From: a virus
Taxonomy: Duplodnaviria; Heunggongvirae; Uroviricota; Caudoviricetes
Direction: 5' to 3' (one strand)
Length of the DNA stretch: 43,389 bases
IMG/VR virus record: IMGVR_UViG_2778261064_000026
Span: 1-43,389 of that record
Shown here: positions 1 through 43,389 of the stretch, piece after piece
Layout of the letters: the number at the start of each line of letters is the position of its first letter
Position numbering within the stretch: position 1 is the stretch's first letter
Position numbers and translations under genes: made by a program
Notes under the pieces: generated by a model
What the model was told of the DNA's origin: nothing
Databases searched by the model: none
Seen by the model: the letters and a program-made list of their open reading frames with translations, nothing else

Positions 1-270
1 ATGAACATTACCAAAGCAATCCATAACTATGCTCGCCGCCGTGGAATCGAACTTCAACTCGAAGATGAGCAGGTTAGATTCTGGGAGATAGAACAAGATT
101 GTGAATGGATGTTCAGCTATTCGGTTGCTCAATGTGGTTGCTTGTTCTGGAAAGGTAATGTGTATCTTCCTCGCGATATTAAAGAAGAACTTCCGGCGAT
201 GATTGACACCGATAAGAAGTTAAAGGAAGTCTTAGATTTTATCTACAAAGAGTTTATTAGCAAGAAGTAA
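1..270 (+). CDS. hypothetical protein, 89 aa (ATG at window position 1; may be 5'-truncated)
   Basis: ORF track; followed by hairpin plus T-run at 281-308; no motif recognised. Confidence 0.3.
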   Translation: MNITKAIHNYARRRGIELQLEDEQVRFWEIEQDCEWMFSYSVAQCGCLFWKGNVYLPRDIKEELPAMIDTDKKLKEVLDFIYKEFISKK

Positions 271-280
271 TTTCTAATTT

Positions 281-308
281 GGTGGGTGCAATTCCCACCG
301 CTTTTTAA
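281..308 (+). terminator. rho-independent terminator-like hairpin
   Basis: ggtgggtgcaattcccacc stem-loop followed by ctttttaaa. Confidence 0.4.
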
Positions 309-323
309 ACTGGAGAATCAAAC

Positions 324-404
324 ATGTTAGCTTTTATCTCATTCGTGGGAGGTAGTCTCACAACTATGATTAGTCTTTCTTATCTTGTCGTTAGTATGGG
401 GTGA
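324..404 (+). CDS. possible 26-aa hydrophobic peptide (MLAFISFVGGSLTTMISLSYLVVSMG)
   Basis: ATG preceded by ggag about 8 nt upstream; below ORF-track size cutoff; hand-translated. Confidence 0.15.
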   Translation: MLAFISFVGGSLTTMISLSYLVVSMG

Positions 405-407
405 GCA

Positions 408-533
408 ATGAAACAATTTCATGATGGCATTTCATCTAAGACATTCAAGAAAGAATATAGCGGATTGTGTATTAACTGGATTGATTTAATTGGTGCGGTT
501 GTGTTTGGTCTGGTAATTAGCATCAATTTTTAA
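408..533 (+). CDS. possible 41-aa small membrane peptide with C-terminal hydrophobic helix
   Basis: ATG preceded by ggggtga; hand-translated MKQFHDGISSKTFKKEYSGLCINWIDLIGAVVFGLVISINF. Confidence 0.2.
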   Translation: MKQFHDGISSKTFKKEYSGLCINWIDLIGAVVFGLVISINF

Positions 534-577
534 CGATATAAATATATCGTAATTCAAATAACAAAGAGGATTCTACT

Positions 578-823
578 ATGAAAAAGATTATCGCTGGTAT
601 CGTTCTTGCTCTGGGTTTGGTTGGTGCTGCAAATGCCGAACAATATGTACAGGGTGATAGTGTCAAGCGTGCTGCCGTTGCACCTTCTTTAAATCAACTG
701 TGTACTGAATTAGCACAGATTGCCGGAGTTGGTGACGATGACGACTTTATTACTGCGTGTGTATGGAGTCATATCGAGGATATTAATAAACGTGATGCAA
801 AACTAACTGGAAAGAAATATTAA
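578..823 (+). CDS. small secreted protein, 81 aa, with signal peptide (cleavage after ANA), two Cys and a DDDD patch
   Basis: ORF track; strong RBS aagagga; N-terminal MKKIIAGIVLALGLVGAANA; own terminator downstream. Confidence 0.5.
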   Translation: MKKIIAGIVLALGLVGAANAEQYVQGDSVKRAAVAPSLNQLCTELAQIAGVGDDDDFITACVWSHIEDINKRDAKLTGKKY

Positions 824-839
824 TGACTTACTAACCAAT

Positions 840-880
840 GCCCCTATCGTTATAATACGCGGTAGGGGCTTTTTGTTTTG
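840..880 (+). terminator. rho-independent terminator 9 nt upstream of the recombinase start
   Basis: gcccctatcg...cggtaggggc stem followed by tttttgtttt. Confidence 0.6.
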
Positions 881-888
881 GAAATGGT

Positions 889-2568
889 ATGAAAACTAAA
901 CTGTATTCGTATATTCGCTTCTCGTCTATGCGTCAGAATGATGGTTCGAGTTATGAACGACAAATCAGGATGGCGAGAGAGATTGCGGCAAAGTATGACC
1001 TTGAACTGGTAAATGATTATCAGGATCTGGGTGTATCTGCGTTTAAGGGTGCTAACTCTAAAACAGGGGCGCTATCTCGTTTCCTTGATGCAATTGGTAG
1101 ATCCGTTCCTGTTGGTAGCTGGCTATTCATCGAAAACTTGGACCGTTTATCCCGTGCCGATATTGTCAGTGCGCAGGAGTTATTCCTTTCAATCATCCGT
1201 AGGGGAATAACCATTGTTACTGGCATGGATAACAAGATCTACTCGCTGGATACTGTTACCGCTAATCCGATGGACCTGATGTTCTCCATCCTTTTATTCA
1301 TCCGTGGTAATGAGGAAAGTCAGACTAAGCGCAATCGTACTAATTCAAGCGCACTGATTAAGATTAAATCGCATCAAGAAAATCCCCAGAATCCGGCAGT
1401 GGCAATCGAGGAAGTTGGAAAGAATATGTGGTGGACTGATACCACTTCCGGTTATGTGCTGCCTCATCCGGTGTACTTCCCTGTTGTTCAGGAGATTGTG
1501 GAATTACGGAAGAATGGACGTTCAACCGCCGAAATACTGGATCACCTTAACGAGACATATGCACCACCACCAGCAGTAAGCAACAAGAAGCATTCAAAAT
1601 GGTCACGGGCAATGGTTGAAAGGTTGTTCCATACCCGCGCTTTGATTGGTATCAAGGAAGTCTCTGTAGATGGCGTTAACTATGAGTTAAAGGATTATTA
1701 CCCTCGTGTTATTGATGACCCTACGTTCTATCACCTTAAGAAAAATATTGGTGCTAGAGCATGGAACTTTGGAGACAAGGAAGAAGTTAAACCGATCCCC
1801 CTGCTTAGTGGTATTGGCCTATTGAAATGTGATCATTGCGGTTGCGCTATGGTTAAAGTGAAGGGAACAAACAAACGTTCTGACCAGTATCGTTATACAT
1901 GTGATGCGACCCGTTCACGTAGACTTGATTGCGAGCATCCAAACTGGAGTTTTCGAGGGGATCAATTAGAGAAAGCTGTATTGCAATTGCTGGCTGATAA
2001 AATCTGGATTGCTGAGGATAAGGCTAATCCGGTTCCGGCGTTGAAAGTACAGGTTGATGAAATATCACGCAAGATTGATAACCTGATTGCCCTTTCTGCT
2101 ATGACAGGAGCAACGAAGGAGCTAGCCGATCAGATTACTACCCTCAATAGCGAGCGTGAAACACTCTACAATCAGATCAAGATGGCAGAAGAGGAAATGT
2201 ATTCTGTTGACTCTCAAGGCTGGGAGAAGCTCGCAGAATTTGATTTAGAAGATGTTTATAACGAGGAACGACTAAAGGTCCGGTTTAAGATTAAGCAAGC
2301 TCTAAAGCGGATCGGGTGTAGCAGGATTGACAGAAACAAAAACTTGTTTGTACTGGAATACATCGATGGAAAGACCCAGAGAGTTGTAATAGAAAATTCA
2401 AGAGGAACGAGGAAAGGCCGGATATTCATTGATTTGAAAACTATCAATGATAGGCAGATTCTGGAGAGTAACGGGCTTGTTCTGCATCCATGTTTAGACA
2501 TGCTGACAGATAAGAACTGGAAACCAGAGGAGGAAATACCAGGTCCATTACAGGAATTTGGAATTTAA
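889..2568 (+). CDS. large serine recombinase (integrase/resolvase-type), 559 aa
   Basis: N-terminal YIRFSSMRQ catalytic-Ser motif and LDRLSR motif of serine recombinases; Cys-rich zinc-ribbon-like segment (CDHCGC...C...C); C-terminal coiled coil. Confidence 0.8.
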   Translation: MKTKLYSYIRFSSMRQNDGSSYERQIRMAREIAAKYDLELVNDYQDLGVSAFKGANSKTGALSRFLDAIGRSVPVGSWLFIENLDRLSRADIVSAQELFLSIIRRGITIVTGMDNKIYSLDTVTANPMDLMFSILLFIRGNEESQTKRNRTNSSALIKIKSHQENPQNPAVAIEEVGKNMWWTDTTSGYVLPHPVYFPVVQEIVELRKNGRSTAEILDHLNETYAPPPAVSNKKHSKWSRAMVERLFHTRALIGIKEVSVDGVNYELKDYYPRVIDDPTFYHLKKNIGARAWNFGDKEEVKPIPLLSGIGLLKCDHCGCAMVKVKGTNKRSDQYRYTCDATRSRRLDCEHPNWSFRGDQLEKAVLQLLADKIWIAEDKANPVPALKVQVDEISRKIDNLIALSAMTGATKELADQITTLNSERETLYNQIKMAEEEMYSVDSQGWEKLAEFDLEDVYNEERLKVRFKIKQALKRIGCSRIDRNKNLFVLEYIDGKTQRVVIENSRGTRKGRIFIDLKTINDRQILESNGLVLHPCLDMLTDKNWKPEEEIPGPLQEFGI

Positions 2569-2604
2569 GCGGCCTAAATCGACGTATAACGAGCTAAAAC
2601 AGTT

Positions 2605-2636
2605 AAGGGGTACAGATGTACCCCTTTTTAATTTAA
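2605..2636. terminator. bidirectional terminator between convergent genes
   Basis: aaggggtacagatgtacccctt hairpin with flanking A and T runs. Confidence 0.55.
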
Positions 2637-2641
2637 TTGCG

Positions 2642-3817
2642 TTAGGCAGCGTCTAAGAGAGTATTAAAGTATTCATCCATTAAATCAGGACTGTCGTCAT
2701 CAATACAGAAAAATTCCGGTTTATTGATGCCGTAGAAGTGAGTATGTAGCTTGAATGTATCGTCATCAAATACATCTTTCTGGGATACCCACATATTAGC
2801 CTCGTCCGGTTGATTGGTTAGGTAGTCATAAACCAGTTGCTGTAAGTGTGGTAACTCATCAATAGTCAGAGTTTCCGACCATCCATCCTTGAAATCTTTG
2901 TAGGGTGCTGCATGAGTCTTGAAGCGTTGTTTTACTTCATGCTCTAAATCAACGGCTTTCCAACCATCCTCAAACTCATGAGTAAAGATTAAGCGGTGAG
3001 TGAAGTTGCTCTTTCTGGTTTGCTCTCTCATTCGTTCTTCTGGTTTCCGGGTAGTGATTCCAAATTTAATAAATTTGTCATCTAATAATTGAATATAGAA
3101 ACTAGCCTTACCCTGATAAGTCCGGTTAGACAGTTGCACCAGTTGGTCTTTAATGCAAAGCGGACAAGTGAAAGAATCAGCACATCTTAAATGAGATTCC
3201 CATTCGTGATTATGTGTCTTGCAATAGGTTTTAAATTTAACATCCTTTAGGTGTGGGGTGTTTATGATGAATCCTTTGAAGGTGTAAGGCGTACTCTCGC
3301 AACGTGCATTGATGATTGTCTCTTTGTCCTTAATAACTTCATCAAAAGTCTTGCCACTTCTTACCCGTTGGGATTTTTCAGCCATACAGATTTTGCAATC
3401 AAAATCGAAATCATCTTTGAGAGCATGTAATAGAGATGGCGTCATGATTTGATTGTGTTCAGGGCACAAAACACGGGATTTTGTCTTGTTGCGCCCTTTC
3501 CATTCTCCTTGCCATCCGAGGAATTTCTTTCCCTTCTCATTACAACGAGATTCCATTTTCAACCATACAGCCTTTTCAGTCTGGAGTAACTCACCCCCGT
3601 TAGTATCTTCCAGTTTGCGTAATTTGTAGTCCTTATATTCTTGTGTATCTAAATTGTAGATTCGAAAGTAAGTGTGATTACCCTTCCACGGTAGGATAAA
3701 TCCACCAAATACGAAAGCAGGTTCCAGTTTAGCGATGATTCGTTGTTGGTACTCTTCCGGCGATAAACCGCGAGTTTTCTTAACAAAAGGAATTTCGGCA
3801 GCGTAAGCAAGTTTCAT
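2642..3817 (-). CDS. T5orf172 (GIY-YIG-like) domain protein with several Cys-pair zinc-finger-like motifs, about 391 aa from internal ATG
   Basis: FIKFGITTRKPEERMREQ motif; multiple CxxC/CxxH pairs; start moved to MKLAYAAE because of RBS gaggaaact; track ORF extends to 3928. Confidence 0.5.
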   Translation of the reverse strand: MKLAYAAEIPFVKKTRGLSPEEYQQRIIAKLEPAFVFGGFILPWKGNHTYFRIYNLDTQEYKDYKLRKLEDTNGGELLQTEKAVWLKMESRCNEKGKKFLGWQGEWKGRNKTKSRVLCPEHNQIMTPSLLHALKDDFDFDCKICMAEKSQRVRSGKTFDEVIKDKETIINARCESTPYTFKGFIINTPHLKDVKFKTYCKTHNHEWESHLRCADSFTCPLCIKDQLVQLSNRTYQGKASFYIQLLDDKFIKFGITTRKPEERMREQTRKSNFTHRLIFTHEFEDGWKAVDLEHEVKQRFKTHAAPYKDFKDGWSETLTIDELPHLQQLVYDYLTNQPDEANMWVSQKDVFDDDTFKLHTHFYGINKPEFFCIDDDSPDLMDEYFNTLLDAA

Positions 3818-3876
3818 AGTAGTTTCCTCTAAAATAATAAGCTCACTACTATTTATTAGAGAAAATTGTCTTACTA

Positions 3877-3904
3877 TTGCATTCTCTATCTGGATGTGTA
3901 CAAT
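3877..3904 (+). promoter_or_regulatory. sigma70-like promoter (TTGCAT, 16-nt spacer, TACAAT) for the 3971 gene
   Basis: hexamers read directly from sequence. Confidence 0.3.
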
Positions 3905-3970
3905 ACGCGACCCTAAATCCCAAACCAACCATATTGAGGTTATGCCTATAAGTTAAAAAGTGAGGTCTAT

Positions 3971-4540
3971 ATGATTCCAGTAATGGCTAAAGATATTGTT
4001 TTTACTCCTAAATCCTCCCGTGCTGCAACTCCATCGGCATTAGAACAACGCATTCTGACTCACATCAAAGAGAAGGACTTACCGTTAGTCTTTCATGGCT
4101 TTCTGGGTGAGTTTAAAGGGCTTCATTCAAGAATTGCTCTTACATGTACCCGATGCGGCAATAGAGCCGACAAATCAGCTACCAACCTGCTTAATGAAGG
4201 TAAACGCTGTGCATGTCTCAAAAGTGATTACTTTCAATATAAAGCGGGTGTGCCTTATCTCTATGTAATGAAATCAGGGGATATTGGTAAATTTGGTGTA
4301 ACAAAGTCAATCATCAAGCGACGTGTTAATCTGGGTGTACGCAATCCCGGTCATAACTTTGATATTGTCTTTGCTGGTGAAATGCCATCAATGAAACATG
4401 CTTTAGCCACTGAAAGAGCAATAAAGAGATTACTGGATGTGGGTATAGGCGGGATTGAATACGGCAAAACTGAAACATTCCACTACTGCAATAAATCACT
4501 AAACAATATAAAGAATATTGCAAGTGTGGAGTGGAACTAA
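3971..4540 (+). CDS. T5orf172/GIY-YIG-like domain protein, 189 aa, N-terminal Cys cluster
   Basis: YLYVMKSGDIGKFGVTKS motif; RBS gtgagg; stop overlaps helicase start (TAATG). Confidence 0.4.
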   Translation: MIPVMAKDIVFTPKSSRAATPSALEQRILTHIKEKDLPLVFHGFLGEFKGLHSRIALTCTRCGNRADKSATNLLNEGKRCACLKSDYFQYKAGVPYLYVMKSGDIGKFGVTKSIIKRRVNLGVRNPGHNFDIVFAGEMPSMKHALATERAIKRLLDVGIGGIEYGKTETFHYCNKSLNNIKNIASVEWN

Positions 4541-6030
4541 TGCAAGATATTAAAATTCATTTTCAAGATTACAGTTTCGTTAAGGTTGATTGCTCTCCTT
4601 CTATCGGAATGGAATTAAGAGATTATTTCTCGTTTGAGGTTGAAGGGGCTAGGTTTAGCCCCCGCTACAAGTATTCCGGCTGGGATGGACGAATAAGACT
4701 GTTTACGCATGAAAATATCCTACCAATTGGACTATTAAAAACGTTGGGTGTCTTCGTTAAAAATATGGGCTATTCAGTCTGGATTGACCCGCGATTGCTT
4801 GAGAAGGAAGATGTAACCAAAGACGCGATTAATGAATGGATTGATTCCCTAGAAGTGTATTCCGGTTCCAATAAAATCAATCCTTACTGGTATCAAAGGG
4901 AGGCAGTCTTTCAGGGTATCCATAATCGCCGTAGAATGCTGGTTCTTCCTACCAGTGCCGGAAAGTCATTGATTGCTTGTATGCTGTCTCGTTGGTACTT
5001 AGAGAACTACACCGGAAAGATTCTAATCATTGTCCCGACTACATCGCTGGTGGTTCAAATGAGGGATGATTTTGTTGATTATCGGTTATTCCCTTATGAA
5101 GCAATCCATACAATGATGAGTGGTAGCGGGAAACATCCGGGAGACAGGTTAATCACGGTTAGTACCTGGCAATCAGCTTGCAAGATGCCTCCTGAATGGT
5201 TCAAACAATATGGAATGTTGATAGTTGATGAATCGCATAAGGCTAGTGCCAAAAATATTACCAATATCATTAACGGAATGAATCATTGCCAGTTTAAGAT
5301 CGGTATGACTGGTTCCCCGAAAGAATCAAAGTGCCATTTAATGCAATACGTCGGTATGTTCGGTGATATTTCTAAGATCGTGAGTATTGACCGCCTGATG
5401 GAAGAAGGGCAGGTGACAAAACTGAAAATTAACTGTCTTTTCCTTCGTTATACCGATGAGGAATGTAGCGCGGTTAAGGGGCGAGAATATGCGGAAGAGA
5501 TCAAGTACATCACTTCGCACGGGAGACGAAATAAGTTTGTGTGTAATTTGGCGCTAAAACTCGCTAAGAAGAACGAAAACGTATTTCTGATGTTCCGTAA
5601 CACTAAACACGGAAAACTTATGTATGACGCGTTACAGAAGGTACATGATAAGGTTTATTACATTGATGGTGGAGTTAAGACAGAAGAACGTGATGAATTT
5701 AAGAAAATGGCGGAGGGTGACACCGGGATCATTTGTGTTGCGTCTTATGGTGTGTTCTCTACTGGTGTTTCAATTAAGAACTTGCACCATGTCATTTTCG
5801 GTCATCCGGTGAAAGAATCAACTATCGTTCGTCAGAGTATTGGCCGTGCATTGCGTAAACATGGTTCTAAGGATATTGCGACCGTCTGGGATCTTATCGA
5901 TCATCTGTGTATATTCGGTCGTAACGGAAAAGTCAAGCATAAAAATTATGCGGTAAAACATGCACTTGAGAGAATCCGCTATTATCTAACCGACAAGTTC
6001 AGCTATGCAACTAAAACAATTGCTATATAA
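4540..6030 (+). CDS. SF2 DNA helicase, UvsW-like (recombination/repair helicase), 496 aa from ATG 4540
   Basis: Walker A LPTSAGKS, DExH box IVDESHKAS, motif VI QSIGRALRKHG; N-terminal domain and motif order resemble my recollection of T4 UvsW. Confidence 0.7.
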   Translation: MQDIKIHFQDYSFVKVDCSPSIGMELRDYFSFEVEGARFSPRYKYSGWDGRIRLFTHENILPIGLLKTLGVFVKNMGYSVWIDPRLLEKEDVTKDAINEWIDSLEVYSGSNKINPYWYQREAVFQGIHNRRRMLVLPTSAGKSLIACMLSRWYLENYTGKILIIVPTTSLVVQMRDDFVDYRLFPYEAIHTMMSGSGKHPGDRLITVSTWQSACKMPPEWFKQYGMLIVDESHKASAKNITNIINGMNHCQFKIGMTGSPKESKCHLMQYVGMFGDISKIVSIDRLMEEGQVTKLKINCLFLRYTDEECSAVKGREYAEEIKYITSHGRRNKFVCNLALKLAKKNENVFLMFRNTKHGKLMYDALQKVHDKVYYIDGGVKTEERDEFKKMAEGDTGIICVASYGVFSTGVSIKNLHHVIFGHPVKESTIVRQSIGRALRKHGSKDIATVWDLIDHLCIFGRNGKVKHKNYAVKHALERIRYYLTDKFSYATKTIAI

Positions 6031-6031
6031 C

Positions 6032-6063
6032 AAAAAAGCGCCCACTAGAGGCGCTTTAATTTT
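6032..6063. terminator. bidirectional terminator separating rightward block from leftward late operon
   Basis: aaagcgcccactagaggcgcttt hairpin flanked by A-run and T-run. Confidence 0.6.
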
Positions 6064-6415
6064 ATCCATTCCACCGTGATTTTTTTGATCTGGAATCAAT
6101 ATGCGTAAAGGTTTTATATTTGCCTAAGCCGTATTGAGTAGGATATTTCCCATCAAGATAAGCATGGACAATATCAGGGGAGACACCCTTGACCACAATG
6201 TCAGCCGCACGACCTCGAACGTGATAGCTGTTGGTTGCACCGCCTACATTCTTGTTATGAGTCGGACAACGGTTCCCACTGTTAATAATTACTGGTTTCC
6301 CGAAGTGTTCGCGTACATCCTCAAGAATCACCAGTAATTCAGCGTCGATTGTATCATAATCACATTTTCCGCATTTACATTTAAATTCCTTGCGAGAAAA
6401 ATGCTTACTTAACAT
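6062..6415 (-). CDS. peptidase M15-family cell-wall hydrolase (putative endolysin), 117 aa
   Basis: SGNRCPTHNKNVGGATNSYHVRGRAADIV and HID motifs typical of zinc D-Ala-D-Ala carboxypeptidase-like phage lysins. Confidence 0.6.
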   Translation of the reverse strand: MLSKHFSRKEFKCKCGKCDYDTIDAELLVILEDVREHFGKPVIINSGNRCPTHNKNVGGATNSYHVRGRAADIVVKGVSPDIVHAYLDGKYPTQYGLGKYKTFTHIDSRSKKSRWNG

Positions 6416-6424
6416 ATTACCCCC

Positions 6425-6772
6425 TTAGATCATTTCGAAGATATAACCAATAAAGCGCATACCCTTGATATAATAAGGAGCAGTGCCTACACACACCGCG
6501 CGTGCATCGCCCAGACAGTTAAAGCTATAAGGATTAACCACATCAACTTCTTGTCCTACACGAAAACGATACTTAGGACGTTTAGCCAATGTAGCGACAC
6601 AAAACACGGTCCCTTTTTCATGATCGCGGATACATTCTTTATATTGTTTATGTTTAACTCTCTTCGCCTCAAAATCATGTGTCATGGATTCTGGGCTAAT
6701 GCCATTAATAAAAATACCGGAAAGCTGATCGACCGGATAAGTAGGAAATTCAGTAAAAATATTTTTAGCCAT
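6425..6772 (-). CDS. hypothetical protein, 115 aa
   Basis: ORF track; in late operon. Confidence 0.4.
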   Translation of the reverse strand: MAKNIFTEFPTYPVDQLSGIFINGISPESMTHDFEAKRVKHKQYKECIRDHEKGTVFCVATLAKRPKYRFRVGQEVDVVNPYSFNCLGDARAVCVGTAPYYIKGMRFIGYIFEMI

Positions 6773-6810
6773 GTTATACCCCCATAAGATTCTATGAGGG
6801 TATTTATGGA

Positions 6811-7494
6811 TTAAACGTATCTCATGCGCGATTTAATGTGCTTATTAATGTTCTTAAGCATCATTTCCTCGTTGCTTTCCCACGATCCTAGCGTCGAATA
6901 ACGAGTAGAAATTTTATCTGACTTAACGGCAACAATTCGCTTGCTCTGTTTCTGTATGCGTTTCTCTAAGCGACGTTTTGCCACCGCCGATCCATTCCTA
7001 GCGCGTTTGGTTCGGGATTTCTTAGGCTTGTACTTCTTCATGATAAAAGTCCCTTCCTTGTTCTCTACCTTGATGAAGTTGCCATTTTCGATGTTACGCA
7101 TCATCTTACCGCCTTTAATGGCCTTAATGTTCCCGTGGGAGTCTAAGACCTTACCGTTAGCTATTGGCACTAGCTTATTGATTTTGCCACCATCGAAATA
7201 GTGTTTCAGATAGTCGTCTTGACTGCCGATCTTCTTGTCCTTATCCCTTGCGCCCTTGATGAAGATTTGGTGTCTCGTCCCTGATCGGTTCTTGTAGTTG
7301 GTATTACCTACAGCTTGCTGAGTCCAGCGAGTAGGTCTATCAACATTCTTGTTAATCTTCTTCTGGAGTGCTCTGGAAGCAAAGATCGCCCCTTCCCCTA
7401 TCGCCCTTTCGAATGTATCGGTTGCTTTATCAGTCCATTGGCGTAACGCTTTCTTAGTCCTTAGAGCGTTTCGTTTATTGGTACTGGTTGCCAT
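6811..7494 (-). CDS. very basic hypothetical protein, 227 aa (K/R-rich)
   Basis: ORF track; RBS agggggc; composition. Confidence 0.4.
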   Translation of the reverse strand: MATSTNKRNALRTKKALRQWTDKATDTFERAIGEGAIFASRALQKKINKNVDRPTRWTQQAVGNTNYKNRSGTRHQIFIKGARDKDKKIGSQDDYLKHYFDGGKINKLVPIANGKVLDSHGNIKAIKGGKMMRNIENGNFIKVENKEGTFIMKKYKPKKSRTKRARNGSAVAKRRLEKRIQKQSKRIVAVKSDKISTRYSTLGSWESNEEMMLKNINKHIKSRMRYV

Positions 7495-7495
7495 G

Positions 7496-7666
7496 TTAGC
7501 CCCCTAATAACGAAAAGACCCCCGCCAGTGTCCTTAGCAATTGCTCATCCACGGTCATAGCCGGGAGTTCAAGCCCAAAGGACGTTAGCAGAGGTCTAAT
7601 TGCTACGTTATAAGTGAGGGCGATAATCAAGAGATAACCAAAATATTTCTTAAGTTTATTCTTCAT
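7496..7666 (-). CDS. small single-pass membrane protein, 56 aa (holin-like candidate)
   Basis: hand-translated MKNKLKKYFGYLLIIALTYNVAIRPLL...; RBS aaggggtg; overlaps next start. Confidence 0.3.
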   Translation of the reverse strand: MKNKLKKYFGYLLIIALTYNVAIRPLLTSFGLELPAMTVDEQLLRTLAGVFSLLGG

Positions 7667-7684
7667 ATATTCACCCCTTTATTA

Positions 7685-7963
7685 TTATTTTTGTTTGAGT
7701 ATGTCGAGAACTTGGTCAAATTTGGCGTCCATCGCAACCACTTTCTTCTCTATACCGTGTAGTGTTTGTTCCATGCGATAAACTCTCTCGGCGATCTGGT
7801 CGTGGTTACTTTGCATTGTTTCAAACTTCTGATTAAACAATGCATCATTGGACTCTAATTTCGACAATCTATTTTCTGTTGCTAATTGATTTCGGTGAAG
7901 TCTCCAAAGACCACCACAAATTAAGGCGATAACACCGATACCGCCATATATAATTTCAGTCAT
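7685..7963 (-). CDS. N-terminal TM plus coiled-coil protein, 92 aa (i-spanin-like or holin-like)
   Basis: IIYGGIGVIALICGGLW hydrophobic segment followed by heptad-like region. Confidence 0.4.
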   Translation of the reverse strand: MTEIIYGGIGVIALICGGLWRLHRNQLATENRLSKLESNDALFNQKFETMQSNHDQIAERVYRMEQTLHGIEKKVVAMDAKFDQVLDILKQK

Positions 7964-8004
7964 TACGCCCCCGATATTTTATAATTTAATGGCAGAATTA
8001 TTTA

Positions 8005-8047
8005 GATAAAAATAATCCCGCCTAACCCAAAAGAATTAAGCGGGATT
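8005..8047 (-). terminator. terminator-like hairpin after J-like gene
   Basis: aatcccgcctaacccaaaagaattaagcgggatt stem with U-run on minus strand. Confidence 0.4.
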
Positions 8048-8065
8048 AATTATTAGAATTAAATT

Positions 8066-11000
8066 TTAAGAAACAGAAATACCAGTAGCGGCTTTCTTAG
8101 TTACCATTACCGTTAGATCGCTGATCCATGTGCTGGGAGTCCAGTTGTTGATTGCGCTTGAACTTACTTCAAAAGTTAGCGTAACTGGTCCGTGTCCGGC
8201 TGGCATATCAATAACAGCACTATACAATCCAGTCTGTCTACCATATGCACGGTTATATAATTCAGCACCGTTCTTGCGAACAATCAAGCGACAGTTATCA
8301 TAGTAAGTATTGTTATTCGAGCCTTCACGCGCATTAAGACCACCAAAGCTAATAGCCGGAACGATAATCTGACGATCAAACGGGTGATCATCTTCAATTC
8401 GAACAGTGATTGTACCTTGCGGATAACCGGGATAGCCCAATGATGGGTTTTCGTCCCAATGTGGGAATCGACGACCAATAGCTTTCACGAAGTCACCACG
8501 CACCTGATTAGCATCAAGCATACCCAAAATGCGGCAACTTGAATTAATCGTTACGTTGTTCATTTCGCCGGAATCAGCCACCAAATGACCACGAATATTA
8601 GCGTGTCTAAAATGACAAGTGCCATCTTTGCCGATATACCATCCATCGTTACCATTCCAGTTATAAGACTGGATATAGTTACCAATTTTAGCATTATCGA
8701 TAGAGCCATCAATGATATGACCTGTTCCGATCTGTGCGTGTTGGATGTGAGCGCCGTTAATCTGGGCTGTGCCGATTTTAGCCGTGGTGATACTAGCATC
8801 ACTAATCTGGGCTGTGCCAATTGCAGCATTACGAATCATCGCATTATCGAGATAAACTTTGTTATCTTCGATACCAAACGGGCATACTTCCGATCCGTTC
8901 TGTGGAGCTACCGCGATTTTATCAGCCGTAAAGATGATTCTCGTCGGTTGCGCCGGATCGTTGGTTGCGCTCATATGAATACCAGCCACGCGACCATCTG
9001 CATTAACCGCCAGATTATATTTGCTGTTAATGGTTCCCTTCAAAGCATCGATTTTTACATCTGCTTCCTGATTCACACCAGCAATCTTGCCATCCATTTC
9101 TACCCGAACTTGGTCGATCTTACTTGCGCTTGCTGCCTCACTGGTAGCAATTGCTTGTTTCAGGGTAGTAGCAGATGCGCTAACTTCATTGGTGATATCG
9201 CCTTTCAGTTCAGCTTTAACCTGATCAATCTTAGTGGAGCTAGCTTGCTCGCTGGTAGCAATCAGACTCTTGAGAGTATCGGCTGAGGCTTGGACCGTCT
9301 GCCCTGTCTCGGTAGTAATCTGTTTATGCATTGCATCAATCTTAGCATCGGCATTAGCGCCAGCTTGAGCAATAGCATCCGCGATGGTTTCATCTAAGCG
9401 ATCTTGTAAACCAATCAGGTCTTCAAGTGCTTCTTTGTCCTGATCGTCCCAGCTAATGGTAGATTTCATTTGCATGAAATACGGTTCAGACCAAACAGCA
9501 TCATCCATACCGAAAATATCGTAGTGAGCACCACGGATATAATAATCACCGTCAGCCAAATCAAAGGAAGTATGACTAACGCTATTGGTAGTCACTGCCC
9601 TTGCATCTGAGAAAGTGTTATCGGTTGCATACTGGATGATTGACCCTGCATAGTCATGTTCTACGTCATCCGCCCAGCTAACAAACGCAGTATTAAAGCC
9701 ACCACGCGCACTAAAACCTTTCATCGGCTTATGTTGTTGGTTGATAGCCACTAAACGCGCTGGGGCGCTCTCTGAGTTGTTATAGCCCTTAACGGATACT
9801 TCTACCGTCAGTTCACGGGAAAGGCCGTTAAACTGGTTCATATCAAGCGTATAGGTCCATGATTCAGGATCGCGGGTACGGTACTGAATAGACTTACCAG
9901 CCTTGTTAGTTACCTTGATAATGTAGGCTTCAAACAGGTCACTAAACTTGTTAGTTTCACCGTTGATAACCACATCTAAGGCTTGCTGATTTTCCCATTC
10001 GATAATCAGATCATTGCCTTCAAAAGTTCCTGGTGTGCTACCCTGATTTTTGATGCGGATCACTGGCGTAGGCAGTTCATAGGTAACTTCTGGATTCTGG
10101 TTAACCAGTTCCACCCATTCGGAACGAGCAATAATACCGAAAGCACAAACGCGGTAATCGTAGGAACGATCTTTTGCCAGTGCATTGATATTGAAAATTT
10201 GCTGTGAAGTCTGTCCCAGCTTAATCCAGTTAGGTGATCCACTCACACGATAATCAATCTGGAAACCGTAGCGGTTAAAATCTTCCGGTGCGTCCCATGT
10301 CAAAGTTACGTTTTTACCGTGGATTGTCTCACCAGTTGCCTTAATTCTGAAATTAGTCGGTTTCTGTACTGTCATTGAATCCGGTAAACCGGTAGGTCTA
10401 TTGTCTGGAGTCGCCGCATAGTTCAGGTCAGTATAAACCTGAGAATTATATTCTGTGGCGGTGATAGTCATCATCCCAGCAATACCAGAATCAATCGAGC
10501 GATCAATTGCAGTAATGCGCCAAAGTGAATTATTCAGTTTCAATTCATCATAGGTAACGCTAATAACATCCCACACTTCGGCAGTGAATGCGTCAGTAGT
10601 CATGAAGCTGATAACCTGAGTGATACGAGATTTATTTCGCTCAATGCTCGCGAGTTTATCAATCTGGGCTTTAGACTTAACAAAACGATATTCAATATCT
10701 TTAGCGATAATTCGACCATCTTGACGAATAGTAGCATCGTTTTCAGCATCAGCCGGATAACGTAGCATTTGCTCGGAATAGTCAATTGATGGTTCTTGAT
10801 ACATCGCGTTAATGGTATTGAAATAACCGTTAGTGCCACCTGTTTTCAGTGATACTTTACCCATCATAATATTGTCTTCATTGAAGGTATGCTTAACAAT
10901 ATCAGGAGCATCCAGTTTCAGGGTAATTCTTCCGAAGGATTCGAACATTACCCCGCCGAAAGTCTGCATAAGGCTAGTCAAGTTCTCTTTAAAGCTGGCG

Positions 11001-11842
11001 TTCGGATCACATGCACCGTTTGAATGCAAATCCATCTGGCGTACTTGCTTACGTACTTTCAGGAATGAATCAACGTTAATGTTTTCAATTGGTACTGATA
11101 GACCATATTTTTCATTTGTTAGGTAATGGAAAATCTGGTCCACGCCGTTAGTGCTTGCCTCAATAGCATTGGTTTCGAGGTTACGGATTTTTAAGCCCAT
11201 AACATCGACCGCTACCTGGCTATTAGGCTGGAGAATATCAACACCAGCAGCCAAAGATTTGTCATCACGACGTAAAACAATACACATGGTCGCAATGCCG
11301 TTACCCTGATACCGATCATCCCAATCTGCGCCCAAATGATGTTTAGCTAAATCCAATGCGGTGTTAGGATTTTTACCCGTGCGAAACTCGACTTCTAACA
11401 CTTTGCGGTATTCTTCTTTAATGTTTCCTTTATCGAGAACACCATCACGAATTGTCATATTCTGGCTAATGAGAACATTTTTATTATCGATGTGCAGTGC
11501 TTTAAAGTGATCGATCTCACCTTCTGAAATAGCAAAAATTTGTACCAGTTTGTTGTTTTCACGCTGTGAAATTGCTTTGTAAACGCAGATTGCACCCGTG
11601 CGGGTAGTACCGAAAAGGACGGGTAATACTGTCTTAGGATCGTTTGATGTTCCTAGTGTCACCGCATTATCTGGGCTTTGTACTTTAGGTGTTTTTGGTG
11701 CGCCTACAGTGGAAGCGATCAAGGTCATTGCACCAGCAGCCATACCGATAGCGACTGCGGTCATAACAGAAAATGTTGCAGCAGCAGCCATCCCAGCAGA
11801 CGCACCAGCAATAACCGCGCCTACCAATACTTCAAATCCCAT
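8066..11842 (-). CDS. central tail fiber / tip attachment protein J-like, 1258 aa, with lambda-J-like C-terminal receptor-binding domain
   Basis: C-terminal segments TVRIEDDHPFDRQIIVP, VIDMPAGHGPVTLTF and VMVTKKAATGISVS match my recollection of lambda gpJ C-terminus; size and position after K-like gene. Confidence 0.8.
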   Translation of the reverse strand: MGFEVLVGAVIAGASAGMAAAATFSVMTAVAIGMAAGAMTLIASTVGAPKTPKVQSPDNAVTLGTSNDPKTVLPVLFGTTRTGAICVYKAISQRENNKLVQIFAISEGEIDHFKALHIDNKNVLISQNMTIRDGVLDKGNIKEEYRKVLEVEFRTGKNPNTALDLAKHHLGADWDDRYQGNGIATMCIVLRRDDKSLAAGVDILQPNSQVAVDVMGLKIRNLETNAIEASTNGVDQIFHYLTNEKYGLSVPIENINVDSFLKVRKQVRQMDLHSNGACDPNASFKENLTSLMQTFGGVMFESFGRITLKLDAPDIVKHTFNEDNIMMGKVSLKTGGTNGYFNTINAMYQEPSIDYSEQMLRYPADAENDATIRQDGRIIAKDIEYRFVKSKAQIDKLASIERNKSRITQVISFMTTDAFTAEVWDVISVTYDELKLNNSLWRITAIDRSIDSGIAGMMTITATEYNSQVYTDLNYAATPDNRPTGLPDSMTVQKPTNFRIKATGETIHGKNVTLTWDAPEDFNRYGFQIDYRVSGSPNWIKLGQTSQQIFNINALAKDRSYDYRVCAFGIIARSEWVELVNQNPEVTYELPTPVIRIKNQGSTPGTFEGNDLIIEWENQQALDVVINGETNKFSDLFEAYIIKVTNKAGKSIQYRTRDPESWTYTLDMNQFNGLSRELTVEVSVKGYNNSESAPARLVAINQQHKPMKGFSARGGFNTAFVSWADDVEHDYAGSIIQYATDNTFSDARAVTTNSVSHTSFDLADGDYYIRGAHYDIFGMDDAVWSEPYFMQMKSTISWDDQDKEALEDLIGLQDRLDETIADAIAQAGANADAKIDAMHKQITTETGQTVQASADTLKSLIATSEQASSTKIDQVKAELKGDITNEVSASATTLKQAIATSEAASASKIDQVRVEMDGKIAGVNQEADVKIDALKGTINSKYNLAVNADGRVAGIHMSATNDPAQPTRIIFTADKIAVAPQNGSEVCPFGIEDNKVYLDNAMIRNAAIGTAQISDASITTAKIGTAQINGAHIQHAQIGTGHIIDGSIDNAKIGNYIQSYNWNGNDGWYIGKDGTCHFRHANIRGHLVADSGEMNNVTINSSCRILGMLDANQVRGDFVKAIGRRFPHWDENPSLGYPGYPQGTITVRIEDDHPFDRQIIVPAISFGGLNAREGSNNNTYYDNCRLIVRKNGAELYNRAYGRQTGLYSAVIDMPAGHGPVTLTFEVSSSAINNWTPSTWISDLTVMVTKKAATGISVS

Positions 11843-12276
11843 TATTCACCCCCGAATCTATAAACTTGTTCATATTCAATGTCTGAAACAGGAATGGTCA
11901 TCCAGATACCATCTTCTTCAACGAGGCCATAACCGGAATAATGAGGAACTACGGAATAATATTTGCGGTTCCCTAATTTGTGGGCTGTGACCAGTAAGTC
12001 GCCGTCCTGTAAATCATCAGTGACTAATTTGAAATGTTTCTTAATTGGTTGAAGGATATTTGAATACCCGCTTAATTCTTTGCAGATTTTCAAGCCTTCT
12101 TCTTTAGTTGAATATTTTTTATAAAGAGAATTATATAGGTCAGTACCAGCGAGAATATCGATGATCTTACATGCAATTAGATTGCAATCATTCTCGCCTT
12201 GAACGAACTCCTGACCTATTAAAGAATTGATGTAATCAGTGATAAGCCTAGTTTTTAGCATGTTGAATACCTCCAT
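11842..12276 (-). CDS. tail assembly protein K-like (NlpC/P60-type Cys-His peptidase fold), 144 aa
   Basis: GENDCNLIAC Cys motif and downstream His; TAATG overlap with J-like start. Confidence 0.5.
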   Translation of the reverse strand: MEVFNMLKTRLITDYINSLIGQEFVQGENDCNLIACKIIDILAGTDLYNSLYKKYSTKEEGLKICKELSGYSNILQPIKKHFKLVTDDLQDGDLLVTAHKLGNRKYYSVVPHYSGYGLVEEDGIWMTIPVSDIEYEQVYRFGGE

Positions 12277-12307
12277 GCTGTTATTTACTAGGCTTAGGGA
12301 GAAGGGA

Positions 12308-13078
12308 TTATTTCTTGAAGTCTTCGTACATTCTACGAAGGTTGTATTTTGGATGGCCTAAGCTAACCATGATTTGACTCAATTTAACCGCGCCGGGTTT
12401 ACCGTTTTCAATCCACACGCGCCGGATTTCATCGTAATGCTGCCAACAGCCTTGACCTTTAGCAATACGTATAGAATGTGTATATTTCTTGGTAGAGCTT
12501 TCTGGTCGCTTGCGCCCTAGATGTGCTTTTCTAATCTTTTCGCGTGTTTCTTCTGATACAGGTTTACCATAACGGGGGTTATTCTCTCCACGAGTAGCAG
12601 CCGATAATTTAGCTAATATTTCTGGGTTTGTTACTTTTTTGCCTCTCATTGCACTAGGTTTACCATAGCGATGGTTCTTTTCACCCATTCGAGATGCCGA
12701 CATTTTAGCTCTAGATTCCGGTGTATGTTTTCTTCCGTAAAAAGGATGATTTTCACCACCATCAAAACCACCGACACCACCAGGAGCTATATTAAGACAT
12801 ACACCACGCCCCCATTTTTCGCGTGCTGCCTCCACTAACAGGATTTCACATTCAAACGCTTCCTCGGCAGTATCAAACAATTTTGAACGAACAACTTCAA
12901 ATTCATATATCGGGGTTTCTGATTCTTTATTTTTACGCTTCATCATTTTAATAACTTTACCCGATCCCACATATCCATCGTCTAGATTTGTGGTTGTTCT
13001 TTTTCCGACGTAATGATAGATTTTACCAGAGCGATTAGATTTAATAGTGGTGTGATAAACGTAATGGAATTTTTGCAT
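12308..13078 (-). CDS. GIY-YIG homing endonuclease with NUMOD3-type DNA-binding repeats, 256 aa
   Basis: N-terminal YHYVYHTT...GKIYHYVGKR...GYVGSG GIY-YIG motif; three repeats HPFYGRKHTPESRAK / NHRYGKPSAMRGKK / NNPRYGKPVSEETREKIRKAH. Confidence 0.75.
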   Translation of the reverse strand: MQKFHYVYHTTIKSNRSGKIYHYVGKRTTTNLDDGYVGSGKVIKMMKRKNKESETPIYEFEVVRSKLFDTAEEAFECEILLVEAAREKWGRGVCLNIAPGGVGGFDGGENHPFYGRKHTPESRAKMSASRMGEKNHRYGKPSAMRGKKVTNPEILAKLSAATRGENNPRYGKPVSEETREKIRKAHLGRKRPESSTKKYTHSIRIAKGQGCWQHYDEIRRVWIENGKPGAVKLSQIMVSLGHPKYNLRRMYEDFKK

Positions 13079-13152
13079 ATAGGAAAGCCCTCAAAAATAA
13101 AGAATCTCTCCTATATTTATTGAGGGCTTTAGTGTGCCATTTAGTTTCAGTC

Positions 13153-13806
13153 TTATTTTTTAGACGAGTGCCAGCGGCTTTCGCTATTCCACTTCCCGGC
13201 ACGAGAGAAGAATAGATCATTCTCGTTTCCAACATAGGATCGGTGGATACCATCGGAGGCATGACTTCGAGCGTTTTTATCTAGAACTTCCCAGATACTA
13301 TTAAGCTGAAATTCTGATTCGTTTTTACACTCATCATATTCATGTTCGATGTTAATCCCGATGGAATCGACTACCCCACGGAAAACAGGGTAAGTGGTTT
13401 CAACCTTGCCCGTGTTAGGGTTCAGGAACACCATTTCGATTTTCACATCTGATTTATCGAATTGCTTGTTTCGAATCAGGGTAATGTATTCCTCGCGAAC
13501 GTTAGAAACGGTTACGTTAATCCCGTTGTTGTTGATCTCCTTCTCTTCGGTATTCGATGAGATTTGAAGAAAATCACCCGTTGCGAGATACGTAAATCCG
13601 TTATAGTCCAAATCGAAATACCCATCTGTAAGCCGTAGAACGTCCCCTGACGCTGTTATCACTTCGATAATGTGAAACATCGATCCAGTGGAAAAAAGCT
13701 GCGGTAGCGTCAATCTAGACACGTTCTGACCTGTCTGGTCGTTGTAGACCTCGATGAAGTCCAGATTAGTACATAGTTGGCTGAATGATTCCTGAATAGT
13801 TGCCAT
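13153..13806 (-). CDS. minor tail protein (L-like position), about 217 aa from MATIQ
   Basis: position between tape measure and K/J genes; start chosen at ATG overlapping upstream stop; track ORF extends to 13860. Confidence 0.4.
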   Translation of the reverse strand: MATIQESFSQLCTNLDFIEVYNDQTGQNVSRLTLPQLFSTGSMFHIIEVITASGDVLRLTDGYFDLDYNGFTYLATGDFLQISSNTEEKEINNNGINVTVSNVREEYITLIRNKQFDKSDVKIEMVFLNPNTGKVETTYPVFRGVVDSIGINIEHEYDECKNESEFQLNSIWEVLDKNARSHASDGIHRSYVGNENDLFFSRAGKWNSESRWHSSKK

Positions 13807-14402
13807 TATACATTCTCCACTAATTCGAATTTCATCTTGCCAATCTGGGCGATCTTCCAATCGATATTTTCAGTTTTGAGAACAAATTCACCTTCTACGT
13901 TCTGATACTTGATCACCTCACCCGCCAGGACGTTCTGACGCAAGTTAGGGAAGAGTTTCATTTCACCGCCTGATTTCACGTCTTCGGTGATCGTGTAGAT
14001 TTTCTTGTGGTTCTCAAACTGTACAATCGTTCCCGCTTTCAGTGTTCCGGTGAAGTTGGAGATTCTCACCTTACGCCCACCGCGAGCAGTACCAGCAGCA
14101 GCCGTAACCATCTGGCGTACATCACCTGTATATTTTGAAAAGTAAGACAGTGGCACACTAAAAGGACGACCAAAAAGGTGACGTGCTACAAATTCTTTTA
14201 CTTCGTTAATATCCTGAGCCATGAAATTAGCTGTAAATTCTGCTTCATAAAAATGAATACCAGTAAAGCGACGCTGGAACTTACCAGAAATAGATTGCGC
14301 CTTGAAGAAAGGTTGTTTTGATTTAAGAGTAAAATCTGTGATTTTAATATTTTTGGATTTGAACATAGAAAAAGCCCCCATAGTTTTATGATTATTTATC
14401 AC
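13806..14402 (-). CDS. minor tail protein (M-like/distal tail position), 198 aa or shorter; start uncertain
   Basis: immediately downstream of tape measure; hairpin 14372-14414 overlaps 5' end so true start may be ATG at about 14381 or 14366. Confidence 0.4.
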   Translation of the reverse strand: MINNHKTMGAFSMFKSKNIKITDFTLKSKQPFFKAQSISGKFQRRFTGIHFYEAEFTANFMAQDINEVKEFVARHLFGRPFSVPLSYFSKYTGDVRQMVTAAAGTARGGRKVRISNFTGTLKAGTIVQFENHKKIYTITEDVKSGGEMKLFPNLRQNVLAGEVIKYQNVEGEFVLKTENIDWKIAQIGKMKFELVENV

Positions 14403-14417
14403 TATGAGGGCTTTTAA

Positions 14418-16772
14418 TTACATCTTACGGCGCTGTGCGTCTTCTACCGCCTGAGCAACTAACTTAGCATGACGTTTGATAGCATCCATGACCATCTTGT
14501 CTGAGCTATTAACGTTGCCGTTAATGTTCAAAGGTGCGTTAACTTCAATCGGCTGAGAGTTACCACCGCCTGATTTTTGAGCAGATAAGAAGTCTTTCAA
14601 ATCACCGTTAGTACGCTGATCAACTACTCGTTCACCCTTATCAAGCAGCCATGTACCCTCACGCGGGATGTTATCGATACCATCATGAGCCATACCGCTA
14701 ACGTTAGTAGACTTGATGTTTGCGATGTTCCCCATGTTCTGAGAAACAGCCAATGCAGCAGCCGCGATTTTTTGACCTGTGGTTACGTTGGTCGGATCGT
14801 TCCATGCATCGGTAGCAGCCGTCCACATGTTCACCGTCGCTTGTCCAATAGAGAATGCTTTATGAGCAGTGAAAGCCATCTGCATAGCTTTAGTGTTTTC
14901 CTGCCCGAAGAGAGTCATTGCAGCAGCAAAACCGCCATACATATCATCAGCTATTGACTGACGAGCATCAGCATATTTCTTCTCAATTGCAGCCATTCGT
15001 TTTTGATGGTTTTCATTGAGTTTTTCTAATTCTTCCATCCGTTTAGCCGGATCGGTGATCCCATCAATCTTGATTTTACCGGTCTTATAATCTTGTTCCG
15101 CTTCCGATTTCTCTTTATCGATTGCATTAAATTTAGCAAACGGATCATTTGGATCTTGATAGTCTAAGCTATTGGTCAACTGATTGGTTTTAAAACCATC
15201 CATTCCATGCAAAGAATCTTCAATCTGTGAATAACTTTGCTCGGTATCATTCACACGACGCATATATTCTTCGTAGGAGATAGCTTTACCATCAAGTAAC
15301 CGTTTATGGCTTTCTAACTCGTTGTCCCTGATTTGTTGCAAAACTGTTAAGGCATTCAAAGCATCAACCGGATCAGCACCCAGCATCATTTTATAGATGT
15401 TTTCTGCGTTCTGGTCTAACAGTTGCTGACGTTTAGCGGCTGCGTCTTGCTGTGAGATTAAGCCCAGATCTAAAGCAGTGTCCAAATCTTTCAAGCTGGC
15501 TTCTAACTGCTTGTTTTGAGAAGCAATAGACGCGGCTGTCTGTCCTTGCAATTTAACATCAAGAGCATTCAGTCGCTTGATTGCATCCTCGCGTGCTTTC
15601 TGTGCTTTTTCTGCGGCTTCCTTAGCCTTTTTAGCTGCCTCTTCCGCTTTCTTCTTGGCTTCTTCTTGTTCTTTTTTTGTTGGACCAGTGACGCCTCCAC
15701 CTTGACCCGTTGGGGTAAATCCAGTATCCGATTTATTTCCAGTGATAGTAATTACCGGATCGCCGTTTTTATCACGGGTAACTCCTTCACTATCCACCCA
15801 ACGATCAGGATAATTTGGTTTATTGTTGAAGCTGGCTTGTCCACCTGCTAGACCAGTAGAACTATAACCATGCTTGTTAATAAAACCACCGTTAGCCATA
15901 GCCATATTCTGGCGAGCTTTTTCAAACCTTTCATTAAACGTCTTTAATGCGTTGAATAAAGCGGTCTTTTCCCAATCTTTATCAAACCAGTTGTATAACT
16001 TGTTCATCCCTTCAACAACTGGATTTAGCGCATTTGCTGCCATACCCTTTAAGTTATCGGTAAGGGTATCCATATTTTTAGAGAATTTATTATATTCTTC
16101 GGCTGTATCATTGGTGATTTTAACAGTTTGCTGATTAATGGCGTTTACAGCTTCCTGATAAGATCCGTATTTCTGCAATTCATCAGCCATATGACTTGAA
16201 TCACTGGCTAACGATTCCATCATAAACTTAACATCAGCGATAGACGCACCAGCCTTGCGCATATCATAGAAGACCTTGATTGCCGCTTTCATCCCGCCTT
16301 GTGGATCGTTCATAAACTCGGCATAATCTTTAATCTTCAAACCTACACTTTCTAGGTCGTCTTCAATACCGCCACCGTTACGCCATGCATCAGCCAGTTT
16401 ATCTAAGGTGTCTTTGTTAATATCACCAAATTTCTCAACGGTTAAGCCAGTGCCAGAGAATTGCTTCTCTAATTTCTGGAGTGTTTCGACGGTTAAACCA
16501 GTTGCTTTTGAAACTTCGCTGTATTCCTTTACATAATCACCGATGGCATTTGCAGCAGAGACAGCACCAGCAGCCAGACCAACAAAACCACCAGCAGCCA
16601 AAGCAAGCGATCCACCAGTTCCGCGAAGGGTTCCACTTAAACTAGATAAACCACCAGACAAATCAAGATTCATTGCCCTTTCTGAAAGGTTATCAAGCAT
16701 GTCAATCGCTTGGTTGGTACTTCTCCTTAGACCGTCGTTATTCCCTTCTATTGTTACTATATGTTTTGTCAT
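14418..16772 (-). CDS. tail tape measure protein, 784 aa
   Basis: size, position after chaperone pair, long coiled-coil/low-complexity stretch KKEQEEAKKKAEEAAKKAKEAAEKAQKARE. Confidence 0.8.
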   Translation of the reverse strand: MTKHIVTIEGNNDGLRRSTNQAIDMLDNLSERAMNLDLSGGLSSLSGTLRGTGGSLALAAGGFVGLAAGAVSAANAIGDYVKEYSEVSKATGLTVETLQKLEKQFSGTGLTVEKFGDINKDTLDKLADAWRNGGGIEDDLESVGLKIKDYAEFMNDPQGGMKAAIKVFYDMRKAGASIADVKFMMESLASDSSHMADELQKYGSYQEAVNAINQQTVKITNDTAEEYNKFSKNMDTLTDNLKGMAANALNPVVEGMNKLYNWFDKDWEKTALFNALKTFNERFEKARQNMAMANGGFINKHGYSSTGLAGGQASFNNKPNYPDRWVDSEGVTRDKNGDPVITITGNKSDTGFTPTGQGGGVTGPTKKEQEEAKKKAEEAAKKAKEAAEKAQKAREDAIKRLNALDVKLQGQTAASIASQNKQLEASLKDLDTALDLGLISQQDAAAKRQQLLDQNAENIYKMMLGADPVDALNALTVLQQIRDNELESHKRLLDGKAISYEEYMRRVNDTEQSYSQIEDSLHGMDGFKTNQLTNSLDYQDPNDPFAKFNAIDKEKSEAEQDYKTGKIKIDGITDPAKRMEELEKLNENHQKRMAAIEKKYADARQSIADDMYGGFAAAMTLFGQENTKAMQMAFTAHKAFSIGQATVNMWTAATDAWNDPTNVTTGQKIAAAALAVSQNMGNIANIKSTNVSGMAHDGIDNIPREGTWLLDKGERVVDQRTNGDLKDFLSAQKSGGGNSQPIEVNAPLNINGNVNSSDKMVMDAIKRHAKLVAQAVEDAQRRKM

Positions 16773-16783
16773 AAATTACCCCT

Positions 16784-17125
16784 TTAACCGCTTCTGAGTT
16801 TCTCAAGCAAAGATGGATCAAACATGTTCAGCATTGCCGCTTTACGTTCTTCTTCTTTCTTGCGTGCAATTTCTTCCAGTTCTTCTTTAGTTTTAAAGAG
16901 TTTTTCTTCTCTAATTAATTGGAATTGGCTAGGCTTGAGTTTGCGTGCAGTTTCGCGTGTCATTCCTTGCGATGTCATATACATGGAATATTGCAACATC
17001 GCATTCTGCATATCTTGAAACGCGGGGCTTTGTGGTTCTAAGTAGGTGTCGAAAATGTATAATTTCCAAAACAGAGTGATTGGCATATTATCCATTTCAT
17101 CTTTACTAAGCCCCGATCGCATCAT
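16784..17125 (-). CDS. tail assembly chaperone, T-like frame (possible GT fusion partner), 113 aa
   Basis: position between major tail gene and tape measure; frame open upstream of its ATG into end of preceding ORF. Confidence 0.45.
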   Translation of the reverse strand: MMRSGLSKDEMDNMPITLFWKLYIFDTYLEPQSPAFQDMQNAMLQYSMYMTSQGMTRETARKLKPSQFQLIREEKLFKTKEELEEIARKKEEERKAAMLNMFDPSLLEKLRSG

Positions 17126-17154
17126 TTGCCGGAAATAGAAATTCAGAAGCGGGT

Positions 17155-17463
17155 TTACTTTACCTCGTTTTCAATTACTGCCGGATCTTGCATCAAGGAT
17201 GCTTGAGCAACTAAGCCGATTAATTCACTACGGACGTTAGTATACAGTGCTTTAACTTGTTCCATAGATTCAAATACTGGCTTACCGTCTTCATCTTCAA
17301 TACAACGAAGAATAGAACGTTCATCACGGTCTTCTTTATCGGTATTGAAAACATGTTCGTTAAATTCTTTTACTGACATAGGGCGAGCATAGAAAGTGAA
17401 TCCACCGATGGTCAGAGATTCGCGTTTAGGAGAAAGTGCGGCTAACATTTCATTAATATTCAT
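17155..17463 (-). CDS. tail assembly chaperone, G-like, 102 aa
   Basis: position directly after major tail protein gene and before tape measure. Confidence 0.45.
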   Translation of the reverse strand: MNINEMLAALSPKRESLTIGGFTFYARPMSVKEFNEHVFNTDKEDRDERSILRCIEDEDGKPVFESMEQVKALYTNVRSELIGLVAQASLMQDPAVIENEVK

Positions 17464-17509
17464 TATTGTTTCCTCTTAAGTTAATTAGATATGTTTATTT
17501 AGAATTGGA

Positions 17510-17537
17510 AACAAAAAAGCCACCCCGAAGGATGGCT
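17510..17537 (-). terminator. strong rho-independent terminator (UUCG-type tetraloop) after major tail protein gene
   Basis: minus-strand agccatcc-ttcg-gggtggct followed by ttttttgttt. Confidence 0.55.
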
Positions 17538-17545
17538 AGAGAATA

Positions 17546-18016
17546 TTAGACTTTCTGGAAAACAGCTTGTTTAACCGGAGCACCATCTACTACAAAAGTG
17601 AAGGTACGACCGACTACAGCATCTTCGCCGCCAGTCATGGTAGTTTTAGACAGGAAGCCGTTATAAGCGATGTGTACACCAGATTTTTTGGTAGCGTCGA
17701 TGTAGTAAGCAATTTTAAGCTGTACGCGCTTACCGTCTTCGGTTGCTTTAATCAGTTTTTCGTGTACTTCGTTACCCGGCATGTAGTTGATCGAAAGTTC
17801 GATATCCGGTACAGACATACGACCAACCAGCTTACGGTTATACGGACCACCGAAGTTAGGAACATCGACAGTAGAACGTTCTACACCAGTTTCCGGGAAA
17901 GCCGCACATTCTGGAATTTCCAGATAGGTTTCAGCGTCAAGATCAACGTTAGCTACATCTTCTTGCAGAAACAGACCAACGAGGCCACCAGAGAAAATAT
18001 CAAATTTAGTAGTCAT
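17546..18016 (-). CDS. putative major tail (tube) protein, 156 aa
   Basis: immediately upstream of chaperone pair; host-optimal codon usage; followed by strong terminator. Confidence 0.5.
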   Translation of the reverse strand: MTTKFDIFSGGLVGLFLQEDVANVDLDAETYLEIPECAAFPETGVERSTVDVPNFGGPYNRKLVGRMSVPDIELSINYMPGNEVHEKLIKATEDGKRVQLKIAYYIDATKKSGVHIAYNGFLSKTTMTGGEDAVVGRTFTFVVDGAPVKQAVFQKV

Positions 18017-18104
18017 TATTCTTTTCCTTCTATTTTTAAAACAATAGGGTACATGCCCGTAATTCTATTTATTTAGTTAAATGGGGGTGTTCCCCCCATT
18101 TATA

Positions 18105-21100
18105 TCATTTACAGGATTTAATAGCCGCAAGTTCAGCTTTAACAGCTTTCAACTCTTCGTTCATCGCATCATACTTAGTCGTTAATTCCTGAAAGGCTTT
18201 CACGAAAAGAGCATTGATACTAGAAACAGAAATAGTTTTAATTTCTCCTGGATTTTCGGTATCTCCATCGCTGCAAACGTGCACAGCTTCCGGCATAACT
18301 TTTTCCACATCTTGAGCAATGACACCTAATTCGCGTCCAACCACTGTATCATCAGAAAGTGATTTAACTTTATCGTAGGAATATACGGTTAAGCTGTTTA
18401 ATTTATCCAGCGCACCTTCTTCCAATTCTTCCTTGTTGATCTTAAGACGTTCATCAGATCGAATATGCACATCGTTAAAGCTACCGTTACCCGGCGTGTA
18501 AAAGAACCCATCGTGATGGAACTCAAATACAGCTTGAGGGTGTCCGTTATCAGGTGAGTTTTCCGCAGATCCAACACGAATAATTGCTTGTCCCCAATTG
18601 TTAGGGATACGACGCATACCAAAATCGACGGCAGTTGTATACCCTTGATTGGTGATTAAACTTCTTGCTTTAACAATCGGATAATAACAGTCTTGTCCAA
18701 CATAGCCATGATCGACGAATATTGGCGCTTCCACTCGCCACTGATTACCCCAATCACCTGGTTGACTAGCGGTCCAACGTTCACCATGAACATATAATCG
18801 AGCGTTATTAACATGAACCATTTCGACGCCTTTTGGACTTAATGCAATATCCCCAGCGTTCGTAAGATTTATCGCGGCATTAGTAGCATAGCTATAGAAC
18901 GCTAATCCATTATCACCACCGCCTTTACCAATATACCAGTTGTTGTTGTCAGCACACGTACCCAACAAATATACAGACGAATCACCACTTTCGGCATTCA
19001 TGATAATTGCATCAGATCCACGATTAATTTTCATTTTCCCGAAGAAGGTGTTTTTAATGGTATTATCCCATAGACGTTCAAATTCGGCTAAAAATCCTTT
19101 TGAGTCACGAAGACTTAAAACGTTATTTCGACCTGTATTGCTTGCTCCCCAATGGACGAGTTCCATATAGTCCATAGATTGACGAGAACCAGCTTTAAAG
19201 AAAAGATTGTCCTCAAGACGAGTGCTACCATCAATTCCAAGATGCAAACACCGAGCGGTTGCAGTACCACCTAAATACAATCCACCGTCCGCAAAATCAT
19301 AGCTGAATGGTCTGCGATTATTCCAACTACCAAAAGAATCTTTTAAATCGGTAGTAAGAATATGGAAGCTAGAACCATCATTGCGTAACATCAAACCATA
19401 GTTACCGCCTTTGACAGCCAAACGAGCATTTTCAGATAATGCAACTTCGCTATTCATTACAATTTTCTGGCCTTTACCACCAGTAATATGTAATTCACCA
19501 TCTTCAATCAGGTTTATCGAGTTTTGACCGTTATCGTTCCACCAAATAAAATCTTTGGTTGTTCCATCACCAAAACCAAACCAGCCATTACGAACATCTT
19601 GACCAGTGCGATAATCCATAAAATTAAAATGGCTTGATTCGTTTGGTCCTCGACGAATATCAATACCAGAATTTCCAGTAACACCGCCATCCAATGTTAA
19701 TTTCTTGACATGTAACCCGGATGTTACTGTCAGCAATAATTCCTGATTTGTATCTTCGTATCCAGTAGCAAGACGATATGCGTTATCATCAACTGTCTCA
19801 TGCCAGATTGTAGCTGGTGCACAACTACGGAAGCGACGCAACATCTTTTTAGCATTTGTCGGTTGTTCGTTTAAATGCTCAATGTCGTATTGGCCTTGAT
19901 GGTTTCCAGCAAAATTTAATGTCCCACGGTTGCTAAAGTTATTAAACGATGAAATGTTAAGAGCATCAAAAATTTCATCTGCAACAGGTTTTTCACCGCC
20001 CAGGTATTCAGGAGTATCCAACAGGTTTAAAGAAACACCACCGGAAGAAACTTGATATTCTGCTAAAACAAATCCTGTATGTGCACCATAGTAAGCGTAA
20101 AGATCGTAATTATCACCATCGGTAGGAATTGCACAAAAATGTTGTTCGTAATACCAAATAGTATAATACGCATTGAATACAACACCTTTCGGGCTATTGT
20201 TGCCGCAACGGATCACCAGTTCAATAACATTGGCTTGTCCATTCTGTCCGACGTTATAACCGTTACCACCCACTAAACGGATCTTAGCCGTACGACCGTG
20301 TTGTTGTGGCATTGTCAAAGTGCCTAGTTTAAACCAACCGCCCTCGATCCCAAAATTAAGCGTCTTCTGGAAAAGTCGGTCAATTTCTGCTTTCGAATAT
20401 GCGCCAATTTCAGCCGGAGTAGGTTTATCACCTTCGTGATACATGCGGTGAGAATATGCTAAATGACCCAATTCATCATAGCCGTATGTTCTTACCGTAG
20501 CATGTGGATTAGACCCATAAGTGAACTCAAAACCACGAGCATGATTAACACCGGATGGATGGGGAACATGCAACGCTAAAGCAATATGACCAGCTAGATC
20601 ATTCATGCGGAATGCACCAAAGTAATCAAGATTACGAGCATTTGGATCATCAAAATAGTTTGCGGTCTTAGACAGCAAATAACCATCAGTGTAAGTGTTT
20701 ACGTGTTTTTTGATGTACTTACCGTCACTCGATCCGTCGGCTGCATCAATACGGCTTTCTAAGCGTGCCAATTCAGAATCAGTGTAAGACTTGTTATTGT
20801 CAACTTTGCTATGAATTGCTGAATTTTTGGCTTCAACATCACGGGTTAATGCTGCGACGTTATCCGCTGCCTCTTGCTTGTTTGCTGCAATAACACTATT
20901 AAGGCTATCGCGCGTAGCGGTTAGCTGATTTTCCGCATAAATTTTATTTGCTGCGATAGTGCGATCAGTCTCGGCCTTAATCAAATCAACTTTGTCATTG
21001 ATAGCTTTATCATTGCTTGCGATGGTTGCATCAGTACGGGATTTAATATCATCAACTTTTTTATTGATGCGGGTGTCCAGTTCCTGAGTTGCTACAGCAG

Positions 21101-21533
21101 CCGCATTTTTATTAGCGGTGATGGTATCGGACAATTCAGATTTAACACCAGCAAGATCGGAAGCAGCTTTATTTTTATTGGCTTCGATTGTCGCGTCGGT
21201 TTCGCGTTTAATTGTATCAACTTTATTGTTAATTTCTGCGTGATTGTTGGCAATAGTAGAATCGGTAGTTCGTTTAATTTCGTCTACTTTAGCGTGAATA
21301 TTGCGGTCGTTTACTGCAATTGTGCTATCTAATTCTTGTTTGTTAGCATCAACTTTAGATTCTAATGCCGCATGAGTTTCAGGAGAAACAGAGATTTGAA
21401 CTACTTCATGATCTCGGTCTTTGGTAAAAATAACATGGTCTTTAAGGTTGATTGCTACCTCACCGACCTGTAATTGTTCCGGCGTTGGCTTTTTGCCAGA
21501 AACATTAGTTCGTTTAAATTGGATTGATTGCAT
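18105..21533 (-). CDS. side tail fiber protein with C-terminal intramolecular chaperone auto-processing domain (peptidase S74-like), 1142 aa
   Basis: N-terminal coiled-coil repeats (VDEIKRTTDSTIA / VDTIKRETDATIEA / VDDIKSRTDATIA / VDLIKAETDRTIA); C-terminal HIRSDERLK plus about 117 aa typical of self-cleaving chaperone domains. Confidence 0.8.
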   Translation of the reverse strand: MQSIQFKRTNVSGKKPTPEQLQVGEVAINLKDHVIFTKDRDHEVVQISVSPETHAALESKVDANKQELDSTIAVNDRNIHAKVDEIKRTTDSTIANNHAEINNKVDTIKRETDATIEANKNKAASDLAGVKSELSDTITANKNAAAVATQELDTRINKKVDDIKSRTDATIASNDKAINDKVDLIKAETDRTIAANKIYAENQLTATRDSLNSVIAANKQEAADNVAALTRDVEAKNSAIHSKVDNNKSYTDSELARLESRIDAADGSSDGKYIKKHVNTYTDGYLLSKTANYFDDPNARNLDYFGAFRMNDLAGHIALALHVPHPSGVNHARGFEFTYGSNPHATVRTYGYDELGHLAYSHRMYHEGDKPTPAEIGAYSKAEIDRLFQKTLNFGIEGGWFKLGTLTMPQQHGRTAKIRLVGGNGYNVGQNGQANVIELVIRCGNNSPKGVVFNAYYTIWYYEQHFCAIPTDGDNYDLYAYYGAHTGFVLAEYQVSSGGVSLNLLDTPEYLGGEKPVADEIFDALNISSFNNFSNRGTLNFAGNHQGQYDIEHLNEQPTNAKKMLRRFRSCAPATIWHETVDDNAYRLATGYEDTNQELLLTVTSGLHVKKLTLDGGVTGNSGIDIRRGPNESSHFNFMDYRTGQDVRNGWFGFGDGTTKDFIWWNDNGQNSINLIEDGELHITGGKGQKIVMNSEVALSENARLAVKGGNYGLMLRNDGSSFHILTTDLKDSFGSWNNRRPFSYDFADGGLYLGGTATARCLHLGIDGSTRLEDNLFFKAGSRQSMDYMELVHWGASNTGRNNVLSLRDSKGFLAEFERLWDNTIKNTFFGKMKINRGSDAIIMNAESGDSSVYLLGTCADNNNWYIGKGGGDNGLAFYSYATNAAINLTNAGDIALSPKGVEMVHVNNARLYVHGERWTASQPGDWGNQWRVEAPIFVDHGYVGQDCYYPIVKARSLITNQGYTTAVDFGMRRIPNNWGQAIIRVGSAENSPDNGHPQAVFEFHHDGFFYTPGNGSFNDVHIRSDERLKINKEELEEGALDKLNSLTVYSYDKVKSLSDDTVVGRELGVIAQDVEKVMPEAVHVCSDGDTENPGEIKTISVSSINALFVKAFQELTTKYDAMNEELKAVKAELAAIKSCK

Positions 21534-21567
21534 CTAATCACCTCACATAAAACAGGAATAAGGGAGG

Positions 21568-21590
21568 AGTTAACCTCCCCGCGTCATGTT
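21568..21590 (-). terminator. stem-loop/attenuator between 277-aa gene and fiber gene
   Basis: gggaggagttaacctcccc hairpin followed by U-rich tract on minus strand, then RBS gaggtga. Confidence 0.35.
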
Positions 21591-21606
21591 TTATTTAGAG
21601 AAGCAA

Positions 21607-22440
21607 TCAGTATTCCCCGAAGTCGATCCGGTCATGGATAGAAACGGCTTCAATCTCGGCTGGCGTCGGTTTTTCTTCTGTGGAATACACTTTCACCCAT
21701 CCAGAATTACCATCTTTCTGGACTGTGCGAACTCGTAAACGTGGTGCGCCGGAAGCGGTGCATGTTAGCTGCCAACCACCATCTTCATTAGGTTGAACGT
21801 GAATTAGTGAAGTATCAGCACTAAATGGGTTAGATGCGCTCGATCCCTGATAGGTTACGAAACGGTTTCCGGCTAATGCTTCGCTATCAATCGGACCCGT
21901 GAATGGATTTACACCAGCACCCAAACCAAAATCACCCTGACGTAAGATCCGGCCTTCGGTAGCAATACCGCGATCTAGAATCCCGCCATCAGGATCTAAT
22001 TTAAATTCGATGGTAGTAACTTTGTTATCGCTACCACGGGTTTTATGTGACGAGACATAAGCGTCAAAGATGACGTAGTAACCTGTGTTAGCAGCACTGT
22101 AACCAGAGTTCACAACATAGAACATACGAAAGCGTAAAGGAGTTTTATCATTCACCGCTTTCATCAACATGTCTTGATGTTCGTCATCCAGAACACGGTT
22201 TACTACTAACGTAGTTGATTCAAGTTTACGATAGCCAGCAAGTTTACCCGTAGCGTCCTGATCATACTCTTCTAACGTCTGGATCTCTGTGGATTCGGTT
22301 ATCGTCGGGAATGCTGCGATGTTCTCGATAGGACTAAATGCAGGATCGAAAAAGTCCGGCTGGTTATCCACCATAGTAGACACGGAGACTTCAACATGCG
22401 ACCCCGTGAAAATGTCTAAGTTATCTTGTGTAATATTCAT
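21607..22440 (-). CDS. virion structural protein, 277 aa, with fiber-type KPTPAEI motif
   Basis: position between connectors and fiber; C-terminal EEKPTPAEIEAVS also present in the fiber (DKPTPAEIGAYS). Confidence 0.4.
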   Translation of the reverse strand: MNITQDNLDIFTGSHVEVSVSTMVDNQPDFFDPAFSPIENIAAFPTITESTEIQTLEEYDQDATGKLAGYRKLESTTLVVNRVLDDEHQDMLMKAVNDKTPLRFRMFYVVNSGYSAANTGYYVIFDAYVSSHKTRGSDNKVTTIEFKLDPDGGILDRGIATEGRILRQGDFGLGAGVNPFTGPIDSEALAGNRFVTYQGSSASNPFSADTSLIHVQPNEDGGWQLTCTASGAPRLRVRTVQKDGNSGWVKVYSTEEKPTPAEIEAVSIHDRIDFGEY

Positions 22441-22449
22441 TATTACCCC

Positions 22450-22878
22450 TTAAAAACGCGCTAGATAAGAAAATTTAAGGCTAAGTGTCCCAACGATACC
22501 CCCATCACTAGAATCATCGTCATAATCGGTATTAGAAGCTACTGGAGTGATATCTGAAATAGAGAAGCCCAAATCTTTAAATCGTGGGTTATCCGGCTGA
22601 ATCTGGATTATCTGGCAAATACCCTCATGAATTTTCGTTTCATGAATCTGAGAATATAATTGCATTTCGATAACGCATTCAGCTTGCATTGCATTACCAC
22701 CACGGACCCTAGTGTAAGTCTCATTCATTCCGGTAATCCAACACACCACGTCATCGCTAAAACCAGTTTGAGTTTGTTCTACGTTTAAAGCCAGACCTAG
22801 ATCTTGTTCGATAATATCCTGTAAAGCACGTTTAATCTTAAGACGTGGCATATTATTAACGGTAGCGAGCATGTGCAC
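22450..22878 (-). CDS. head-tail connector/completion protein, 142 aa
   Basis: size and position after capsid gene. Confidence 0.35.
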   Translation of the reverse strand: MHMLATVNNMPRLKIKRALQDIIEQDLGLALNVEQTQTGFSDDVVCWITGMNETYTRVRGGNAMQAECVIEMQLYSQIHETKIHEGICQIIQIQPDNPRFKDLGFSISDITPVASNTDYDDDSSDGGIVGTLSLKFSYLARF

Positions 22879-23146
22879 CCCCTGCTAAAGTGATAAAGCA
22901 ATCACTGGTATTGTCACCATTGCGCTTAATGTATTGAACTTTGAAACGCTGATTTTCTACAATGACAATATCACCTTGCTTTAAATCTCCCTCACGACAG
23001 AATAAGAATTCTGTTTCTGTCCATACCCCTTGTTCGTCGGTAGTAGTAATTTCATGGTAAGCACGAATTGATTTACCACCTTCCACCACAAAAACCGGAG
23101 CACTCTTAAACATTCGATTTAATTGTGATTCTGATAATTTGAACAT
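22856..23146 (-). CDS. head-tail joining protein, 96 aa
   Basis: size and position after capsid gene. Confidence 0.35.
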   Translation of the reverse strand: MFKLSESQLNRMFKSAPVFVVEGGKSIRAYHEITTTDEQGVWTETEFLFCREGDLKQGDIVIVENQRFKVQYIKRNGDNTSDCFITLAGGAHARYR

Positions 23147-23176
23147 AGTTACCCCCTTTTATGGAGTATTTACATA

Positions 23177-23204
23177 CAAAAAAGCCCCACCGTTAGGCAG
23201 GGCT
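23177..23204 (-). terminator. partial terminator after capsid gene
   Basis: agcccc...gggct hairpin with minus-strand U6 tract directly after the stop. Confidence 0.45.
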
Positions 23205-23296
23205 AATTATTATTTTGCTTTCGGTGGACGACCCACTTTTTTAGCTGTGGCTTTCGCCGTAACTACCGGAATTTCTTCCGGTAATTCTTCGTTATT

Positions 23297-25306
23297 TCAT
23301 TCAGCGGAGATGTGAAGAACTTTCAGAGCTTCCGGCTGAGTAACAACATAATCCAGATCTACCCAGATACGCGGAACGATAGCAGACTGTGCACGGTAGG
23401 TAGTGTCGTCCATATCCAGTTCCAGACCGCCCCACTCACCGATAGTGATGCCGGAGAAGTCACCCAGAACGATGTGATCTGCCGGAATAACACCAGAAGT
23501 AACTACTTCGTAACCAGCCAGTTTGCCGTTTTCGATAATATAACCGGAAACGCCGTTATCTTTCAGGGTAGATTCCAGTTCGGCAGCGGTTGCACCGCTC
23601 ATCGCAAACTTGATCGCCTGAGCAGGAACGCCAGCGTCGGTCAGTTTAGCAATTTCTTTCAGGAAATCTTTGTAAGAGAAAGCAGCTTTCTTCTCAACGC
23701 GACCACCGTCTACCAGTTGTTTAACCAGACCAGCCGGACCACGAGCATTTTCTTTGTCAGACAGAATCAGTTGTTCCAGTTTGATACGAACAGCTTTGTT
23801 AATGTGGTCAGTGATCAGGGTAGCGATACCCGGAACGGTTTTCAGAGACTGACGGCTAATCGGGTTGCCACCAGCGAAAGTCTTAGGAGACAGTTTCACG
23901 TTCGCAAATTCAGCTTTGCTTTCCGGCGCAGCACCGTTTTCATCAACGAAGCCGAAAGCATCAACGCTGGATTTAGTCATTTTTGGAATAGCGGTCGGAG
24001 CATTCAAGCCACTGTAAACAGTCACACCCAGACGACCCAGAACAGATTCCGGCATCAGCATTTCGATGTAGGATTCAGTCATCAGTTTTTCGTCGGTGAT
24101 AGCAGTCAGATCGGCTTTGGTGTTACCAGCAGCAGCAGCACGCATAGCAGCAGCCGGAACGAATACAGAGCCACCACGAGCAGCACGACCACGCTGCATA
24201 GTTGCAGTAGCAGCCATTGCAGAAAACTCGGCTTCGTTAGCACCCAGAGCTTCACCATCTACCAGAGAGCGAATTACGTTGTTCAGGTCAAAAGTTTTTT
24301 CCATTTTAGAGTCCTTAATTTGTTCGTTATTACGTTGAGCATTGGTAATGTTATTTAGTGCCTTAGTGCGGAATGCTTCCGGCGTCATTTCTTTATTTGC
24401 CAATGCGCGTTTCAATTCTTCGTCATCAATATTTAGTTCGCGTGCAATTTCGCGAATTTCTAATTCGTCTTCTTCGGAACGTTCAGCCACTTCCTCGATT
24501 TTTTCTTCTTCAACCGGAGCAGCTTCACGTTCTTCTTTTATTTCTTCTGCTTCCCGAACAGTTGAACTATCATCATCAACACTTTCAGGATGTTCAGCGT
24601 CTTTTCCGTCTTCGAGATTTTCATTTTCTTCATTCTCTTCAACTTGGCGCTCTTGAGTTTCTTCTACTTCCGATTCTTTATTTTCTTCTACCGGAGTTTC
24701 TTCAACCTGAGCGACTTCTTTTTCTTCTTCGTCTTTAACTTGTTCGATTTGTTCTTTAGTCATATCGCGTTTCGCCTCCAAATTAACTGTGATAGTATTT
24801 AGAGAGCGATTTAAACCGACCGAATCGTCCGCTGGCACCGTGACCCACGAAATTTCGTGAGGAATCCATTTAGAAACAATGAGTTGCGATTTAGCGTAGT
24901 CGATGTGATACTCTTTAATGTCATAGCCGACCGATATTTTTTCCATCGTACCTTCAATGACTTTATTACGAATATCATTAGCCAAAGTCCCATGCTTGGA
25001 GAATTTAACCAGAGCACGACCTACGTTATCCGCATCGATTCGAGCGTTACAAACAACACCAATGTGATTATCGAAATTATGATTGAACAGCAACGGAGCG
25101 TTATTATTCAGACGAGACAGATCAACCGCTTCCGGTGTATGTACCAGAATTTCATCTAATACCACCATTTCTTGATTTTGCTCATCCCAGAATTGGCGCT
25201 GGTAAGGCTGGGTACTTGAGAAAGCAATTTCAAATTCGTATTGATCGTTATGCCCTTCGTTAATAACTCCACCGTAACCGTTAAGATCGCGGCGAAATTT
25301 AAGCAT
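23297..25306 (-). CDS. fused prohead protease (HK97/S78-like), acidic scaffold-like linker and HK97-fold major capsid protein, 669 aa
   Basis: N-terminal PLLFNHNFDNHIG and ISVGY protease-type motifs; central E/D-rich low-complexity region; C-terminal about 330 aa capsid-like; host-optimal codon usage. Confidence 0.7.
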   Translation of the reverse strand: MLKFRRDLNGYGGVINEGHNDQYEFEIAFSSTQPYQRQFWDEQNQEMVVLDEILVHTPEAVDLSRLNNNAPLLFNHNFDNHIGVVCNARIDADNVGRALVKFSKHGTLANDIRNKVIEGTMEKISVGYDIKEYHIDYAKSQLIVSKWIPHEISWVTVPADDSVGLNRSLNTITVNLEAKRDMTKEQIEQVKDEEEKEVAQVEETPVEENKESEVEETQERQVEENEENENLEDGKDAEHPESVDDDSSTVREAEEIKEEREAAPVEEEKIEEVAERSEEDELEIREIARELNIDDEELKRALANKEMTPEAFRTKALNNITNAQRNNEQIKDSKMEKTFDLNNVIRSLVDGEALGANEAEFSAMAATATMQRGRAARGGSVFVPAAAMRAAAAGNTKADLTAITDEKLMTESYIEMLMPESVLGRLGVTVYSGLNAPTAIPKMTKSSVDAFGFVDENGAAPESKAEFANVKLSPKTFAGGNPISRQSLKTVPGIATLITDHINKAVRIKLEQLILSDKENARGPAGLVKQLVDGGRVEKKAAFSYKDFLKEIAKLTDAGVPAQAIKFAMSGATAAELESTLKDNGVSGYIIENGKLAGYEVVTSGVIPADHIVLGDFSGITIGEWGGLELDMDDTTYRAQSAIVPRIWVDLDYVVTQPEALKVLHISAE

Positions 25307-25351
25307 TTAATCACCTTTAATTAATTGGGGGCATTGCGCCCCCGTTGGTTA

Positions 25352-26863
25352 TTAGGGATCGGCTGGGGAATTTTTTTCTTCACCCTCGCCATTAACGATA
25401 ATATTTAGTGCGCTCTTTTCGGCTTGAATCTCTGAGAATACTTTTTCAGGATCATCACCACGTTCCAATATAACGGCAGTACGTGATTTAAGTCCGTTAT
25501 CAATTAAAGCAATCTCGGCGCTTACGTCTTTAAATGGATCGACGGATTCAAAACGCGGACGGATAATAGTAGTGTTATCGATAATATGCGGAATTGCAGT
25601 AATACGAATCGGAACAATACCACGCGCGGAATAATGGCGTAGATATGCTTCGAAAATGGGCGACACCACTGTTTCAATCAATTTGTTTTGCAGTGCTTTA
25701 ACTCGTGTGCGCTGGGTTAATTCACCGAAACGTGCGGCGCTGTAGTTGATCTGGGAAGTATCACCAGTCAAGCCCTGTTTAAACACGCCTAAGCCCATTG
25801 ATACGCTAGTAAACATCGCATCATTGAAGCTGTTAAAGTCATCACCGCTTTGCGTCGCCTGGATGCTCTTGATCGTTGCCCCTTCCGGCAATTCCTGAAT
25901 AGTACCCGGTGCAAAATCCTGTACTACTTCCGGCGCTTGATATTGTTCATCCTCTTCACCAGTATCAAAATCGTCACCAGAATCTTTCGGACGCTCGATA
26001 AAGCCCATAGAACTAGCTGCAATACGTTTCTGGATAATTGCAGTTTCGCGGAATGCGTCTTGATGTGCGATATCCTTAATCACTGGCAGGAAATCAGTCA
26101 CACCACGCAGGGATTCGGCTGTAAGTGGTTGATAATAATGGCATACTTGCGATGCATCTACGCGATAGTTATCACCTGTGTAAGTCTGAGTCAGTAGGTT
26201 GATTTTACGAAACCAGTATGCTACTGGCTTCATTGTTTCTACGTCATACTCGATCCCCTGATAGATAGCACGTTCTTTGCTTACTTCACGGTTTAGCGAC
26301 CAGTCGCACTTATCAGCAGACAGGATAGAAACATTTAACTCATTGTTTTCTTTGGTTAAAACGATGAAGCACTCACCACCCATAACGCGCTCACGTTCAG
26401 CCATTACCAGCAGTTCACGGAAGTTAAAGCGACCGTTACGAGAGAAGCGTTTAGCATTCTGCGCCCACTTCCAGAAAGCATTCTCGATCTGCTTATTCAG
26501 TGCGCTATCAAGTTTGCCATTTGATTTAACGATTGATGGCTTCGGATCTAGGCCAGTACCAACCACCATATCGGTGATGTATTGCGTGTAGCGACTGCCT
26601 ACGGAAGTGTTTAAGGCCAGAGTACGACCCTGATCATAAAGGCGCTTACCGTTTGATTTGAGAGCCTTATTGAAGGTTCCTGTAATGGTGTCTTGTTGAA
26701 GTGATCCATCAATGCGATCACCCACCAGACCTAAACTACGAGTCGCCAAAGATCTCTGGTATTTTTCTATAGATTTGTCGATGAAAATTTTTGGTTGTTG
26801 CTGGCGGTGATTAGTTTTAACTGGAGTTTCTACCGCCTTTTTGCGTCGAAAAAGATTAAACAT
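25352..26863 (-). CDS. portal protein, 503 aa
   Basis: size and position between terminase and capsid genes. Confidence 0.6.
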   Translation of the reverse strand: MFNLFRRKKAVETPVKTNHRQQQPKIFIDKSIEKYQRSLATRSLGLVGDRIDGSLQQDTITGTFNKALKSNGKRLYDQGRTLALNTSVGSRYTQYITDMVVGTGLDPKPSIVKSNGKLDSALNKQIENAFWKWAQNAKRFSRNGRFNFRELLVMAERERVMGGECFIVLTKENNELNVSILSADKCDWSLNREVSKERAIYQGIEYDVETMKPVAYWFRKINLLTQTYTGDNYRVDASQVCHYYQPLTAESLRGVTDFLPVIKDIAHQDAFRETAIIQKRIAASSMGFIERPKDSGDDFDTGEEDEQYQAPEVVQDFAPGTIQELPEGATIKSIQATQSGDDFNSFNDAMFTSVSMGLGVFKQGLTGDTSQINYSAARFGELTQRTRVKALQNKLIETVVSPIFEAYLRHYSARGIVPIRITAIPHIIDNTTIIRPRFESVDPFKDVSAEIALIDNGLKSRTAVILERGDDPEKVFSEIQAEKSALNIIVNGEGEEKNSPADP

Positions 26864-26873
26864 GATTTACCCC

Positions 26874-27368
26874 TTATCGCGTAAGACGTAATTTGATATT
26901 TTTAATCGGGCTAATTCCCTGTTTACGTCGTTCGGCTTGAATTAATTTAGACAGTTGACGTTCATAATCAGTCTTCAATTGCTGGAGAACACCCAATGAC
27001 TCATAAGCGAATGAGTTCCCTTTTATTGTCATTGCAGATAATGCGGCTTCGTCCCCAGATAAACGGGCGAAAATAACTTGCTCGATTTTGGCGATAGTTT
27101 CCCGCAGATGTTCTTTTTTGGATTGACGCTGAAAAATAGGCAATACAGTTAATTCCTGCATTGATACCAGTTCTTCATCAAGAGTAATAACAATGGTCAT
27201 CTTCCCTTCTGGAAAGTCTAACGTTTTAATCTCGTGATTTTCCGGTGCATCATCGACCTGATAGACAACGCCTTTGCTATTACCTACCTGAATTGTTACA
27301 CCCTCTTCATTCGCCAGCGTGATTTTTTCGCCTTTACGAATTACTAAGGGAATTAGTTCTAAACTCAT
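26874..27368 (-). CDS. hypothetical head-morphogenesis protein, 164 aa
   Basis: position between large terminase and portal. Confidence 0.3.
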   Translation of the reverse strand: MSLELIPLVIRKGEKITLANEEGVTIQVGNSKGVVYQVDDAPENHEIKTLDFPEGKMTIVITLDEELVSMQELTVLPIFQRQSKKEHLRETIAKIEQVIFARLSGDEAALSAMTIKGNSFAYESLGVLQQLKTDYERQLSKLIQAERRKQGISPIKNIKLRLTR

Positions 27369-27440
27369 AATTACCCCTTATTTAATTGTTATTGGATTAA
27401 CAATATTTAGGAGTAAGCCGCCCCGAAGGACGGCGAGTTA

Positions 27441-29345
27441 TTAGAACGATGTTACCCAGCTACGGCCTCTATTTGGACGTCTGGCGATGTTTTGACGTTG
27501 TGGTCGTGTGATTGGCTTAGTTTCTTCGATTTGCTCGTCAGATTGCGTTTCAGGAGCTTTTACGGGTTCTTCTGGTTCACGGTTCAAACTATCTTTGATG
27601 GCTTCGAGTTTTTCCCATGACATTTTATTGAGTACATGGCGAGAAGCAGCATAGGAATAAGCCAGGCAGTCGAGAGCCTCGTTTCGTTGCTGACCAACTT
27701 TTACCCAACGTGTGGTGTTACCCTGCCGTTTCAACTGTTCAGAAAGCAATTGCTCGCAATAGTCATCAGGAACGTCGCCAATCTGGAAGACAGTGTGAGG
27801 ATCGCCATCTCTCAAATTCCGGTTAATCATTTCACGGATCATCGTTTTAAGGTTGTTTACGCCCAGAATTTTAAGGGTAAAACCACCCGTTCTTGTGTCT
27901 TTTACCGGAAGGATTGGTGCATCAACATTGCTTGCGCCTTTAATGGCGGTTAGATTTTGCCACCGACTACAGAATCGATAGATCACTTGCGTAGCTCGTC
28001 CGTTCGATGAGTCCACGAAAGCAGATAACATCGGGATTCGTTCACCGGATCGGGTATAGAATTTCGCTTTCAGGAAGTTGTAAAGCTGGTCATATGCTGG
28101 TGATTCGTGGCGTTCGCAGTTCACATCATAGAATGATCGGTGATCAACTACGCATAGCCCTTTACGAGAAATACCCAGCAAGGTAGATTCCAGACGGTCT
28201 TTTTGCTGGTCAACTCCACCAACCAGAGCCAGTACATCATCAGGAATATTGTCTAGGCTAATATCAGTTTTCAGCGTTTCTAATTCGTCGGCTGTGCGGT
28301 CTTCGTTAAGATCATCGAAGGTTTCACCGAGGACTGTATTGTAGAACGTTGCCAGGGACATATTCGCGTAGCTATCAGCAAAGTCCACCACACACGCACG
28401 GATAGAACTAAACGGAGACATAAGGCGGTTAGCATGAAAACCGATTACTTCCGCGTTTGGTTCGGTGGCGACCCATTCTCCCTTAGCAACAGCACGTAGG
28501 CGATCCCCTTCGGTCCAATCGGTTTCACATTCAGGGCAACGGTAAACGGCTGTATCTGGGTTGGGTAATGATTTACCGTTAATCGTATGCCAATCGAAAT
28601 GTACGTTACTCCATTCCATTACGTGCTTGTGTCCGCAATGCTGGCAAACGACATGATATTTTCTCTTATCCGAGAGTTCCCATTGTTGGTTAATCGCCCC
28701 ATCACGAGCGGTTGGAGTGGAAGCAATTACGATCCTTGCATCTTCCCCGAAAGTGGTTGCGCGTTGTTCCGCTAGCTGGATCGGGTTCCCTTCGTCTGAT
28801 TCATCAGCCGCATCAACTTCATCAAGAATAATCAAAGGGAGTGTCTTACCGCGCAAGTGTGATGGACTGTTCAGCGACATGAAATACATGAATGATCCAT
28901 TACGAAGCTGAATAATCGATGAGTTGTTAACAGCATTACGGTCTGATTTGTCGGTGATCATCGCTTTTAATTCTGGCGTTGCCTCTAATACTGGCTTCAC
29001 CTTACCAGCGATCCAAGAATTTAGTTCCCTAACGTTACTTTGCAACACCCCAATATTCGTAGGGTTACTCGCGATCCGATGGAAGATAATTCCGTTAAGA
29101 ATCATGGTCTTACCCAACTGCGCCGAACATTTAAACACAATTTTTCTACGGTCTTCGGTGATCGCGTCCATCATTCCACGTTGGAAGGGATGCAATTTAA
29201 TTAGCGATCCGGCTTTAACACCATCGGTTGCAACTACATTAGCCTCTACCCATTCGCTAGGTTTCATCGTTTTAGGTGGGCGAATTGCCGCAGAGATATT
29301 TTTAAGAATCTTTTTTAATTTGGCCTTATTAGAAATCAGTTTCAT
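27441..29345 (-). CDS. terminase large subunit, lambda gpA family, 634 aa from MKLISNK
   Basis: Walker A KCSAQLGKT; CQHCGH zinc motif; NTVLGETF and RNEALDCLAYSYAA segments matching gpA-family landmarks; RBS gaggg before ATG 29345; track ORF extends to 29420. Confidence 0.85.
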   Translation of the reverse strand: MKLISNKAKLKKILKNISAAIRPPKTMKPSEWVEANVVATDGVKAGSLIKLHPFQRGMMDAITEDRRKIVFKCSAQLGKTMILNGIIFHRIASNPTNIGVLQSNVRELNSWIAGKVKPVLEATPELKAMITDKSDRNAVNNSSIIQLRNGSFMYFMSLNSPSHLRGKTLPLIILDEVDAADESDEGNPIQLAEQRATTFGEDARIVIASTPTARDGAINQQWELSDKRKYHVVCQHCGHKHVMEWSNVHFDWHTINGKSLPNPDTAVYRCPECETDWTEGDRLRAVAKGEWVATEPNAEVIGFHANRLMSPFSSIRACVVDFADSYANMSLATFYNTVLGETFDDLNEDRTADELETLKTDISLDNIPDDVLALVGGVDQQKDRLESTLLGISRKGLCVVDHRSFYDVNCERHESPAYDQLYNFLKAKFYTRSGERIPMLSAFVDSSNGRATQVIYRFCSRWQNLTAIKGASNVDAPILPVKDTRTGGFTLKILGVNNLKTMIREMINRNLRDGDPHTVFQIGDVPDDYCEQLLSEQLKRQGNTTRWVKVGQQRNEALDCLAYSYAASRHVLNKMSWEKLEAIKDSLNREPEEPVKAPETQSDEQIEETKPITRPQRQNIARRPNRGRSWVTSF

Positions 29346-29430
29346 GTAATTACCCTCATTACGAAATATGAAGGTATTTATTAAATTGTTGATTTTTTGA
29401 TAAATACGGGTATTAATCAAAGGGGGTTGT

Positions 29431-30036
29431 ATGCTAATTAATCAGCAACAAAGAGATGTATTAGAATTAGCCTTTTCTTGTTGTACCGATCATGAATATC
29501 GTTTGCCAGTTAAGCACCATCACAAGAAGACTGATTACACAACATCTGGATTTAGTCGTGAGGAAGCGAAAGAGATTTTAATAGAATTTTACCGCGATAA
29601 TGGTTATACAGACGTTCACAACTTCTTTAAGAAGCATAGAACATCACATACAGAGTTCCAGAGAGTCCGAGATTGGTTTGATTTTGATATCAAGCGTTAT
29701 TATCGAGTGGATGACGGTCCGATCTATCGGTTGCAGTGGAAGCCGATCCGAGAAGTGTTGAAACAGAAGAGATTGAATCACGCAATTACACGCTATCGTA
29801 ACGAGGCTTTCAAGAAAGGCTATGGTGATACAAGGGAACTATTCGTTGAACTCGCTAACGTGCGTTATAGCCACTATTACAACGATCCTAAAGGGTTCTT
29901 TGAAGTGCTTCGCAAGGTTGATATAAGTCGGGGTACATACTATTCACGGTTGAAGAAGTACGGGATTAAGGCAGAGTTCTTTATGAGTATTGACGATGGA
30001 GAACTTTTTCCGATAAAATGTAAGTCCTCTAAATAA
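29431..30036 (+). CDS. hypothetical protein, 201 aa, with C-terminal HTH module paralogous to the small HTH proteins
   Basis: C-terminal RELFVELANVRY...GTYYSRLKKYGIK aligns with the 60-aa and 77-aa proteins; RBS aaaggggg. Confidence 0.4.
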   Translation: MLINQQQRDVLELAFSCCTDHEYRLPVKHHHKKTDYTTSGFSREEAKEILIEFYRDNGYTDVHNFFKKHRTSHTEFQRVRDWFDFDIKRYYRVDDGPIYRLQWKPIREVLKQKRLNHAITRYRNEAFKKGYGDTRELFVELANVRYSHYYNDPKGFFEVLRKVDISRGTYYSRLKKYGIKAEFFMSIDDGELFPIKCKSSK

Positions 30037-30064
30037 AGGTGAACATTCACTTTAATTTGGAGAA

Positions 30065-30298
30065 ATGACTATGACTACTAAAGCTACTCGCGGTCGTCCT
30101 TGCCGTTTTACCCGTGAACAGATGGCTGATATTGCCTATGCTTACTATACAGCGGATCGTGGTAAGGAAGCGAAAGAACAGATTCTTAGTGAACATGGGA
30201 TCTCAATCGCCCAATTCTATAAGAATATGAAGAAGTTAGACATTAAATTCTATGTTCAGATCGGTGATGGTCAGATCGTAGAAGCAACAGGTTTTTGA
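30065..30298 (+). CDS. small HTH DNA-binding protein, 77 aa (FTRE...KKLDIK family)
   Basis: RGRPCRFTREQMADIAYAYY...GISIAQFYKNMKKLDIK, transposase-OrfA/resolvase-like HTH pattern. Confidence 0.45.
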   Translation: MTMTTKATRGRPCRFTREQMADIAYAYYTADRGKEAKEQILSEHGISIAQFYKNMKKLDIKFYVQIGDGQIVEATGF

Positions 30299-30313
30299 GT
30301 TTTGATTCTCTTT

Positions 30314-30338
30314 GCCACTCTTCGGAGTGGCTTTTTTG
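30314..30338 (+). terminator. rho-independent terminator
   Basis: gccactc-ttcg-gagtggc followed by tttttt. Confidence 0.7.
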
Positions 30339-30381
30339 TATGTAAAACAATCTGAGCAAAATTGGTTAGATCACCAGATAC

Positions 30382-30410
30382 AAAAAGCCCAGCGCAATTA
30401 TGCGCCGGGC
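30382..30410 (-). terminator. terminator after Rha-family gene
   Basis: 9-bp stem with one mismatch plus U-run on minus strand. Confidence 0.5.
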
Positions 30411-30416
30411 GATTAA

Positions 30417-31241
30417 TCACAGTCCGAAGACTTCCAGTGATCCAACATTCTGGCGTAGACGTTCAGCCGCTTTATTTTGAATCAGAATAGTGTTGTTCGG
30501 CTTAGGAAGATTCAGAGTTGCTTTTTGTTCTTCTTCCAGAACACCCAATTCAACCAGCACCGGAAGCACATCAACAGTAAACTCAAGCTGGTAGTGAGCA
30601 TTCATGCGGCAGAAAGACAGAGAAGAGTCATTAGCAACATACCCACACGGCTTGTTATTTTCATCGTAGACGCGCTCAATGTAGCCAGCAGTACGCAAGG
30701 CCGTTAGTGCTTCTTTAACCTTCGTAGCGCCCTTTTTAGCGCCTAACAGACGGGTCATTGAATGGCTATCTACTGATTTGCGAACATGAAGTTCAATCAG
30801 CTTTTTATTTTCGCGAGTTTTCTTTAATGCCAGTTCGATCCAGTCTGTTTCTTCAAAGTCTGCATACGGGTTAACGGCTAAACGTTCCTGACGCAGTTTT
30901 TCATTTTCTTCTTTCAGTCGCTTCCATTCCTGAATAACAACCATTCGACGCTTAACATCGTAACCAGTGACAAGAGTCAGCGTCATTTCTTCGTCTAAGT
31001 GATATACTGGTTCTTTAACAGCATATCCTAAGTTATTGATTCTCTCGACAAATTCAGTTTTGAGCTGATCGATAATACCTAAAGATTCGTACATTTCGCG
31101 AATATCGCGCATTACATTGCTGTGCTTCTTATCGGTAAATTCAGCGATCTGACGGGAAGACATGGTCAGCGGTTTGGTGTTATCGACAACCAGAGACACG
31201 GAAGCAGTTTTAGCAGTATTCATAACGGTAACAGTATTCAT
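30417..31241 (-). CDS. Rha-family phage regulatory protein (antirepressor-like), 274 aa
   Basis: N-terminal LTMSSRQIAEFTDKKHSNVMRDIREM typical of Rha domain. Confidence 0.7.
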   Translation of the reverse strand: MNTVTVMNTAKTASVSLVVDNTKPLTMSSRQIAEFTDKKHSNVMRDIREMYESLGIIDQLKTEFVERINNLGYAVKEPVYHLDEEMTLTLVTGYDVKRRMVVIQEWKRLKEENEKLRQERLAVNPYADFEETDWIELALKKTRENKKLIELHVRKSVDSHSMTRLLGAKKGATKVKEALTALRTAGYIERVYDENNKPCGYVANDSSLSFCRMNAHYQLEFTVDVLPVLVELGVLEEEQKATLNLPKPNNTILIQNKAAERLRQNVGSLEVFGL

Positions 31242-31330
31242 AGTAAAAATTCCCCTTAAACGGTTTAATGATTTGGTCCTCCTAGTTCCGGCATCACCAC
31301 CGGAACAATTTTATTTATAATAGAAATTTA

Positions 31331-31663
31331 TTACCAATCGATTTCTACCTGATCTTCTTCGTAGTAAGGAATCGCATATTCATAACGCCAGTTTTCGATG
31401 ATTTCACGTTCTTCATTAGTAAGAAGGTGATTGCTAACTGGAGTCGCATTGTGATTACCAGCTTCGAATTGTTCGCGAACTTCCAGCATTGCATGAATAC
31501 CAGTTAAGGACATCAGATCAAACGGAACATGCATACTACGGGAGATTGTTTCACGGGATACGCCCCAATCATTTTCTACATGGCTAGGGCTTACAGAAAC
31601 GGTTTTGCCGGAGATTTTAACAGTCCAGTCATACAGGGATTTAGTGATGGTAAATTCTTTCAT
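31331..31663 (-). CDS. hypothetical protein, 110 aa
   Basis: ORF track; co-oriented upstream of Rha-family gene. Confidence 0.4.
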   Translation of the reverse strand: MKEFTITKSLYDWTVKISGKTVSVSPSHVENDWGVSRETISRSMHVPFDLMSLTGIHAMLEVREQFEAGNHNATPVSNHLLTNEEREIIENWRYEYAIPYYEEDQVEIDW

Positions 31664-31675
31664 GTTACATCCTCT

Positions 31676-31780
31676 TTACAAATCTAGGTCAAATAGGTTC
31701 AAAATTGTCAAGTGCGATAATCATAAAAAAGTCAGAAAATTTTGTCAATACCCCTTGACAAGACGCCAAAGGGTTGACCT
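31676..31780 (-). promoter_or_regulatory. promoter with overlapping operator-like inverted repeats
   Basis: minus-strand TTGACA, 17-nt spacer, TATGAT; inverted repeat TTGTCAA-N6-TTGACAA at about 31742-31761; outer pair AGGTCAA/TTGACCT. Confidence 0.4.
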
Positions 31781-31783
31781 AAA

Positions 31784-32236
31784 TTACAGCATATCTAAGC
31801 CTTCATCGTAACCGTAGAAGCCACCGTGAGAAGAGAAACAGATTGGTGTGTAGTCGTCGTCATCTTCGTCTTGTTCATCGTGTTCTGGGGCTTCCTGAGC
31901 GGGTTGTTTACCATAATCAGCCATAATCTGGTCAAGATCGGCGATCCCATAGTAAGAGCCTAAATCAACGTCATATTCACGAACATCAAACGGCAGGTCA
32001 TCACGAACAATAATTGCCGGAATGTTGTTGTATTGTTCACGACCTTCATCAGTAAAGCAGTCTACGATCACCGTAGGGCGACCATTACGTTTAAGAGCAT
32101 AGAAAGCAGTTGAGAAATTGGAGTCTTCGGAATGACGAATGATGTTATAACCACGATTAGCGAAAACATGCATCATAGCCAGATTATCATCATGGTTCAG
32201 ACCCAGAAGAATGAAAGGAGTTTTAGTATTGATCAT
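31784..32236 (-). CDS. hypothetical protein, 150 aa, with acidic C-terminal tail
   Basis: ORF track; RBS agagga; EHDEQDEDDDDY tail. Confidence 0.4.
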   Translation of the reverse strand: MINTKTPFILLGLNHDDNLAMMHVFANRGYNIIRHSEDSNFSTAFYALKRNGRPTVIVDCFTDEGREQYNNIPAIIVRDDLPFDVREYDVDLGSYYGIADLDQIMADYGKQPAQEAPEHDEQDEDDDDYTPICFSSHGGFYGYDEGLDML

Positions 32237-32497
32237 AGTGGAAATCCTCTAAAAGAAAGTGAATCAAACAAAGTACACTATTATTTATAACGAGAAATTT
32301 TTGTCTAATTTGAAAGGAATTGGTATTCAGTCGGCTTCGCCTCCTTCATAGATTTTGATTAAATCATCATCAAAACGAAGAAGTATCTTTAGAATATAAG
32401 AATCTTTCTTTTGGAGAAATTATAATCAGGAAGCAATTTAGCAACCGAAGGTTGCAATCCCGAAGGGATAACCAATACCTTTCATGATCATTAAAGT

Positions 32498-32720
32498 GAT
32501 CTAGAATCATCTAGTAACCAGTTAACTACTATTATCTTCAAAGTGATTATTACTATCTTTCTAGAATCAGTTAGTAACTAGTTTAAAAATCCCTTTCAAG
32601 AAAATCCTTTCAGAAGTGATTCTCGATGCCACGCAGTGGCGTCGCAGACGTTTGAGAGTGAGCGAAGCGAGCGAGCAAACTAGTTAATTCCTTCTAAGAC
32701 CATCTAGTATCATCTAGTTT
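32498..32720. repeat. cluster of CTAG-rich palindromic repeats
   Basis: ctagaatcatctagtaaccagttaact, ctagaatcagttagtaactagtt, catctagtatcatctagtt; palindromes AGTTAACT, AACTAGTT, TTCTAGAA. Confidence 0.4.
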
Positions 32721-32865
32721 AAATTAGTGTTACTAGAAGTAATTGGTTAGCGCTTCGCGCAGTCGGGCTACGCCCTCCTAATATCTTTTTGGTTATTTGT
32801 TGTTTTTGGTTTTACACATGAGCGTAGCGAATGTGTTATATAATATCTATGCACGCCCGATTCCC

Positions 32866-33110
32866 CGTTTTTGCCCCTCGCTAAGTTAATGTTTTATAAA
32901 GAGTTTTTCTCACCAATCCTTTTCGGGGGCAAATTTCAGGGGCAAAAATTAGATTTTCAGGGGCAATTATTGGCATTTCAGGGGCAAAAATGAGGGGCAA
33001 AATCACCGTTTCCCAGAATTTCAGGGGCAAAAATAGTAGGTTTCAGGGGCAAAAATGGGATAGTGAAATCTAGGGGATTTTGGTTCAGGGGCAAAATTCA
33101 GGGGCAATTT
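32866..33110. repeat. iteron array: nine direct copies of (T)TCAGGGGCAA(AAAT) plus one inverted copy
   Basis: GGGGCAA cores at about 32926, 32939, 32960, 32981, 32995, 33024, 33046, 33088, 33101; inverted at 32871; spacings mostly 13-14, 21-22, 42 bp. Confidence 0.65.
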
Positions 33111-33148
33111 TCATAGTGTAGTGCTAGTGTAGGTTTGAAAGTCCTTTC

Positions 33149-33177
33149 TTGACACTATGTAGGTTTGGTGCTATACT
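33149..33177 (+). promoter_or_regulatory. near-consensus sigma70 promoter P1 (TTGACA, 17 nt, TATACT)
   Basis: read directly from sequence. Confidence 0.6.
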
Positions 33178-33206
33178 TGACAATTTGAGAAAAAATGTGG
33201 TATAAT
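33177..33206 (+). promoter_or_regulatory. consensus sigma70 promoter P2 (TTGACA, 18 nt, TATAAT), overlapping P1
   Basis: read directly from sequence. Confidence 0.6.
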
Positions 33207-33626
33207 ATTTGTATTGAAAGTGAAAATTTACCGATTTTCCTTCCTATTGTTATCACCGTGTTAAATTGTTATATGTTTGTGAAGATTTGGATCTGAGAGA
33301 AAATCTTGTAACAAATCTTTACAATTCATAGCTCAATTAATGCTCACCGCTTTAGCAAAAAGTGCTATGCATTTTTCTAAATTGATTGAATAAACATCAA
33401 TTTGGTTAATTCGTGTTCTTCTCTTTAGCAATTCGTGCTGCGGTTTAACACATTTAACACGTCTGATAACATCTGAATAACATTTTAACATATCTCTGTT
33501 ATAAATACATATATAAGAGATAAATGTGAGGGGTTGAAAAATAAAATACAATCCCCATATAAATAATAGTGAGCGGTTAACGCTCTTTTTTAAGAAATCA
33601 TTAATCCAGATTTAGGAGGATTTAAG

Positions 33627-33809
33627 ATGGCACGACCTGTTAAGTTCACTCGTGAAATCGTTTTAGAAATGGCAAAGCGTTATTTTGAACTGACACCTGA
33701 TGTAGTGATGGGTGAATGGTTTAAAGGTGAAGGTATTGATCAATCAACCTTCCACAAACTCTTAAAGAAGTATGACATTAAAGTAAAGATTACCGCAGAG
33801 GTGTGGTAA
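33627..33809 (+). CDS. small HTH DNA-binding protein, 60 aa (FTRE...KKYDIK family)
   Basis: MARPVKFTREIVLEMAKRYF...GIDQSTFHKLLKKYDIK; RBS aggagga. Confidence 0.5.
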   Translation: MARPVKFTREIVLEMAKRYFELTPDVVMGEWFKGEGIDQSTFHKLLKKYDIKVKITAEVW

Positions 33810-33922
33810 TAACCTTTCACTGAGAATTATATGATGGCTTTAAAAAAGAAAAAGCCTCCCTTGTTGCAGCAAAGGAGGCTTGAAATGAACAATTAAAACT
33901 AACTTTCCACGGAGTATTTATA

Positions 33923-34864
33923 ATGTTATTTTCCGCTAACTTTTTCACTAACGAAGTAACCAACGCTAAAGCAGTTATCAAATTTGGCACCGAAGCAAAC
34001 AAGAAGATTCAGCCGAAAGTTGTTGCTCATGTTTCCTTTGCGCAGCAGAAATCCGCTTTCGCTGGCTTTAAAGCACATCGTGAAGCACTGATCGCGGCTG
34101 GCTTTGGTGTTGACGGTAAACTGCCTAACGGCATTCGTAAAGCAATCGACCGCGTTAAACCTGCTAAAGACGTTGCAGTAGACCGCATCGTTACTTTTAC
34201 CGTTAAGAACTCTTCTGAACTGTTCCACCTGGTTATTGCTGGTGATACTGCTATCGTTTCCGCTCCTAACATGGATTTTCAGGATACCGCTGATTGCCAG
34301 ATCACCTTCGGTCGTCGTAAAGAAGTTACCGGAAAAGCTAAACTGAACTTCACTAAATCCGGCAATCCTTACTTTGCTGTTTTCTTTAACAGCCACGCTA
34401 CCGAAAAAGAAGTTGTAGAACTGGTTGCTTATGAAGGTGAAGAGAAAGAACGTATTGAATCTTGCGAAGCATTTCTGGAACTGGAAGCACAGGTGAATGC
34501 TGTTTCTCCGGTTGTTGAAGATCGCTTTGCTGCACTGGAAGCACAGATCGCAGAACTGAAAGCTGCACTGGAAGAAAAAGACCAGATTATCGAAGCACAG
34601 AAAGCTGAGATTGAAGAACTGAAAGCTAAAGAAGTTGCTCCGGTAGCAGTAGTTGAAAACGCGGCTGATGAGGCCGCAAATGATGAAGTAGAAGTGAAAA
34701 TCGATGTGATGCGTGATCCGATGGCTGCACTGCAATTACTTCGTTCTTTTAAGGGCAAATCTCATTTTTCTAGTGATGTAGAAGATGAGGAAGAAGAACA
34801 GAAACGCAATGCTGCAATGCTTCATGATGAAATGTACGGTACTAACTTTTCTTACTGCCAATAA
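33923..34864 (+). CDS. hypothetical protein, 313 aa, with central coiled coil and acidic patches; likely highly expressed
   Basis: host-optimal codons (ctg, cgt, ggt, aac, ttc); first large ORF downstream of tandem consensus promoters. Confidence 0.5.
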   Translation: MLFSANFFTNEVTNAKAVIKFGTEANKKIQPKVVAHVSFAQQKSAFAGFKAHREALIAAGFGVDGKLPNGIRKAIDRVKPAKDVAVDRIVTFTVKNSSELFHLVIAGDTAIVSAPNMDFQDTADCQITFGRRKEVTGKAKLNFTKSGNPYFAVFFNSHATEKEVVELVAYEGEEKERIESCEAFLELEAQVNAVSPVVEDRFAALEAQIAELKAALEEKDQIIEAQKAEIEELKAKEVAPVAVVENAADEAANDEVEVKIDVMRDPMAALQLLRSFKGKSHFSSDVEDEEEEQKRNAAMLHDEMYGTNFSYCQ

Positions 34865-34867
34865 AAA

Positions 34868-34886
34868 AGGGACTCCGAAGAGTCCC
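34868..34886 (-). terminator. terminator-like hairpin
   Basis: gggactc-cgaa-gagtccc preceded by A6 on plus strand (U-run on minus). Confidence 0.4.
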
Positions 34887-34970
34887 TAGTAAGTTTAGGT
34901 TAGGTTTTGCACAACAAAGATGAGGTTATAATGAACATAATGCTACATTATTCTTTAAAGCCAGAAAAAT

Positions 34971-34990
34971 AACCGCCCCCGAAGGGGCGG
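34971..34990 (-). terminator. terminator-like hairpin
   Basis: ccgcccc-cgaa-ggggcgg preceded by aaaaataa on plus strand. Confidence 0.4.
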
Positions 34991-35148
34991 GAGGATTAAT
35001 ACTCAATCTATACTTGTTATGTTTTTATGTTGTATAGTCACTGACTATGAAAACACTGTACTGAATGTGTTTTATGGCTTTTAATCGGGAACTCTCTTTC
35101 GAAAATTCCCTGTTAAAACCACATAAGGAGAAATGGCAGATTACAATA

Positions 35149-35433
35149 TTATTTAGTCTGTTTGAAAACAAACGTTAAAAATTCGATTAAGCAATATACC
35201 CAGCATACAGTAAGCAGTAGATGCATAGAAATAGCCGGATGGAAGTTAAAAAGTGTCATACTAACTAGGCCAACAATATAAGAAATTCCTTCGACAATTA
35301 ACGCAAGACTAGCAAATGCAACAAACGCACCTAAGAATAATTCAGCACGTTCTCTATTTTCGGTTCCGAGTTTATAAGCAGAAATAACAGCCAGAATAGT
35401 AATGATGACAGCATAGGTAATAAAAGTAGCCAT
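35149..35433 (-). CDS. small integral membrane protein, 94 aa, about 3 TM helices
   Basis: three hydrophobic segments; RBS aagagga. Confidence 0.45.
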   Translation of the reverse strand: MATFITYAVIITILAVISAYKLGTENRERAELFLGAFVAFASLALIVEGISYIVGLVSMTLFNFHPAISMHLLLTVCWVYCLIEFLTFVFKQTK

Positions 35434-35527
35434 AGTTTTATATCCTCTTAAAAGTTAAGCGGGGGATGTTCTCCCCCGTAGACGTTGACCAGCTCAACAT
35501 CTTTCATACATTTATTTATAACGCGTT

Positions 35528-36094
35528 TTAAGACACATCAAATTCATCGTCTTCTTCTGGTTCTTGTTCCGGTTCATCCATTAATGGTAATTCTTCTTCC
35601 TCGTCTTCACCAAAATCTGCATTTTCGAACAAGTCCCCTACTTCATTTAAACGACGCTCGATGATCTCCCTTAGCTTATTCTTCAATGTTTTCTGATCAG
35701 TGGCAGATTCGAGAATTTCTAAAGCGTCGATTGTGGCGATCTGCAAAATAGTCTGCTTCACTTTTCCGCAATATTCCGCTAGTTGCTGTTCTACATACCC
35801 GACAGGAATCAGGAGATTCATTGCTTCCTGGTTCTCTCGTTCGGCTGCGTCCGCTAATGCTCTCTCGCGGCGTAACTTCTCTACGTCGATTTGTTCTTTG
35901 ACAGTAGTTTCCCTGAGTGGACTGATGATATTTTTTGCTATCCATTCGGTCCCTTCCTTGAGCGGTACGCGTCGTGTATTGGTGTTAAATGGCATTCCTC
36001 GTTCTTGCCATTTCTTAGCGGCGTTAATTGTATAGCCGTATAAGCGGGAAATTTCTGTAAGGGTTAATTCTTCTTTCATCCGGTTATCCTCCAT
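35528..36094 (-). CDS. Nu1-like DNA-binding protein (candidate terminase small subunit), 188 aa
   Basis: N-terminal LTLTEISRLYGYTINAAKKWQERGMPF resembles lambda Nu1 winged-HTH (TIQNWQEQGMP) as I recall it; very acidic C-terminus. Confidence 0.4.
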   Translation of the reverse strand: MEDNRMKEELTLTEISRLYGYTINAAKKWQERGMPFNTNTRRVPLKEGTEWIAKNIISPLRETTVKEQIDVEKLRRERALADAAERENQEAMNLLIPVGYVEQQLAEYCGKVKQTILQIATIDALEILESATDQKTLKNKLREIIERRLNEVGDLFENADFGEDEEEELPLMDEPEQEPEEDDEFDVS

Positions 36095-36378
36095 TAAATT
36101 TGCGTAAAATTATTTATCTGATCTGCGCATTCAGGAGAGCGCCTAAAACGCTTTATAACGAAGGGAAAGATCGAGGCGAGGAAAGGGATTGGCTGGTGTT
36201 AATAGTCGCGTAGCGACCGCGCTGGTGGGCTGCACTGCACCTGTTTTGAAATCTCACACGCACATCAAAAACCGGGGTGCCGAAAACTCGCTTTATTTCA
36301 CCCGTGGAACAGTACCTATCAATTTTGTCAAGTCTTTTTTATAAATAATCGAAAATATTTTTCACGCGAGGGCAAATC

Positions 36379-36684
36379 ATGAAGACTAAAGATATTAAGA
36401 TTGACTTTGAAACTGTTGATGACGTTCGGGAACATCGCATTGATTCTACTGGCTGCATCTTCCAGCTTACTAACTCCCCTATTGGATTGATTATCTATGT
36501 AGCAGAAGATGACGTGTACGCTATGTGGGATGGACAGGATGAGTTTAAAGGCGGGAATAGCCATCTGATCAATACTCATGAGGGATTCGATCCGACTCCT
36601 GTCTGTATGCTTGCTTATCACGTAACACTGGATGAACTACCGGAAGCAAGCGCGCGTATCCGTAAAATGAAAGATATTAAGTGA
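36379..36684 (+). CDS. hypothetical protein, 101 aa, last gene before the chromosome junction
   Basis: ORF track; terminator downstream. Confidence 0.4.
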   Translation: MKTKDIKIDFETVDDVREHRIDSTGCIFQLTNSPIGLIIYVAEDDVYAMWDGQDEFKGGNSHLINTHEGFDPTPVCMLAYHVTLDELPEASARIRKMKDIK

Positions 36685-36702
36685 TGTAAGTAATTGATTC
36701 CT

Positions 36703-36732
36703 AAGCCCTGTCCTTGTGATGGGGCTTTTTTA
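36703..36732 (+). terminator. rho-independent terminator
   Basis: agccc...ggggct hairpin plus tttttt. Confidence 0.5.
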
Positions 36733-36746
36733 TTGGAAATCGGGTG

Positions 36747-37187
<441 letters not shown>

Positions 37188-37226
37188 TCAATTCCCGCCA
37201 AGGATAGCAGGAAACCTGATGCTTTA

Positions 37227-38204
<978 letters not shown>

Positions 38205-38335
38205 TTATCGTTATGATCTACAAAGGCCACCAGCATAACAAATCCGTGGTCGGTGGCAAAAAAAGCAGATTTCGCTTATTAAAACTGCATATTGATTGAA
38301 GTTTGAATAAACGCGCGATTTTTTTAAAAAGTTTG

Positions 38336-38364
38336 TTGACCTCAGGTCATGATTTCCCTAAATT
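38336..38364 (+). promoter_or_regulatory. tRNA promoter (TTGACC, 17 nt, TAAATT, GC-rich discriminator)
   Basis: read directly from sequence upstream of serX. Confidence 0.45.
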
Positions 38365-38398
38365 AGCGCCCGTTCCAGCAAGACAGGAACGACAATTT

Positions 38399-38486
38399 GG
38401 TGAGGTGTCCGAGTGGCTGAAGGAGCACGCCTGGAAAGTGTGTATACGGCAACGTATCGGGGGTTCGAATCCCCCCCTCACCGCCA
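38399..38486 (+). tRNA. serX: tRNA-Ser (anticodon GGA)
   Basis: GGTGAGGTGTCCGAGTGGCTGAAGGAGCACGCCTGGAAAGTGTG...GGTTCGAATCCCCCCCTCACCGCCA with long variable arm and encoded CCA; ghrA neighbour. Confidence 0.9.
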
Positions 38487-38492
38487 GATTAT

Positions 38493-38530
38493 AAGCGCAT
38501 GTTATTGTTTAACATGCGCTTTTTTATTTT
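38493..38530 (+). terminator. rho-independent terminator of serX
   Basis: aagcgcatgttattgtttaacatgcgctt plus ttttttatttt. Confidence 0.7.
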
Positions 38531-38635
38531 CCCTTCCAGACAGTATGCCATCGGGTATGCCATCTGAAACCGGTTTATATGCCCCGCGATCATATCTTAT
38601 CGGACAATTTCCGATCTTTGAGCATACTGGCAAAG

Positions 38636-39478
38636 CTATACTGCCAGCATATCAGGATAGTGTTTTGCGATAATATCATTCAGTCTGTCAACCAGTTCTG
38701 GTTTTCTGAACGTGATATGCGCGGAGCCCTTCTTAAAGTATCTGATGCTGAACATCTCATCTTCATAGCTCTCTTTACCCTGAACAGACTGAATGTGATC
38801 ATCCAGACGAAGGGTGATGTTTCCCCGGTTGTCGGGGATTGGTTTACCGCTGAACAGGTGCAACATTCTTTCCAGATCGGCGAGTCGGTCAGCCTGTTGT
38901 CCGGTGATAAGATGAAATCCCCACCGGTCCCATCTCACCAGATTGTTGACGATAATTTTACTGCCAAATTTACAGGGGCAATTGGTTTTGTAATTCCAGT
39001 TCAGCCCTCTGAAGACGTTGATCACCCCTCGCTCAAACACCTCATCCTTATTCTGGTGCAGTTGTTCAAATGTGCTCAGAATGTTCGCTTCGCTGATTTC
39101 CGGAAAATTATCGTACTCCAGTGACCGGTACCATGTATCACGGGCCTGCGTATCCATTAATGACAGCATCCCGGAACGTTGCATCAGGTCACGCCAGATT
39201 TCGCGATCAAGATTCCGGGTAATGGCTTTCATTGCTGTTTCGGGTTTCTCCATCAGCCAGCAGCCGCAGCGAAAATCCTGTTTCATGGCCCAGTCCGGGG
39301 CAGTTTTACCTCCGATGCTTTCCGTCAGCACCGAGATTTCAGCCAGTTGTCGGATAAGTGTGTCGATTTGCAACAGTGTACTCTTTCGTACAGCCAGAAT
39401 GTGGCGAATGCTGGTTGAGCAGATAACGTCCGTATGCCCGTTGACCACTTCCGGACGGGAGATTGTGATATCTGACAT
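38636..39478 (-). CDS. DUF4942-type island protein, 280 aa
   Basis: recollection of conserved gene set of CP4-type E. coli islands; position beside toxin-antitoxin module. Confidence 0.45.
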   Translation of the reverse strand: MSDITISRPEVVNGHTDVICSTSIRHILAVRKSTLLQIDTLIRQLAEISVLTESIGGKTAPDWAMKQDFRCGCWLMEKPETAMKAITRNLDREIWRDLMQRSGMLSLMDTQARDTWYRSLEYDNFPEISEANILSTFEQLHQNKDEVFERGVINVFRGLNWNYKTNCPCKFGSKIIVNNLVRWDRWGFHLITGQQADRLADLERMLHLFSGKPIPDNRGNITLRLDDHIQSVQGKESYEDEMFSIRYFKKGSAHITFRKPELVDRLNDIIAKHYPDMLAV

Positions 39479-39562
39479 AATCGATATTCCTTTTTGCAGA
39501 TAAATGAAAACGCCAGCCCTGTGCAGGCTGGCGTCAGAGGAATGAAGTCTGGTGAGTGAGCT

Positions 39563-39760
39563 TCACCGGTTCTGGTGCAGAAGCTGCAGATGACGCAGGG
39601 TACGGACATCCTCCCGGGCCTGTTCGATACAGGGCAACAGTGCTGCTGAATCCGTTTTATCCTCATCGTTGTCAAAGATAATTCCCGATCCGCAGTCGAT
39701 ATTGTCCTGCAGCCACGCAATCAGAATATCCAGCGCTGTTTCCGTGGTTAATGATTTCAT
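39563..39760 (-). CDS. small island protein (DUF957-like), about 65 aa from MKSL
   Basis: ORF track (39563..39805) trimmed to internal ATG to avoid overlap; conserved neighbourhood. Confidence 0.3.
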   Translation of the reverse strand: MKSLTTETALDILIAWLQDNIDCGSGIIFDNDEDKTDSAALLPCIEQAREDVRTLRHLQLLHQNR

Positions 39761-39771
39761 GTTGTTCCTGG

Positions 39772-40263
39772 TTACCAGTCGAAAGTGGGTAAACCCGGCA
39801 GGCATTCAGCGCTGGCATCCAGATGAATGAGACTGACGCCATAACGCCGGATGAGTGTGACGACCAGACGACGGAACGTTTTTGACAGCCCCAGGCGTTT
39901 AAGCCGCAGAACCGGGTATGACCACGCATCGGTACGTAACAGATATCCGCTACCTGTAAAATGAATCCATTCTGATTCACCGAAGTCACTGGTCTGGTGT
40001 GACAGCGAGTACAACCAGGCGTTGTCCGTTTCCGTGATATGTGCGGTACTGCAGCGTATGCCGGTAAGGGTAGCAAATGGTGGCGTGCATTCTGCTGAGG
40101 TCTGGTCAGATTCATCAACAACACGAAGGGAGTAGCCGTTATCGCAGACCATGTTAATCAGTTCAGCGAGCTCAATACCATCGACGTCAACGACAATGCG
40201 CCCCATGTTCAGTGCCTGTACGTTAACGCTGTCGGCTTCCAGTGTCAGGGCCAGTTTCATCAT
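39772..40263 (-). CDS. YeeW-like/DUF5983-type protein, 163 aa
   Basis: gene directly downstream of cbtA-family toxin, as in CP4-type islands. Confidence 0.4.
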
Positions 40264-40634
40264 TTCGCCTCCGGATACTTACCCAGGGTAATGTTATTTA
40301 CCGTTCTGTAATTGTCGCGGGTCATCAGGCCGGTCGCCCGGCGAGCCCGGAGGATATCAATACTGTTTATTAACTGAGAGCGGGGACAGGTGCTGAATCC
40401 CGGCTGGTCGGTACGCACCAGCGCGTATTTTTCCACGAGAAAATTAACTGCATCACACAGTGAAATGCCTGCCTCAATATGCTGCTCAATCACACGTTCA
40501 TCGGCAAACGGTGTGTCATTCAGTGTGAGGCCATAATGCTGGTCCAGCAGTCGGATGAGCAGTGTCTGCCAGATGGTGACGGGAGACGGGCAGCGAGATA
40601 CCTCCCGTACATGTGTGTCGGATAATGTTTTCAT
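40260..40634 (-). CDS. cbtA: type IV toxin, CbtA/YeeV/YkfI family, 124 aa
   Basis: [59 protein letters not shown]... matches CbtA-family sequence as I recall it; track ORF extends to 40736. Confidence 0.8.
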
Positions 40635-40680
40635 CTTAAGTTCTCTGTAACTGGTAGTGCTAAAGGTGAGAGCTTCGGGG

Positions 40681-41055
40681 TTATGAGGTGGTTGCGGGTG
40701 CTGGTGTCGGATAAACAGCCAGATAAACGTAACCACAGGAGCCGAGGGTGTCGGCTTCGCAGGTCAGCCCTTTTGCATTCAGCGTGACGGTATGCTGATA
40801 TCGGGGATTCAGTTCACCGCTGGTGAGCATGAGTTCCAGTTGTTTCATCAGCAGCGGAAAGGCCTGGTCCAGATGGTATGCATCTGCGTCGCTGAAGCGG
40901 CCTCTGATACCGGCGCGGTCGGCAAGGTAATGCAGGCGGTTACCCTCTTGCACCAGACGAGCGCCAAAACAGGGCCTCACTGTGCAGGGAAGCCCCCACC
41001 AGGGGCGGTCGTGATTGTCATCGGGATGAGTTATCCCGGAGAGTTTGTCTGACAC
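40681..41055 (-). CDS. cbeA: type IV antitoxin, CbeA/YeeU/YafW family, 124 aa
   Basis: [51 protein letters not shown] matches YeeU-family; upstream of toxin. Confidence 0.8.
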
Positions 41056-41217
41056 GATAAAATCCTCTCTGAAAAGTGGTTAAGAATGGTTTAACGATGA
41101 CAGGTCAGCCGGCGCGCTGACCGGTTTCGGTGAAGATGTATGCATTGATGAGAATGGCCTCATCCACAGCGGCGTCTGAGGTCATCTGGTCGTACTCGTT
41201 TCCCGGGTGACGGAACA

Positions 41218-41439
41218 TCAGTTCAGGGTGACACTCATCAGCCGGACATACGGGCCAAAACTGTCCTTACGGCGTTCTGCAAACACGGCAAGAACGCCGG
41301 GAATATCCTGCACTTCACGACCAGTATACGCTTCAGCACTGCCGTGCCAGCGATACTTACCGGTACAGAACGGAAAAAGACGGGATGCAGGATGCTGTTG
41401 GTGAATACGCATGGCTTCACCACGGGTGATGATTCTCAT
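41218..41439 (-). CDS. YeeT-like (DUF987) protein, 73 aa
   Basis: MRIITRGEAMRIHQQHPASRLFPFCTGKYRWHGSAEAY... matches K-12 YeeT family as I recall it. Confidence 0.6.
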   Translation of the reverse strand: MRIITRGEAMRIHQQHPASRLFPFCTGKYRWHGSAEAYTGREVQDIPGVLAVFAERRKDSFGPYVRLMSVTLN

Positions 41440-41502
41440 GATGTGATACCTCTGAAGACAGAAGATAAAAGTGAAAACAGGTGTGATGTTGGTTGTGACG
41501 GG

Positions 41503-41994
41503 TTAAAGCAGACCATGTTCGGCAAAGGAGAAAACCTGGTTGCCACCGACTATCAGATGGTCCGGCACCCGGATATCCACCAGGCCCAGTGCCTGTACCA
41601 GACGTTCGGTGATAAGCCGGTCTGCCTTACTGGGTGTGACTTCACCGGACGGGTGATTGTGCGCCAGCACCACGGCAGCGGCATTGTGGTACAGGGCGCG
41701 TTTAATCACTTCCCGGGGATGAACTTCCGTACGGTTGATGGTGCCGGTGAAGAGGGTTTCACCGGCAATCAGCTGATTCTGGTTGTTCAGATACAGCACC
41801 CGGAACTCTTCCCGCTCCAGTCCCGCCATGTTCAGAATCAGCCATTCCCGTGCCGCACGGGTGGAGGTGAAGGCCACGCCGGGTTCATGAAGATGGCGGT
41901 CCAGGGTTTGCAGGGCCCGCAGAATGAGACTGCGCTCGCCGGGCGTCATCTCTCCGGGCAGAAAGGAAAGCTGCTGCATTGTCCCTGCCTCCAT
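41503..41994 (-). CDS. RadC-like JAB-domain protein (YeeS/YkfG/YfjY family), 163 aa
   Basis: HNHPSGEVTPSKADRLIT motif typical of RadC/JAMM fold. Confidence 0.75.
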   Translation of the reverse strand: MEAGTMQQLSFLPGEMTPGERSLILRALQTLDRHLHEPGVAFTSTRAAREWLILNMAGLEREEFRVLYLNNQNQLIAGETLFTGTINRTEVHPREVIKRALYHNAAAVVLAHNHPSGEVTPSKADRLITERLVQALGLVDIRVPDHLIVGGNQVFSFAEHGLL

Positions 41995-42480
41995 TCAGTC
42001 AATGATGCGCATAATGGCGCTGCATTCCGGATGCTGCAGGGCGTAATCCCGCAGCCGGTAATAGTGGACCGTCATGGCATAACACTCCGTACGACAGGCA
42101 TGATGACTGTACGTCATCAGACAGGCAGCAATACCGGCGGCTTCCGGGCTCATTTCAGCGCGGTTGCCGTTCATGGCATTGAACAGTACCCATGTTTCGT
42201 CATCATCGTCATCCGGTTCGGGTGCCATAAATGCCCCGCCGTTGTTCAGGGTGTACAGATTCCAGATACCACCGCAGTAGTCTTCGCAAAGACGGTCCAT
42301 CCAGCCGAAGACACGGGGCTCCAGGGTCACCCACTGTGGAATGAGGCCAAAATGCTGCGGCCAGAAGCTGATGCGCTGTTCATCAGGGACGGGAGTGGCA
42401 ACCAGCTGAGGTGGGTTATTCCCTGATGCAGTGGTTACGGAAACAGAAGGTGTGGTGGAATTATGCGAAACGGTTGTCAT
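41995..42480 (-). CDS. antirestriction protein, KlcA/ArdB-like (YfjX family), 161 aa
   Basis: conserved island gene order; acidic DDDDDE patch; family recognised from K-12 paralogs. Confidence 0.65.
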   Translation of the reverse strand: MTTVSHNSTTPSVSVTTASGNNPPQLVATPVPDEQRISFWPQHFGLIPQWVTLEPRVFGWMDRLCEDYCGGIWNLYTLNNGGAFMAPEPDDDDDETWVLFNAMNGNRAEMSPEAAGIAACLMTYSHHACRTECYAMTVHYYRLRDYALQHPECSAIMRIID

Positions 42481-42570
42481 GAGGTTATTCCTTATAAAAA
42501 GTAAATGAATGGAAGAAGCCCCGGGGCAGGAACAGATGTGAGTCAGGACTGCACTTTCAGTGAAACGGCA

Positions 42571-43389
42571 TCAGCGCATGCTCTCCAGCAGCGTTTCTGC
42601 CATCACCCACAATGCGCGATTGAGCTTAATGTCGGTATCAATGCTGTGAATGGCCCGGGTATGGATACGTTTTCCTTTTGCACTGCGACCGGAAATCCCG
42701 CCTTTCAGCATATTCTCCTGGATGGTCTGATAAGCACTCCACAGGTCCTTACCGTAATCCTCCCGGCGTCGTGGTGTCAGAATGTCGGCGGTGGTGACGG
42801 GCTGATGTTCGTCACCATAACGGTAAGTCAGTGCCGCCTGTGCCAGCGCCTGGCGTGCCGGTGGCGGCAGGACCAGCGACTGCATGGCATCACGCTTCTC
42901 CTCTATCCGGTCAAAAACGCCCACCACCTCGTAAGCCCCTTCAATGACTCTGTCCACCACATTTCCCCGGTGTGGAACACGCAATTCTCCCAGAGACTGA
43001 CCGCAGACCAGTCCATTGGTACAAATGGCACGAAAATATCCGGGTAACATCTGGTAGCTGGATGAACCGTCATGGGAGTTGAGCAGAATAATTTCAGGGA
43101 CATGCTGACCGGTTATCTGTCCGGCCCGCCGCAGACGCAGCATGTGTTTTGTGTATTCCCGGCGGCTCTGGTCGCGCACGCGGGTCTGGCAGGCAAAGAA
43201 CGGCTGAAAGCCTTCCTGCTGCAGATTTTCCAGGACGGTGATAGTGGGAATGTACGCATAGTGTTCACTGCGAGAGGTATGTCGGTTTTCCCCAAAAATA
43301 CTCGGTACATGGCGCATCAGTTCTTCGTGTGTCAGCGGACGATCACGACGTATCTGGTTCGCATAACCAAAACGACTGGCTAATCTCAT
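42571..43389 (-). CDS. DUF932-type island protein (YfjQ/YafZ family), 272 aa; ATG at window edge
   Basis: conserved position upstream of antirestriction/RadC genes. Confidence 0.55.
   Translation of the reverse strand: MRLASRFGYANQIRRDRPLTHEELMRHVPSIFGENRHTSRSEHYAYIPTITVLENLQQEGFQPFFACQTRVRDQSRREYTKHMLRLRRAGQITGQHVPEIILLNSHDGSSSYQMLPGYFRAICTNGLVCGQSLGELRVPHRGNVVDRVIEGAYEVVGVFDRIEEKRDAMQSLVLPPPARQALAQAALTYRYGDEHQPVTTADILTPRRREDYGKDLWSAYQTIQENMLKGGISGRSAKGKRIHTRAIHSIDTDIKLNRALWVMAETLLESMR

What the first reader, a model, noticed from the sequence alone, without database searches (positions are those of the whole stretch)
578..2568. Large serine recombinase placed directly behind a terminator and a secreted-protein gene
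The 559-aa serine recombinase starts 9 nt after a rho-independent terminator whose loop contains TTATAAT. The terminator closes a self-contained unit for an 81-aa secreted protein with a signal peptide, two Cys and a DDDD patch. Recombinase expression would therefore depend on terminator read-through, and the secreted protein is arranged like a moron. The recombinase is about 34 kb from the ycdX junction, so it is not obviously the integrase for that junction; it could act in inversion, resolution or integration elsewhere.
Basis: partly seen in the sequence, partly recalled or inferred. Interest (0 to 1): 0.5.

Follow-up and report, generated by a model that had tools for sequence, protein, structure and literature searches.

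The report
Serine integrase of a ycdX prophage
This gene is the integrase of a 37-kb E. coli prophage inserted in the ycdX gene; it looked orphaned only because the window stops 43 bases short of the junction next to it, so the finding is an ordinary, though uncharacterised, phage integration module.

Summary
The window holds an intact 559-aa large serine recombinase (889-2568), a strong hairpin plus T-run (840-879) ending 9 nt before its ATG with TATAAT in the loop, and an 81-aa protein with a textbook signal peptide (578-823).

The main interpretation is wrong. The recombinase is the prophage integrase. The prophage sits inside ycdX. One junction is at 36772-36773. In 99%-identical relatives the other lies 43 nt left of window position 1, about 0.93 kb upstream of the gene. 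Joining the host flanks restores K-12 ycdX exactly, and phage and host share only a 2-bp TT at the crossover. The rebuilt attP is an imperfect dyad (20/30 matches).

Homologues in Salmonella and Edwardsiella occupy the same ycdX spot. E. coli variants sit in hicB or codB, always about 1-1.5 kb from a broken host gene.

The hairpin is older than the secreted-protein gene, which is swappable cargo. TATAAT is kept while the stem changes, and Salmonella relatives score as TTCACC-17-TATAAT. This suggests the integrase has its own promoter inside the terminator (inferred, about 50%).

Verdict: new member of a known kind, low-to-moderate interest.

The parts
1..270 (+). First phage gene after the int-proximal junction (89 aa, PHROG 6147, function unknown). 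The P' arm of attP and the TT crossover lie 1-44 nt to the left of position 1, outside the window.
   Evidence: junction seen in relative L001
280..306 (+). Intrinsic-terminator-like hairpin plus T-run after ORF1
324..404 (+). 26-aa hydrophobic mini-ORF, conserved in the Salmonella relatives
408..533 (+). 41-aa ORF with a C-terminal hydrophobic segment. In the Salmonella and Edwardsiella relatives this ORF directly precedes the hairpin.
578..823 (+). Cargo gene: 81-aa exported protein. It has a Sec-type signal peptide with a predicted cut after A20. The 61-aa mature part is predicted to be a two-helix hairpin carrying the two conserved Cys (C42, C61). Function unknown.
828..856 (+). Putative integrase promoter: TTACTA (828-833), 17-bp spacer, TATAAT (851-856). 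Inferred, not shown.
840..879 (+). G+C-rich hairpin (840-869) plus T-run (870-879): an intrinsic terminator upstream of the integrase gene, with the TATAAT in its loop
889..2568 (+). Large serine recombinase, the prophage integrase (559 aa). Catalytic R10, S12, D85, R86, R89. Long helix E about 127-164, recombinase domain about 166-300, zinc ribbon with C314, C317, C338, C348, coiled coil about 382-438, and a C-terminal beta-rich part 472-533.
2605..2626 (.). Bidirectional terminator hairpin between the integrase gene and the convergent GIY-YIG/CapR gene
36744..36771 (+). P arm of attP, retained in the int-distal junction (GTGTTATTGGGGGTTGACTACGTTCGGG)
36772..36773 (.). Crossover dinucleotide TT. 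It is the only identity shared by attP and attB, and on the ycdX sense strand it is AA at nt 400-401 (codon Asn134).
36774..37172 (-). 5' part of host ycdX (codons 1-133 and the rest of codon 134), cut off by the insertion

Best explanation
The 559-aa protein is the large serine integrase of a prophage of about 36.8 kb. The integrase recombined a phage attP of roughly 56-60 bp (GTGTTATTGGGGGTTGACTACGTTCGGG-TT-CCCTAATATCATGTACCCACAATAACAC) with an attB inside the host gene ycdX (CATATTTGGGA-TT-TCCGGGATGGC, at the codons for H-P-G-N-P). It cut both sites at the central TT and rejoined them, which split ycdX. The integrase gene lies about 0.93 kb inside the prophage end. The stretch between att and int is a cargo zone: ORF1, two mini-ORFs and an exchangeable gene for an exported protein. 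The conserved hairpin just upstream of int stops transcription coming from the cargo zone. Its TATAAT probably serves as the -10 element of a weak int promoter. Transcripts from that promoter would start in the 3' arm and so escape termination. Shown here: the gene is intact, the junctions are as described, the reconstruction of attB is exact, and the layout is conserved. Inferred: catalytic activity, the promoter, and excision, for which no directionality factor was identified.
For: 1) Domains and catalytic residues are intact. Pfam finds Resolvase, Recombinase and Zn_ribbon_recom and PHROG 95 'integrase' scores 1e-62. R10, S12, D85, R86, R89 and four Cys are invariant across 22 homologues down to 29% identity. 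A profile of the family hits the SPbeta SprA integrase at 4.6e-21, as well as PhiC31, TP901-1 and another chain deposited as 'Integrase' (9iu2). The AlphaFold model has pLDDT 81 and its top 21 PDB matches are all serine integrases or resolvase-family recombinases.
2) Junctions. In the relative UTME-12 (99.1% identical over window 1-5000) the 3' part of ycdX abuts the phage 43 nt before window position 1. In the window, the 5' part of ycdX abuts the phage at 36773/36774. The left flank, TT and the right flank together equal K-12 ycdX over 62 bp, with nothing lost or duplicated. Identity between phage and host is limited to TT.
3) The rebuilt attP has 20/30 dyad matches, against 7.6 +/- 2.5 for 20,000 random positions in the window (maximum 19).
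4) 27 of 5,426 complete E. coli genomes carry both junctions, and at least 26 bp of the P arm is kept even where the neighbouring phage DNA differs.
5) The layout recurs. Salmonella (71-77% aa identity) and Edwardsiella (60%) homologues sit next to a broken ycdX with the same GGA/TGA-TT-C/GCC junction. E. coli variants sit next to a broken hicB (35 genomes) or codB, with aligned attPs and a TT at the same place.
6) No other integrase is annotated or detected in the prophage.
7) Hairpin. It is identical in all three E. coli site classes fetched from complete genomes, even where the recombinase gene is only 80% identical in DNA. Across 30 E. coli loci only single-base variants occur, plus one locus (L048) with a different hairpin. 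In Salmonella and Edwardsiella the stem changes but TATAAT stays. The promoter scan calls TTCACC-17-TATAAT (10/12) in two Salmonella relatives.
Against: The int-proximal junction is not in the window and is inferred from relatives 98-99% identical. No free or circular attP form was found in viral or metagenome contigs, so activity of this particular prophage is unproven. No recombination directionality factor was identified. In E. coli the -35 hexamer matches only 3/6 and the scan does not call a promoter. Two hairpin variants (L023, L048) carry the -10-like hexamer 5' of the stem rather than in the loop. Some relatives carry frameshifted or IS-interrupted copies, so parts of the family are decaying.
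Confidence: 0.9

Rival explanations
1. One reading: the recombinase is an accessory enzyme (DNA invertase, resolvase, or an integrase for some other site) that is unrelated to the ycdX insertion.
For: Within the window the only visible junction is 34 kb away, and no att-like inverted repeat lies near the gene. E. coli lambdoid phages do carry a non-integrase large serine recombinase, YbcK, which is 31% identical.
Against: The second junction is 0.93 kb upstream, just outside the window. The 2-bp crossover identity fits serine recombinases. The gene travels with a broken host gene in every relative examined, at three different sites. There is no other integrase in the element. At 559 aa with a zinc ribbon and a coiled coil it is not built like a small invertase or resolvase.
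Confidence: 0.03
2. The integrase gene has no promoter of its own. It is made only when transcription from the cargo genes reads through the hairpin terminator, and the TATAAT in the loop is incidental A+T-rich loop sequence.
For: The hairpin plus T-run is a strong terminator-like element in every lineage. The E. coli -35 is poor and no promoter is called. In L023 and L048 the -10-like hexamer lies outside the loop.
Against: TATAAT is unchanged in four hairpin variants whose stems and other loop bases differ. A TTnnnn hexamer sits exactly 17 bp upstream in each lineage read. Two Salmonella relatives score 10/12. The upstream gene differs or is absent among relatives, so read-through would couple int to unrelated cargo.
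Confidence: 0.35
3. The prophage is a defective remnant, and the recombinase is an intact-looking relic that no longer moves the element.
For: No attP-containing free form was found in public viral or metagenome contigs. No cultured phage resembles it at the DNA level. Some relatives have frameshifted or IS-disrupted recombinase genes.
Against: In the window the gene is full length with all catalytic residues. The element has a full set of head, tail, terminase and lysis genes. The same element type is found in unrelated strains from pigs, humans, dogs, cats and a frog, and at three alternative sites, which needs repeated recent integration.
Confidence: 0.15

Closest known systems
SPbeta SprA (YokA) large serine integrase of Bacillus subtilis
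   Same: Same domain order: catalytic domain, long helix E, recombinase domain, zinc ribbon with an inserted coiled coil. It is the best solved-structure match by profile (4.6e-21) and by fold (E 1e-16). It also inserts inside a host gene (spsM; PMC5499854).
   Different: Only about 14% identical. Gram-positive host. Its directionality factor SprB is known, and excision there rebuilds the host gene during sporulation. Nothing of that kind is shown here.
Bxb1 and PhiC31 integrases (model large serine integrases)
   Same: Same expected mechanism: attP x attB recombination of short sites with a non-palindromic central dinucleotide and no host cofactors (general knowledge of the family; PMC3783163). 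Fold matches are E 2e-15 and 8e-15.
   Different: 14-16% identity, actinobacterial phages, and different att sequences. Here the central dinucleotide is TT and the target is the H-P-G-N-P coding stretch of ycdX.
Serine recombinases of Burkholderia phages JC1, Bcep22 and Bcep176
   Same: Closest proteins in cultured phage genomes, annotated as integrase or serine recombinase.
   Different: Only 27-30% identical, in unrelated phage genomes. No DNA-level similarity of the window to any deposited phage.
YbcK-type large serine recombinase of lambdoid E. coli phages and DLP12
   Same: The only other E. coli phage-borne relative found, 31% identity over 81% of the length.
   Different: From my own knowledge, not tested here: YbcK lies in the interior of lambdoid genomes that integrate with a tyrosine integrase, so it is not their integrase. 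The gene studied here sits at the prophage end next to att.
E. coli large serine recombinases tested by Durrant et al. 2022 (Ec03, Ec04; PMC10083194)
   Same: Large serine recombinases mined from E. coli mobile elements with predicted att sites.
   Different: Neither the protein's N-terminal peptide nor the attP string occurs in the held supplementary tables. The listed Ec03 and Ec04 begin with other sequences. The full mined catalogue could not be checked.
Phage 'morons' (extra cargo genes between conserved neighbours)
   Same: The 81-aa gene is present in some relatives, absent in others and replaced in others, between the same neighbours.
   Different: No own promoter was detected. The downstream terminator belongs to the conserved int upstream region rather than to the cargo cassette.

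Membership tests
Large serine recombinase (phage serine integrase) | N-terminal resolvase-type catalytic domain with the serine nucleophile and the conserved Arg/Asp set | tested here: met
   PF00239 at 1.4e-14. R10, S12, D85, R86 and R89 are invariant in 22 homologues. The fold matches the TP901-1 and gamma-delta catalytic domains.
Large serine recombinase (phage serine integrase) | Recombinase domain followed by a zinc-ribbon domain with four Cys | tested here: met
   PF07508 at 1.3e-08 and PF13408 at 1e-10. C314, C317, C338 and C348 are invariant.
Large serine recombinase (phage serine integrase) | Coiled-coil motif inserted in the zinc-ribbon domain | tested here: met
   The AlphaFold model has two long antiparallel helices, 382-406 and 410-438, after the ribbon. 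The profile aligns through the SprA coiled-coil region. This is prediction only.
Large serine recombinase (phage serine integrase) | Conservative attP x attB exchange at a central dinucleotide, with no target duplication | tested here: met
   attL-left + TT + attR-right equals K-12 ycdX exactly over 62 bp. Phage-host identity is limited to TT.
Large serine recombinase (phage serine integrase) | attP of about 50 bp with imperfect dyad symmetry around the crossover | tested here: met
   20/30 symmetric positions against 7.6 +/- 2.5 by chance. The hicB-class attP has 19/30 and the codB-class attP 13/30.
Large serine recombinase (phage serine integrase) | Catalyses integration alone and needs a phage directionality factor for excision | not testable with these tools
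   No activity data exist, and no factor was identified among the prophage ORFs.
Rho-independent terminator | G+C-rich stem-loop immediately followed by a T-run | tested here: met
   11 pairs, 7 of them G-C, then TTTTTGTTTT. z = -4.4. The same architecture occurs in five sequence variants.
Sigma-70 promoter (for the integrase gene) | -35 and -10 hexamers with 16-18 bp spacing | tested here: inconclusive
   The window has TTACTA-17-TATAAT (9/12, but 3/6 in the -35), which is not called. Salmonella relatives have TTCACC-17-TATAAT at 10/12, which is called. No transcript data exist.
Sec-type signal peptide (81-aa protein) | Positive n-region, hydrophobic h-region, small residues at -3 and -1 | tested here: met
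   MKK / IIAGIVLALGLVGAA / A-N-A|E. The peak of mean hydropathy in 11-residue windows is 2.4. The peptide is conserved and is reused on a different mature domain in DEC5A. No dedicated predictor was available.
Moron (phage cargo cassette) | Extra gene between neighbours that are adjacent in related phages | tested here: met
   In the Salmonella and Edwardsiella relatives the 41-aa ORF is followed directly by the hairpin. E. coli relatives carry three different genes in that slot.
Moron (phage cargo cassette) | Own promoter and own terminator | tested here: not met
   No promoter was found upstream of 578. The terminator is also present in relatives that lack the gene, so it belongs to the int module.

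The most novel reading that the evidence does not exclude
This family may be a natural retargeting series of serine integrases. Enzymes 87-92% identical keep almost the same attP (4 differences within 26 bp either side of the TT) but insert into different E. coli genes, ycdX or hicB, and a more distant one inserts into codB. Site choice tracks 32 substitutions confined to residues 161-351 (recombinase and zinc-ribbon domains), while the catalytic domain is shuffled independently. In addition, the integrase gene may be driven by a promoter whose -10 element sits inside the loop of the terminator that insulates it. Neither has been described for enterobacterial phages as far as the searched literature shows.
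Probability: 0.4. Interest if true: 0.55.

Novelty: new member of a known kind. Interest (0 to 1): 0.3.

Why it matters
Most studied coliphages integrate with tyrosine integrases, and characterised serine integrases come largely from Gram-positive hosts. This is an uncharacterised enterobacterial clade, under 34% identical to any protein in deposited phage genomes. Its att sites can be written down to the base. It occurs in about 1% of complete E. coli genomes and inactivates ycdX, hicB or codB. The close variants with different host targets would give integrase engineers a small, natural set of specificity-changing substitutions to test. For the genome scan itself the lesson is practical. A provirus trimmed at a gene boundary can hide the att site and make an ordinary integrase look orphaned.

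Tried and rejected
- Megablast of window 1-5000 against deposited phages: no match.
- Single-sequence search of solved structures: no match. A family profile was needed.
- Exact search for the rebuilt attP in viral and metagenome contigs, to prove a free phage form: nothing.
- IMG/VR relatives are trimmed proviruses or integrated copies, not circles.
- Literature: ycdX with prophage or integrase gave only a table entry for a Cronobacter sakazakii prophage at ycdX, plus unrelated ycdX frameshift alleles in Salmonella Enteritidis. hicB with serine recombinase gave nothing relevant.
- The held Durrant et al. supplement contains neither the protein nor the att string.
- Function of the 81-aa protein: no Pfam, PHROG or PADLOC family. 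Homologues occur only in E. coli. An exhaustive profile search found only signal-peptide matches. The AlphaFold model is a helical hairpin with no significant fold match.
- Rfam: nothing in 1-3000.
- A formal covariation test of the hairpin was dropped because the six variants do not align reliably. They were folded one by one instead.
- The idea that the DDDD patch is functional was rejected, because it is not conserved.
- A scan of representative genomes returned only distant relatives.
Full report
**What is in the window**

Positions 1-36773 are phage DNA, and 36774 onward is E. coli chromosome. The host part holds the 5' portion of ycdX on the minus strand, then ghrA, tRNA-Ser at 38399-38483, and a CP4-type island with a CbtA/YeeU toxin-antitoxin pair. 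The phage part has 41.6% G+C against 49% for the host flank.

It encodes a UvsW-type helicase, a D-Ala-D-Ala carboxypeptidase-type endolysin, a tail tip, tail tube and tail fibre, a major head protein, terminase subunits and an anti-repressor-like protein. No deposited phage resembles it at the DNA level. However, 58 of 5,426 complete E. coli genomes match the first 5 kb, 12 of them over at least 80% of it.

**Checking the observation**

- The ORF at 889-2568 gives 559 aa with Resolvase, Recombinase and zinc-ribbon Pfam domains.
- A hairpin at 840-869 has 11 pairs and the loop TATAATAC. It is followed by TTTTTGTTTT, and the ATG comes 9 nt later.
- The hairpin folds far better than shuffled sequence (z -4.4).
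- The 81-aa ORF at 578-823 starts with a canonical signal peptide, MKKIIAGIVLALGLVGAANA|EQ.
- Across 15 homologue clusters, all from E. coli, the signal peptide and both Cys are conserved. The DDDD patch is not.

**The recombinase is the integrase**

In strain UTME-12, which is 99.1% identical over the first 5 kb, the DNA immediately left of the window's first base is the 3' part of ycdX followed by ycdY, ycdZ and the csg genes. I compared both junctions with intact K-12 ycdX.
- The host sequence runs ...CATATTTGGGA-TT and then switches to phage CCCTAATATC... on the left.
- On the right, phage ...ACGTTCGGG-TT switches to host TCCGGGATGG...
- Left flank + TT + right flank equals K-12 ycdX over 62 bp, with no loss or duplication.
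- The only sequence shared by phage and host at the crossover is TT, bounded by mismatches on both sides.

A 2-bp crossover is what serine recombinases produce. The TT lies 43-44 nt left of window position 1, so the integrase start codon is about 0.93 kb from the junction and the prophage is about 36.8 kb long.

The rebuilt attP, GTGTTATTGGGGGTTGACTACGTTCGGG-TT-CCCTAATATCATGTACCCACAATAACAC, has 20 of 30 positions symmetric. At 20,000 random window positions the mean was 7.6 +/- 2.5 and the maximum was 19. On the ycdX sense strand the crossover is AA at nt 400-401, in codon Asn134 of the H-P-G-N-P stretch.

The window starts exactly at the ATG of the first phage ORF. So do many IMG/VR provirus entries of this family. 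The hidden junction is therefore an artefact of provirus trimming.

**Support from relatives**

- 27 complete E. coli genomes carry both ycdX junctions. At the right junction at least 26 bp of the P arm is retained even where the adjoining phage DNA is different.
- Homologues in Salmonella (71-77% aa identity) and Edwardsiella tarda (60%) also lie next to a truncated ycdX beside ycdY, with the junction at the same place.
- Other E. coli relatives lie next to a truncated hicB (35 genomes with that junction).
- Others lie next to a truncated codB, including one in E. fergusonii.
- In these classes phage and host share TTGCC or TTACC, and the three attPs align with the TT in the same position.
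- In every case the recombinase gene is 0.2-1.5 kb from the broken host gene and reads away from it.
- No other integrase is annotated or detected in the element.

**The protein is intact**

- The catalytic residues R10, S12, D85, R86, R89 and the four zinc-ribbon cysteines are invariant in an alignment of 22 homologues reaching 29% identity.
- A profile of that alignment hits the SPbeta SprA integrase (4.6e-21), PhiC31, TP901-1 and another chain deposited as 'Integrase' (9iu2).
- The AlphaFold model (pLDDT 81) shows the expected catalytic domain, long helix E, helical recombinase domain, zinc ribbon and coiled coil, plus a beta-rich C-terminal part.
- Its top 21 PDB matches are all serine integrases or resolvase-family recombinases.
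- The closest proteins in cultured phages are only 27-33% identical.

**Target choice tracks the DNA-binding domains**

- The two hicB-class enzymes examined have identical recombinase domains and nearly identical zinc ribbons (135/135 and 70/72 residues).
- Their catalytic domains differ. One is 99% identical to the ycdX class and the other 79%.
- A further relative combines that second catalytic domain with ycdX-type DNA-binding domains.
- Of 39 class-specific substitutions between the ycdX and hicB enzymes, 32 fall in residues 161-351.
- The two classes' attPs differ at only four positions within 26 bp either side of the TT, whereas the attBs differ much more.

Whether the enzymes are strictly specific or can use each other's sites is untested.

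**The hairpin and integrase expression**

The hairpin, its loop, the T-run and the first codons are identical in all three E. coli site classes fetched from complete genomes. This holds even where the recombinase gene is only 80% identical in DNA, and even where the upstream gene is replaced right up to the stem. Across 30 E. coli loci only single-base variants were seen, plus one locus (L048) with a different hairpin.

It is also present in Salmonella and Edwardsiella, which lack the secreted-protein gene. It therefore belongs to the integrase module rather than to the cargo gene.

Across lineages the stem changes, but each version still folds strongly before a U-run:
- GCCCCTATCG...CGCGGTAGGGGC
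- GCCCCTATC...GGTAGGGGC
- GCCCTGC...GCGGGGC
- GCCCCTT...AAGGGGC

TATAAT stays in the loop in four variants. In one variant it sits just 5' of the stem, and in another a similar hexamer does. A TTnnnn hexamer lies 17 bp upstream in each lineage read. In two Salmonella relatives the scan calls TTCACC-17-TATAAT at 10/12. In the window the -35 is TTACTA (3/6) and nothing is called.

My reading, at about 50% confidence, is that the element is a terminator that shields int from upstream transcription and that it also carries the -10 of a weak int promoter. Transcripts from that promoter would begin in or past the 5' arm and so cannot form the hairpin.

**The secreted protein**

It is cargo. The slot that begins at 578 holds one of three genes in different relatives:
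- the 81-aa protein;
- a 137-aa protein with the same signal peptide but an unrelated mature part;
- a 348-aa CapR-repeat/GIY-YIG-like gene.

In the Salmonella and Edwardsiella relatives examined (L009, L011, L012) nothing lies between the 41-aa ORF and the hairpin.

No promoter of its own was found. Nothing indicates its function:
- no family match;
- no homologues outside E. coli prophages;
- a predicted two-helix hairpin carrying the two conserved Cys, with no significant structural neighbour.

**Verdict**

This is an ordinary phage integration module: a large serine integrase next to its att site, with a cargo zone in between. It belongs to an uncharacterised enterobacterial clade. It is a new member of a known kind.

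Two points are mildly interesting. One is the natural series of near-identical integrases with three different host targets. The other is the conserved terminator with a -10 hexamer in its loop.

Noticed in passing
L017 2541-3001 (Escherichia sp. ESNIH1) and L018 2544-3001 (Leclercia tamurae): A different large serine recombinase lineage (33-34% identical) is also inserted in ycdX. The host sequence ends at about nt 400-404 of the gene, within a few bases of the crossover used here. In these loci the recombinase gene sits about 55 nt from the junction, on the other side of the element. The H-P-G-N-P coding stretch of ycdX may be a recurrent target for serine integrases. A Cronobacter sakazakii prophage at ycdX is also listed in PMC3680222.
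   Followed up: partly
window 32860-33110, inside the ORF-poor stretch 32237-33922: At least ten copies of TTCAGGGGCAAAA occur, spaced at about 10.5 or 21 bp, with inverted copies at 32863-32878. A second repeat, TCTAGAATCATCTAGTA, occurs at 32500-32720. These look like iteron or operator arrays.
   Followed up: no
window 2642-3928 (-) and 3971-4540 (+); L048 578-1624: Genes with CapR-homology repeats and a GIY-YIG/MUG113-type nuclease domain flank the integrase gene, and in one relative such a gene occupies the cargo slot upstream of it. They are absent from some relatives. If they are homing-type nucleases, they might explain why the 5' (catalytic-domain) part of the integrase gene is shuffled independently of the rest. 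That is speculation.
   Followed up: partly
window 324-404 and 408-533: Two tiny ORFs (26 aa fully hydrophobic; 41 aa with a hydrophobic tail) are conserved between ORF1 and the integrase gene in the E. coli and Salmonella relatives. A 41-aa-like ORF also occurs in Edwardsiella. They have no family match.
   Followed up: partly
window 535-549: A near-perfect A+T-rich palindrome, GATATAAATATATCG, lies at the left boundary of the cargo slot, just after the 41-aa ORF and 28 nt before the ATG of the secreted-protein gene.
   Followed up: no
window 1 (left edge) and 36774-43389: The window begins at the ATG of the first phage ORF, as IMG/VR provirus entries of this family do. On the right it runs 6.6 kb into the host (ycdX 5' part, ghrA, tRNA-Ser, CP4-type island). 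The boundaries are those of a provirus prediction, not of the element.
   Followed up: yes
NZ_CP063332.1 (BS74R-D) and NZ_CP157110.1 (UTME-9): These two genomes carry a family member at both ycdX and hicB. The two site classes can therefore coexist in one cell.
   Followed up: no
window 36747-37172 (-): The insertion leaves a 141-aa ycdX fragment ending in 7 non-ycdX residues (Asn134 itself is kept, as AAC). The 3' part is separated by the whole prophage, so lysogens should lack YcdX. Transcription of the ghrA-ycdX-ycdY-ycdZ operon would run into the prophage from its right end.
   Followed up: no

What the first reader, a model, noticed from the sequence alone, without database searches (positions are those of the whole stretch)
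2642..3817. Zinc-finger-rich T5orf172-domain protein divergent from a second T5orf172 gene
The minus-strand protein combines at least four Cys/His pairs (LCPEHNQ, CKICM, CKTHNHEWESHLRC, CPLC) with a T5orf172-type GIY-YIG-like motif (FIKFGITTRK). It is divergently transcribed from a second, shorter T5orf172-like gene (3971..4540). Two different GIY-YIG-superfamily genes back-to-back could be homing endonucleases, or could be nucleases of a defence or anti-defence module.
Basis: partly seen in the sequence, partly recalled or inferred. Interest (0 to 1): 0.45.

Follow-up and report, generated by a model that had tools for sequence, protein, structure and literature searches.

The report
Two zinc-finger homing-type nuclease genes in prophage
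Two back-to-back genes in an E. coli prophage encode zinc-finger, GIY-YIG-type DNA cutters of an already described family of putative phage homing endonucleases, and they sit exactly where the prophage carries DNA traded with virulent T4-like phages.

Summary
ORF 2642..3817 (-) encodes a 391-aa protein with three CapR-type repeats. Two of them carry conserved CxxH...CxxC zinc ligands. A C-terminal T5orf172/MUG113 (GIY-YIG-fold) nuclease domain follows. ORF 3971..4540 (+) is a shorter paralogue with one CxxC...CxC CapR module plus the nuclease.

Both belong to the CapR/T5orf172 family of putative free-standing homing endonucleases described in ICP1 and other phages, so the protein type is not new.

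The context is more interesting. The window is a roughly 36.7-kb prophage integrated in ycdX with a serine integrase. The two genes lie in a terminator-bounded cassette that is colinear with the inh-uvsW-uvsW.1-uvsY region of virulent Krischvirus (RB49-like) phages. The cassette carries patches 93-100% identical to those phages.

The long gene's slot holds alleles only 26-65% identical, inside prophages whose flanking genes are 95-100% identical. The catalytic signature is invariant, and dN/dS is about 0.11.

The gene-less alleles are deletion scars formed between 8-9-bp direct repeats. They are not naive homing sites. Neither protein matches a PADLOC defence model.

The best reading is site-specific homing-type nucleases bordering a zone of virulent-temperate phage exchange. 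Cleavage and homing remain untested.

The parts
2605..2626 (.). Bidirectional terminator hairpin between the serine recombinase gene and the long nuclease gene. It marks the left edge of the variable cassette.
   Evidence: Terminator scan finds it on both strands. Homology between prophage variants breaks at 2652-2656, just inside it.
2642..3817 (-). Long CapR x3 / T5orf172 nuclease gene (391 aa plus stop).
   Evidence: AlphaFold2 mean pLDDT 86.5. dN/dS 0.11 across 7 intact alleles.
3602..3766 (-). Repeat 0 (about aa 18-72): a CapR-like helix plus three strands, without zinc ligands. It includes the family N-terminal motif.
   Evidence: Same secondary-structure pattern as repeats 1 and 2 in the model. 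The N-terminal motif is shared with the short gene and with all alleles.
3383..3580 (-). Repeat 1 (about aa 80-145): CapR homology domain with C118xxH121...C141xxC144.
   Evidence: Pfam CapR best stretch covers aa 87-122. Motif positions; conservation.
3152..3349 (-). Repeat 2 (about aa 157-222): CapR-type module with C199xxH202...C218xxC221.
   Evidence: C199, H202 and C218 invariant and C221 nearly invariant in 21 sequences. Motif positions.
2813..3112 (-). T5orf172/MUG113 (GIY-YIG fold) nuclease domain, about aa 236-335. Signature residues are Y241, K251-F-G253, R262 and E315 (in GWSET).
2645..2812 (-). C-terminal acidic extension (aa 336-391) with no family match. Model confidence is low after about aa 360.
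   Evidence: pLDDT falls to 40-64 in the last blocks. Conserved only among the closer alleles.
3818..3970 (.). Divergent intergenic control region. A rightward sigma-70-like promoter has TTGCAT at 3877-3882 and TACAAT at 3899-3904. A leftward conserved element at 3842-3859 reads AATAAATAGTAGTGAG on the minus strand.
   Evidence: Aligning this region from eight prophage variants shows both elements conserved. L005 and L031 have a perfect TATAAT, and Salmonella L010 has a perfect TTGACA. Coordinates. The generic promoter scan did not call either element.
3971..4540 (+). Short CapR x1 / T5orf172-like nuclease gene (189 aa). The CapR module spans about 4040-4219 (C59xxC62...C80xC82). The nuclease spans about 4244-4495 (Y98, K107xG109, R117, E168 in GKTETF). 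Its TAA stop overlaps the uvsW ATG (TAATG).
   Evidence: dN/dS 0.11. RefSeq starts it 12 nt later, giving 185 aa.
4540..6030 (+). UvsW-type helicase gene (496 aa), the cargo next to the short nuclease gene. Nucleotide homology to Krischvirus uvsW begins at its ATG.
   Evidence: Pfam UvsW_N, ResIII and Helicase_C. 80% aa identity to phage Whisky UvsW. Homology spans 4540-5907. dN/dS 0.06.
5340..5840 (+). Recent conversion patch inside uvsW. It is 88-96% nt identical to Krischvirus Whisky in this window and 93-100% in most sister prophages. The rest of the gene is 56-78% identical.
   Evidence: Sliding-window identities.
6035..6057 (.). Bidirectional terminator between uvsW and the endolysin gene. 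It marks the right edge of the variable cassette.
   Evidence: Variant homology resumes at 6028.
2645..2652 (.). GGCAGCGT, one copy of the 8-bp direct repeat (second copy at 3797-3804). A 1152-bp deletion between the two copies removed the long gene in some prophages.
3890..3898 (.). CTGGATGTG, one copy of the 9-bp direct repeat (second copy at 4433-4441). A 543-bp deletion between the two copies removed most of the short gene in the same prophages.
889..2568 (+). Large serine recombinase (prophage integrase), convergent with the long nuclease gene. This is context, not part of the nuclease unit.
   Evidence: Pfam Resolvase, Recombinase and Zn_ribbon_recom. The prophage/ycdX junction lies at window position about 1.

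Best explanation
Both genes encode modular, site-specific DNA endonucleases of the CapR/T5orf172 class of free-standing homing-endonuclease-type genes. In this reading, tandem CapR zinc-finger modules (three in the long protein, one in the short) read a long DNA site. The C-terminal GIY-YIG-fold domain, with Tyr, Arg and Glu, cuts nearby.

The genes sit at the edge of a cassette in a ycdX-integrated E. coli prophage that is homologous to the inh-uvsW-uvsY region of virulent Krischvirus phages. The proposed mechanism is that the nucleases break the equivalent region in a genome lacking them. That genome could be an incoming Krischvirus or a related prophage or phage. Recombinational repair using the homologous flanks then copies sequence across, which would produce the mosaic borders seen at the gene ends.

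Shown here: the domain architecture, the fold, conservation of the catalytic signature, purifying selection, allele turnover at a fixed slot, borders of Krischvirus homology that coincide with the gene ends, and loss by deletion.

Inferred only: DNA cleavage, the identity of the target, and any causal role of the nucleases in the exchange.
For: Architecture and family:
- CapR is above its Pfam cutoff in both proteins, and MUG113 (GIY-YIG clan) is above its cutoff in the long one.
- Both match PHROG 681 'endonuclease', at 7.8e-44 and 2.1e-18.

Catalytic signature:
- Y241, K251, G253, R262 and E315-T316 are invariant across alleles down to 21-26% identity.
- The short family keeps the same signature: Y98, K107, G109, R117 and E168-T169.
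- In the T5orf172 nuclease Odn, changing the equivalent Glu (E180A) abolishes cleavage (PMC8263062).

Selection: dN/dS is 0.11 for both genes, and all sampled alleles are intact.

Behaviour typical of the published HEG-island pattern:
- The slot holds alleles 26-65% identical, while the flanking recombinase and endolysin are 95-100% identical. Break points lie within about 15 nt of the ORF ends.
- This is the pattern described for HEG islands (PMC10448857).
- Other family members occupy other intergenic slots in sister prophages.

Borders of exchange:
- Krischvirus homology starts at the uvsW ATG, which overlaps the short gene's stop.
- In variants L004, L006 and L013, Krischvirus inh homology (84-98% nt) ends at one shared point about 62 nt upstream of the long-slot gene's start.
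- The uvsW conversion patch is 93-100% identical to Krischvirus.

Mobility in lytic relatives: the closest phage homologue (30% identity) lies between uvsW and uvsW.1 in phages Whisky and JK32. That site is empty in phage Phi1.
Against: - No cleavage or homing has been demonstrated.
- Every copy found is single and in the same slot. This holds in 12 of 5426 complete E. coli genomes, in the Salmonella relatives and in the IMG/VR prophage contigs.
- No relative above about 30% identity was found in lytic phage records. Contig searches returned close copies only from this prophage family or E. coli-type contigs. There is therefore no direct sign that these alleles move between phage and prophage.
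- The gene-less alleles are deletion scars, not naive targets.
- The uvsW conversion patch (5340-5840) lies 800 nt from the nuclease gene, so it need not have been started by these enzymes.
- Long vertical residence under purifying selection in a temperate element is not what the classic invade-decay-loss cycle of a selfish HEG predicts. In Salmonella the long gene is 65% identical while the recombinase is 73% identical.
- The T5orf172 Pfam model itself is below its cutoff in both proteins.
Confidence: 0.55

Rival explanations
1. Domesticated prophage weapon. The nucleases are kept because they help the lysogen or prophage by cutting incoming Krischvirus (T4-like) DNA, or the DNA of competing relatives, near inh/uvsW. 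This would be superinfection exclusion or marker exclusion, analogous to ICP1 Odn. The exchanged patches would be by-products of surviving such encounters.
For: - The slot is fixed, with long vertical residence in E. coli and Salmonella prophages.
- Both genes are under purifying selection, dN/dS 0.11.
- Very divergent alleles turn over at one slot, as at defence hotspots.
- The cassette is an insulated, terminator-bounded unit with its own conserved promoter.
- The direction of the 93-100% uvsW patch and of the 96-98% inh fragments is Krischvirus into prophage. That implies cells or prophages that survived contact with the phage.
- A precedent exists: a T5orf172 nuclease re-purposed against a rival element (PMC8263062).
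Against: - Neither nuclease, nor the alternative cassette proteins, hit any PADLOC model.
- The genes are lost by clean deletion in at least 4 complete genomes, and by IS insertion in another, without loss of the prophage.
- No phenotype data exist.
- The same facts fit a selfish element with ongoing homing opportunities.
Confidence: 0.25
2. DNA-binding regulator only. Like PLE CapR, the protein uses its zinc fingers to repress a promoter, either its own divergent promoter or a Krischvirus promoter, and does not cut DNA.
For: CapR-type modules are proven DNA-binding zinc fingers that repress a phage promoter (PMC8096241). GIY-YIG homing enzymes such as I-TevI also autorepress (discussed in PMC10448857). 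The gene sits beside a conserved divergent control region.
Against: CapR itself lacks the nuclease domain. Here the Tyr/Arg/Glu nuclease signature is invariant across alleles that otherwise share only 21-30% identity. That is hard to explain without selection on catalysis.
Confidence: 0.08
3. Accessory factor of the neighbouring serine integrase, such as a recombination directionality factor. This would explain why the gene is always convergent with the recombinase gene.
For: Adjacency to the recombinase is constant in every locus examined.
Against: Recombinases that are 95-100% identical are paired with slot alleles only 26-37% identical, and with none at all in the deletion variants. That is incompatible with a co-evolving protein partner. 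The protein has a nuclease architecture and no resemblance to a known directionality factor. The adjacency is explained by the cassette lying between two terminators.
Confidence: 0.03
4. Inert hitch-hikers. The genes are leftovers carried in with a block of T4-like DNA, with no present activity.
For: Parts of the cassette are clearly decaying in sister prophages. Examples are inh fragments, a 55-aa uvsY stub, a 143-aa UvsW N-terminal stub, and deletion and IS scars.
Against: The ORFs are intact, with dN/dS 0.11 in all sampled A-type alleles. Catalytic and zinc ligands are conserved.
Confidence: 0.07

Closest known systems
CapR-domain T5orf172 putative homing endonucleases of vibriophage ICP1 (e.g. 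gp165, gp174) and other phages (Netter 2021, PMC8096241; Barth 2023, PMC10448857)
   Same: Same 'beads on a string' build: repeated CapR-type zinc-finger DNA-binding modules followed by a C-terminal T5orf172 nuclease domain. They are free-standing intergenic genes beside recombination or replication genes. Different alleles occupy the same slot, and they sit at the borders of exchanged DNA ('HEG islands').
   Different: Those genes are in virulent phages. These are in an integrated temperate prophage, bordering DNA shared with an unrelated virulent phage genus. The long protein uses CxxH...CxxC ligand sets instead of the CxxC...CxC described for CapR; the short protein has the classic form. 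Sequence identity to any phage member is 30% or less.
Krischvirus CapR/T5orf172 gene between uvsW and uvsW.1 (phage Whisky QZI94019, 361 aa; also phage JK32)
   Same: Closest phage relative (29.7% identity over 86% of the query), with the same N-terminal motif and nuclease signature. It is also attached to uvsW. It shows presence/absence among Krischvirus genomes, since the site is empty in Phi1.
   Different: It lies downstream of uvsW rather than upstream, and in a lytic phage. It has lost the first Cys of one zinc module.
Odn (ICP1 gp88), an origin-directed T5orf172 nuclease (PMC8263062)
   Same: A T5orf172 nuclease domain whose cleavage depends on the conserved Glu. It is the one experimentally proven nuclease of this domain family read about here, and an example of a homing-type nuclease turned against a rival element.
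   Different: [quoted passage not shown] It is a phage weapon against a satellite. No target is known for the proteins studied here.
PLE CapR (PMC8096241)
   Same: Its zinc-finger DNA-binding module is homologous to the modules here. The short protein has the same CxxC...CxC arrangement.
   Different: CapR has no nuclease domain and acts as a transcriptional repressor of the ICP1 capsid operon.
T4 Seg proteins and I-TevI (classical GIY-YIG homing endonucleases; PMC2988022, PMC2330249)
   Same: GIY-YIG-superfamily catalytic fold joined to separate DNA-binding modules. They are free-standing genes between conserved phage genes, and they cause co-conversion of flanking markers. This comparison rests on established knowledge.
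   Different: The domain order is opposite: in Seg and I-TevI the nuclease is N-terminal, here it is C-terminal. The DNA-binding modules differ (NUMOD/HTH against CapR zinc fingers). T5orf172 is a distinct branch lacking the canonical second Tyr (F252 here).

Membership tests
GIY-YIG superfamily / T5orf172 (PF10544) nuclease domain | Match to a clan member HMM above the curated cutoff | tested here: met
   Long protein: MUG113 PF13455 scores 26.8 bits against a cutoff of 22.3. T5orf172 itself scores only 16.3 against 20. Short protein: T5orf172 scores 13.7, below cutoff. Its 40%-identical homologue in L006 reaches 21.1, above 20. The short family aligns to the long family's nuclease domain at 97.2% probability.
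GIY-YIG superfamily / T5orf172 (PF10544) nuclease domain | GIY-YIG alpha/beta fold | tested here: met
GIY-YIG superfamily / T5orf172 (PF10544) nuclease domain | Catalytic Tyr (strand 1), Arg (helix 1) and Glu | tested here: met
   Y241, R262 and E315 are invariant in 21 sequences. Y98, R117 and E168 are invariant in the short family. Assigning E315 and E168 as the catalytic Glu rests on their position in the predicted secondary structure and on analogy with Odn E180 and I-TevI E75. It does not come from a structural superposition.
GIY-YIG superfamily / T5orf172 (PF10544) nuclease domain | Metal-dependent DNA cleavage | not testable with these tools
   Needs purified protein.
CapR-domain T5orf172 homing-endonuclease-type genes (Barth 2023) | One or more CapR homology zinc-finger domains N-terminal to the nuclease domain | tested here: met
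   PF21817 scores 37.9 bits (two stretches) in the long protein and 25.2 bits in the short one, against a cutoff of 24.2. All 6 short-family members hit CapR.
CapR-domain T5orf172 homing-endonuclease-type genes (Barth 2023) | Four zinc ligands arranged CxxC...(24-26 residues)...CxC | tested here: inconclusive
   The short protein has C59xxC62...C80xC82, with 17 residues between the pairs. The long protein has CxxH...CxxC twice, with 19 and 15 residues between. The ligand number is kept, but ligand identity and spacing differ. Zinc binding was not tested.
Homing endonuclease gene (functional definition) | Presence/absence of the gene at one site among otherwise similar genomes | tested here: met
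   12 complete E. coli genomes carry both genes, 4 carry neither at the same site, and others carry different alleles. However, the empty sites are deletion scars.
Homing endonuclease gene (functional definition) | A naive, uninterrupted target site exists in relatives | tested here: not met
   No naive site was found among the prophages. The gene-less alleles retain the promoter, ribosome-binding site, ATG and seven codons. The window's intergenic region has no significant similarity to the Krischvirus inh-uvsW spacer: alignment score 20 against a shuffle mean of 22.3.
Homing endonuclease gene (functional definition) | Spread to new genomes or sites (close copies in different contexts) | tested here: not met
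   Close copies occur only in this slot of this prophage family. At family level, distant paralogues do occupy other slots.
Homing endonuclease gene (functional definition) | Cleavage of the gene-less allele and biased inheritance of the gene and flanking markers | not testable with these tools
   Needs in vitro cleavage mapping and mixed-infection crosses.
Known anti-phage defence systems (PADLOC-DB 2.0) | Match of the nucleases to a defence-system protein model | tested here: not met
   No family at E <= 0.01 for either nuclease or for the alternative cassette proteins. Only generic helicase hits were found for UvsW.

The most novel reading that the evidence does not exclude
The cassette may be a homology-armed anti-Krischvirus device carried by a temperate phage. 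The prophage would keep copies of the virulent phage's inh/uvsW/uvsY region flanked by zinc-finger GIY-YIG nucleases. These would cut the incoming T4-like genome at that region, possibly switched on by the invader's own late-transcription machinery through the conserved AATAAATA element upstream of the long gene. The break would either kill the invader or force repair from the prophage copy. The repeated 93-100%-identical patches would be scars of such encounters. This would be a prophage-encoded, homing-endonuclease-derived defence that also opens a route of gene flow between virulent and temperate phages.
Probability: 0.15. Interest if true: 0.7.

Novelty: new member of a known kind. Interest (0 to 1): 0.42.

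Why it matters
The protein type is already described, so the genes alone add little. The setting adds more. A temperate E. coli/Salmonella prophage family carries a block colinear with the recombination-gene region of virulent RB49-like phages. That block contains patches up to 100% identical over 500 nt, and homing-type nuclease genes sit exactly at its edges. The nuclease alleles are swapped cleanly at a fixed slot.

This is a concrete, well-sampled natural case for testing whether such nucleases drive gene flow between virulent and temperate phages. It also allows a test of whether a prophage can use them against T4-like phages. Dozens of sequenced variants are available, including clean natural deletions of each gene. 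Both questions bear on phage evolution and on how phage-therapy phages may pick up or lose DNA in lysogens.

Tried and rejected
- Defence-system assignment: PADLOC gave no hit for either nuclease or for the alternative cassette proteins. NCBIfam gave no hit for either nuclease.
- Integrase accessory or directionality-factor idea: rejected because near-identical recombinases pair with 26-37%-identical alleles, or with none.
- Reading the gene-less alleles as naive homing sites: rejected after reading the junctions.
- Looking for these alleles in lytic phages. The tblastn of 50,697 phage records found at best 30% identity for the long gene and 26% for the short gene. IMG/VR, metagenome and GTDB genome scans returned close copies only from this prophage family or E. 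coli-type contigs. Those contig scans use one short peptide pattern and can miss relatives.
- Looking for a remnant of the Krischvirus inh-uvsW spacer in the window's intergenic region: no similarity above shuffles.
- The generic sigma-70 scan found nothing in the intergenic region. The promoter proposed here rests on conservation across variants.
- A T4-late-promoter reading of the AATAAATA element is only a 7-of-8 match. TATAAATA is generally over-represented in this AT-rich prophage, with 8 copies against 2.85 expected. I do not rely on it.
- Repeat search in 2500-6200 found no convincing repeated operator-like sites.
- Literature search found no paper on this cassette. Barth 2023 does not mention RB49/Krischvirus, temperate phages or helicases.
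Full report
**1. The observation**

The minus-strand ORF listed as 2642..3928 most likely starts at the ATG at 3817, preceded by GAGGAAA. RefSeq annotates the same 1176-nt gene in near-identical loci as 'GIY-YIG nuclease family protein'.

The four Cys/His motifs are present at C118xxH121, C141xxC144, C199xxH202 and C218xxC221.

Pfam family matches for the long protein:

| Family | E-value | Bits | Cutoff |
|---|---|---|---|
| CapR homology domain PF21817 (two stretches) | 2.1e-9 | 37.9 | 24.2 |
| MUG113 PF13455 (GIY-YIG clan) | 8e-6 | 26.8 | 22.3 |
| T5orf172 PF10544 | 0.014 | 16.3 | 20 |

PHROG 681 'endonuclease' matches at 7.8e-44.

The divergent neighbour 3971..4540 (189 aa) hits CapR at 25.2 bits and T5orf172 at 13.7 bits. 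It hits PHROG 681 at 2.1e-18. It carries the classic CapR ligand set C59xxC62...C80xC82.

The two proteins are paralogues. They share an N-terminal motif. The short family aligns with the last zinc module plus the nuclease domain of the long family, at hhalign probability 97.2% and E 3.4e-11.

**2. Structure and catalytic signature**

An AlphaFold2 model built on 21 homologues has mean pLDDT 86.5. It shows three successive helix-plus-three-strand repeats at about aa 18-72, 80-145 and 157-222. The last two hold the zinc ligands. A beta-beta-alpha-beta-alpha domain follows at aa 236-335, and then a poorly predicted acidic tail.

Across alleles that share only 21-30% identity, these residues are invariant: Y241, K251, G253, R262, F282, D290, E292, G312, E315 and T316. 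The short family keeps Y98, K107, G109, R117, E148, G165, E168 and T169.

In the one T5orf172 enzyme whose biochemistry I read about, ICP1 Odn, mutating the conserved Glu (E180A) abolishes cleavage in vitro and in vivo (PMC8263062). I infer that E315 and E168 are the equivalent residues. This inference rests on their place after the second helix. I did not superpose structures.

**3. What the window is**

GC content is about 41% up to roughly 36.7 kb and above 50% after that. The first 8 kb recur at 89-99% identity in 58 of 5426 complete E. coli genomes, always on the chromosome. There the element abuts a truncated ycdX next to csgG-ycdZ-ycdY. The right-hand part of the window is ghrA plus common island genes.

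The element encodes the following:
- terminase, portal and a protease-capsid fusion
- tape measure, tail tip and tail fibres
- an M15 endolysin
- a large serine recombinase at 889..2568

IMG/VR holds the same element as predicted prophages of 35-45 kb. It is therefore a temperate, siphovirus-like prophage of about 36.7 kb. Window position 1 lies at its left junction.

**4. The cassette**

The two nuclease genes and a UvsW-type helicase gene lie between two bidirectional terminators, at 2605-2626 and 6035-6057. The helicase gene spans 4540..6030, and its ATG overlaps the short gene's TAA. Sequence outside the terminators is 95-100% conserved among E. coli prophages, while the inside varies.

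| Variant | Loci | Content between the terminators |
|---|---|---|
| A | window, L002, L007, L016-L020 | long gene, short gene, uvsW |
| A' | L005 | a 337-aa allele (29% identical) in the long slot, short gene (93%), uvsW (84%), a uvsY stub |
| B | L003, L008 | uvsW only |
| C, C' | L004, L006 | a 332-aa allele (27%), an inh fragment, with or without a 193-aa short-type gene; no uvsW |
| other | L013 | a 398-aa allele (37%) plus inh |
| other | L031 | a 416-aa allele (27%), short gene (44%), uvsW and a full uvsY |
| Salmonella | L009-L012 | alleles 65% and 41% identical, with uvsW and uvsW.1 or a UvsW stub |

In L005 a third family member (348 aa, three CapR stretches) replaces a small ORF just upstream of the recombinase gene.

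**5. The cassette is Krischvirus DNA in Krischvirus order**

Phage Phi1 has the order hoc(-), inh(-), uvsW(+), uvsW.1(+), uvsY.-2(-), uvsY(-). The prophage variants carry pieces of the same region in the same order and orientation:

| Gene | Identity to Krischvirus |
|---|---|
| uvsW | 80% aa to phage Whisky |
| inh fragments | 93-96% aa; 96-98% nt |
| inh in L013 | 80% aa |
| uvsW.1 | 85% aa |
| uvsY stub | 89% aa |

L031 also carries a fragment of gene 51/27 (84% nt).

Nucleotide homology to Krischvirus uvsW begins at the ATG, which is the short gene's stop. In L004, L006 and L013 the inh homology ends at one shared point, about 62 nt upstream of the long-slot gene's start.

Within uvsW, positions 5340-5840 are 88-96% identical to Whisky in this window and 93-100% in most sister prophages. 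The rest of the gene is 56-78% identical. The same stretch is only 61-81% identical in L005, L031 and L010. This is a recent, polymorphic conversion patch, and its direction is Krischvirus into prophage.

A second T-even-like patch lies in the tail-fibre gene at 18283-20671, 79-87% identical to gp37 genes.

**6. Presence/absence and what it means**

Of the 5426 genomes, 12 carry both genes at 95.9% identity or more, always as one copy in this slot. Four carry only short remnants.

Reading the junctions shows that the remnants are deletions:
- The long gene was removed between two copies of GGCAGCGT, at 2645 and 3797. This left the promoter, ribosome-binding site and ATG, with MKLAYAA fused to the stop.
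- The short gene was removed between two copies of CTGGATGTG, at 3890 and 4433. This left its last roughly 100 nt in front of uvsW.

A codB-integrated relative has the long gene cut by an IS3 element.

Where the genes are present they are intact and under purifying selection:

| Gene | dN/dS |
|---|---|
| long nuclease | 0.11 |
| short nuclease | 0.11 |
| recombinase | 0.15 |
| uvsW | 0.06 |
| endolysin | 0.04 |

**7. Comparison with what is known**

Netter et al. showed that CapR is a zinc-finger DNA-binding repressor related to the N-terminal parts of ICP1 T5orf172 proteins, with a CxxC...CxC ligand set (PMC8096241).

Barth et al. described T5orf172 genes with one to several CapR, DUF723 or DUF4397 (also written DUF4379 in the paper) zinc modules as putative homing endonucleases. 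They are enriched in several phage lineages, sit next to essential genes and bracket 'HEG islands' of high identity. Cognate slots are filled by homologous or unrelated nuclease genes (PMC10448857). The two genes here fit that description point by point.

The closest phage relative (30% identity) lies between uvsW and uvsW.1 in Krischvirus Whisky and in JK32. That site is empty in Phi1. The family is modest in size: 344 cluster representatives at E <= 1e-3, and 12 at E <= 1e-30, among 1.84 billion proteins.

What I did not find in those papers is a temperate prophage as the carrier, or exchange with an unrelated virulent genus.

**8. Mechanism and rivals**

I favour site-specific, homing-type endonucleases whose breaks and repair shape the cassette borders (confidence 0.55). 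The steps shown and the steps inferred are listed under the best explanation.

The main rival is that the same enzymes have been domesticated as a prophage weapon against Krischvirus or competing relatives (0.25). In its favour:
- the slot is fixed
- the genes have long vertical residence in E. coli and Salmonella
- allele turnover resembles that at defence hotspots
- the phage-to-prophage direction of the patches implies survival of encounters

Against it: there are no PADLOC hits, and the genes are lost cleanly in some lineages.

A regulator-only role (0.08) is disfavoured by the invariant catalytic signature. An integrase accessory role (0.03) is disfavoured by mismatched divergence. Inert hitch-hiking (0.07) is disfavoured by dN/dS.

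**9. Verdict**

The finding is real and correctly typed, and it belongs to a known kind of gene. The surrounding virulent-temperate exchange zone is the part worth a follow-up experiment.

Noticed in passing
window 5340-5840 (inside uvsW 4540..6030): A roughly 500-nt patch is 88-96% identical to Krischvirus Whisky here and 93-100% identical in most sister prophages. The rest of the gene is 56-78% identical. Variants L005, L031 and L010 lack the patch (61-81%). This is a recent, polymorphic gene conversion from a virulent phage into a prophage.
   Followed up: yes
window 18283-20671 (inside the 1142-aa tail-fibre ORF 18105..21533, minus strand): 79-87% nucleotide identity to gp37 distal long-tail-fibre genes of Krischvirus and other T-even-type phages. 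This is a second T-even-derived patch in this siphovirus-like prophage.
   Followed up: partly
window 12308..13078 (minus strand): A 256-aa ORF with three NUMOD3 motifs that matches PHROG 314 'homing endonuclease'. It is wedged between tail genes and is a third, unrelated homing-type gene in the same prophage.
   Followed up: partly
L005 3979-5025 (corresponds to window about 585-864, between ORF 578..823 and the recombinase gene): In strain FDAARGOS_1267 a 348-aa protein with three CapR stretches plus a T5orf172 domain replaces the small ORF upstream of the recombinase gene. This is another slot used by the same nuclease family.
   Followed up: partly
window 3842-3859 (minus-strand reading AATAAATAGTAGTGAG, 33 nt upstream of the long gene's ATG); also window 537-544: The element is conserved upstream of every allele in the long slot, including Salmonella. 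It resembles the T4 late promoter TATAAATA at 7 of 8 positions. A perfect TATAAATA precedes ORF 578..823 with a very similar ribosome-binding-site and start arrangement. TATAAATA occurs 8 times in the window against 2.85 expected. Its function is untested.
   Followed up: partly
C-termini of long-slot alleles P0009, L005 6809-7819 and L004 5645-6640: Three otherwise divergent alleles end in the same acidic tail, ELDLSPLE[A/D/T]L. The window's allele ends in DLMDEYFNTLLDAA instead. The shared tail could be a short interaction motif.
   Followed up: no
L031 4954-5361 and 5422-5736: A metagenomic variant of the prophage keeps a full-length uvsY (52% aa identity to Whisky). It also holds a fragment 84% nt identical to the Krischvirus gene 51/27 region, which suggests the ancestral T4-like block was longer.
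   Followed up: partly
L015 (E. coli 06-00048, NZ_CP015229.1 438501-448938): A related element with a similar serine recombinase is integrated in codB instead of ycdX. Its long nuclease gene is truncated to 138 aa by an IS3-family insertion.
   Followed up: no
window about 36766-43389: Host-like DNA with GC above 50% carries ghrA and genes typical of CP4-type islands (DUF4942, DUF932, antirestriction, toxin-antitoxin). It lies next to the prophage's right end.
   Followed up: no

What the first reader, a model, noticed from the sequence alone, without database searches (positions are those of the whole stretch)
3971..6030. T5orf172-like gene translationally coupled to a UvsW-like helicase
The 189-aa T5orf172-like ORF ends in TAATG overlapping the helicase start codon, so the two are co-translated. 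The helicase has a full SF2 motif set and an N-terminal domain that I recall as closely resembling T4 UvsW, a recombination and R-loop helicase. A nuclease-like protein coupled to a branch-migration helicase could be a recombination-dependent replication module, or a two-gene nuclease-helicase defence pair.
Basis: partly seen in the sequence, partly recalled or inferred. Interest (0 to 1): 0.5.

Follow-up and report, generated by a model that had tools for sequence, protein, structure and literature searches.

The report
Homing nuclease beside prophage-borne UvsW helicase
A temperate E. coli prophage carries a genuine copy of the T4-type UvsW helicase, taken from virulent T4-like phages, and the small nuclease gene just upstream is most likely a selfish homing endonuclease parked at that gene, as segE is in T4, and not a working partner of the helicase.

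Summary
A 189-aa ORF (3971-4540) ends in TAATG, overlapping the start of a 496-aa helicase (4540-6030).

The helicase is a true UvsW orthologue: E=7e-186 and 54% identity to T4 UvsW, about 80% to Krischvirus UvsW. The small protein has a CapR zinc finger plus a GIY-YIG/T5orf172-type nuclease domain, which is the architecture of T5orf172 homing endonucleases.

The window is a ~36-kb E. coli prophage. Its slot between integrase and endolysin holds a decaying, colinear piece of a T4-like genome (inh', uvsW, uvsW.1, uvsY, 51', 27'), and sister prophages keep different parts of it. The window's uvsW carries a 549-nt patch 94% identical to phage Phi1.

The pair separates both ways:
- Eight sister loci (four of them among 17 helicase-bearing complete E. 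coli genomes) keep uvsW after microhomology deletions of both nuclease genes.
- Others keep a nuclease homologue without a helicase.

In virulent Krischviruses, uvsW is flanked by optional homing endonuclease genes on either side, and T4 segE sits at inh/uvsW and targets uvsW.

The best reading is a free-standing homing endonuclease beside its target gene, not a recombination module or a defence pair. This is a new member of a known kind. The exchange between a prophage and virulent phages gives it moderate interest.

The parts
889..2568 (+). Large serine recombinase (prophage integrase). It forms the left border of the variable cargo slot.
   Evidence: Pfam Resolvase, Recombinase and Zn_ribbon_recom. 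The flank is 96-99% conserved in sister prophages whose cargo differs.
2605..2626 (.). Bidirectional terminator-like hairpin between the integrase gene and the convergent long nuclease gene.
   Evidence: Terminator scan, 9-bp stem on both strands.
2642..3817 (-). Long CapR-repeat plus MUG113/T5orf172-type (GIY-YIG clan) homing-endonuclease-like gene. It is 391 aa from the ATG at 3817; the open frame extends to a TTG at 3928. It is transcribed divergently from the short gene.
   Evidence: Pfam CapR 2.7e-9 and MUG113 1.2e-5. PHROG 681 endonuclease 3.9e-44. PGAP calls it a 'GIY-YIG nuclease family protein'. The closest phage homologues are Krischvirus genes, including a 361-aa gene between uvsW and uvsW.1 in Whisky and JK32.
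3818..3970 (.). Divergent intergenic region shared by the long and short nuclease genes. It presumably holds the promoters; none passed the strict sigma-70 scan.
   Evidence: Sequence and promoter scan. Window 3815-4010 stays 83% identical in L015 even though both gene bodies are replaced. Window 3794-3898 is retained in the deletion allele L001.
3971..4540 (+). Short (189 aa) CapR zinc-finger plus T5orf172-like GIY-YIG nuclease gene. This is the putative free-standing homing endonuclease at the position upstream of uvsW.
   Evidence: Invariant residues are C59, C62, C80, C82 (CxxC...CxC) and Y96/Y98, G106-K107-x-G109, R117, E148, T167-E168-T169-F170.
4070..4216 (+). CapR-type zinc-finger DNA-binding domain of the short protein (residues ~34-82).
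   Evidence: Pfam PF21817 residues 34-80, 25.2 bits against a 24.2 cut-off. The four cysteines are invariant in 13 alleles. The motif is described in PMC10448857.
4250..4486 (+). GIY-YIG/T5orf172-type nuclease domain of the short protein (residues ~94-172).
4433..4540 (+). 3' end of the short gene, which travels with uvsW. It is kept in the HEG-deleted alleles and is identical between alleles that are otherwise 45% identical. It contains the uvsW ribosome-binding site.
   Evidence: L001 and L025-L028 retain exactly this part. The C-terminal 23 aa are identical in P0012-P0016 and in the window protein. The DNA homology block with L015 starts at 4469.
4528..4542 (+). GGAG (4528-4531) and the TAATG stop/start overlap (4538-4542).
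   Evidence: Sequence. PGAP annotation of sister loci shows the same 1-nt overlap.
4540..6030 (+). uvsW orthologue (496 aa): an SF2 helicase with the UvsW N-terminal domain. It is intact and under purifying selection.
   Evidence: dN/dS is 0.03-0.19 in the 32 of 55 pairs where dS was not saturated, and all 8 prophage alleles examined are intact.
5359..5907 (+). Recent conversion patch inside uvsW. It is 549 nt and 93.6% identical to Krischvirus Phi1 and Whisky, while the rest of the gene is 53-78% identical to them.
   Evidence: Sliding identity and best-segment analysis. The same patch is 96.8% identical in L001 and absent from L019.
6035..6057 (.). Bidirectional terminator-like hairpin between uvsW and the convergent endolysin gene. 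It marks the right end of the cargo.
   Evidence: Terminator scan. Flank homology to cargo-variant prophages resumes at 6024-6028.
6062..6415 (-). Peptidase M15 endolysin, first gene of the conserved lysis and tail block. It forms the right border of the variable slot.
   Evidence: Pfam Peptidase_M15_3 3.5e-28. It is conserved in all sister prophages.

Best explanation
The 189-aa gene is a free-standing homing-endonuclease-type gene of the CapR zinc-finger plus T5orf172/GIY-YIG class. It sits immediately upstream of a uvsW helicase gene that a temperate E. coli/Salmonella prophage lineage acquired, together with neighbouring genes, from T4-like (Krischvirus-type) phages.

Shown:
- The identity and architecture of both proteins.
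- The window is a prophage whose integrase-to-endolysin slot holds a colinear, differentially decayed T4-like segment: inh' - short nuclease - uvsW - uvsW.1 - uvsY - 51' - 27'.
- uvsW is intact, under purifying selection, and mosaic, with a recent Krischvirus-derived patch.
- The nuclease genes and the helicase can each occur without the other.
- uvsW in virulent Krischviruses and in T4 is flanked by optional homing endonuclease genes.

Inferred:
- The nuclease binds a specific sequence through its zinc finger and cuts nuclease-less alleles at or near the uvsW locus, in related prophages or in co-replicating T4-like phages.
- Repair from the nuclease-bearing copy spreads the gene and co-converts flanking uvsW sequence. 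This would explain the mosaicism and the recurrent adjacency.
- The compact TAATG junction reflects the usual tight insertion of such genes, with the downstream gene's ribosome-binding site embedded in the nuclease's 3' end. It does not indicate a stoichiometric enzyme pair.
- UvsW itself probably still works as a branch-migration and R-loop helicase, and is an accessory, dispensable function for this prophage.
For: 1. Architecture. The CapR domain is above the Pfam cut-off with an invariant CxxC...CxC motif. The fold is GIY-YIG with invariant Arg117 and Glu148. This is the architecture described for T5orf172 homing endonucleases (PMC10448857).

2. Sporadic distribution among near-identical prophages. 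Of 58 E. coli genomes with the flanks, 13 have both nuclease genes plus uvsW (12 window-type, and FDAARGOS_1267 with another long allele and a uvsY fragment), 4 have uvsW alone, and about 37 have no helicase.

3. Separability. L001 and L025-L028 lost both nuclease genes through deletions at 8- and 9-bp microhomologies but kept uvsW. L009 keeps long and short homologues without uvsW.

4. Cassette-like allele replacement. The flanks are 95-98% identical while the short gene is 45% and the long gene 28% identical.

5. T4-like synteny. Sister loci carry an inh fragment (95% nt to Phi1), uvsW.1 (95-99% aa), uvsY (up to 100% aa), and 51' and 27' fragments (97% nt), all in Krischvirus order and orientation.

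6. Recent exchange. Window 5359-5907 is 93.6% identical to Phi1, against 53-78% for the rest of the gene.

7. Precedent at the same gene:
- Krischviruses G5211, AV108 and PTE-Eco09 carry a Seg-like GIY-YIG gene between inh and uvsW; Phi1 does not.
- Whisky and JK32 carry a CapR/T5orf172 gene between uvsW and uvsW.1. It is homologous to the window's long gene and lies within the divergence range of the prophage long alleles.
- T4 segE is inserted at inh/uvsW with uvsW as its target (PMC2988022).

8. No defence-model match for either nuclease.
Against: - No cleavage site or homing event can be shown computationally.
- No sequenced or metagenomic T4-like phage was found carrying this particular short gene at inh/uvsW, so the donor is hypothetical.
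- The short gene stays next to uvsW across alleles as divergent as 43-51% identity, with always-tight spacing. A functional pairing would also predict this.
- uvsW stays intact and under purifying selection while its T4-like neighbours decay. This suggests a benefit to the prophage or host that the selfish-gene reading does not itself explain.
- The window itself contains no inh remnant, so only the right-hand T4-like arm is present here.
Confidence: 0.6

Rival explanations
1. Inter-phage weapon or defence. The prophage expresses the zinc-finger nucleases to cut superinfecting T4-like (Krischvirus) genomes at the uvsW region. The prophage's own diverged uvsW copy is the uncut 'immune' allele, or prophage-made UvsW additionally dissolves origin R-loops of the invader. 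The host or prophage gains partial exclusion. The biochemistry would be the same as homing, but the selected benefit would be protection.
For: - The cargo sits in a variable integrase-proximal slot typical of prophage accessory and defence genes.
- Flanks are 95-98% conserved while the nuclease alleles are 28-45% identical, as expected for conflict genes.
- Repeated, very recent patches of Krischvirus DNA (94-97% nt; one uvsY fragment 100% at protein level) show that these prophages meet Krischviruses in the same cell.
- A GIY-YIG anti-T4 restriction enzyme, PD-T4-3, is among the fold matches.
- Homing endonucleases are known to mediate interference competition between co-infecting phages (PMC11620839), and T5orf172 nucleases act in the ICP1-PLE conflict (PMC10448857).
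- uvsW is kept intact.
Against: - There is no PADLOC hit for either nuclease.
- Most family members (about 37 of 58 genomes) have lost the helicase and many have lost the nucleases too.
- There is no evidence that the genes are expressed in the lysogen.
- The homing reading explains the same data without assuming a host benefit.
- The helicase is not needed for a nuclease-based exclusion.
Confidence: 0.2
2. Functional recombination and repair module. UvsW migrates branches and the co-translated GIY-YIG nuclease cuts the junctions or forks that it processes, serving replication or repair of the temperate phage.
For: - The stop/start overlap, with tight spacing in all alleles.
- The best fold matches are SLX1-type structure-specific GIY-YIG nucleases.
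- No recognisable replication module was found in the prophage, so UvsW is its only obvious DNA-metabolism enzyme apart from the integrase and the two nuclease genes.
- There is purifying selection on uvsW.
Against: - The pair separates in both directions.
- T4-like phages, where UvsW function is established, lack this gene.
- The N-terminal CapR zinc finger indicates sequence-specific rather than structure-specific recognition (PMC10448857).
- A second, divergently transcribed paralogue of the same class lies alongside.
- About two thirds of the prophage family lack the whole module.
Confidence: 0.1
3. Domesticated regulator. Like PLE CapR, the zinc-finger protein acts mainly as a sequence-specific DNA-binding repressor, for example of uvsW, of the divergent promoter region, or of genes of an invading phage, with nuclease activity lost or irrelevant.
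For: - The CapR homology domain is the only Pfam domain above its cut-off.
- CapR itself is a domesticated relative of T5orf172 endonucleases (PMC8096241, cited here from its title and abstract as listed; also PMC10448857).
- The gene lies next to a shared divergent control region.
Against: - The GIY-YIG-type Tyr, Arg and Glu positions and the C-terminal TETF motif are invariant across alleles that are only 40-45% identical. This argues for a maintained catalytic site.
- The fold is confidently predicted.
Confidence: 0.05

Closest known systems
T4 SegE, the free-standing GIY-YIG homing endonuclease inserted between inh and uvsW with uvsW as target (Kadyrov et al. 1997, as tabulated in PMC2988022)
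   Same: It is a free-standing nuclease gene of the GIY-YIG superfamily, in the same orientation and immediately upstream of uvsW. It is sporadic among close relatives. In sister prophage L009 an inh fragment lies to its left, reproducing the inh/[HEG]/uvsW arrangement.
   Different: There is no detectable sequence similarity to the Seg-like gene that occupies this site in Krischviruses. The nuclease belongs to the T5orf172/MUG113 branch and uses a CapR zinc finger for DNA binding. It resides in a temperate prophage rather than a virulent T-even phage. Cleavage and homing are untested.
T5orf172-family homing endonucleases with CapR zinc fingers, from ICP1, T5-like and other phages (Barth, Dunham & Seed 2023, PMC10448857)
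   Same: The domain architecture matches: an N-terminal CapR CxxC...CxC zinc finger, repeated in the long gene, followed by a C-terminal T5orf172/MUG113 nuclease. The genes sit next to a conserved DNA-metabolism gene and at the boundaries of recombination blocks. Alleles are modular and swapped.
   Different: The family here is narrow: 16 protein clusters, all from one E. coli/Salmonella prophage lineage. The nearest phage homologues of the short gene are only 24-28% identical. This sequence is below the Pfam T5orf172 cut-off.
T4 UvsW helicase (PDB 2oca, 1rif) and Krischvirus UvsW
   Same: The proteins are colinear over the full length, including the UvsW N-terminal domain and the SF2 motifs. 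Identity is 54% to T4 and 80-82% to Krischvirus proteins. Sister loci keep uvsW.1, uvsY, 51 and 27 remnants in T4-type order.
   Different: It is encoded in a lambdoid-type temperate prophage without uvsX, gene 32 or the rest of the T4 replisome. The window has no uvsW.1. The gene is a chimera of an older 'prophage-type' backbone and a recent Krischvirus patch.
Nuclease-helicase anti-phage systems (Hachiman HamAB, PbeA-type, type IV restriction helicase-nucleases; PADLOC models)
   Same: A nuclease gene lies adjacent to an SF2 helicase gene, in a variable prophage slot.
   Different: The nucleases match no PADLOC model. The helicase matches only the generic SF2 core of PbeA, mREase_IV and HamB, with E-values of 1e-12 at best, against 1e-186 for UvsW. 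The two genes are not obligately linked.

Membership tests
UvsW helicase (T4-type SF2 branch-migration / R-loop helicase) | UvsW-specific N-terminal domain | tested here: met
   Pfam PF21241 UvsW_N, residues 3-83, full profile 1-81/81, E=3.2e-34.
UvsW helicase (T4-type SF2 branch-migration / R-loop helicase) | Full-length colinearity with T4 UvsW, including the SF2 ATPase motifs | tested here: met
   phmmer against 2oca_A covers residues 3-494 against 2-500, E=6.7e-186, with 54% identity. PTSAGKS, DESH (T4 DECH), TGS (T4 SGS) and QSIGRALR (T4 QTIGRVLR) are aligned.
UvsW helicase (T4-type SF2 branch-migration / R-loop helicase) | T4-type gene neighbourhood (inh / uvsW / uvsW.1 / uvsY / 25-26-51-27) | tested here: met
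   This is absent from the window itself. Sister prophages at the same slot retain inh', uvsW.1, uvsY, 51' and 27' in Krischvirus order and orientation.
UvsW helicase (T4-type SF2 branch-migration / R-loop helicase) | ATP-dependent unwinding of branched DNA and R-loops | not testable with these tools
   Only indirect evidence is available: an intact ORF in all 8 prophage alleles examined and dN/dS of 0.03-0.19.
T5orf172 / GIY-YIG homing endonuclease (CapR zinc-finger class) | GIY-YIG-fold nuclease domain with conserved catalytic Arg and Glu | tested here: met
   [not shown]
T5orf172 / GIY-YIG homing endonuclease (CapR zinc-finger class) | Pfam T5orf172 (PF10544) or MUG113 (PF13455) match above the gathering score | tested here: inconclusive
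   The window protein scores 13.7 bits, E=0.092, against a 20-bit cut-off. Of 13 alleles, 12 hit T5orf172 (best 1.9e-5), 6 hit GIY-YIG and 5 hit MUG113. The 73%-identical P0007 carries a precomputed PF10544 hit. The long neighbour passes MUG113.
T5orf172 / GIY-YIG homing endonuclease (CapR zinc-finger class) | CapR-type CxxC...CxC zinc-finger DNA-binding domain N-terminal to the nuclease | tested here: met
   PF21817 scores 25.2 bits against a 24.2 cut-off, residues 34-80. All 13 alleles hit it. C59, C62, C80 and C82 are invariant. The motif is as described in PMC10448857.
T5orf172 / GIY-YIG homing endonuclease (CapR zinc-finger class) | Free-standing gene with patchy presence among close relatives, beside a conserved gene | tested here: met
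   Present, absent and replaced states occur among prophages with 95-99% identical flanks. Both homology-block boundaries lie inside the short gene, near its two ends (about 4010 and 4469); the shared 3' block then runs on into uvsW.
T5orf172 / GIY-YIG homing endonuclease (CapR zinc-finger class) | Site-specific cleavage of the nuclease-less allele and preferential inheritance (homing) | not testable with these tools
   This needs in vitro cleavage assays and mixed-infection or induction crosses.
T4 Seg-type (SegE) endonucleases | Sequence homology to Seg proteins (canonical GIY-YIG with the Seg DNA-binding region) | tested here: not met
   BLASTP against the Seg-like gene at inh/uvsW of Krischvirus G5211 gives E=1.8, no significant match. 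It works like SegE by position but is not a Seg family member.
Known nuclease-helicase defence systems (PADLOC-DB v2) | Profile match of both components to a defence system model | tested here: not met
   The short and long nucleases hit 0 families. The helicase gives only partial generic SF2 hits: PbeA 4e-12, mREase_IV 1e-9, HamB 9e-6.
Known nuclease-helicase defence systems (PADLOC-DB v2) | Obligate co-occurrence of the two genes | tested here: not met
   uvsW occurs without nucleases in L001 and L025-L028, and in 4 of the 17 helicase-bearing complete genomes. Nuclease homologues occur without a helicase in L009.

The most novel reading that the evidence does not exclude
The prophage's T4-like island may be an active interface with virulent Krischviruses and not just debris. 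In this reading, prophage-expressed CapR/T5orf172 nucleases cut superinfecting T4-like genomes at the uvsW locus. The prophage copy, with inh' and uvsW as homology arms, then serves as the repair template. Nuclease genes and uvsW alleles would shuttle between a temperate and a virulent phage lineage, and the lysogen would gain partial exclusion. Prophage-made UvsW might add to this by prematurely dissolving the invader's origin R-loops.
Probability: 0.15. Interest if true: 0.7.

Novelty: new member of a known kind. Interest (0 to 1): 0.38.

Why it matters
The gene pair itself is ordinary: a selfish nuclease gene beside a well-known helicase. It should not be catalogued as a new nuclease-helicase defence or replication module.

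What is worth keeping is the context. A lambdoid-type E. coli/Salmonella prophage lineage carries a colinear fragment of a T4-like genome, from inh to gp27, and keeps exchanging sequence with present-day virulent Krischviruses. Tracts of 94-97% nt identity sit inside genes that are otherwise about 70% identical. Homing-endonuclease-type genes lie next to the exchanged segments.

This is a natural example of gene flow between temperate and strictly virulent phages, and of uvsW as a hotspot for homing endonucleases from two GIY-YIG-superfamily branches (Seg-type and CapR/T5orf172) in at least three distinct gene lineages. It gives a directly testable system, lysogen plus Phi1/RB49, for asking whether prophage-borne homing endonucleases act on superinfecting phages.

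Tried and rejected
- Two scans of the species-representative genome collection with UvsW, one as a single protein and one as an 8-sequence alignment, found no confirmed relative. Co-occurrence outside this lineage could not be assessed that way.
- Scans of IMG/VR and of the metagenome collection with the short-gene alignment returned only the same prophage lineage. No T4-like donor carrying this gene at inh/uvsW was found.
- I tested whether the conserved 3' end of the short gene hides a relic T4 late promoter. It has TATAAAGA at -33, against TATAAATA at -44 in Phi1. I rejected this because the motif lies in the codons of the conserved peptide NNIKN, is absent from alleles L012-L014, and no Krischvirus homology extends upstream of the uvsW ATG.
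- The sigma-70 scan found no promoter in the divergent intergenic region or upstream of uvsW, so the transcription units remain inferred.
- The repeat search found no inverted or direct repeats flanking the genes that would suggest transposition. It found only the 181-nt-spaced internal repeat of the long gene.
- The PADLOC search was negative for the nucleases.
- L001-type loci are not ancestral 'empty sites'. They retain the first 8 codons of the long gene and the last 35 codons of the short gene, and the junctions lie at 8- and 9-bp microhomologies. They are therefore deletions.
Full report
**1. Observation.** ORF 3971-4540 (+) encodes 189 aa. Its TAA stop (4538-4540) shares one base with the ATG (4540-4542) of a 496-aa ORF that ends at 6030, and GGAG lies at 4528-4531. 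PGAP annotation of 98%-identical E. coli loci shows the same 1-nt overlap.

**2. The helicase.** It is not merely UvsW-like. It is a UvsW orthologue.
- Pfam gives UvsW_N at E=3.2e-34, plus ResIII, DEAD and Helicase_C.
- It aligns end to end with the T4 UvsW crystal-structure sequence 2oca at E=6.7e-186, with 54% identity. The Walker A, DExH, motif III and motif VI positions are all in register.
- It is 80-82% identical in protein to UvsW of Krischviruses Phi1, G5211 and AV108.

**3. The small protein.** Pfam places only a CapR homology domain above its cut-off (residues 34-80). The T5orf172 model scores 13.7 bits (E=0.092), below its cut-off. However, 12 of 13 alleles of the family hit T5orf172 (best 1.9e-5), 6 hit GIY-YIG and 5 hit MUG113, and PHROG 681 'endonuclease' scores 2.1e-18.
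- Across alleles as low as 40% identity, the four zinc-finger cysteines stay invariant (C59, C62, C80, C82; CxxC...CxC). So do Y96/Y98, G106-K107-x-G109, R117, E148 and T167-E168-T169-F170.
- A CapR zinc finger followed by a T5orf172 nuclease is the architecture described for T5orf172-family homing endonucleases, where the conserved glutamate is catalytic (PMC10448857).
- The divergently transcribed neighbour at 2642-3817 (-) belongs to the same class, with CapR repeats plus MUG113 and PHROG 681 at 3.9e-44.

**4. Context.** The window is an E. coli chromosomal prophage.
- It has a large serine recombinase at 889-2568. On the minus strand are a lysis cassette, a J-like tail tip, a tape measure, a major head protein, a portal and a lambda-type large terminase.
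- Sister loci have ycdY just outside the integrase end. In the window a 2-hydroxyacid dehydrogenase gene lies at 37227-38204. I take it to be ghrA, from my own knowledge of the K-12 map.
- The flanks of the finding occur in 58 of 5,426 complete E. coli genomes.
- The interval between the integrase and the endolysin is a variable cargo slot, with these states:
  - 12 genomes carry long nuclease + short nuclease + uvsW, as in the window.
  - One genome (FDAARGOS_1267, L008) carries a different long allele + short nuclease + uvsW + a uvsY fragment.
  - 4 genomes carry uvsW only.
  - About 37 genomes have no helicase.

**5. The pair is separable in both directions.**
- *Helicase without nuclease.* L001, and IMG/VR loci L025-L028 with identical junctions, keep an intact uvsW. 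They lack window 2653-3793 and 3899-4432. The junctions lie at the microhomologies GGCAGCGT and CTGGATGTG. The first 8 codons of the long gene and the last 35 codons of the short gene remain. These are therefore deletion derivatives and not virgin sites.
- *Nuclease without helicase.* L009 has a 333-aa long homologue and a 193-aa short homologue (40% identical to the window's) in the same slot, with no helicase.
- *Cassette-like replacement.* In L015-type prophages the flanks are 95-98% identical to the window, but the short gene is 45% and the long gene 28% identical. DNA homology resumes only in the divergent intergenic region (3815-4010) and from 4469 onward.
- *A conserved 3' end.* The last 23 residues of the short protein are identical between these very different alleles. 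That 3' end, which carries the uvsW ribosome-binding site, belongs to the uvsW block.

**6. A T4-like island.** A tblastn survey of 26 loci with Krischvirus Phi1 proteins showed that the slot holds a colinear fragment of a T4-like genome in various states of decay.
- An internal inh fragment lies on the minus strand to the left of the short-gene position in L009, L010 and L011. In L009 it is 361 nt and 95% identical in DNA to Phi1.
- uvsW.1 follows uvsW in L012 and L019.
- L008 has a uvsY C-terminal fragment 100% identical in protein to Phi1 UvsY.
- L015-L018 and L024 have a full-length uvsY plus gp51 C-terminal and gp27 N-terminal fragments. One 279-nt piece is 97% identical to Phi1.
- The order and orientation match Krischvirus: inh(-) / uvsW(+) / uvsW.1(+) / uvsY(-) / ... 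/ 51(+) / 27(+).
- Even the majority 'empty' class keeps a 70-nt inh remnant. The island therefore appears ancestral to the E. coli members of the prophage lineage examined here.
- Only the short nuclease gene and uvsW remain in the window.

**7. Ongoing exchange with virulent phages.** The window's uvsW is a chimera.
- Bases 1-810 of the gene are 53-78% identical to Phi1, Whisky and G5211.
- Window 5359-5907 is 93.6% identical to Phi1.
- The last ~120 nt fall back to about 60%.
- In L001 the patch is 96.8% identical to Phi1. L019 shares the window's 5' part at 96-100% over its first ~450 nt (84-99% beyond) but has no patch.
- All eight prophage uvsW alleles examined are intact. Pairwise dN/dS is 0.03-0.19 wherever dS was not saturated (32 of 55 pairs), including close prophage-prophage pairs. 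The neighbouring T4-like genes, in contrast, are fragmentary.

**8. uvsW attracts homing endonucleases in T4-like phages.**
- Krischviruses G5211, AV108 and PTE-Eco09 carry a 243-aa canonical GIY-YIG 'homing endonuclease' between inh and uvsW, ending 4 nt before the uvsW ATG. Phi1 lacks it. It is unrelated in sequence to the window's short protein.
- Krischviruses Whisky and JK32 carry a 361-aa CapR/T5orf172-type gene between uvsW and uvsW.1. It is 24-34% identical to the prophage long alleles, which are themselves mostly 24-39% identical to one another.
- Other Krischviruses carry a 542-aa member of this class between gene 32 and frd.
- In T4 itself, segE is a free-standing GIY-YIG homing endonuclease inserted at inh/uvsW with uvsW as its target. 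[quoted passage not shown]
- Megablast homology between the window and Seg-carrying Krischviruses begins exactly at the uvsW ATG.

**9. Interpretation.** The most economical reading is that the short gene is a free-standing homing-endonuclease-type gene living at the uvsW locus, and probably the long one as well. The recurrent adjacency then reflects a nuclease next to its recognition or landing site, not two enzymes acting together.
- The compact TAATG junction is typical of such insertions and is not conserved as an overlap. Other alleles have 1-12-nt gaps.
- Cleavage specificity, homing and the timing of expression are inferred and not shown.
- The data do not exclude that the same nuclease activity is selected as a weapon against superinfecting Krischviruses. 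Homing endonucleases can mediate interference competition (PMC11620839), and T5orf172 nucleases act in the ICP1-PLE conflict (PMC10448857). The 94-97% identical patches prove that these prophages and Krischviruses recombine.
- A true nuclease-helicase recombination module or a catalogued defence pair is unlikely, given the separability, the sequence-specific DNA-binding domain, the absence of this gene from T4-like phages, and the negative PADLOC result.

**10. Limits.**
- No T4-like phage carrying this exact short gene was found in the phage, IMG/VR or metagenome collections.
- The species-representative genome scans were uninformative.
- No promoters were detected by the simple scan.
- Why uvsW, alone among the captured genes, stays intact is unexplained. 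It could serve the prophage, or it could be repeatedly refreshed by conversion from virulent phages.

**11. Verdict.** The gene pair is a new member of known kinds, namely a T5orf172 homing endonuclease and a UvsW helicase. The island shared between a prophage and virulent phages is the moderately interesting by-product.

Noticed in passing
window 18105-21533 (-): A 1142-aa tail-fibre gene is 83-87% identical in DNA, over 1.6-2.3 kb, to the long tail fibre distal subunit of Krischviruses (MIZ4, KFS-EC). This is a second locus where the prophage shares recent sequence with the same virulent phage genus.
   Followed up: partly
window ~600-37000 (whole prophage): The ~36-kb prophage lies between ycdY and a 2-hydroxyacid dehydrogenase gene that I take to be ghrA. 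It has complete head, tail, lysis and packaging genes. Apart from a Rha/anti-repressor-like gene (30417-31241), no recognisable replication or immunity module was found among the ORFs of 94 aa or more that were scanned with Pfam and PHROGs; smaller ORFs were not scanned. The stretch 32.2-33.3 kb has no ORF of 55 aa or more.
   Followed up: partly
window 38636-43389: Beyond the prophage lies a CP4-type island with DUF4942, DUF5983, CbtA toxin and DUF932 genes. It is unrelated to the finding.
   Followed up: no
L004 3265-3996; L006 1765-2496; L031 3501-4586; L032 3501-4586: In virulent Krischviruses, uvsW has two optional homing-endonuclease insertion sites. A Seg-like GIY-YIG gene sits upstream in G5211, AV108 and PTE-Eco09. 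A CapR/T5orf172 gene sits between uvsW and uvsW.1 in Whisky and JK32. The first 180 nt of uvsW differ sharply between Seg-carrying and Seg-less phages (54-73% identity).
   Followed up: partly
L009 3405-3765; L010 3405-3662; L011 2605-2674: Helicase-less sister prophages carry internal fragments of the Krischvirus inh (prohead protease inhibitor) gene, 90-96% identical in DNA to Phi1. RefSeq annotates them as small hypothetical proteins.
   Followed up: yes
L015 7574-7852 and 7847-8120: L015-type prophages have two adjacent copies of a gp51-end/gp27-start fragment. One is 97% and the other 77% identical to Phi1, which suggests successive captures or a duplication followed by conversion.
   Followed up: no
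window 3971-4060 and 3730-3817 (N-termini of the short and long proteins): The long and short nuclease proteins, and their alleles in sister prophages, share an N-terminal motif, roughly AKDI.FT.KS.RA.TP...E.RI, with 33-56% identity over 25-48 aa. Because the genes are divergent, the motifs flank the shared control region. Their role is unknown.
   Followed up: no
window 3373-3400 and 3554-3581: A direct repeat with 181-nt spacing lies inside the long nuclease gene. It is consistent with tandem CapR-type DNA-binding modules as described for T5orf172 endonucleases (PMC10448857).
   Followed up: no
[not shown]
   Followed up: no
L001, L025-L028 (equivalent to window 2653-3793 and 3899-4432): The same double-deletion allele, with identical junctions, occurs in prophages whose integrases are only 86-99% identical to the window's. 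The nuclease-less uvsW cassette has therefore itself moved between prophage backbones by recombination.
   Followed up: partly

What the first reader, a model, noticed from the sequence alone, without database searches (positions are those of the whole stretch)
8066..8830. Central tail fiber with a lambda-J-type C-terminal receptor-binding domain on an otherwise dissimilar protein
The last about 250 aa of the 1258-aa tip protein contain segments that I recall as near-identical to the lambda gpJ C-terminus, which binds LamB. The N-terminus (Gly/Ala-rich hydrophobic MGFEVLVGAVIAGASAGMAAAATF...) does not look like lambda J. This suggests modular exchange of the receptor-binding domain and predicts LamB as the receptor.
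Basis: partly seen in the sequence, partly recalled or inferred. Interest (0 to 1): 0.45.

Follow-up and report, generated by a model that had tools for sequence, protein, structure and literature searches.

The report
Prophage tail tip with lambda-type receptor domain
The tail-tip protein of an uncharacterised E. coli prophage ends in a receptor-binding domain of the family found in phage lambda's J protein, but it is only about 42% identical to lambda's and looks more like relatives that bind the porin OmpC, so LamB is probably not its receptor.

Summary
The 1258-aa ORF (window 8066..11842, minus strand) is real. Its last ~190 aa are homologous to the lambda J C-terminus: BLASTP 42% identity over 186 aa, E=9e-35; Pfam Ig_GpJ_C 125 bits. 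"Near-identical" is wrong. Only two identical runs of 5 aa or more exist (DDHPFDRQI, DMPAG), and both are invariant across the whole family.

Module exchange is well supported. Relatives with 80-97% identical bodies carry other Ig_GpJ_C alleles (49-66%) or, in Salmonella, an unrelated 152-aa C-terminus. The switch occurs at a conserved GD(F/I)V motif. The exchange is old: there is no DNA similarity to lambda J, and GC3 matches the phage.

The LamB prediction is not supported. The receptor domain is about equally distant from all characterised alleles (42-49%). Three characterised alleles (434; phi330; PDB 9WCB "A8 gpJ") bind OmpC. Two phi330 hairpins predicted to contact OmpC have counterparts here (INNWTP vs ANNWTP); lambda's differ.

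The "un-lambda-like" N-terminus matches the hydrophobic plug part of lambda gpI, fused to a T5-pb3-like hub. The host phage is a GC-41% serine-recombinase prophage with RcGTA/R4C-like structural genes, found in about 1% of complete E. coli genomes.

This is an ordinary new member of a known domain family.

The parts
8066..11842 (-). Whole gene: 1258-aa central tail fibre / baseplate hub protein (J-like).
   Evidence: ORF list and translation. Its ATG overlaps the stop codon of the upstream DUF6950 gene. PGAP names the 99%-identical copy in strain KSC64 'phage tail tip domain-containing protein'.
8069..8497 (-). Receptor-binding domain, aa 1116-1258: Ig_GpJ_C family, the 143-aa allele.
   Evidence: Pfam PF12421 E=2e-36. 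AF2 pLDDT is 75-96 over this part. Foldseek hits 8xcj, 9wca and 9wcb. Alignment with characterised alleles.
8483..8497 (-). GDFVK junction motif, aa 1116-1120: the hinge and recombination boundary between fibre shaft and receptor domain.
   Evidence: P0140, P0115 and others are 100% identical up to this motif and 64-66% after it. DCP80, Salmonella and lambda also switch at GDIV or VGDI.
8417..8470 (-). Variable loop L1, aa 1125-1142 (RFPHWDENPSLGYPGYPQ). It is 8 aa longer than in A8/phi330 and 4 aa longer than in lambda.
   Evidence: Alignment. Loop assignment is inferred from AF2 strand positions.
8297..8338 (-). Variable loop L2, aa 1169-1182 (LNAREGSNNNTYYD). It is the counterpart of phi330 hairpin E953-S962, which is predicted to point into the OmpC barrel.
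   Evidence: Alignment. Hairpin description in PMC12502783.
8231..8245 (-). Variable loop L3, aa 1200-1204.
   Evidence: Alignment; AF2 strands.
8120..8155 (-). Variable loop L4, aa 1230-1241 (AINNWTPSTWIS). INNWTP matches the phi330/A8 hairpin ANNWTP at 5 of 6 positions; lambda has HSADIPP.
   Evidence: Alignment; PMC12502783.
8498..8641 (-). Base of the central straight fibre, aa 1068-1115, homologous to lambda J 947-990.
   Evidence: phmmer and BLASTP alignments. It recombines independently of the receptor domain.
8642..9052 (-). Tip fibre, aa 931-1067: Phage_Tail_Tip domain followed by short 'A.I..A.I' repeats.
   Evidence: Pfam PF09327 E=1e-18 at aa 932-1028. PDB hits to T1 and J-like tip proteins over aa 842-1016.
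9053..9454 (-). Alpha-helical shaft, aa 797-930. It contains a 37-aa tandem duplication at aa 852-925 (window 9068..9289).
   Evidence: Self-offset 37 gives 21/37 identities, and 1221-aa natural variants lack exactly one unit. Helical character is inferred from the sequence and the AF2 helix at aa 931-942.
9455..10402 (-). Three fibronectin-III-like modules, aa ~481-796.
   Evidence: Weak Pfam fn3 hits in this protein's close homologues. The count of three is inferred from the repeated sequence pattern.
10403..11557 (-). Baseplate hub domains, aa ~96-480, of the T5 pb3 / lambda J / RcGTA megatron type.
   Evidence: Profile A2 against the PDB: T5 pb3 E=3e-52, T1 6e-30, lambda J 8e-19. AF2 pLDDT is mostly 75-94 over aa 70-470 (two 10-residue blocks near 61-63, one at 69). 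Foldseek: T5 pb3 TM 0.68, lambda J 0.52-0.55, RcGTA 0.55.
11558..11842 (-). N-terminal gpI-like module, aa 1-95: a 45-aa uncharged Gly/Ala-rich hydrophobic stretch followed by APKTPKVQSPDN...VLPVLFGTTRTG.
   Evidence: Profile positions 6-103 match lambda gpI 112-220 at E=9e-6 against the whole PDB. The alignment shares APK.TP..Q..DN and VLPVLYG..R.G. E4 is the only charged residue in aa 1-49. The segment is conserved in distant homologues.
11842..12276 (-). Upstream DUF6950 gene (144 aa), translationally coupled to the J-like gene.
   Evidence: Pfam PF22262 E=3e-12; PHROG 2134.
13153..13860 (-). Baseplate hub attachment protein, the counterpart of gpL / RcGTA g13.
   Evidence: Pfam PF09931; PHROG 2048 tail protein; PGAP DUF2163 in relatives.
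13806..14402 (-). Distal tail protein.
   Evidence: PHROG 1302 E=5e-16.
14418..16772 (-). Tape measure protein.
   Evidence: PHROG 13674 E=3e-70.
18105..21533 (-). Fibre protein (1142 aa) with T-even gp34/gp37-like parts and a C-terminal S74 chaperone. It is probably the reversible-adsorption partner of the central fibre.
   Evidence: 82-87% nt identity to T-even distal long-tail-fibre genes. Pfam Gp34_trimer, gp37_trimer and Peptidase_S74.

Best explanation
The ORF encodes the trimeric central tail fibre and baseplate hub of an intact-looking temperate siphophage integrated in the E. coli chromosome.

From N- to C-terminus the protein has these parts:
- a gpI-like hydrophobic plug / membrane-insertion module
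- a T5-pb3-like hub
- fibronectin-III-like modules
- a helical shaft
- a lambda-type tip fibre
- a 143-aa Ig-like receptor-binding domain of the Ig_GpJ_C family

The receptor domain is an exchangeable cassette joined at a conserved GD(F/I)V hinge. This lineage has swapped it repeatedly. The cassette family is shared with lambdoid J proteins through ancient, not recent, exchange.

By homology with lambda, the inferred mechanism runs as follows. The three domains insert their four variable distal loops into a trimeric outer-membrane porin. This twists the fibre, releases the FN3 strings and opens the hub. The N-terminal hydrophobic plug then leaves the lumen and probably inserts in the outer membrane, ahead of the tape measure protein and the DNA.

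The receptor is not established. My estimate is OmpC about 0.45, LamB about 0.15, and another outer-membrane protein about 0.4.
For: Shown:
- Domain family membership of the C-terminus.
- Mosaic structure within the lineage. Identity to the window for body / 50-aa stalk / receptor domain is 95-97/100/64-66 (P0115, P0140 and others), 94/56/49 (P0122), 84-88/56-60/79-88 (P0130 and others), 80/26/17-19 for Salmonella, which lacks PF12421, and 79/54/50 for Providencia.
- DCP80 is 39% identical over aa 29-1119 and then unrelated.
- The exchange is old. GC3 of the domain is 0.35 against 0.35-0.43 for the rest of the gene, while lambda's domain has 0.555 total GC. Lambdoid gpJ genes in 5,426 E. coli genomes match only in 66-76% patches.
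- Hub homology and gpI homology.
- Tail-gene context.

From the literature:
- Lambda's domain inserts loops L1-L4 into LamB and triggers fibre and hub rearrangement (PMC11101478).
- gpI is a hydrophobic plug equivalent to the T5 pb3 plug (PMC10721106).
- The RcGTA megatron has an N-terminal iris/penetration domain (PMC7296036).
- phi330 needs OmpC (PMC12502783).
- The PDB 9WCB title describes A8 gpJ bound to OmpC.

Inferred:
- The phi330/A8 hairpins ENFNSNNQQS and ANNWTP align with REGSNNN-T and INNWTP here.
Against: - There is no experimental data for this phage. No trimer or complex model could be made.
- Loop L1 carries a unique 8-aa insertion relative to the OmpC binders.
- Loop identity to every characterised allele is low (18-29%).
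- The L1-L4 assignment rests on a monomer AF2 model and alignment, not on coordinates.
- The phi330 contact hairpins come from an AlphaFold3 prediction in that paper, not from a solved structure.
- Gifsy-1 J binds OmpC, OmpX and BtuB (PMC12312913), though its C-terminus is only 18% identical to lambda's and I did not test whether it belongs to this family. So J tips as a class are not limited to porins.
- Whether the prophage is inducible is unknown.
Confidence: 0.8

Rival explanations
1. One reading: the domain binds LamB, as lambda's does, so the phage needs maltoporin.
For: - It belongs to the same domain family as lambda J.
- LamB is used by lambda and by some non-lambdoid coliphages through their J proteins (PMC11893012).
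- Lambda's loop L1 is intermediate in length between the OmpC binders and this protein.
Against: - Lambda is the least similar of the characterised alleles: 42-44% overall and 18% in the loops.
- The motifs that prompted the idea are invariant across the family.
- Lambda-like isolates whose domains differ by 40-60% have different host ranges (bioRxiv 10.1101/2020.06.25.171868).
- Three other characterised alleles bind OmpC.
Confidence: 0.15
2. The domain binds OmpC, like the A8/phi330 and 434 alleles.
For: - The best PDB sequence hit is A8 gpJ (E=1e-50, against 5e-36 for lambda). Its complex entry is with OmpC (9wcb, TM 0.71, 50% identity in the aligned core).
- phi330, whose domain is nearly identical to A8's, requires OmpC, shown by knockout and complementation.
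- L4 INNWTP matches ANNWTP at 5 of 6 positions, and L2 shares E..SNN.
Against: - Domain-only identity is just 47-49%.
- L1 has an 8-aa insertion, L3 differs and L2 is 3 aa shorter.
- OmpC is itself highly polymorphic, so strain specificity could differ.
Confidence: 0.45
3. The domain recognises a different outer-membrane protein (OmpF, PhoE, OmpA, BtuB or another), making it a new specificity class in the family.
For: - This allele is at most 55% identical to any allele in the phage collection.
- At 80% nt identity or above it is confined to 28 complete genomes.
- Lambda J can evolve OmpF use through a few mutations (PMC11101478 discussion; bioRxiv 10.1101/2020.06.25.171868).
- Gifsy-1 J binds OmpX and BtuB as well as OmpC.
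Against: There is no positive evidence for any particular alternative. The conserved L4 hairpin argues for an OmpC-like target.
Confidence: 0.35
4. The similarity reflects vertical descent of a conserved tip from a common J ancestor, with no exchange of modules.
For: The whole protein is a remote J/pb3 homologue with the same domain order: hub, FN3, shaft, tip fibre, receptor domain.
Against: - The similarity gradient is inverted. In lambda-like phages the receptor domain is the fastest-evolving part, yet here it is the only part that BLAST detects.
- Close relatives with 80-97% identical bodies carry unrelated or 49-66% identical C-termini, with sharp breakpoints.
Confidence: 0.05

Closest known systems
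Lambda gpJ C-terminal receptor-binding domain (Pfam PF12421 Ig_GpJ_C; PDB 8XCJ/8XCK)
   Same: - Same fold family, at the extreme C-terminus of the tip protein, preceded by the PF09327 tip fibre and a GD(I/F)V hinge.
- The invariant DDHxFDRQ, KNG and DMPAGxG motifs are present.
- 42% identity over 186 aa.
   Different: - The variable loops are 18% identical. L1 is 4 aa longer, L2 longer, and L4 unrelated (HSADIPP against INNWTP).
- There is no DNA similarity.
- LamB binding cannot be inferred.
A8 gpJ (PDB 9WCA/9WCB, complex with OmpC of E. coli EDL933) and phage phi330 J (PV189401; OmpC-dependent)
   Same: - Best PDB sequence match (E=1e-50).
- 47-49% identity over the domain.
- The L4 hairpin is nearly identical and L2 shares the SNN motif.
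   Different: - L1 here has an 8-aa insertion, and L2 is 3 aa shorter.
- Those domains sit on lambda-type J bodies.
- I could not find the paper describing A8.
T5 baseplate hub protein pb3 (PDB 7ZHJ) and lambda gpL+gpI+gpJ N-terminal region
   Same: - The hub domains are homologous: profile E=3e-52, Foldseek TM 0.68.
- The plug function lies in the same polypeptide as the hub, as in T5.
   Different: - T5 pb3 carries no tip fibre or receptor domain. T5 uses pb4 and pb5.
- Here the gpL-like hub protein is still a separate gene, so the arrangement is intermediate between lambda (L, I and J separate) and T5 (all fused).
RcGTA megatron protein g15 and roseophage R4C tail tip (PDB 6TBA, 8GTC)
   Same: - N-terminal hydrophobic 'iris/penetration' segment on the hub protein.
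- Same gene order: tape measure, distal tail protein, hub (DUF2163/PF09931), small protein, large tip protein.
- The capsid's nearest relatives, after DCP80, are R4C and Rhodobacter phages.
   Different: - The megatron ends in a fibre-binding domain and has no central fibre or Ig_GpJ_C domain.
- Sequence similarity is detectable only by fold comparison (TM 0.55).
J proteins of non-lambdoid mEpimmI coliphages
   Same: The precedent is non-lambdoid temperate coliphages whose J protein determines use of LamB or OmpA, with a variable C-terminus (PMC11893012).
   Different: - It is a different phage lineage.
- I did not test whether their C-termini belong to PF12421.

Membership tests
Ig_GpJ_C receptor-binding domain (PF12421) | Pfam model matched above the gathering score over its full length | tested here: met
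   125.4 bits against a cut-off of 26.2, model positions 2-135 of 135, aa 1123-1258.
Ig_GpJ_C receptor-binding domain (PF12421) | Ig-like beta-sandwich fold superimposable on solved gpJ domains | tested here: met
   AF2 pLDDT 75-96 in the domain. Foldseek gives 8xcj_F E=3e-21 and 9wcb_F TM(target) 0.71. The model is a monomer only.
Ig_GpJ_C receptor-binding domain (PF12421) | Family-invariant motifs (DDxxFDRQI, KNG, DMPxGxG) and position at the extreme C-terminus after a PF09327 tip fibre | tested here: met
   Invariant columns of alignment A1 are all present. Domain order is shown.
Ig_GpJ_C receptor-binding domain (PF12421) | Trimer that binds an outer-membrane protein and triggers DNA ejection | not testable with these tools
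   Needs adsorption or binding experiments, or multimer modelling.
Lambda J (TipJ) orthologues | Lambda-type body domains FNIII-A_GpJ (PF24801), Ig_J (PF24421) and Ig_J_second (PF24489) | tested here: not met
   Lambda J hits all three at E<=1e-39. This protein hits none. BLASTP finds nothing outside aa 1073-1257.
Lambda J (TipJ) orthologues | Separate gpI plug protein encoded upstream of J | tested here: not met
   The gpI-like module forms aa 1-95 of the same polypeptide. The upstream gene is DUF6950.
LamB-specific receptor domains | Conservation of lambda's receptor-contacting loops L1-L4 | tested here: not met
   Loop identity to lambda is 18% of 50 columns, and L4 and L2 are unrelated. 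The loop boundaries are inferred.
LamB-specific receptor domains | LamB dependence of infection or adsorption | not testable with these tools
   Requires a lamB knockout assay.
Siphophage baseplate hub proteins (T5 pb3 / lambda J / megatron; Phage-tail_3) | Hub domains HDII-HDIV detectable by profile and by fold | tested here: met
   Profile A2 against T5 pb3 E=3e-52 and lambda J 8e-19. Foldseek TM is 0.68 and 0.55. The single-sequence Pfam PF13550 hit is below cut-off at 19.9 against 23.
Siphophage baseplate hub proteins (T5 pb3 / lambda J / megatron; Phage-tail_3) | Encoded at the end of a tail module after the tape measure, distal tail protein and hub attachment protein | tested here: met
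   Gene order 16772 to 8066 on the minus strand.

The most novel reading that the evidence does not exclude
This 143-aa allele, with its unique 8-residue insertion in loop L1, would define a new receptor specificity within the Ig_GpJ_C family, neither LamB nor OmpC. It sits on a previously undescribed GTA/R4C-like temperate phage lineage of Enterobacteriaceae. That lineage fuses the gpI plug to the hub and trades tip cassettes with lambdoid phages and fibre segments with T-even phages.
Probability: 0.3. Interest if true: 0.45.

Novelty: new member of a known kind. Interest (0 to 1): 0.3.

Why it matters
It gives a clean natural example of the J-type receptor domain acting as a portable cassette with a defined hinge, GD(F/I)V. 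The cassette works on tail-tip bodies that BLAST cannot relate to lambda J. That is useful for engineering host range by grafting at the hinge.

It is also a caution. Recognising lambda-like motifs does not predict LamB, because within this family OmpC is the more common known target.

The prophage lineage has no isolated close relative in the phage collection searched, yet it occurs in about 1% of complete E. coli genomes (many from pigs and ETEC) and in Salmonella. Knowing its receptor would help explain its host distribution.

Tried and rejected
- Megablast of the gene against 50,697 phage records found nothing. Only a protein search found a relative, DCP80 at 39%.
- The 20-kb structural region matched phages only through the T-even-like fibre segment.
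- Four literature searches for the paper describing 'A8 gpJ' found nothing. Its receptor is taken from the PDB entry title only.
- The word-indexed protein search with the C-terminal 191 aa returned only short fragments at 63% identity or less and missed the full-length near-identical proteins. An early note that the best domain homologue was 59% identical was therefore wrong. Searches corrected it.
- Recent transfer from a lambdoid prophage is rejected. There is no nucleotide similarity, GC3 matches the phage, and lambdoid gpJ genes match only at 66-76% in short patches.
- H130 looked like the same C-terminal module in a different phage. It is a copy of the same prophage truncated by IS903B.
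- The Salmonella 152-aa C-terminus has no relative among solved structures.
- The gpI match could have been a compositional artefact of a hydrophobic segment. I rejected that because the alignment includes the non-hydrophobic motifs APK.TP..Q..DN and VLPVLYG..R.G.
Full report
**The object.** Its ATG overlaps the stop codon of the upstream gene. It closes a tail module on the same strand:
- tape measure protein, 14418..16772
- distal tail protein, 13806..14402
- hub attachment protein, 13153..13860 (PF09931; annotated DUF2163 in relatives)
- an inserted GIY-YIG homing endonuclease, 12308..13078
- a DUF6950 protein, 11842..12276

**The observation.** The C-terminus is homologous to lambda J.
- BLASTP against J of NC_001416 aligns aa 1073-1257 with J 952-1131: 78/186 identities (42%), E=9e-35. 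Nothing else in the two proteins is significant.
- Pfam Ig_GpJ_C (PF12421) covers aa 1123-1258 at 125 bits, against a cut-off of 26. Phage_Tail_Tip (PF09327) covers aa 932-1028.
- An AF2 model of aa 929-1258 is confident in the terminal domain (pLDDT 75-96). It finds the lambda and 'A8' gpJ fibres as its only strong PDB matches (E=3e-21 to 6e-18).

'Near-identical' is an overstatement. The only identical runs of 5 aa or more are DDHPFDRQI and DMPAG. Both lie in columns that are invariant, or nearly so, in 45 family members. At the DNA level only a 26-nt patch matches lambda J.

**Where it comes from.** The window is E. coli chromosome.
- ghrA and a CbtA/CbeA-type island occupy the GC-rich right end.
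- The rest is a GC-41% prophage with a large serine recombinase (889..2568), a gpA-type terminase, a portal and a protease-capsid fusion.
- The J-like gene occurs in 55 of 5,426 complete E. coli genomes, always next to the DUF6950 gene. The best match is 99% in porcine strain KSC64.
- No phage record matches at the DNA level.
- The closest phage protein is in the DCP80 record: 39% over aa 29-1119.
- After DCP80, the capsid's next relatives are roseophage R4C and Rhodobacter phages at 27-29%. The structural module is therefore of the RcGTA/R4C type.

**Modular exchange.** I split each lineage member into body, 50-aa stalk and post-GDFV domain, and measured identity to the window protein.

| Members | Body | Stalk | Receptor domain | Note |
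|---|---|---|---|---|
| P0115, P0119, P0125, P0127-9 | 95-97% | 100% | 64-66% | 133-aa allele; breakpoint exactly at GDFVK; P0140 has the same stalk and domain values with an 87% body |
| P0122, P0123 | 94% | 56-58% | 49% | third allele |
| P0130, P0131, P0141 and others | 84-88% | 56-64% | 78-88% | window-type 143-aa allele on a different stalk |
| Providencia P0162 | 79% | 54% | 50% | has PF12421 |
| Salmonella, 24 clusters | 79-80% | 26-28% | 17-23% | unrelated 152-aa end, no PF12421, no solved relative |

DCP80 also diverges completely after ...ANKIEGDIV. Lambda has the same hinge (EKIVGDIVKA).

In lambda-like phages this domain is the fastest-evolving part of J: more than 97% identity in the body against 40-60% in the domain (bioRxiv 10.1101/2020.06.25.171868). 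Here it is the only part that BLAST can relate to lambda J. That inverted gradient, together with the sharp breakpoints, argues for cassette exchange rather than vertical descent.

The exchange with lambdoid phages is old.
- GC3 of the domain is 0.35, like the rest of the gene. Lambda's domain has 0.555 total GC.
- Lambdoid gpJ genes in E. coli genomes match only at 66-76% in short patches.

**The receptor.** This part of the interpretation does not hold. Domain-only identity to the window allele:

| Allele | Known receptor | Identity |
|---|---|---|
| lambda | LamB | 42-44% |
| 434 (lambda h434) | OmpC | 44-48% |
| A8 gpJ / phi330 | OmpC | 47-49% |
| phage 21 | not established here | 47-49% |
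| PPompW / 640R1 | not known | 53-55% |

- PDB entry 9WCB is titled 'Open state of A8 gpJ 713 central tail fiber with OmpC G17 from E. coli EDL933'.
- Phage phi330, whose domain is almost identical to A8's, loses plating on an ompC knockout and regains it on complementation (PMC12502783).
- That paper also notes that the phi330, 434 and lambda domains share only 35-40% identity despite different receptors.

So overall identity at this level does not predict the receptor, and OmpC is the commoner known target.

I assigned four variable loops from the AF2 strands. In those loops the window allele is 18% identical to lambda and 25-29% identical to the OmpC binders. The AlphaFold3 model in the phi330 paper describes two hairpins at the OmpC interface: E953-S962 points into the barrel and A1015-P1020 makes extensive contacts.
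- E953-S962 (ENFNSNNQQS) aligns with REGSNNN-T here. Lambda has TVSGRT.
- A1015-P1020 (ANNWTP) aligns with INNWTP here. Lambda has HSADIPP.

Against a simple OmpC call, loop L1 carries an 8-aa insertion (ENPSLGYPGYPQ) that no characterised allele has. My estimate is OmpC 0.45, LamB 0.15, other 0.4.

**The N-terminus.**
- The first 500 aa belong to a large family: 1,582 representatives at E<=1e-3. Many of them start with a similar Gly/Ala/Val-rich stretch.
- A profile of 17 diverse members hits T5 pb3 (E=3e-52), the T1 tip protein (6e-30), an F2-pyocin fibre, and lambda J residues 267-487 (8e-19).
- With profile positions 6-103, the same profile hits lambda gpI residues 112-220 (E=9e-6).
- The gpI alignment is not just hydrophobic composition. 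It shares APK.TP..Q..DN and VLPVL(Y/F)G..R.G.
- The AF2 model of aa 1-500 has pLDDT mostly 75-94 from about aa 70 to 470. It superposes on T5 pb3 (TM 0.68), lambda J (0.52-0.55) and the RcGTA tip (0.55).

In lambda, gpI is the 'insertion protein'. Its hydrophobic part plugs the tip lumen and may enter the outer membrane. Together gpL+gpI+gpJ-N are considered equivalent to T5 pb3 (PMC10721106; PMC11101478). The RcGTA megatron has an N-terminal iris/penetration domain (PMC7296036). This protein is therefore a gpI(C-terminal)-hub fusion, an arrangement between lambda's and T5's.

**Mechanism (inferred by homology).** A second fibre, 18105..21533, has 82-87% nt identity to T-even gp37 genes and carries an S74 chaperone domain. 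It probably mediates reversible adsorption, as Stf does in Ur-lambda (PMC12617516). The central fibre's trimeric domain then engages a porin. The fibre twists, the FN3 strings detach, the hub opens, and the N-terminal plug, the tape measure protein and the DNA leave. None of this has been tested for this phage.

**Verdict.** The exchange idea is right, and it happens routinely in this lineage. The LamB prediction is unsupported and probably wrong. PGAP and Pfam already recognise the domain, and J-type cassette mosaicism is well known. This is a new member of a known kind and of modest interest.

Noticed in passing
window 9068..9289 (aa 852-925 of the J-like protein): There is a 37-aa tandem duplication in the helical shaft (21/37 identical). 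Natural 1221-aa variants (P0121, P0124) lack exactly one unit, so fibre length varies in steps of one repeat.
   Followed up: yes
window 12308..13078 (-): A GIY-YIG homing endonuclease gene (PHROG 314, E=4e-32) is inserted between the hub gene and the DUF6950 gene. The 99%-identical prophage in strain KSC64 has only a 46-nt gap there. PGAP annotates the counterpart of a second ORF, 2642..3928, as a GIY-YIG nuclease.
   Followed up: partly
window 18105..21533 (-): A 1142-aa fibre gene lies between the head genes and the tail tube gene. It shares 82-87% nucleotide identity over up to 2.3 kb with distal long-tail-fibre (gp37) genes of virulent T-even phages. It carries Gp34_trimer, gp37_trimer and Peptidase_S74 domains. 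This looks like recent exchange between a temperate siphophage and Straboviridae.
   Followed up: partly
window 1..~37000; 889..2568 (+): The prophage (GC 0.41) has a large serine recombinase and sits next to ghrA (37227..38204). In KSC64 the other flank is ycdY plus a truncated gene, which suggests integration into ycdX. The attachment sites were not mapped.
   Followed up: no
window 23297..25306 (-): The capsid gene is a prohead protease-major capsid fusion (Peptidase_S78 + Phage_capsid). After DCP80, its nearest phage relatives are Dinoroseobacter phage R4C and Rhodobacter phages (27-29% aa). This indicates an RcGTA-like structural lineage living in Enterobacteriaceae.
   Followed up: partly
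L002 (PQ671644, Escherichia phage DCP80, record 3763-37026): The record is filed under Straboviridae/Gaprivervirus and carries T4-type genes (motA, ndd, endonuclease VII). Its first ~23 kb is a siphovirus-type head-tail module related to this prophage. It is likely a chimeric assembly or an unusual hybrid.
   Followed up: no
window 38600..43389: The GC-rich (0.48-0.55) right end carries CbtA/CbeA-type toxin-antitoxin genes and DUF932-like genes typical of CP4-type islands. These were recognised by eye from the translations and were not searched.
   Followed up: no
window 6062..7963 (-), downstream of the J-like gene: A probable lysis cassette follows the tip gene directly. It comprises a 92-aa protein with an N-terminal hydrophobic segment, two unknown ORFs and a Peptidase_M15 endolysin (E=4e-28). 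There is no lom-like or lipoprotein exclusion gene of the kind found downstream of J in lambdoid phages.
   Followed up: partly

What the first reader, a model, noticed from the sequence alone, without database searches (positions are those of the whole stretch)
12308..13152. Free-standing GIY-YIG/NUMOD3 homing endonuclease inserted between minor tail genes
A GIY-YIG endonuclease with three NUMOD3-like repeats interrupts the otherwise syntenic tail order (tape measure, M-like, L-like, K-like, J-like). It is flanked upstream by a long hairpin (13081-13127) that includes its RBS region. This is the classic arrangement of a mobile homing endonuclease gene, predicted to cleave the tail-gene junction of related phages lacking it.
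Basis: partly seen in the sequence, partly recalled or inferred. Interest (0 to 1): 0.5.

Follow-up and report, generated by a model that had tools for sequence, protein, structure and literature searches.

The report
SegE-like homing endonuclease in prophage tail operon
An 845-bp selfish-gene cassette encoding a T4 SegE-like GIY-YIG/NUMOD3 homing endonuclease sits between two tail genes of an E. coli prophage, where about nine in ten close relatives have an uninterrupted junction; it is a clean new example of a well-known kind of element.

Summary

The whole segment 12308-13152 is a presence/absence polymorphism. 22 of 26 near-identical IMG/VR prophage contigs have an uninterrupted junction, as do 50 of 56 complete E. 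coli genomes that carry this tail module. The occupied copies carry the cassette at exactly the same point.

All eight alleles examined are intact and under purifying selection (dN/dS 0.03-0.3). Their DNA-binding modules have been shuffled behind a nearly constant nuclease domain.

The upstream hairpin (13084-13130, 3 nt off the stated coordinates) is stable (z about -5) and kept by compensatory changes. It buries the GAGGG ribosome-binding site, as in T4 I-TevI, segB and mobE.

Cleavage and homing are inferred, not shown.

This is a new member of a known kind, of moderate interest.

The parts
12308..13152 (-). Whole 845-bp endonuclease cassette (5' leader with hairpin, plus ORF). Present here and absent from most close relatives.
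   Evidence: The downstream DUF6950 gene is shifted by exactly 845 bp (848 bp in a variant allele) in occupied versus empty loci. The cassette is found in 6 of 56 module-bearing complete E. coli genomes.
12308..13078 (-). Endonuclease ORF, 256 aa, ATG at 13078, TAA at 12308-12310.
   Evidence: It is intact in all 8 alleles, with dN/dS 0.04-0.32.
12767..13078 (-). SegE-type GIY-YIG nuclease domain (residues 1-104). The 'GIY' motif is Y6-V7-Y8 and the 'YIG' motif is Y23-V24-G25; E78 and N96 follow.
12509..12757 (-). Three NUMOD3 repeats (residues ~108-190), a DNA-binding linker.
   Evidence: Pfam PF07460, E=1.4e-20, 3 stretches. A homologue profile matches the I-TevI DNA-binding domain 1I3J, E=0.0046. 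A 55-nt internal direct repeat lies at 12560-12614 and 12656-12710.
12311..12502 (-). C-terminal helical domain (residues 193-256), probably a helix-turn-helix DNA-binding module. It exists in at least two unrelated allelic types.
13084..13130 (-). Conserved 47-nt hairpin in the 5' leader. It sequesters GAGGG (13088-13092) and AGGAG (13108-13112) and contains AATAAATA (13114-13121).
   Evidence: I3. Compensatory G-C to A-U change and paired C/G insertion across alleles.
13153..13161 (-). AAAAAATAA: the last two Lys codons and stop of the upstream tail gene. It forms an imperfect 9-bp direct repeat with the end of the endonuclease ORF.
12308..12316 (-). AAGAAATAA: the last two codons and stop of the endonuclease. 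It is identical to the end of the upstream tail gene in empty sites, so the cassette reuses the original stop codon and leaves the spacer to the next gene untouched.
13160..13204 (-). Patch at the 3' end of the upstream tail gene (-52 to -8 from the insertion point) that is hypervariable, mostly synonymously, among cassette-free relatives. It is a candidate cleavage or co-conversion zone.
   Evidence: pi=0.247 against a mean of 0.052; 13 haplotypes in 22 sequences. 16 of 26 differences between the two copies in the double lysogen BS74R-D lie in the last 36 nt.
13153..13806 (-).
11842..12276 (-). PGAP places the start at the second ATG (12261).

Best explanation
The segment is a free-standing homing endonuclease gene of the T4 Seg type, specifically SegE-like. 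It has invaded the junction between two minor tail genes of a temperate E. coli/Salmonella siphophage.

The protein has the I-TevI/Seg layout: an N-terminal GIY-YIG nuclease, a flexible linker of three NUMOD3 repeats, and a C-terminal helical DNA-binding domain.

Inferred mechanism: when a cassette-bearing and a cassette-free genome share a cell (co-infection, superinfection of a lysogen, or induction of a polylysogen), the enzyme binds the intact junction and makes a double-strand break at or a few tens of bp upstream of it. Recombinational repair from the occupied copy then copies the cassette, with short flanking co-conversion tracts.

The cassette is built to do little harm. It supplies its own copy of the last two codons and stop of the upstream gene. 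It ends on the original stop codon, so the spacer and ribosome-binding site of the next tail gene are unchanged.

No sigma-70-type promoter was detected in the leader, so it appears to ride the late tail transcript. A conserved hairpin that buries its ribosome-binding site probably keeps translation low.

Shown here: domain identity, the precise presence/absence polymorphism, intactness and purifying selection, hairpin conservation, and module shuffling. Inferred: nuclease activity, target position, homing.
For: Identity of the protein:
- NUMOD3 x3 and PHROG homing-endonuclease families.
- T4 SegE 39% identity over 104 aa, E=1e-13. SegE is listed as an active GIY-YIG enzyme in PMC2988022 Table 1.
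- A homologue profile hits 1LN0 at E=3.5e-11.
- Y8, Y23, G25, E78 and N96 are invariant.
- No group I intron or other Rfam family is found around it.

Mobility signature:
- Same-site presence/absence: 4 occupied versus 22 empty near-identical contigs, and 6 of 56 module-bearing complete E. coli genomes.
- Occupied genomes fall at three or more separate places in the flanking-gene tree.
- The window's right flank is identical to a cassette-free genome (L013) from +200 to +1250, and L008's to another (L004), while the proximal 200 nt on the left are shared among occupied genomes.
- In the IMG/VR set of 5 occupied versus 22 empty sequences, the only fixed differences across 11.7 kb of flanks are at -13 and -7.
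- Cassette-free genomes show a diversity peak immediately upstream of the site.

Functionality: 8 of 8 alleles are intact, with dN/dS 0.03-0.3, lowest in the GIY-YIG domain.

Same site across lineages: alleles as low as 54% identical, in diverged Salmonella-type prophages, sit at the same junction. A 35% homologue is a free-standing gene in a T4-like contig, just upstream of a type II topoisomerase (GyrB-like) gene.

Regulation: the hairpin has z about -5 to -6 in four variants with compensatory changes. The same device is described for I-TevI/II/III, segB and mobE (PMC2988022 section 12).
Against: - Neither Pfam GIY-YIG (PF01541) nor SegE_GIY-YIG (PF19835) matches this sequence, even at E<=10.
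- A profile of the close family alone does not reach I-TevI.
- N-domain-only hhalign is modest (E=2e-5, probability 53%), and Foldseek against the PDB is not significant.
- The canonical catalytic Arg is not alignable.
- The 9-bp imperfect direct repeats flanking the cassette would equally allow precise deletion, so the polarity of each individual event is not determined.
- One E. coli chromosome (BS74R-D) stably holds both an occupied and an empty copy, so no conversion occurs in that lysogen.
- The -13 difference is not universal, because BS74R-D has C there.
- There is no biochemical evidence.
Confidence: 0.8

Rival explanations
1. The gene is a domesticated prophage defence or exclusion gene. 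The nuclease is kept because it cuts incoming competitor phages (related siphophages or T-even phages), not because it homes.
For: - It sits in a prophage and is under strong purifying selection.
- The closest phage homologues are T-even seg genes.
- The invariant leader 19-mer contains AATAAATA and resembles the T4 segE upstream region with its TATAAATA: 15 of 17 positions, reached by 44 of 5000 shuffles.
- A double lysogen tolerates an empty site, so homing is not occurring in that state.
Against: - PADLOC matches only its 'HEase' (homing endonuclease) models.
- There is no sequence similarity to PD-T4-3.
- No sigma-70 promoter is predicted in the leader, the ribosome-binding site is sequestered, and the gene lies inside the late tail operon, which should be silent in a lysogen.
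- Precise same-site occupancy with a reused stop codon is typical of homing endonuclease genes, not of morons.
- Marker exclusion is in any case a by-product of homing.
Confidence: 0.12
2. The protein is an inactive relic that now acts only as a DNA-binding protein, as its RefSeq name 'NUMOD3 domain-containing DNA-binding protein' implies. It could be, for example, a regulator of tail-gene expression.
For: - Pfam does not recognise the GIY-YIG domain.
- The canonical Arg is not alignable.
- I-TevI is known to double as a transcriptional autorepressor (PMC2988022).
Against: - The nuclease domain is the most conserved part (98-99% aa identity between alleles whose DNA-binding halves are saturated; dN/dS 0.03-0.19).
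- Y8, Y23, E78 and N96 are retained.
- The same K-[H/R]-[S/T]-T..L.DGY.GSGK motif occurs in the active enzyme T4 SegE.
- About 90% of relatives do without the gene, so it has no essential regulatory role.
Confidence: 0.05
3. The gene is ancestral and has been lost repeatedly by deletion between the 9-bp repeats. On this view it is not a mobile insertion.
For: - Imperfect direct repeats AA(A/G)AAATAA flank the 845 bp, and deletion between them would give exactly the empty site.
- Occupied copies occur in a diverged Salmonella-type clade as well.
Against: - The empty state dominates and is found in every outgroup sampled: L027/L029 at 83% nt, L032-L034 at 57%, DCP80 at 52%.
- Occupied genomes are scattered among empty ones, with flanks identical to different empty genomes.
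- The protein family is otherwise found as free-standing endonucleases in T4-like phages.
- Loss is in any case part of the normal life cycle of a homing endonuclease gene, so this is not an exclusive alternative.
Confidence: 0.03

Closest known systems
Phage T4 SegE (free-standing GIY-YIG homing endonuclease between inh and uvsW)
   Same: The N-terminal nuclease domain is 39% identical over 104 aa (E=1e-13), including the motif Y.VY...Y[IV]GK[HR][ST]T..L.DGY.GSGK...E...N..PGG.GG. Both are free-standing genes between conserved genes. Both have a leader with a TATAAATA-like element in the 5' arm of a predicted stem-loop; the T4 segE stem-loop itself is weak (-10.7 kcal/mol, z -1.8).
   Different: SegE (205 aa) has no NUMOD3 repeats, and its C-terminal half is essentially unrelated (E=0.017). 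SegE lives in a lytic T-even phage next to recombination genes. This one is in a temperate siphophage tail operon, carried as a prophage.
I-TevI (T4 td intron endonuclease; PDB 1LN0/1MK0 and 1I3J)
   Different: I-TevI is encoded in an intron, has a zinc finger in its linker, and carries the canonical R27. Here there is no intron, no alignable Arg, and three tandem NUMOD3 units.
Other T-even seg genes and hairpin-regulated segB and mobE
   Same: About 29-33% identity over the full length to 'site-specific intron-like DNA endonucleases' of T6, RB32, IME08 and others. They are also promoter-less cassettes riding host transcripts, with translational repression by a hairpin.
   Different: The host phage type and insertion context differ. 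Free-standing T4 enzymes usually cut far from their gene. Here the only occupied-versus-empty differences lie within 13 nt of the insertion point, which suggests an intron-endonuclease-like proximal target.
Domain-shuffling homing endonuclease genes near essential genes (Barth, Dunham & Seed 2023, PMC10448857)
   Same: Alleles combine a near-identical nuclease domain with unrelated DNA-binding modules. The gene sits next to essential structural genes, at a boundary of elevated divergence.
   Different: That study concerns T5orf172 and HNH genes in ICP1 and lytic phages. This case is a GIY-YIG/NUMOD3 gene with alternative alleles all at a single site in prophages.

Membership tests
GIY-YIG homing endonucleases (Seg / I-TevI type) | GIY-YIG catalytic fold (three-stranded sheet with flanking helices) | tested here: met
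GIY-YIG homing endonucleases (Seg / I-TevI type) | Direct sequence homology to an experimentally active member | tested here: met
   BLASTP against T4 SegE gives 39% identity over 104 aa, E=1e-13. SegE is listed as active in PMC2988022 Table 1.
GIY-YIG homing endonucleases (Seg / I-TevI type) | Curated HMM (Pfam PF01541 GIY-YIG or PF19835 SegE_GIY-YIG) above the gathering score | tested here: not met
   No hit on the protein or its isolated N-domain at E<=10. TIGR01453 scores 35.1 bits against a cutoff of 56, and only over the NUMOD3 region. Intermediate homologues P0026 and P0028 do pass.
GIY-YIG homing endonucleases (Seg / I-TevI type) | Catalytic Tyr (GIY), Tyr (YIG), Glu and Asn | tested here: met
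   Y8, Y23, G25, E78 and N96 are invariant in a 23-sequence alignment that includes Pfam-positive GIY-YIG proteins. They align with I-TevI Y6, Y17, G19, E75 and N90 in the profile alignment.
GIY-YIG homing endonucleases (Seg / I-TevI type) | Catalytic Arg on helix 1 (I-TevI R27) | tested here: inconclusive
   The column that holds Arg in canonical members is N31/L32 here. The family has K26 invariant and R/H at position 27. T4 SegE has the same K-H-S-T..L.DGY arrangement.
GIY-YIG homing endonucleases (Seg / I-TevI type) | Modular C-terminal DNA-binding region (NUMOD-type) | tested here: met
GIY-YIG homing endonucleases (Seg / I-TevI type) | Sporadic presence at one precise site among otherwise collinear relatives | tested here: met
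GIY-YIG homing endonucleases (Seg / I-TevI type) | Site-specific double-strand cleavage of the cassette-free allele, and super-Mendelian inheritance | not testable with these tools
   Needs cleavage assays and mixed infections.
Free-standing (as opposed to intron- or intein-encoded) endonuclease | Own ORF between genes, with no group I intron and no in-frame fusion | tested here: met
   Separate ORF with a 74-nt leader. The Rfam E-value scan of 11800-13900 finds no intron.
T4-type hairpin control of endonuclease translation (I-TevI, segB, mobE) | Stable stem-loop that sequesters the ribosome-binding site | tested here: met
   -21.7 to -25.1 kcal/mol, z -5 to -6, in four leader variants. GAGGG lies in the 3' arm. 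Compensatory G-C to A-U change and paired C/G insertion. Prediction only; not probed.
T4-type hairpin control of endonuclease translation (I-TevI, segB, mobE) | Late promoter inside the hairpin, so that late transcripts lack the 5' arm | tested here: inconclusive
   AATAAATA (13114-13121) matches 7 of 8 positions of TATAAATA and lies within an invariant 19-mer. It is similar to the T4 segE upstream region. The host phage is not T4-like, and WATAAATA occurs 12 times in the window against 6.6 expected.
Prophage GIY-YIG defence nucleases (PD-T4-3-like) | Match to a defence-system model or sequence | tested here: not met

The most novel reading that the evidence does not exclude
The hairpin carries a functional T-even-type late promoter: AATAAATA inside an invariant 19-mer that resembles the T4 segE promoter region. 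A superinfecting T-even phage would then transcribe the prophage gene from inside the stem, unmask its ribosome-binding site, and switch on the nuclease. The cassette would be a prophage-borne sensor-effector against T-even phages, or a way for the gene to jump between temperate and T-even gene pools, rather than only a homing element among sibling prophages.

A weaker variant: the synonymous hypervariable patch next to the site, together with the swapped DNA-binding modules, records an ongoing arms race between target and endonuclease.
Probability: 0.06. Interest if true: 0.7.

Novelty: new member of a known kind. Interest (0 to 1): 0.35.

Why it matters
Free-standing GIY-YIG homing endonuclease genes are textbook in T-even phages. 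They are rarely documented in temperate coliphages, and RefSeq labels this one only as a 'NUMOD3 domain-containing DNA-binding protein'.

The case is useful because public genomes already provide a natural experiment. There are dozens of near-identical prophages with empty sites and a handful with occupied sites. Several alleles have swapped DNA-binding modules at one fixed insertion point. There is a synonymously hypervariable patch beside the site. One double lysogen carries both states.

That makes target recognition, co-conversion, regulation by the hairpin, and the invasion-loss cycle directly testable in E. coli K-12-compatible material. It also suggests correcting the annotation of this protein family.

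Tried and rejected
- Megablast of the 3-kb region against 50,697 phage records found no match. Only one distant phage relative of the flanking gene exists there, DCP80 at 43.5% aa.
- I tested whether the leader contains a decayed duplicate of the upstream gene's 3' end, which could serve as an operator for autorepression as in I-TevI. Local alignments are not better than shuffles (83-1234 of 2000). Only the short motif A(A/G)TGGCA recurs. Rejected as unsupported.
- I tested the hairpin as an intrinsic terminator. The consensus scan does not call it. The Salmonella-type leaders do have UUUUCUU after the stem, so attenuation cannot be excluded.
- A 14-nt perfect complement links the hairpin's 3' arm to ORF nt +145-158. 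It is present only in E. coli-type alleles and is not significant in the other alleles. It was not adopted as part of the mechanism.
- Exact-pattern scans for the invariant 19-mer gave only the four known occupied viral contigs, two chance coding matches, and four unrelated genome hits in Paenibacillus and MAGs.
- The -13 'fixed' difference from the IMG/VR set is broken by the BS74R-D allele. Only -7, which lies inside the 9-bp repeat, is universal in the occupied copies examined.
- A correlation between C-terminal module type and junction sequence type was considered. The type-2 module occurs with both junction types, so there is no simple correlation.

Full report
**1. What is at the coordinates**

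The - strand carries a 256-aa ORF from ATG 13078 to TAA 12308-12310. Upstream on the same strand lie:
- a tape measure gene (14418-16772; PHROG 13674, E=3.4e-70);
- a distal tail protein gene (13806-14402; PHROG 1302);
- a tail hub N-domain gene (13153-13806; Pfam Phage_phiJL001_Gp84_N; named DUF2163 in RefSeq).

Downstream lie a DUF6950 gene (11842-12276) and a 1258-aa J-like tip protein gene (8066-11842; Ig_GpJ_C E=2.1e-36). 'M/L/K-like' is a positional analogy only. Base composition does not single out the segment.

**2. Identity of the protein**

Pfam finds NUMOD3 three times (E=1.4e-20). PHROGs 314 and 655, both 'homing endonuclease', match at 3.9e-32 and 5.9e-12.

Pfam does not find a GIY-YIG domain, even at E<=10 on the isolated N-terminal 108 residues. 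NCBIfam gives only a sub-threshold group I intron endonuclease hit over the repeats. phmmer against the PDB is empty. RefSeq calls the protein 'NUMOD3 domain-containing DNA-binding protein'.

The nuclease assignment was therefore tested independently.
- (a) BLASTP against T4 SegE, fetched from NC_000866, gives 39% identity over residues 4-105, E=1e-13. The two share the motif Y.VY...Y[IV]GK[HR][ST]T..L.DGY.GSGK...E...N..PGG.GG. SegE is listed as an active GIY-YIG homing endonuclease in Edgell et al. 2010 (PMC2988022 Table 1).
- (b) PADLOC's HEase model PDLC03676 matches residues 4-105 at 3.8e-12.
- (d) In an alignment with Pfam-positive GIY-YIG homologues the invariant columns are Y8, Y23, G25, E78 and N96. 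In the profile-to-I-TevI alignment these correspond to Y6, Y17, G19, E75 and N90.

Weaker or negative results are also on record. A profile of the close family alone does not reach I-TevI. N-domain-only hhalign gives E=2e-5 at 53% probability. Foldseek is not significant. The canonical Arg is not alignable, and the same holds for SegE.

**3. Presence/absence**

The window is an E. coli prophage. The insert is 100% identical to strain PK8568. There the prophage has a large serine recombinase and abuts a truncated hicB.

In IMG/VR, 36 loci encode relatives of the upstream gene. Among the near-identical ones (97-99% aa), 23 have the upstream stop followed by a 31-nt spacer and the DUF6950 gene. 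Four (L008, L031, L021, L022) carry an 845- or 848-bp insert at the same point. One of the 23 empty loci (L007) is a short contig, so the flank comparisons and the summary use 22.

The two junction types are:
- empty: ...TGGCATTCATCGAAGAAATAA|TCCCTTCTCCC...
- occupied: ...TGGCACTCGTCTAAAAAATAA[GACTGAAAC...GACTTCAAGAAATAA]TCCCTTCTCCC...

The cassette therefore brings its own AAA-AAA-TAA to finish the upstream gene. It ends on what was the original AAG-AAA-TAA. The spacer and ribosome-binding site of the next gene are unchanged.

In 5,426 complete E. coli genomes the flanking genes occur in 56. Fifty have an uninterrupted junction and six carry the cassette. In the four occupied genomes where I compared coordinates (14EC017, ETEC1703, FDAARGOS_946, BS74R-D) it directly abuts the upstream gene. 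More distant relatives also lack it: L027/L029, L032/L033, and phage DCP80, which has a 137-nt spacer.

**4. Signs of movement and of function**

In a neighbour-joining tree of the upstream gene, occupied genomes fall in three separate places within the E. coli clade. Each place has a different allele. A further diverged Salmonella-type clade was retrieved through the endonuclease itself.

The window's right flank is identical to the cassette-free L013 from +200 to +1250, and L008's is identical to the cassette-free L004. On the left, the occupied genomes of one allele are each other's nearest neighbours only within about 200 nt. This fits short co-conversion tracts or recombination.

Across 6.65 kb of left flank and 5.1 kb of right flank, the only columns with no shared allele between 5 occupied and 22 empty sequences are -13 and -7. 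Both are synonymous. A later example (BS74R-D) breaks -13. Position -7 lies inside the 9-bp repeat.

Among empty genomes, nucleotide diversity peaks at -52 to -8 (pi 0.247 against a mean of 0.052). This is the second-highest 45-nt peak within about +/-1.2 kb. There are 13 haplotypes in 22 sequences, and they encode almost the same peptide, including multi-step synonymous swaps (CGT/AGG, AGC/TCA).

All eight alleles examined are intact. dN/dS is 0.04-0.32 overall and 0.03-0.19 in the nuclease domain. In three alleles (L021, L065 and the BS74R-D copy) the nuclease domain is 98-99% identical to the window's. In L021 and L065, where it was measured, the NUMOD3 and C-terminal parts are saturated at synonymous sites. 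DNA-binding modules have therefore been exchanged behind a constant nuclease domain, as described for other homing endonuclease genes (PMC10448857 section 23).

Alleles down to 54% identity sit at the same junction. A 35% homologue is a free-standing gene just upstream of a type II topoisomerase (GyrB-like) gene in a T4-like contig. Full-length 29-33% homologues are the 'site-specific intron-like endonucleases' of T-even phages.

**5. The hairpin**

The hairpin spans 13084-13130, with arms 13084-13097 and 13117-13130. It folds at -21.7 kcal/mol (z -5.0, 0 of 200 shuffles). With more flank the values are -23.5 kcal/mol and z -4.35.

Three other leader variants fold equally well or better (z -5 to -6). 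They differ by a G-C to A-U exchange at the stem base and by a paired C/G insertion. GAGGG, 9 nt before the ATG, lies in the 3' arm, and AGGAG lies near the apex.

This is the arrangement reviewed for I-TevI, I-TevII, I-TevIII, segB and mobE (PMC2988022 section 12). No sigma-70 promoter or consensus terminator is called there.

The 19-mer CCTCAATAAATATAGGAGA in the 5' half is invariant in all eight leaders, although its pairing partner varies. It contains AATAAATA and resembles the T4 segE upstream sequence CCTCAGTATAAATATAG (15 of 17 positions; reached by 44 of 5000 shuffles). I treat this as an unexplained lead, not as evidence for a T4-type promoter.

**6. Mechanism and limits**

The best-supported reading is a Seg-type homing endonuclease gene that is active or was recently active. 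It probably recognises the intact junction. The sequence from -9 to +60 is nearly invariant in empty genomes. It probably cuts in or near the variable patch upstream, as I-TevI cuts 23-25 bp from its insertion site. I take that distance from memory; the review states only 'within 25 bps' (PMC2988022).

This departs from the T4 rule that free-standing enzymes cut far from their gene. It is inference only.

The double lysogen BS74R-D keeps an occupied and an empty copy in one chromosome. That fits silence of a late-operon, hairpin-repressed gene during lysogeny, or resistance of that particular target haplotype.

The 9-bp flanking repeats mean that precise loss is as easy as gain.

**7. Novelty and score**

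This is a new member of a known kind, namely free-standing GIY-YIG/NUMOD3 homing endonuclease genes. Three full-text searches turned up no paper describing this gene. Its public annotation is under-called.

Interest is moderate (0.35). The biology is expected. The natural allelic series, the fixed insertion point with swapped DNA-binding modules, the hypervariable target-side patch and the double lysogen make it a convenient test system.

Noticed in passing
window 2642-6030: A three-gene cargo lies between the serine recombinase (889-2568) and the M15 endolysin (6062-6415). It comprises a 428-aa protein with a CapR-homology domain plus a MUG113/T5orf172-clan (GIY-YIG-related) domain, a 189-aa CapR-only protein, and a 499-aa UvsW_N/SF2 helicase. 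It is absent from the same position in the PK8568 prophage. CapR plus T5orf172 is the homing-endonuclease architecture described by Barth et al. 2023 (PMC10448857). This may be a second endonuclease-like or defence module.
   Followed up: partly
E. coli BS74R-D, NZ_CP063332.1: 35193-35966 (L068) and 441596-441753 (L067): This strain is a double lysogen with one cassette-bearing and one cassette-free copy of the tail module in the same chromosome. 16 of the 26 differences between the two upstream genes lie in the last 36 nt.
   Followed up: yes
window 13160-13204 (equivalent region of cassette-free loci L002-L030): There is a sharp, mostly synonymous diversity peak at the 3' end of the upstream tail gene in cassette-free genomes (pi 0.247 against 0.052; 13 haplotypes in 22 sequences). 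It could be co-conversion scars or target-site evasion.
   Followed up: partly
window 13093-13106 and 12921-12934: A 14-nt perfect complement links the hairpin's inner 3' arm and codons 49-53 of the endonuclease ORF. It is present only in E. coli-type alleles and is not conserved in Salmonella-type alleles.
   Followed up: yes
window 13107-13125; T4 NC_000866 ~112,016-112,032 (L066 4017-4033): The invariant leader 19-mer CCTCAATAAATATAGGAGA resembles the T4 segE upstream region CCTCAGTATAAATATAG, which contains the T4 late-promoter consensus TATAAATA. The significance is modest (44 of 5000 shuffles).
   Followed up: partly
window 18105-21533 and 23297-25306: A 1142-aa fibre protein with a T4 Gp34 trimerisation domain and an S74 intramolecular chaperone is encoded upstream of the tail tube gene (17546-18016). 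The 669-aa capsid gene is a prohead protease (S78) fused to a major capsid protein.
   Followed up: no
window 37227-40736: A 2-hydroxyacid dehydrogenase, DUF4942, DUF5983 and a CbtA toxin are encoded here. This looks like a CP4-type island or host DNA, so the right-hand part of the window is probably outside this prophage.
   Followed up: no
L001 (phage DCP80, PQ671644.1) 8429-8989 and 9785-10201: The distal tail protein gene and the DUF6950-like gene are unannotated in the GenBank record. The 141-kb record is classified as Straboviridae/Gaprivervirus, yet it carries this siphophage-type tail module. The classification or the assembly may be unreliable.
   Followed up: no
L045 (ENA ERZ16268235 scaffold_11292) 1926-2729: The nearest homologue outside the prophage clade (P0023, 35% identity) shares the C-terminal domain. 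It lies directly upstream of a type II topoisomerase (GyrB-like) gene in a T4-like contig. In T4 the position beside the topoisomerase gene 39 is occupied by mobA (PMC2988022 Table 1).
   Followed up: no
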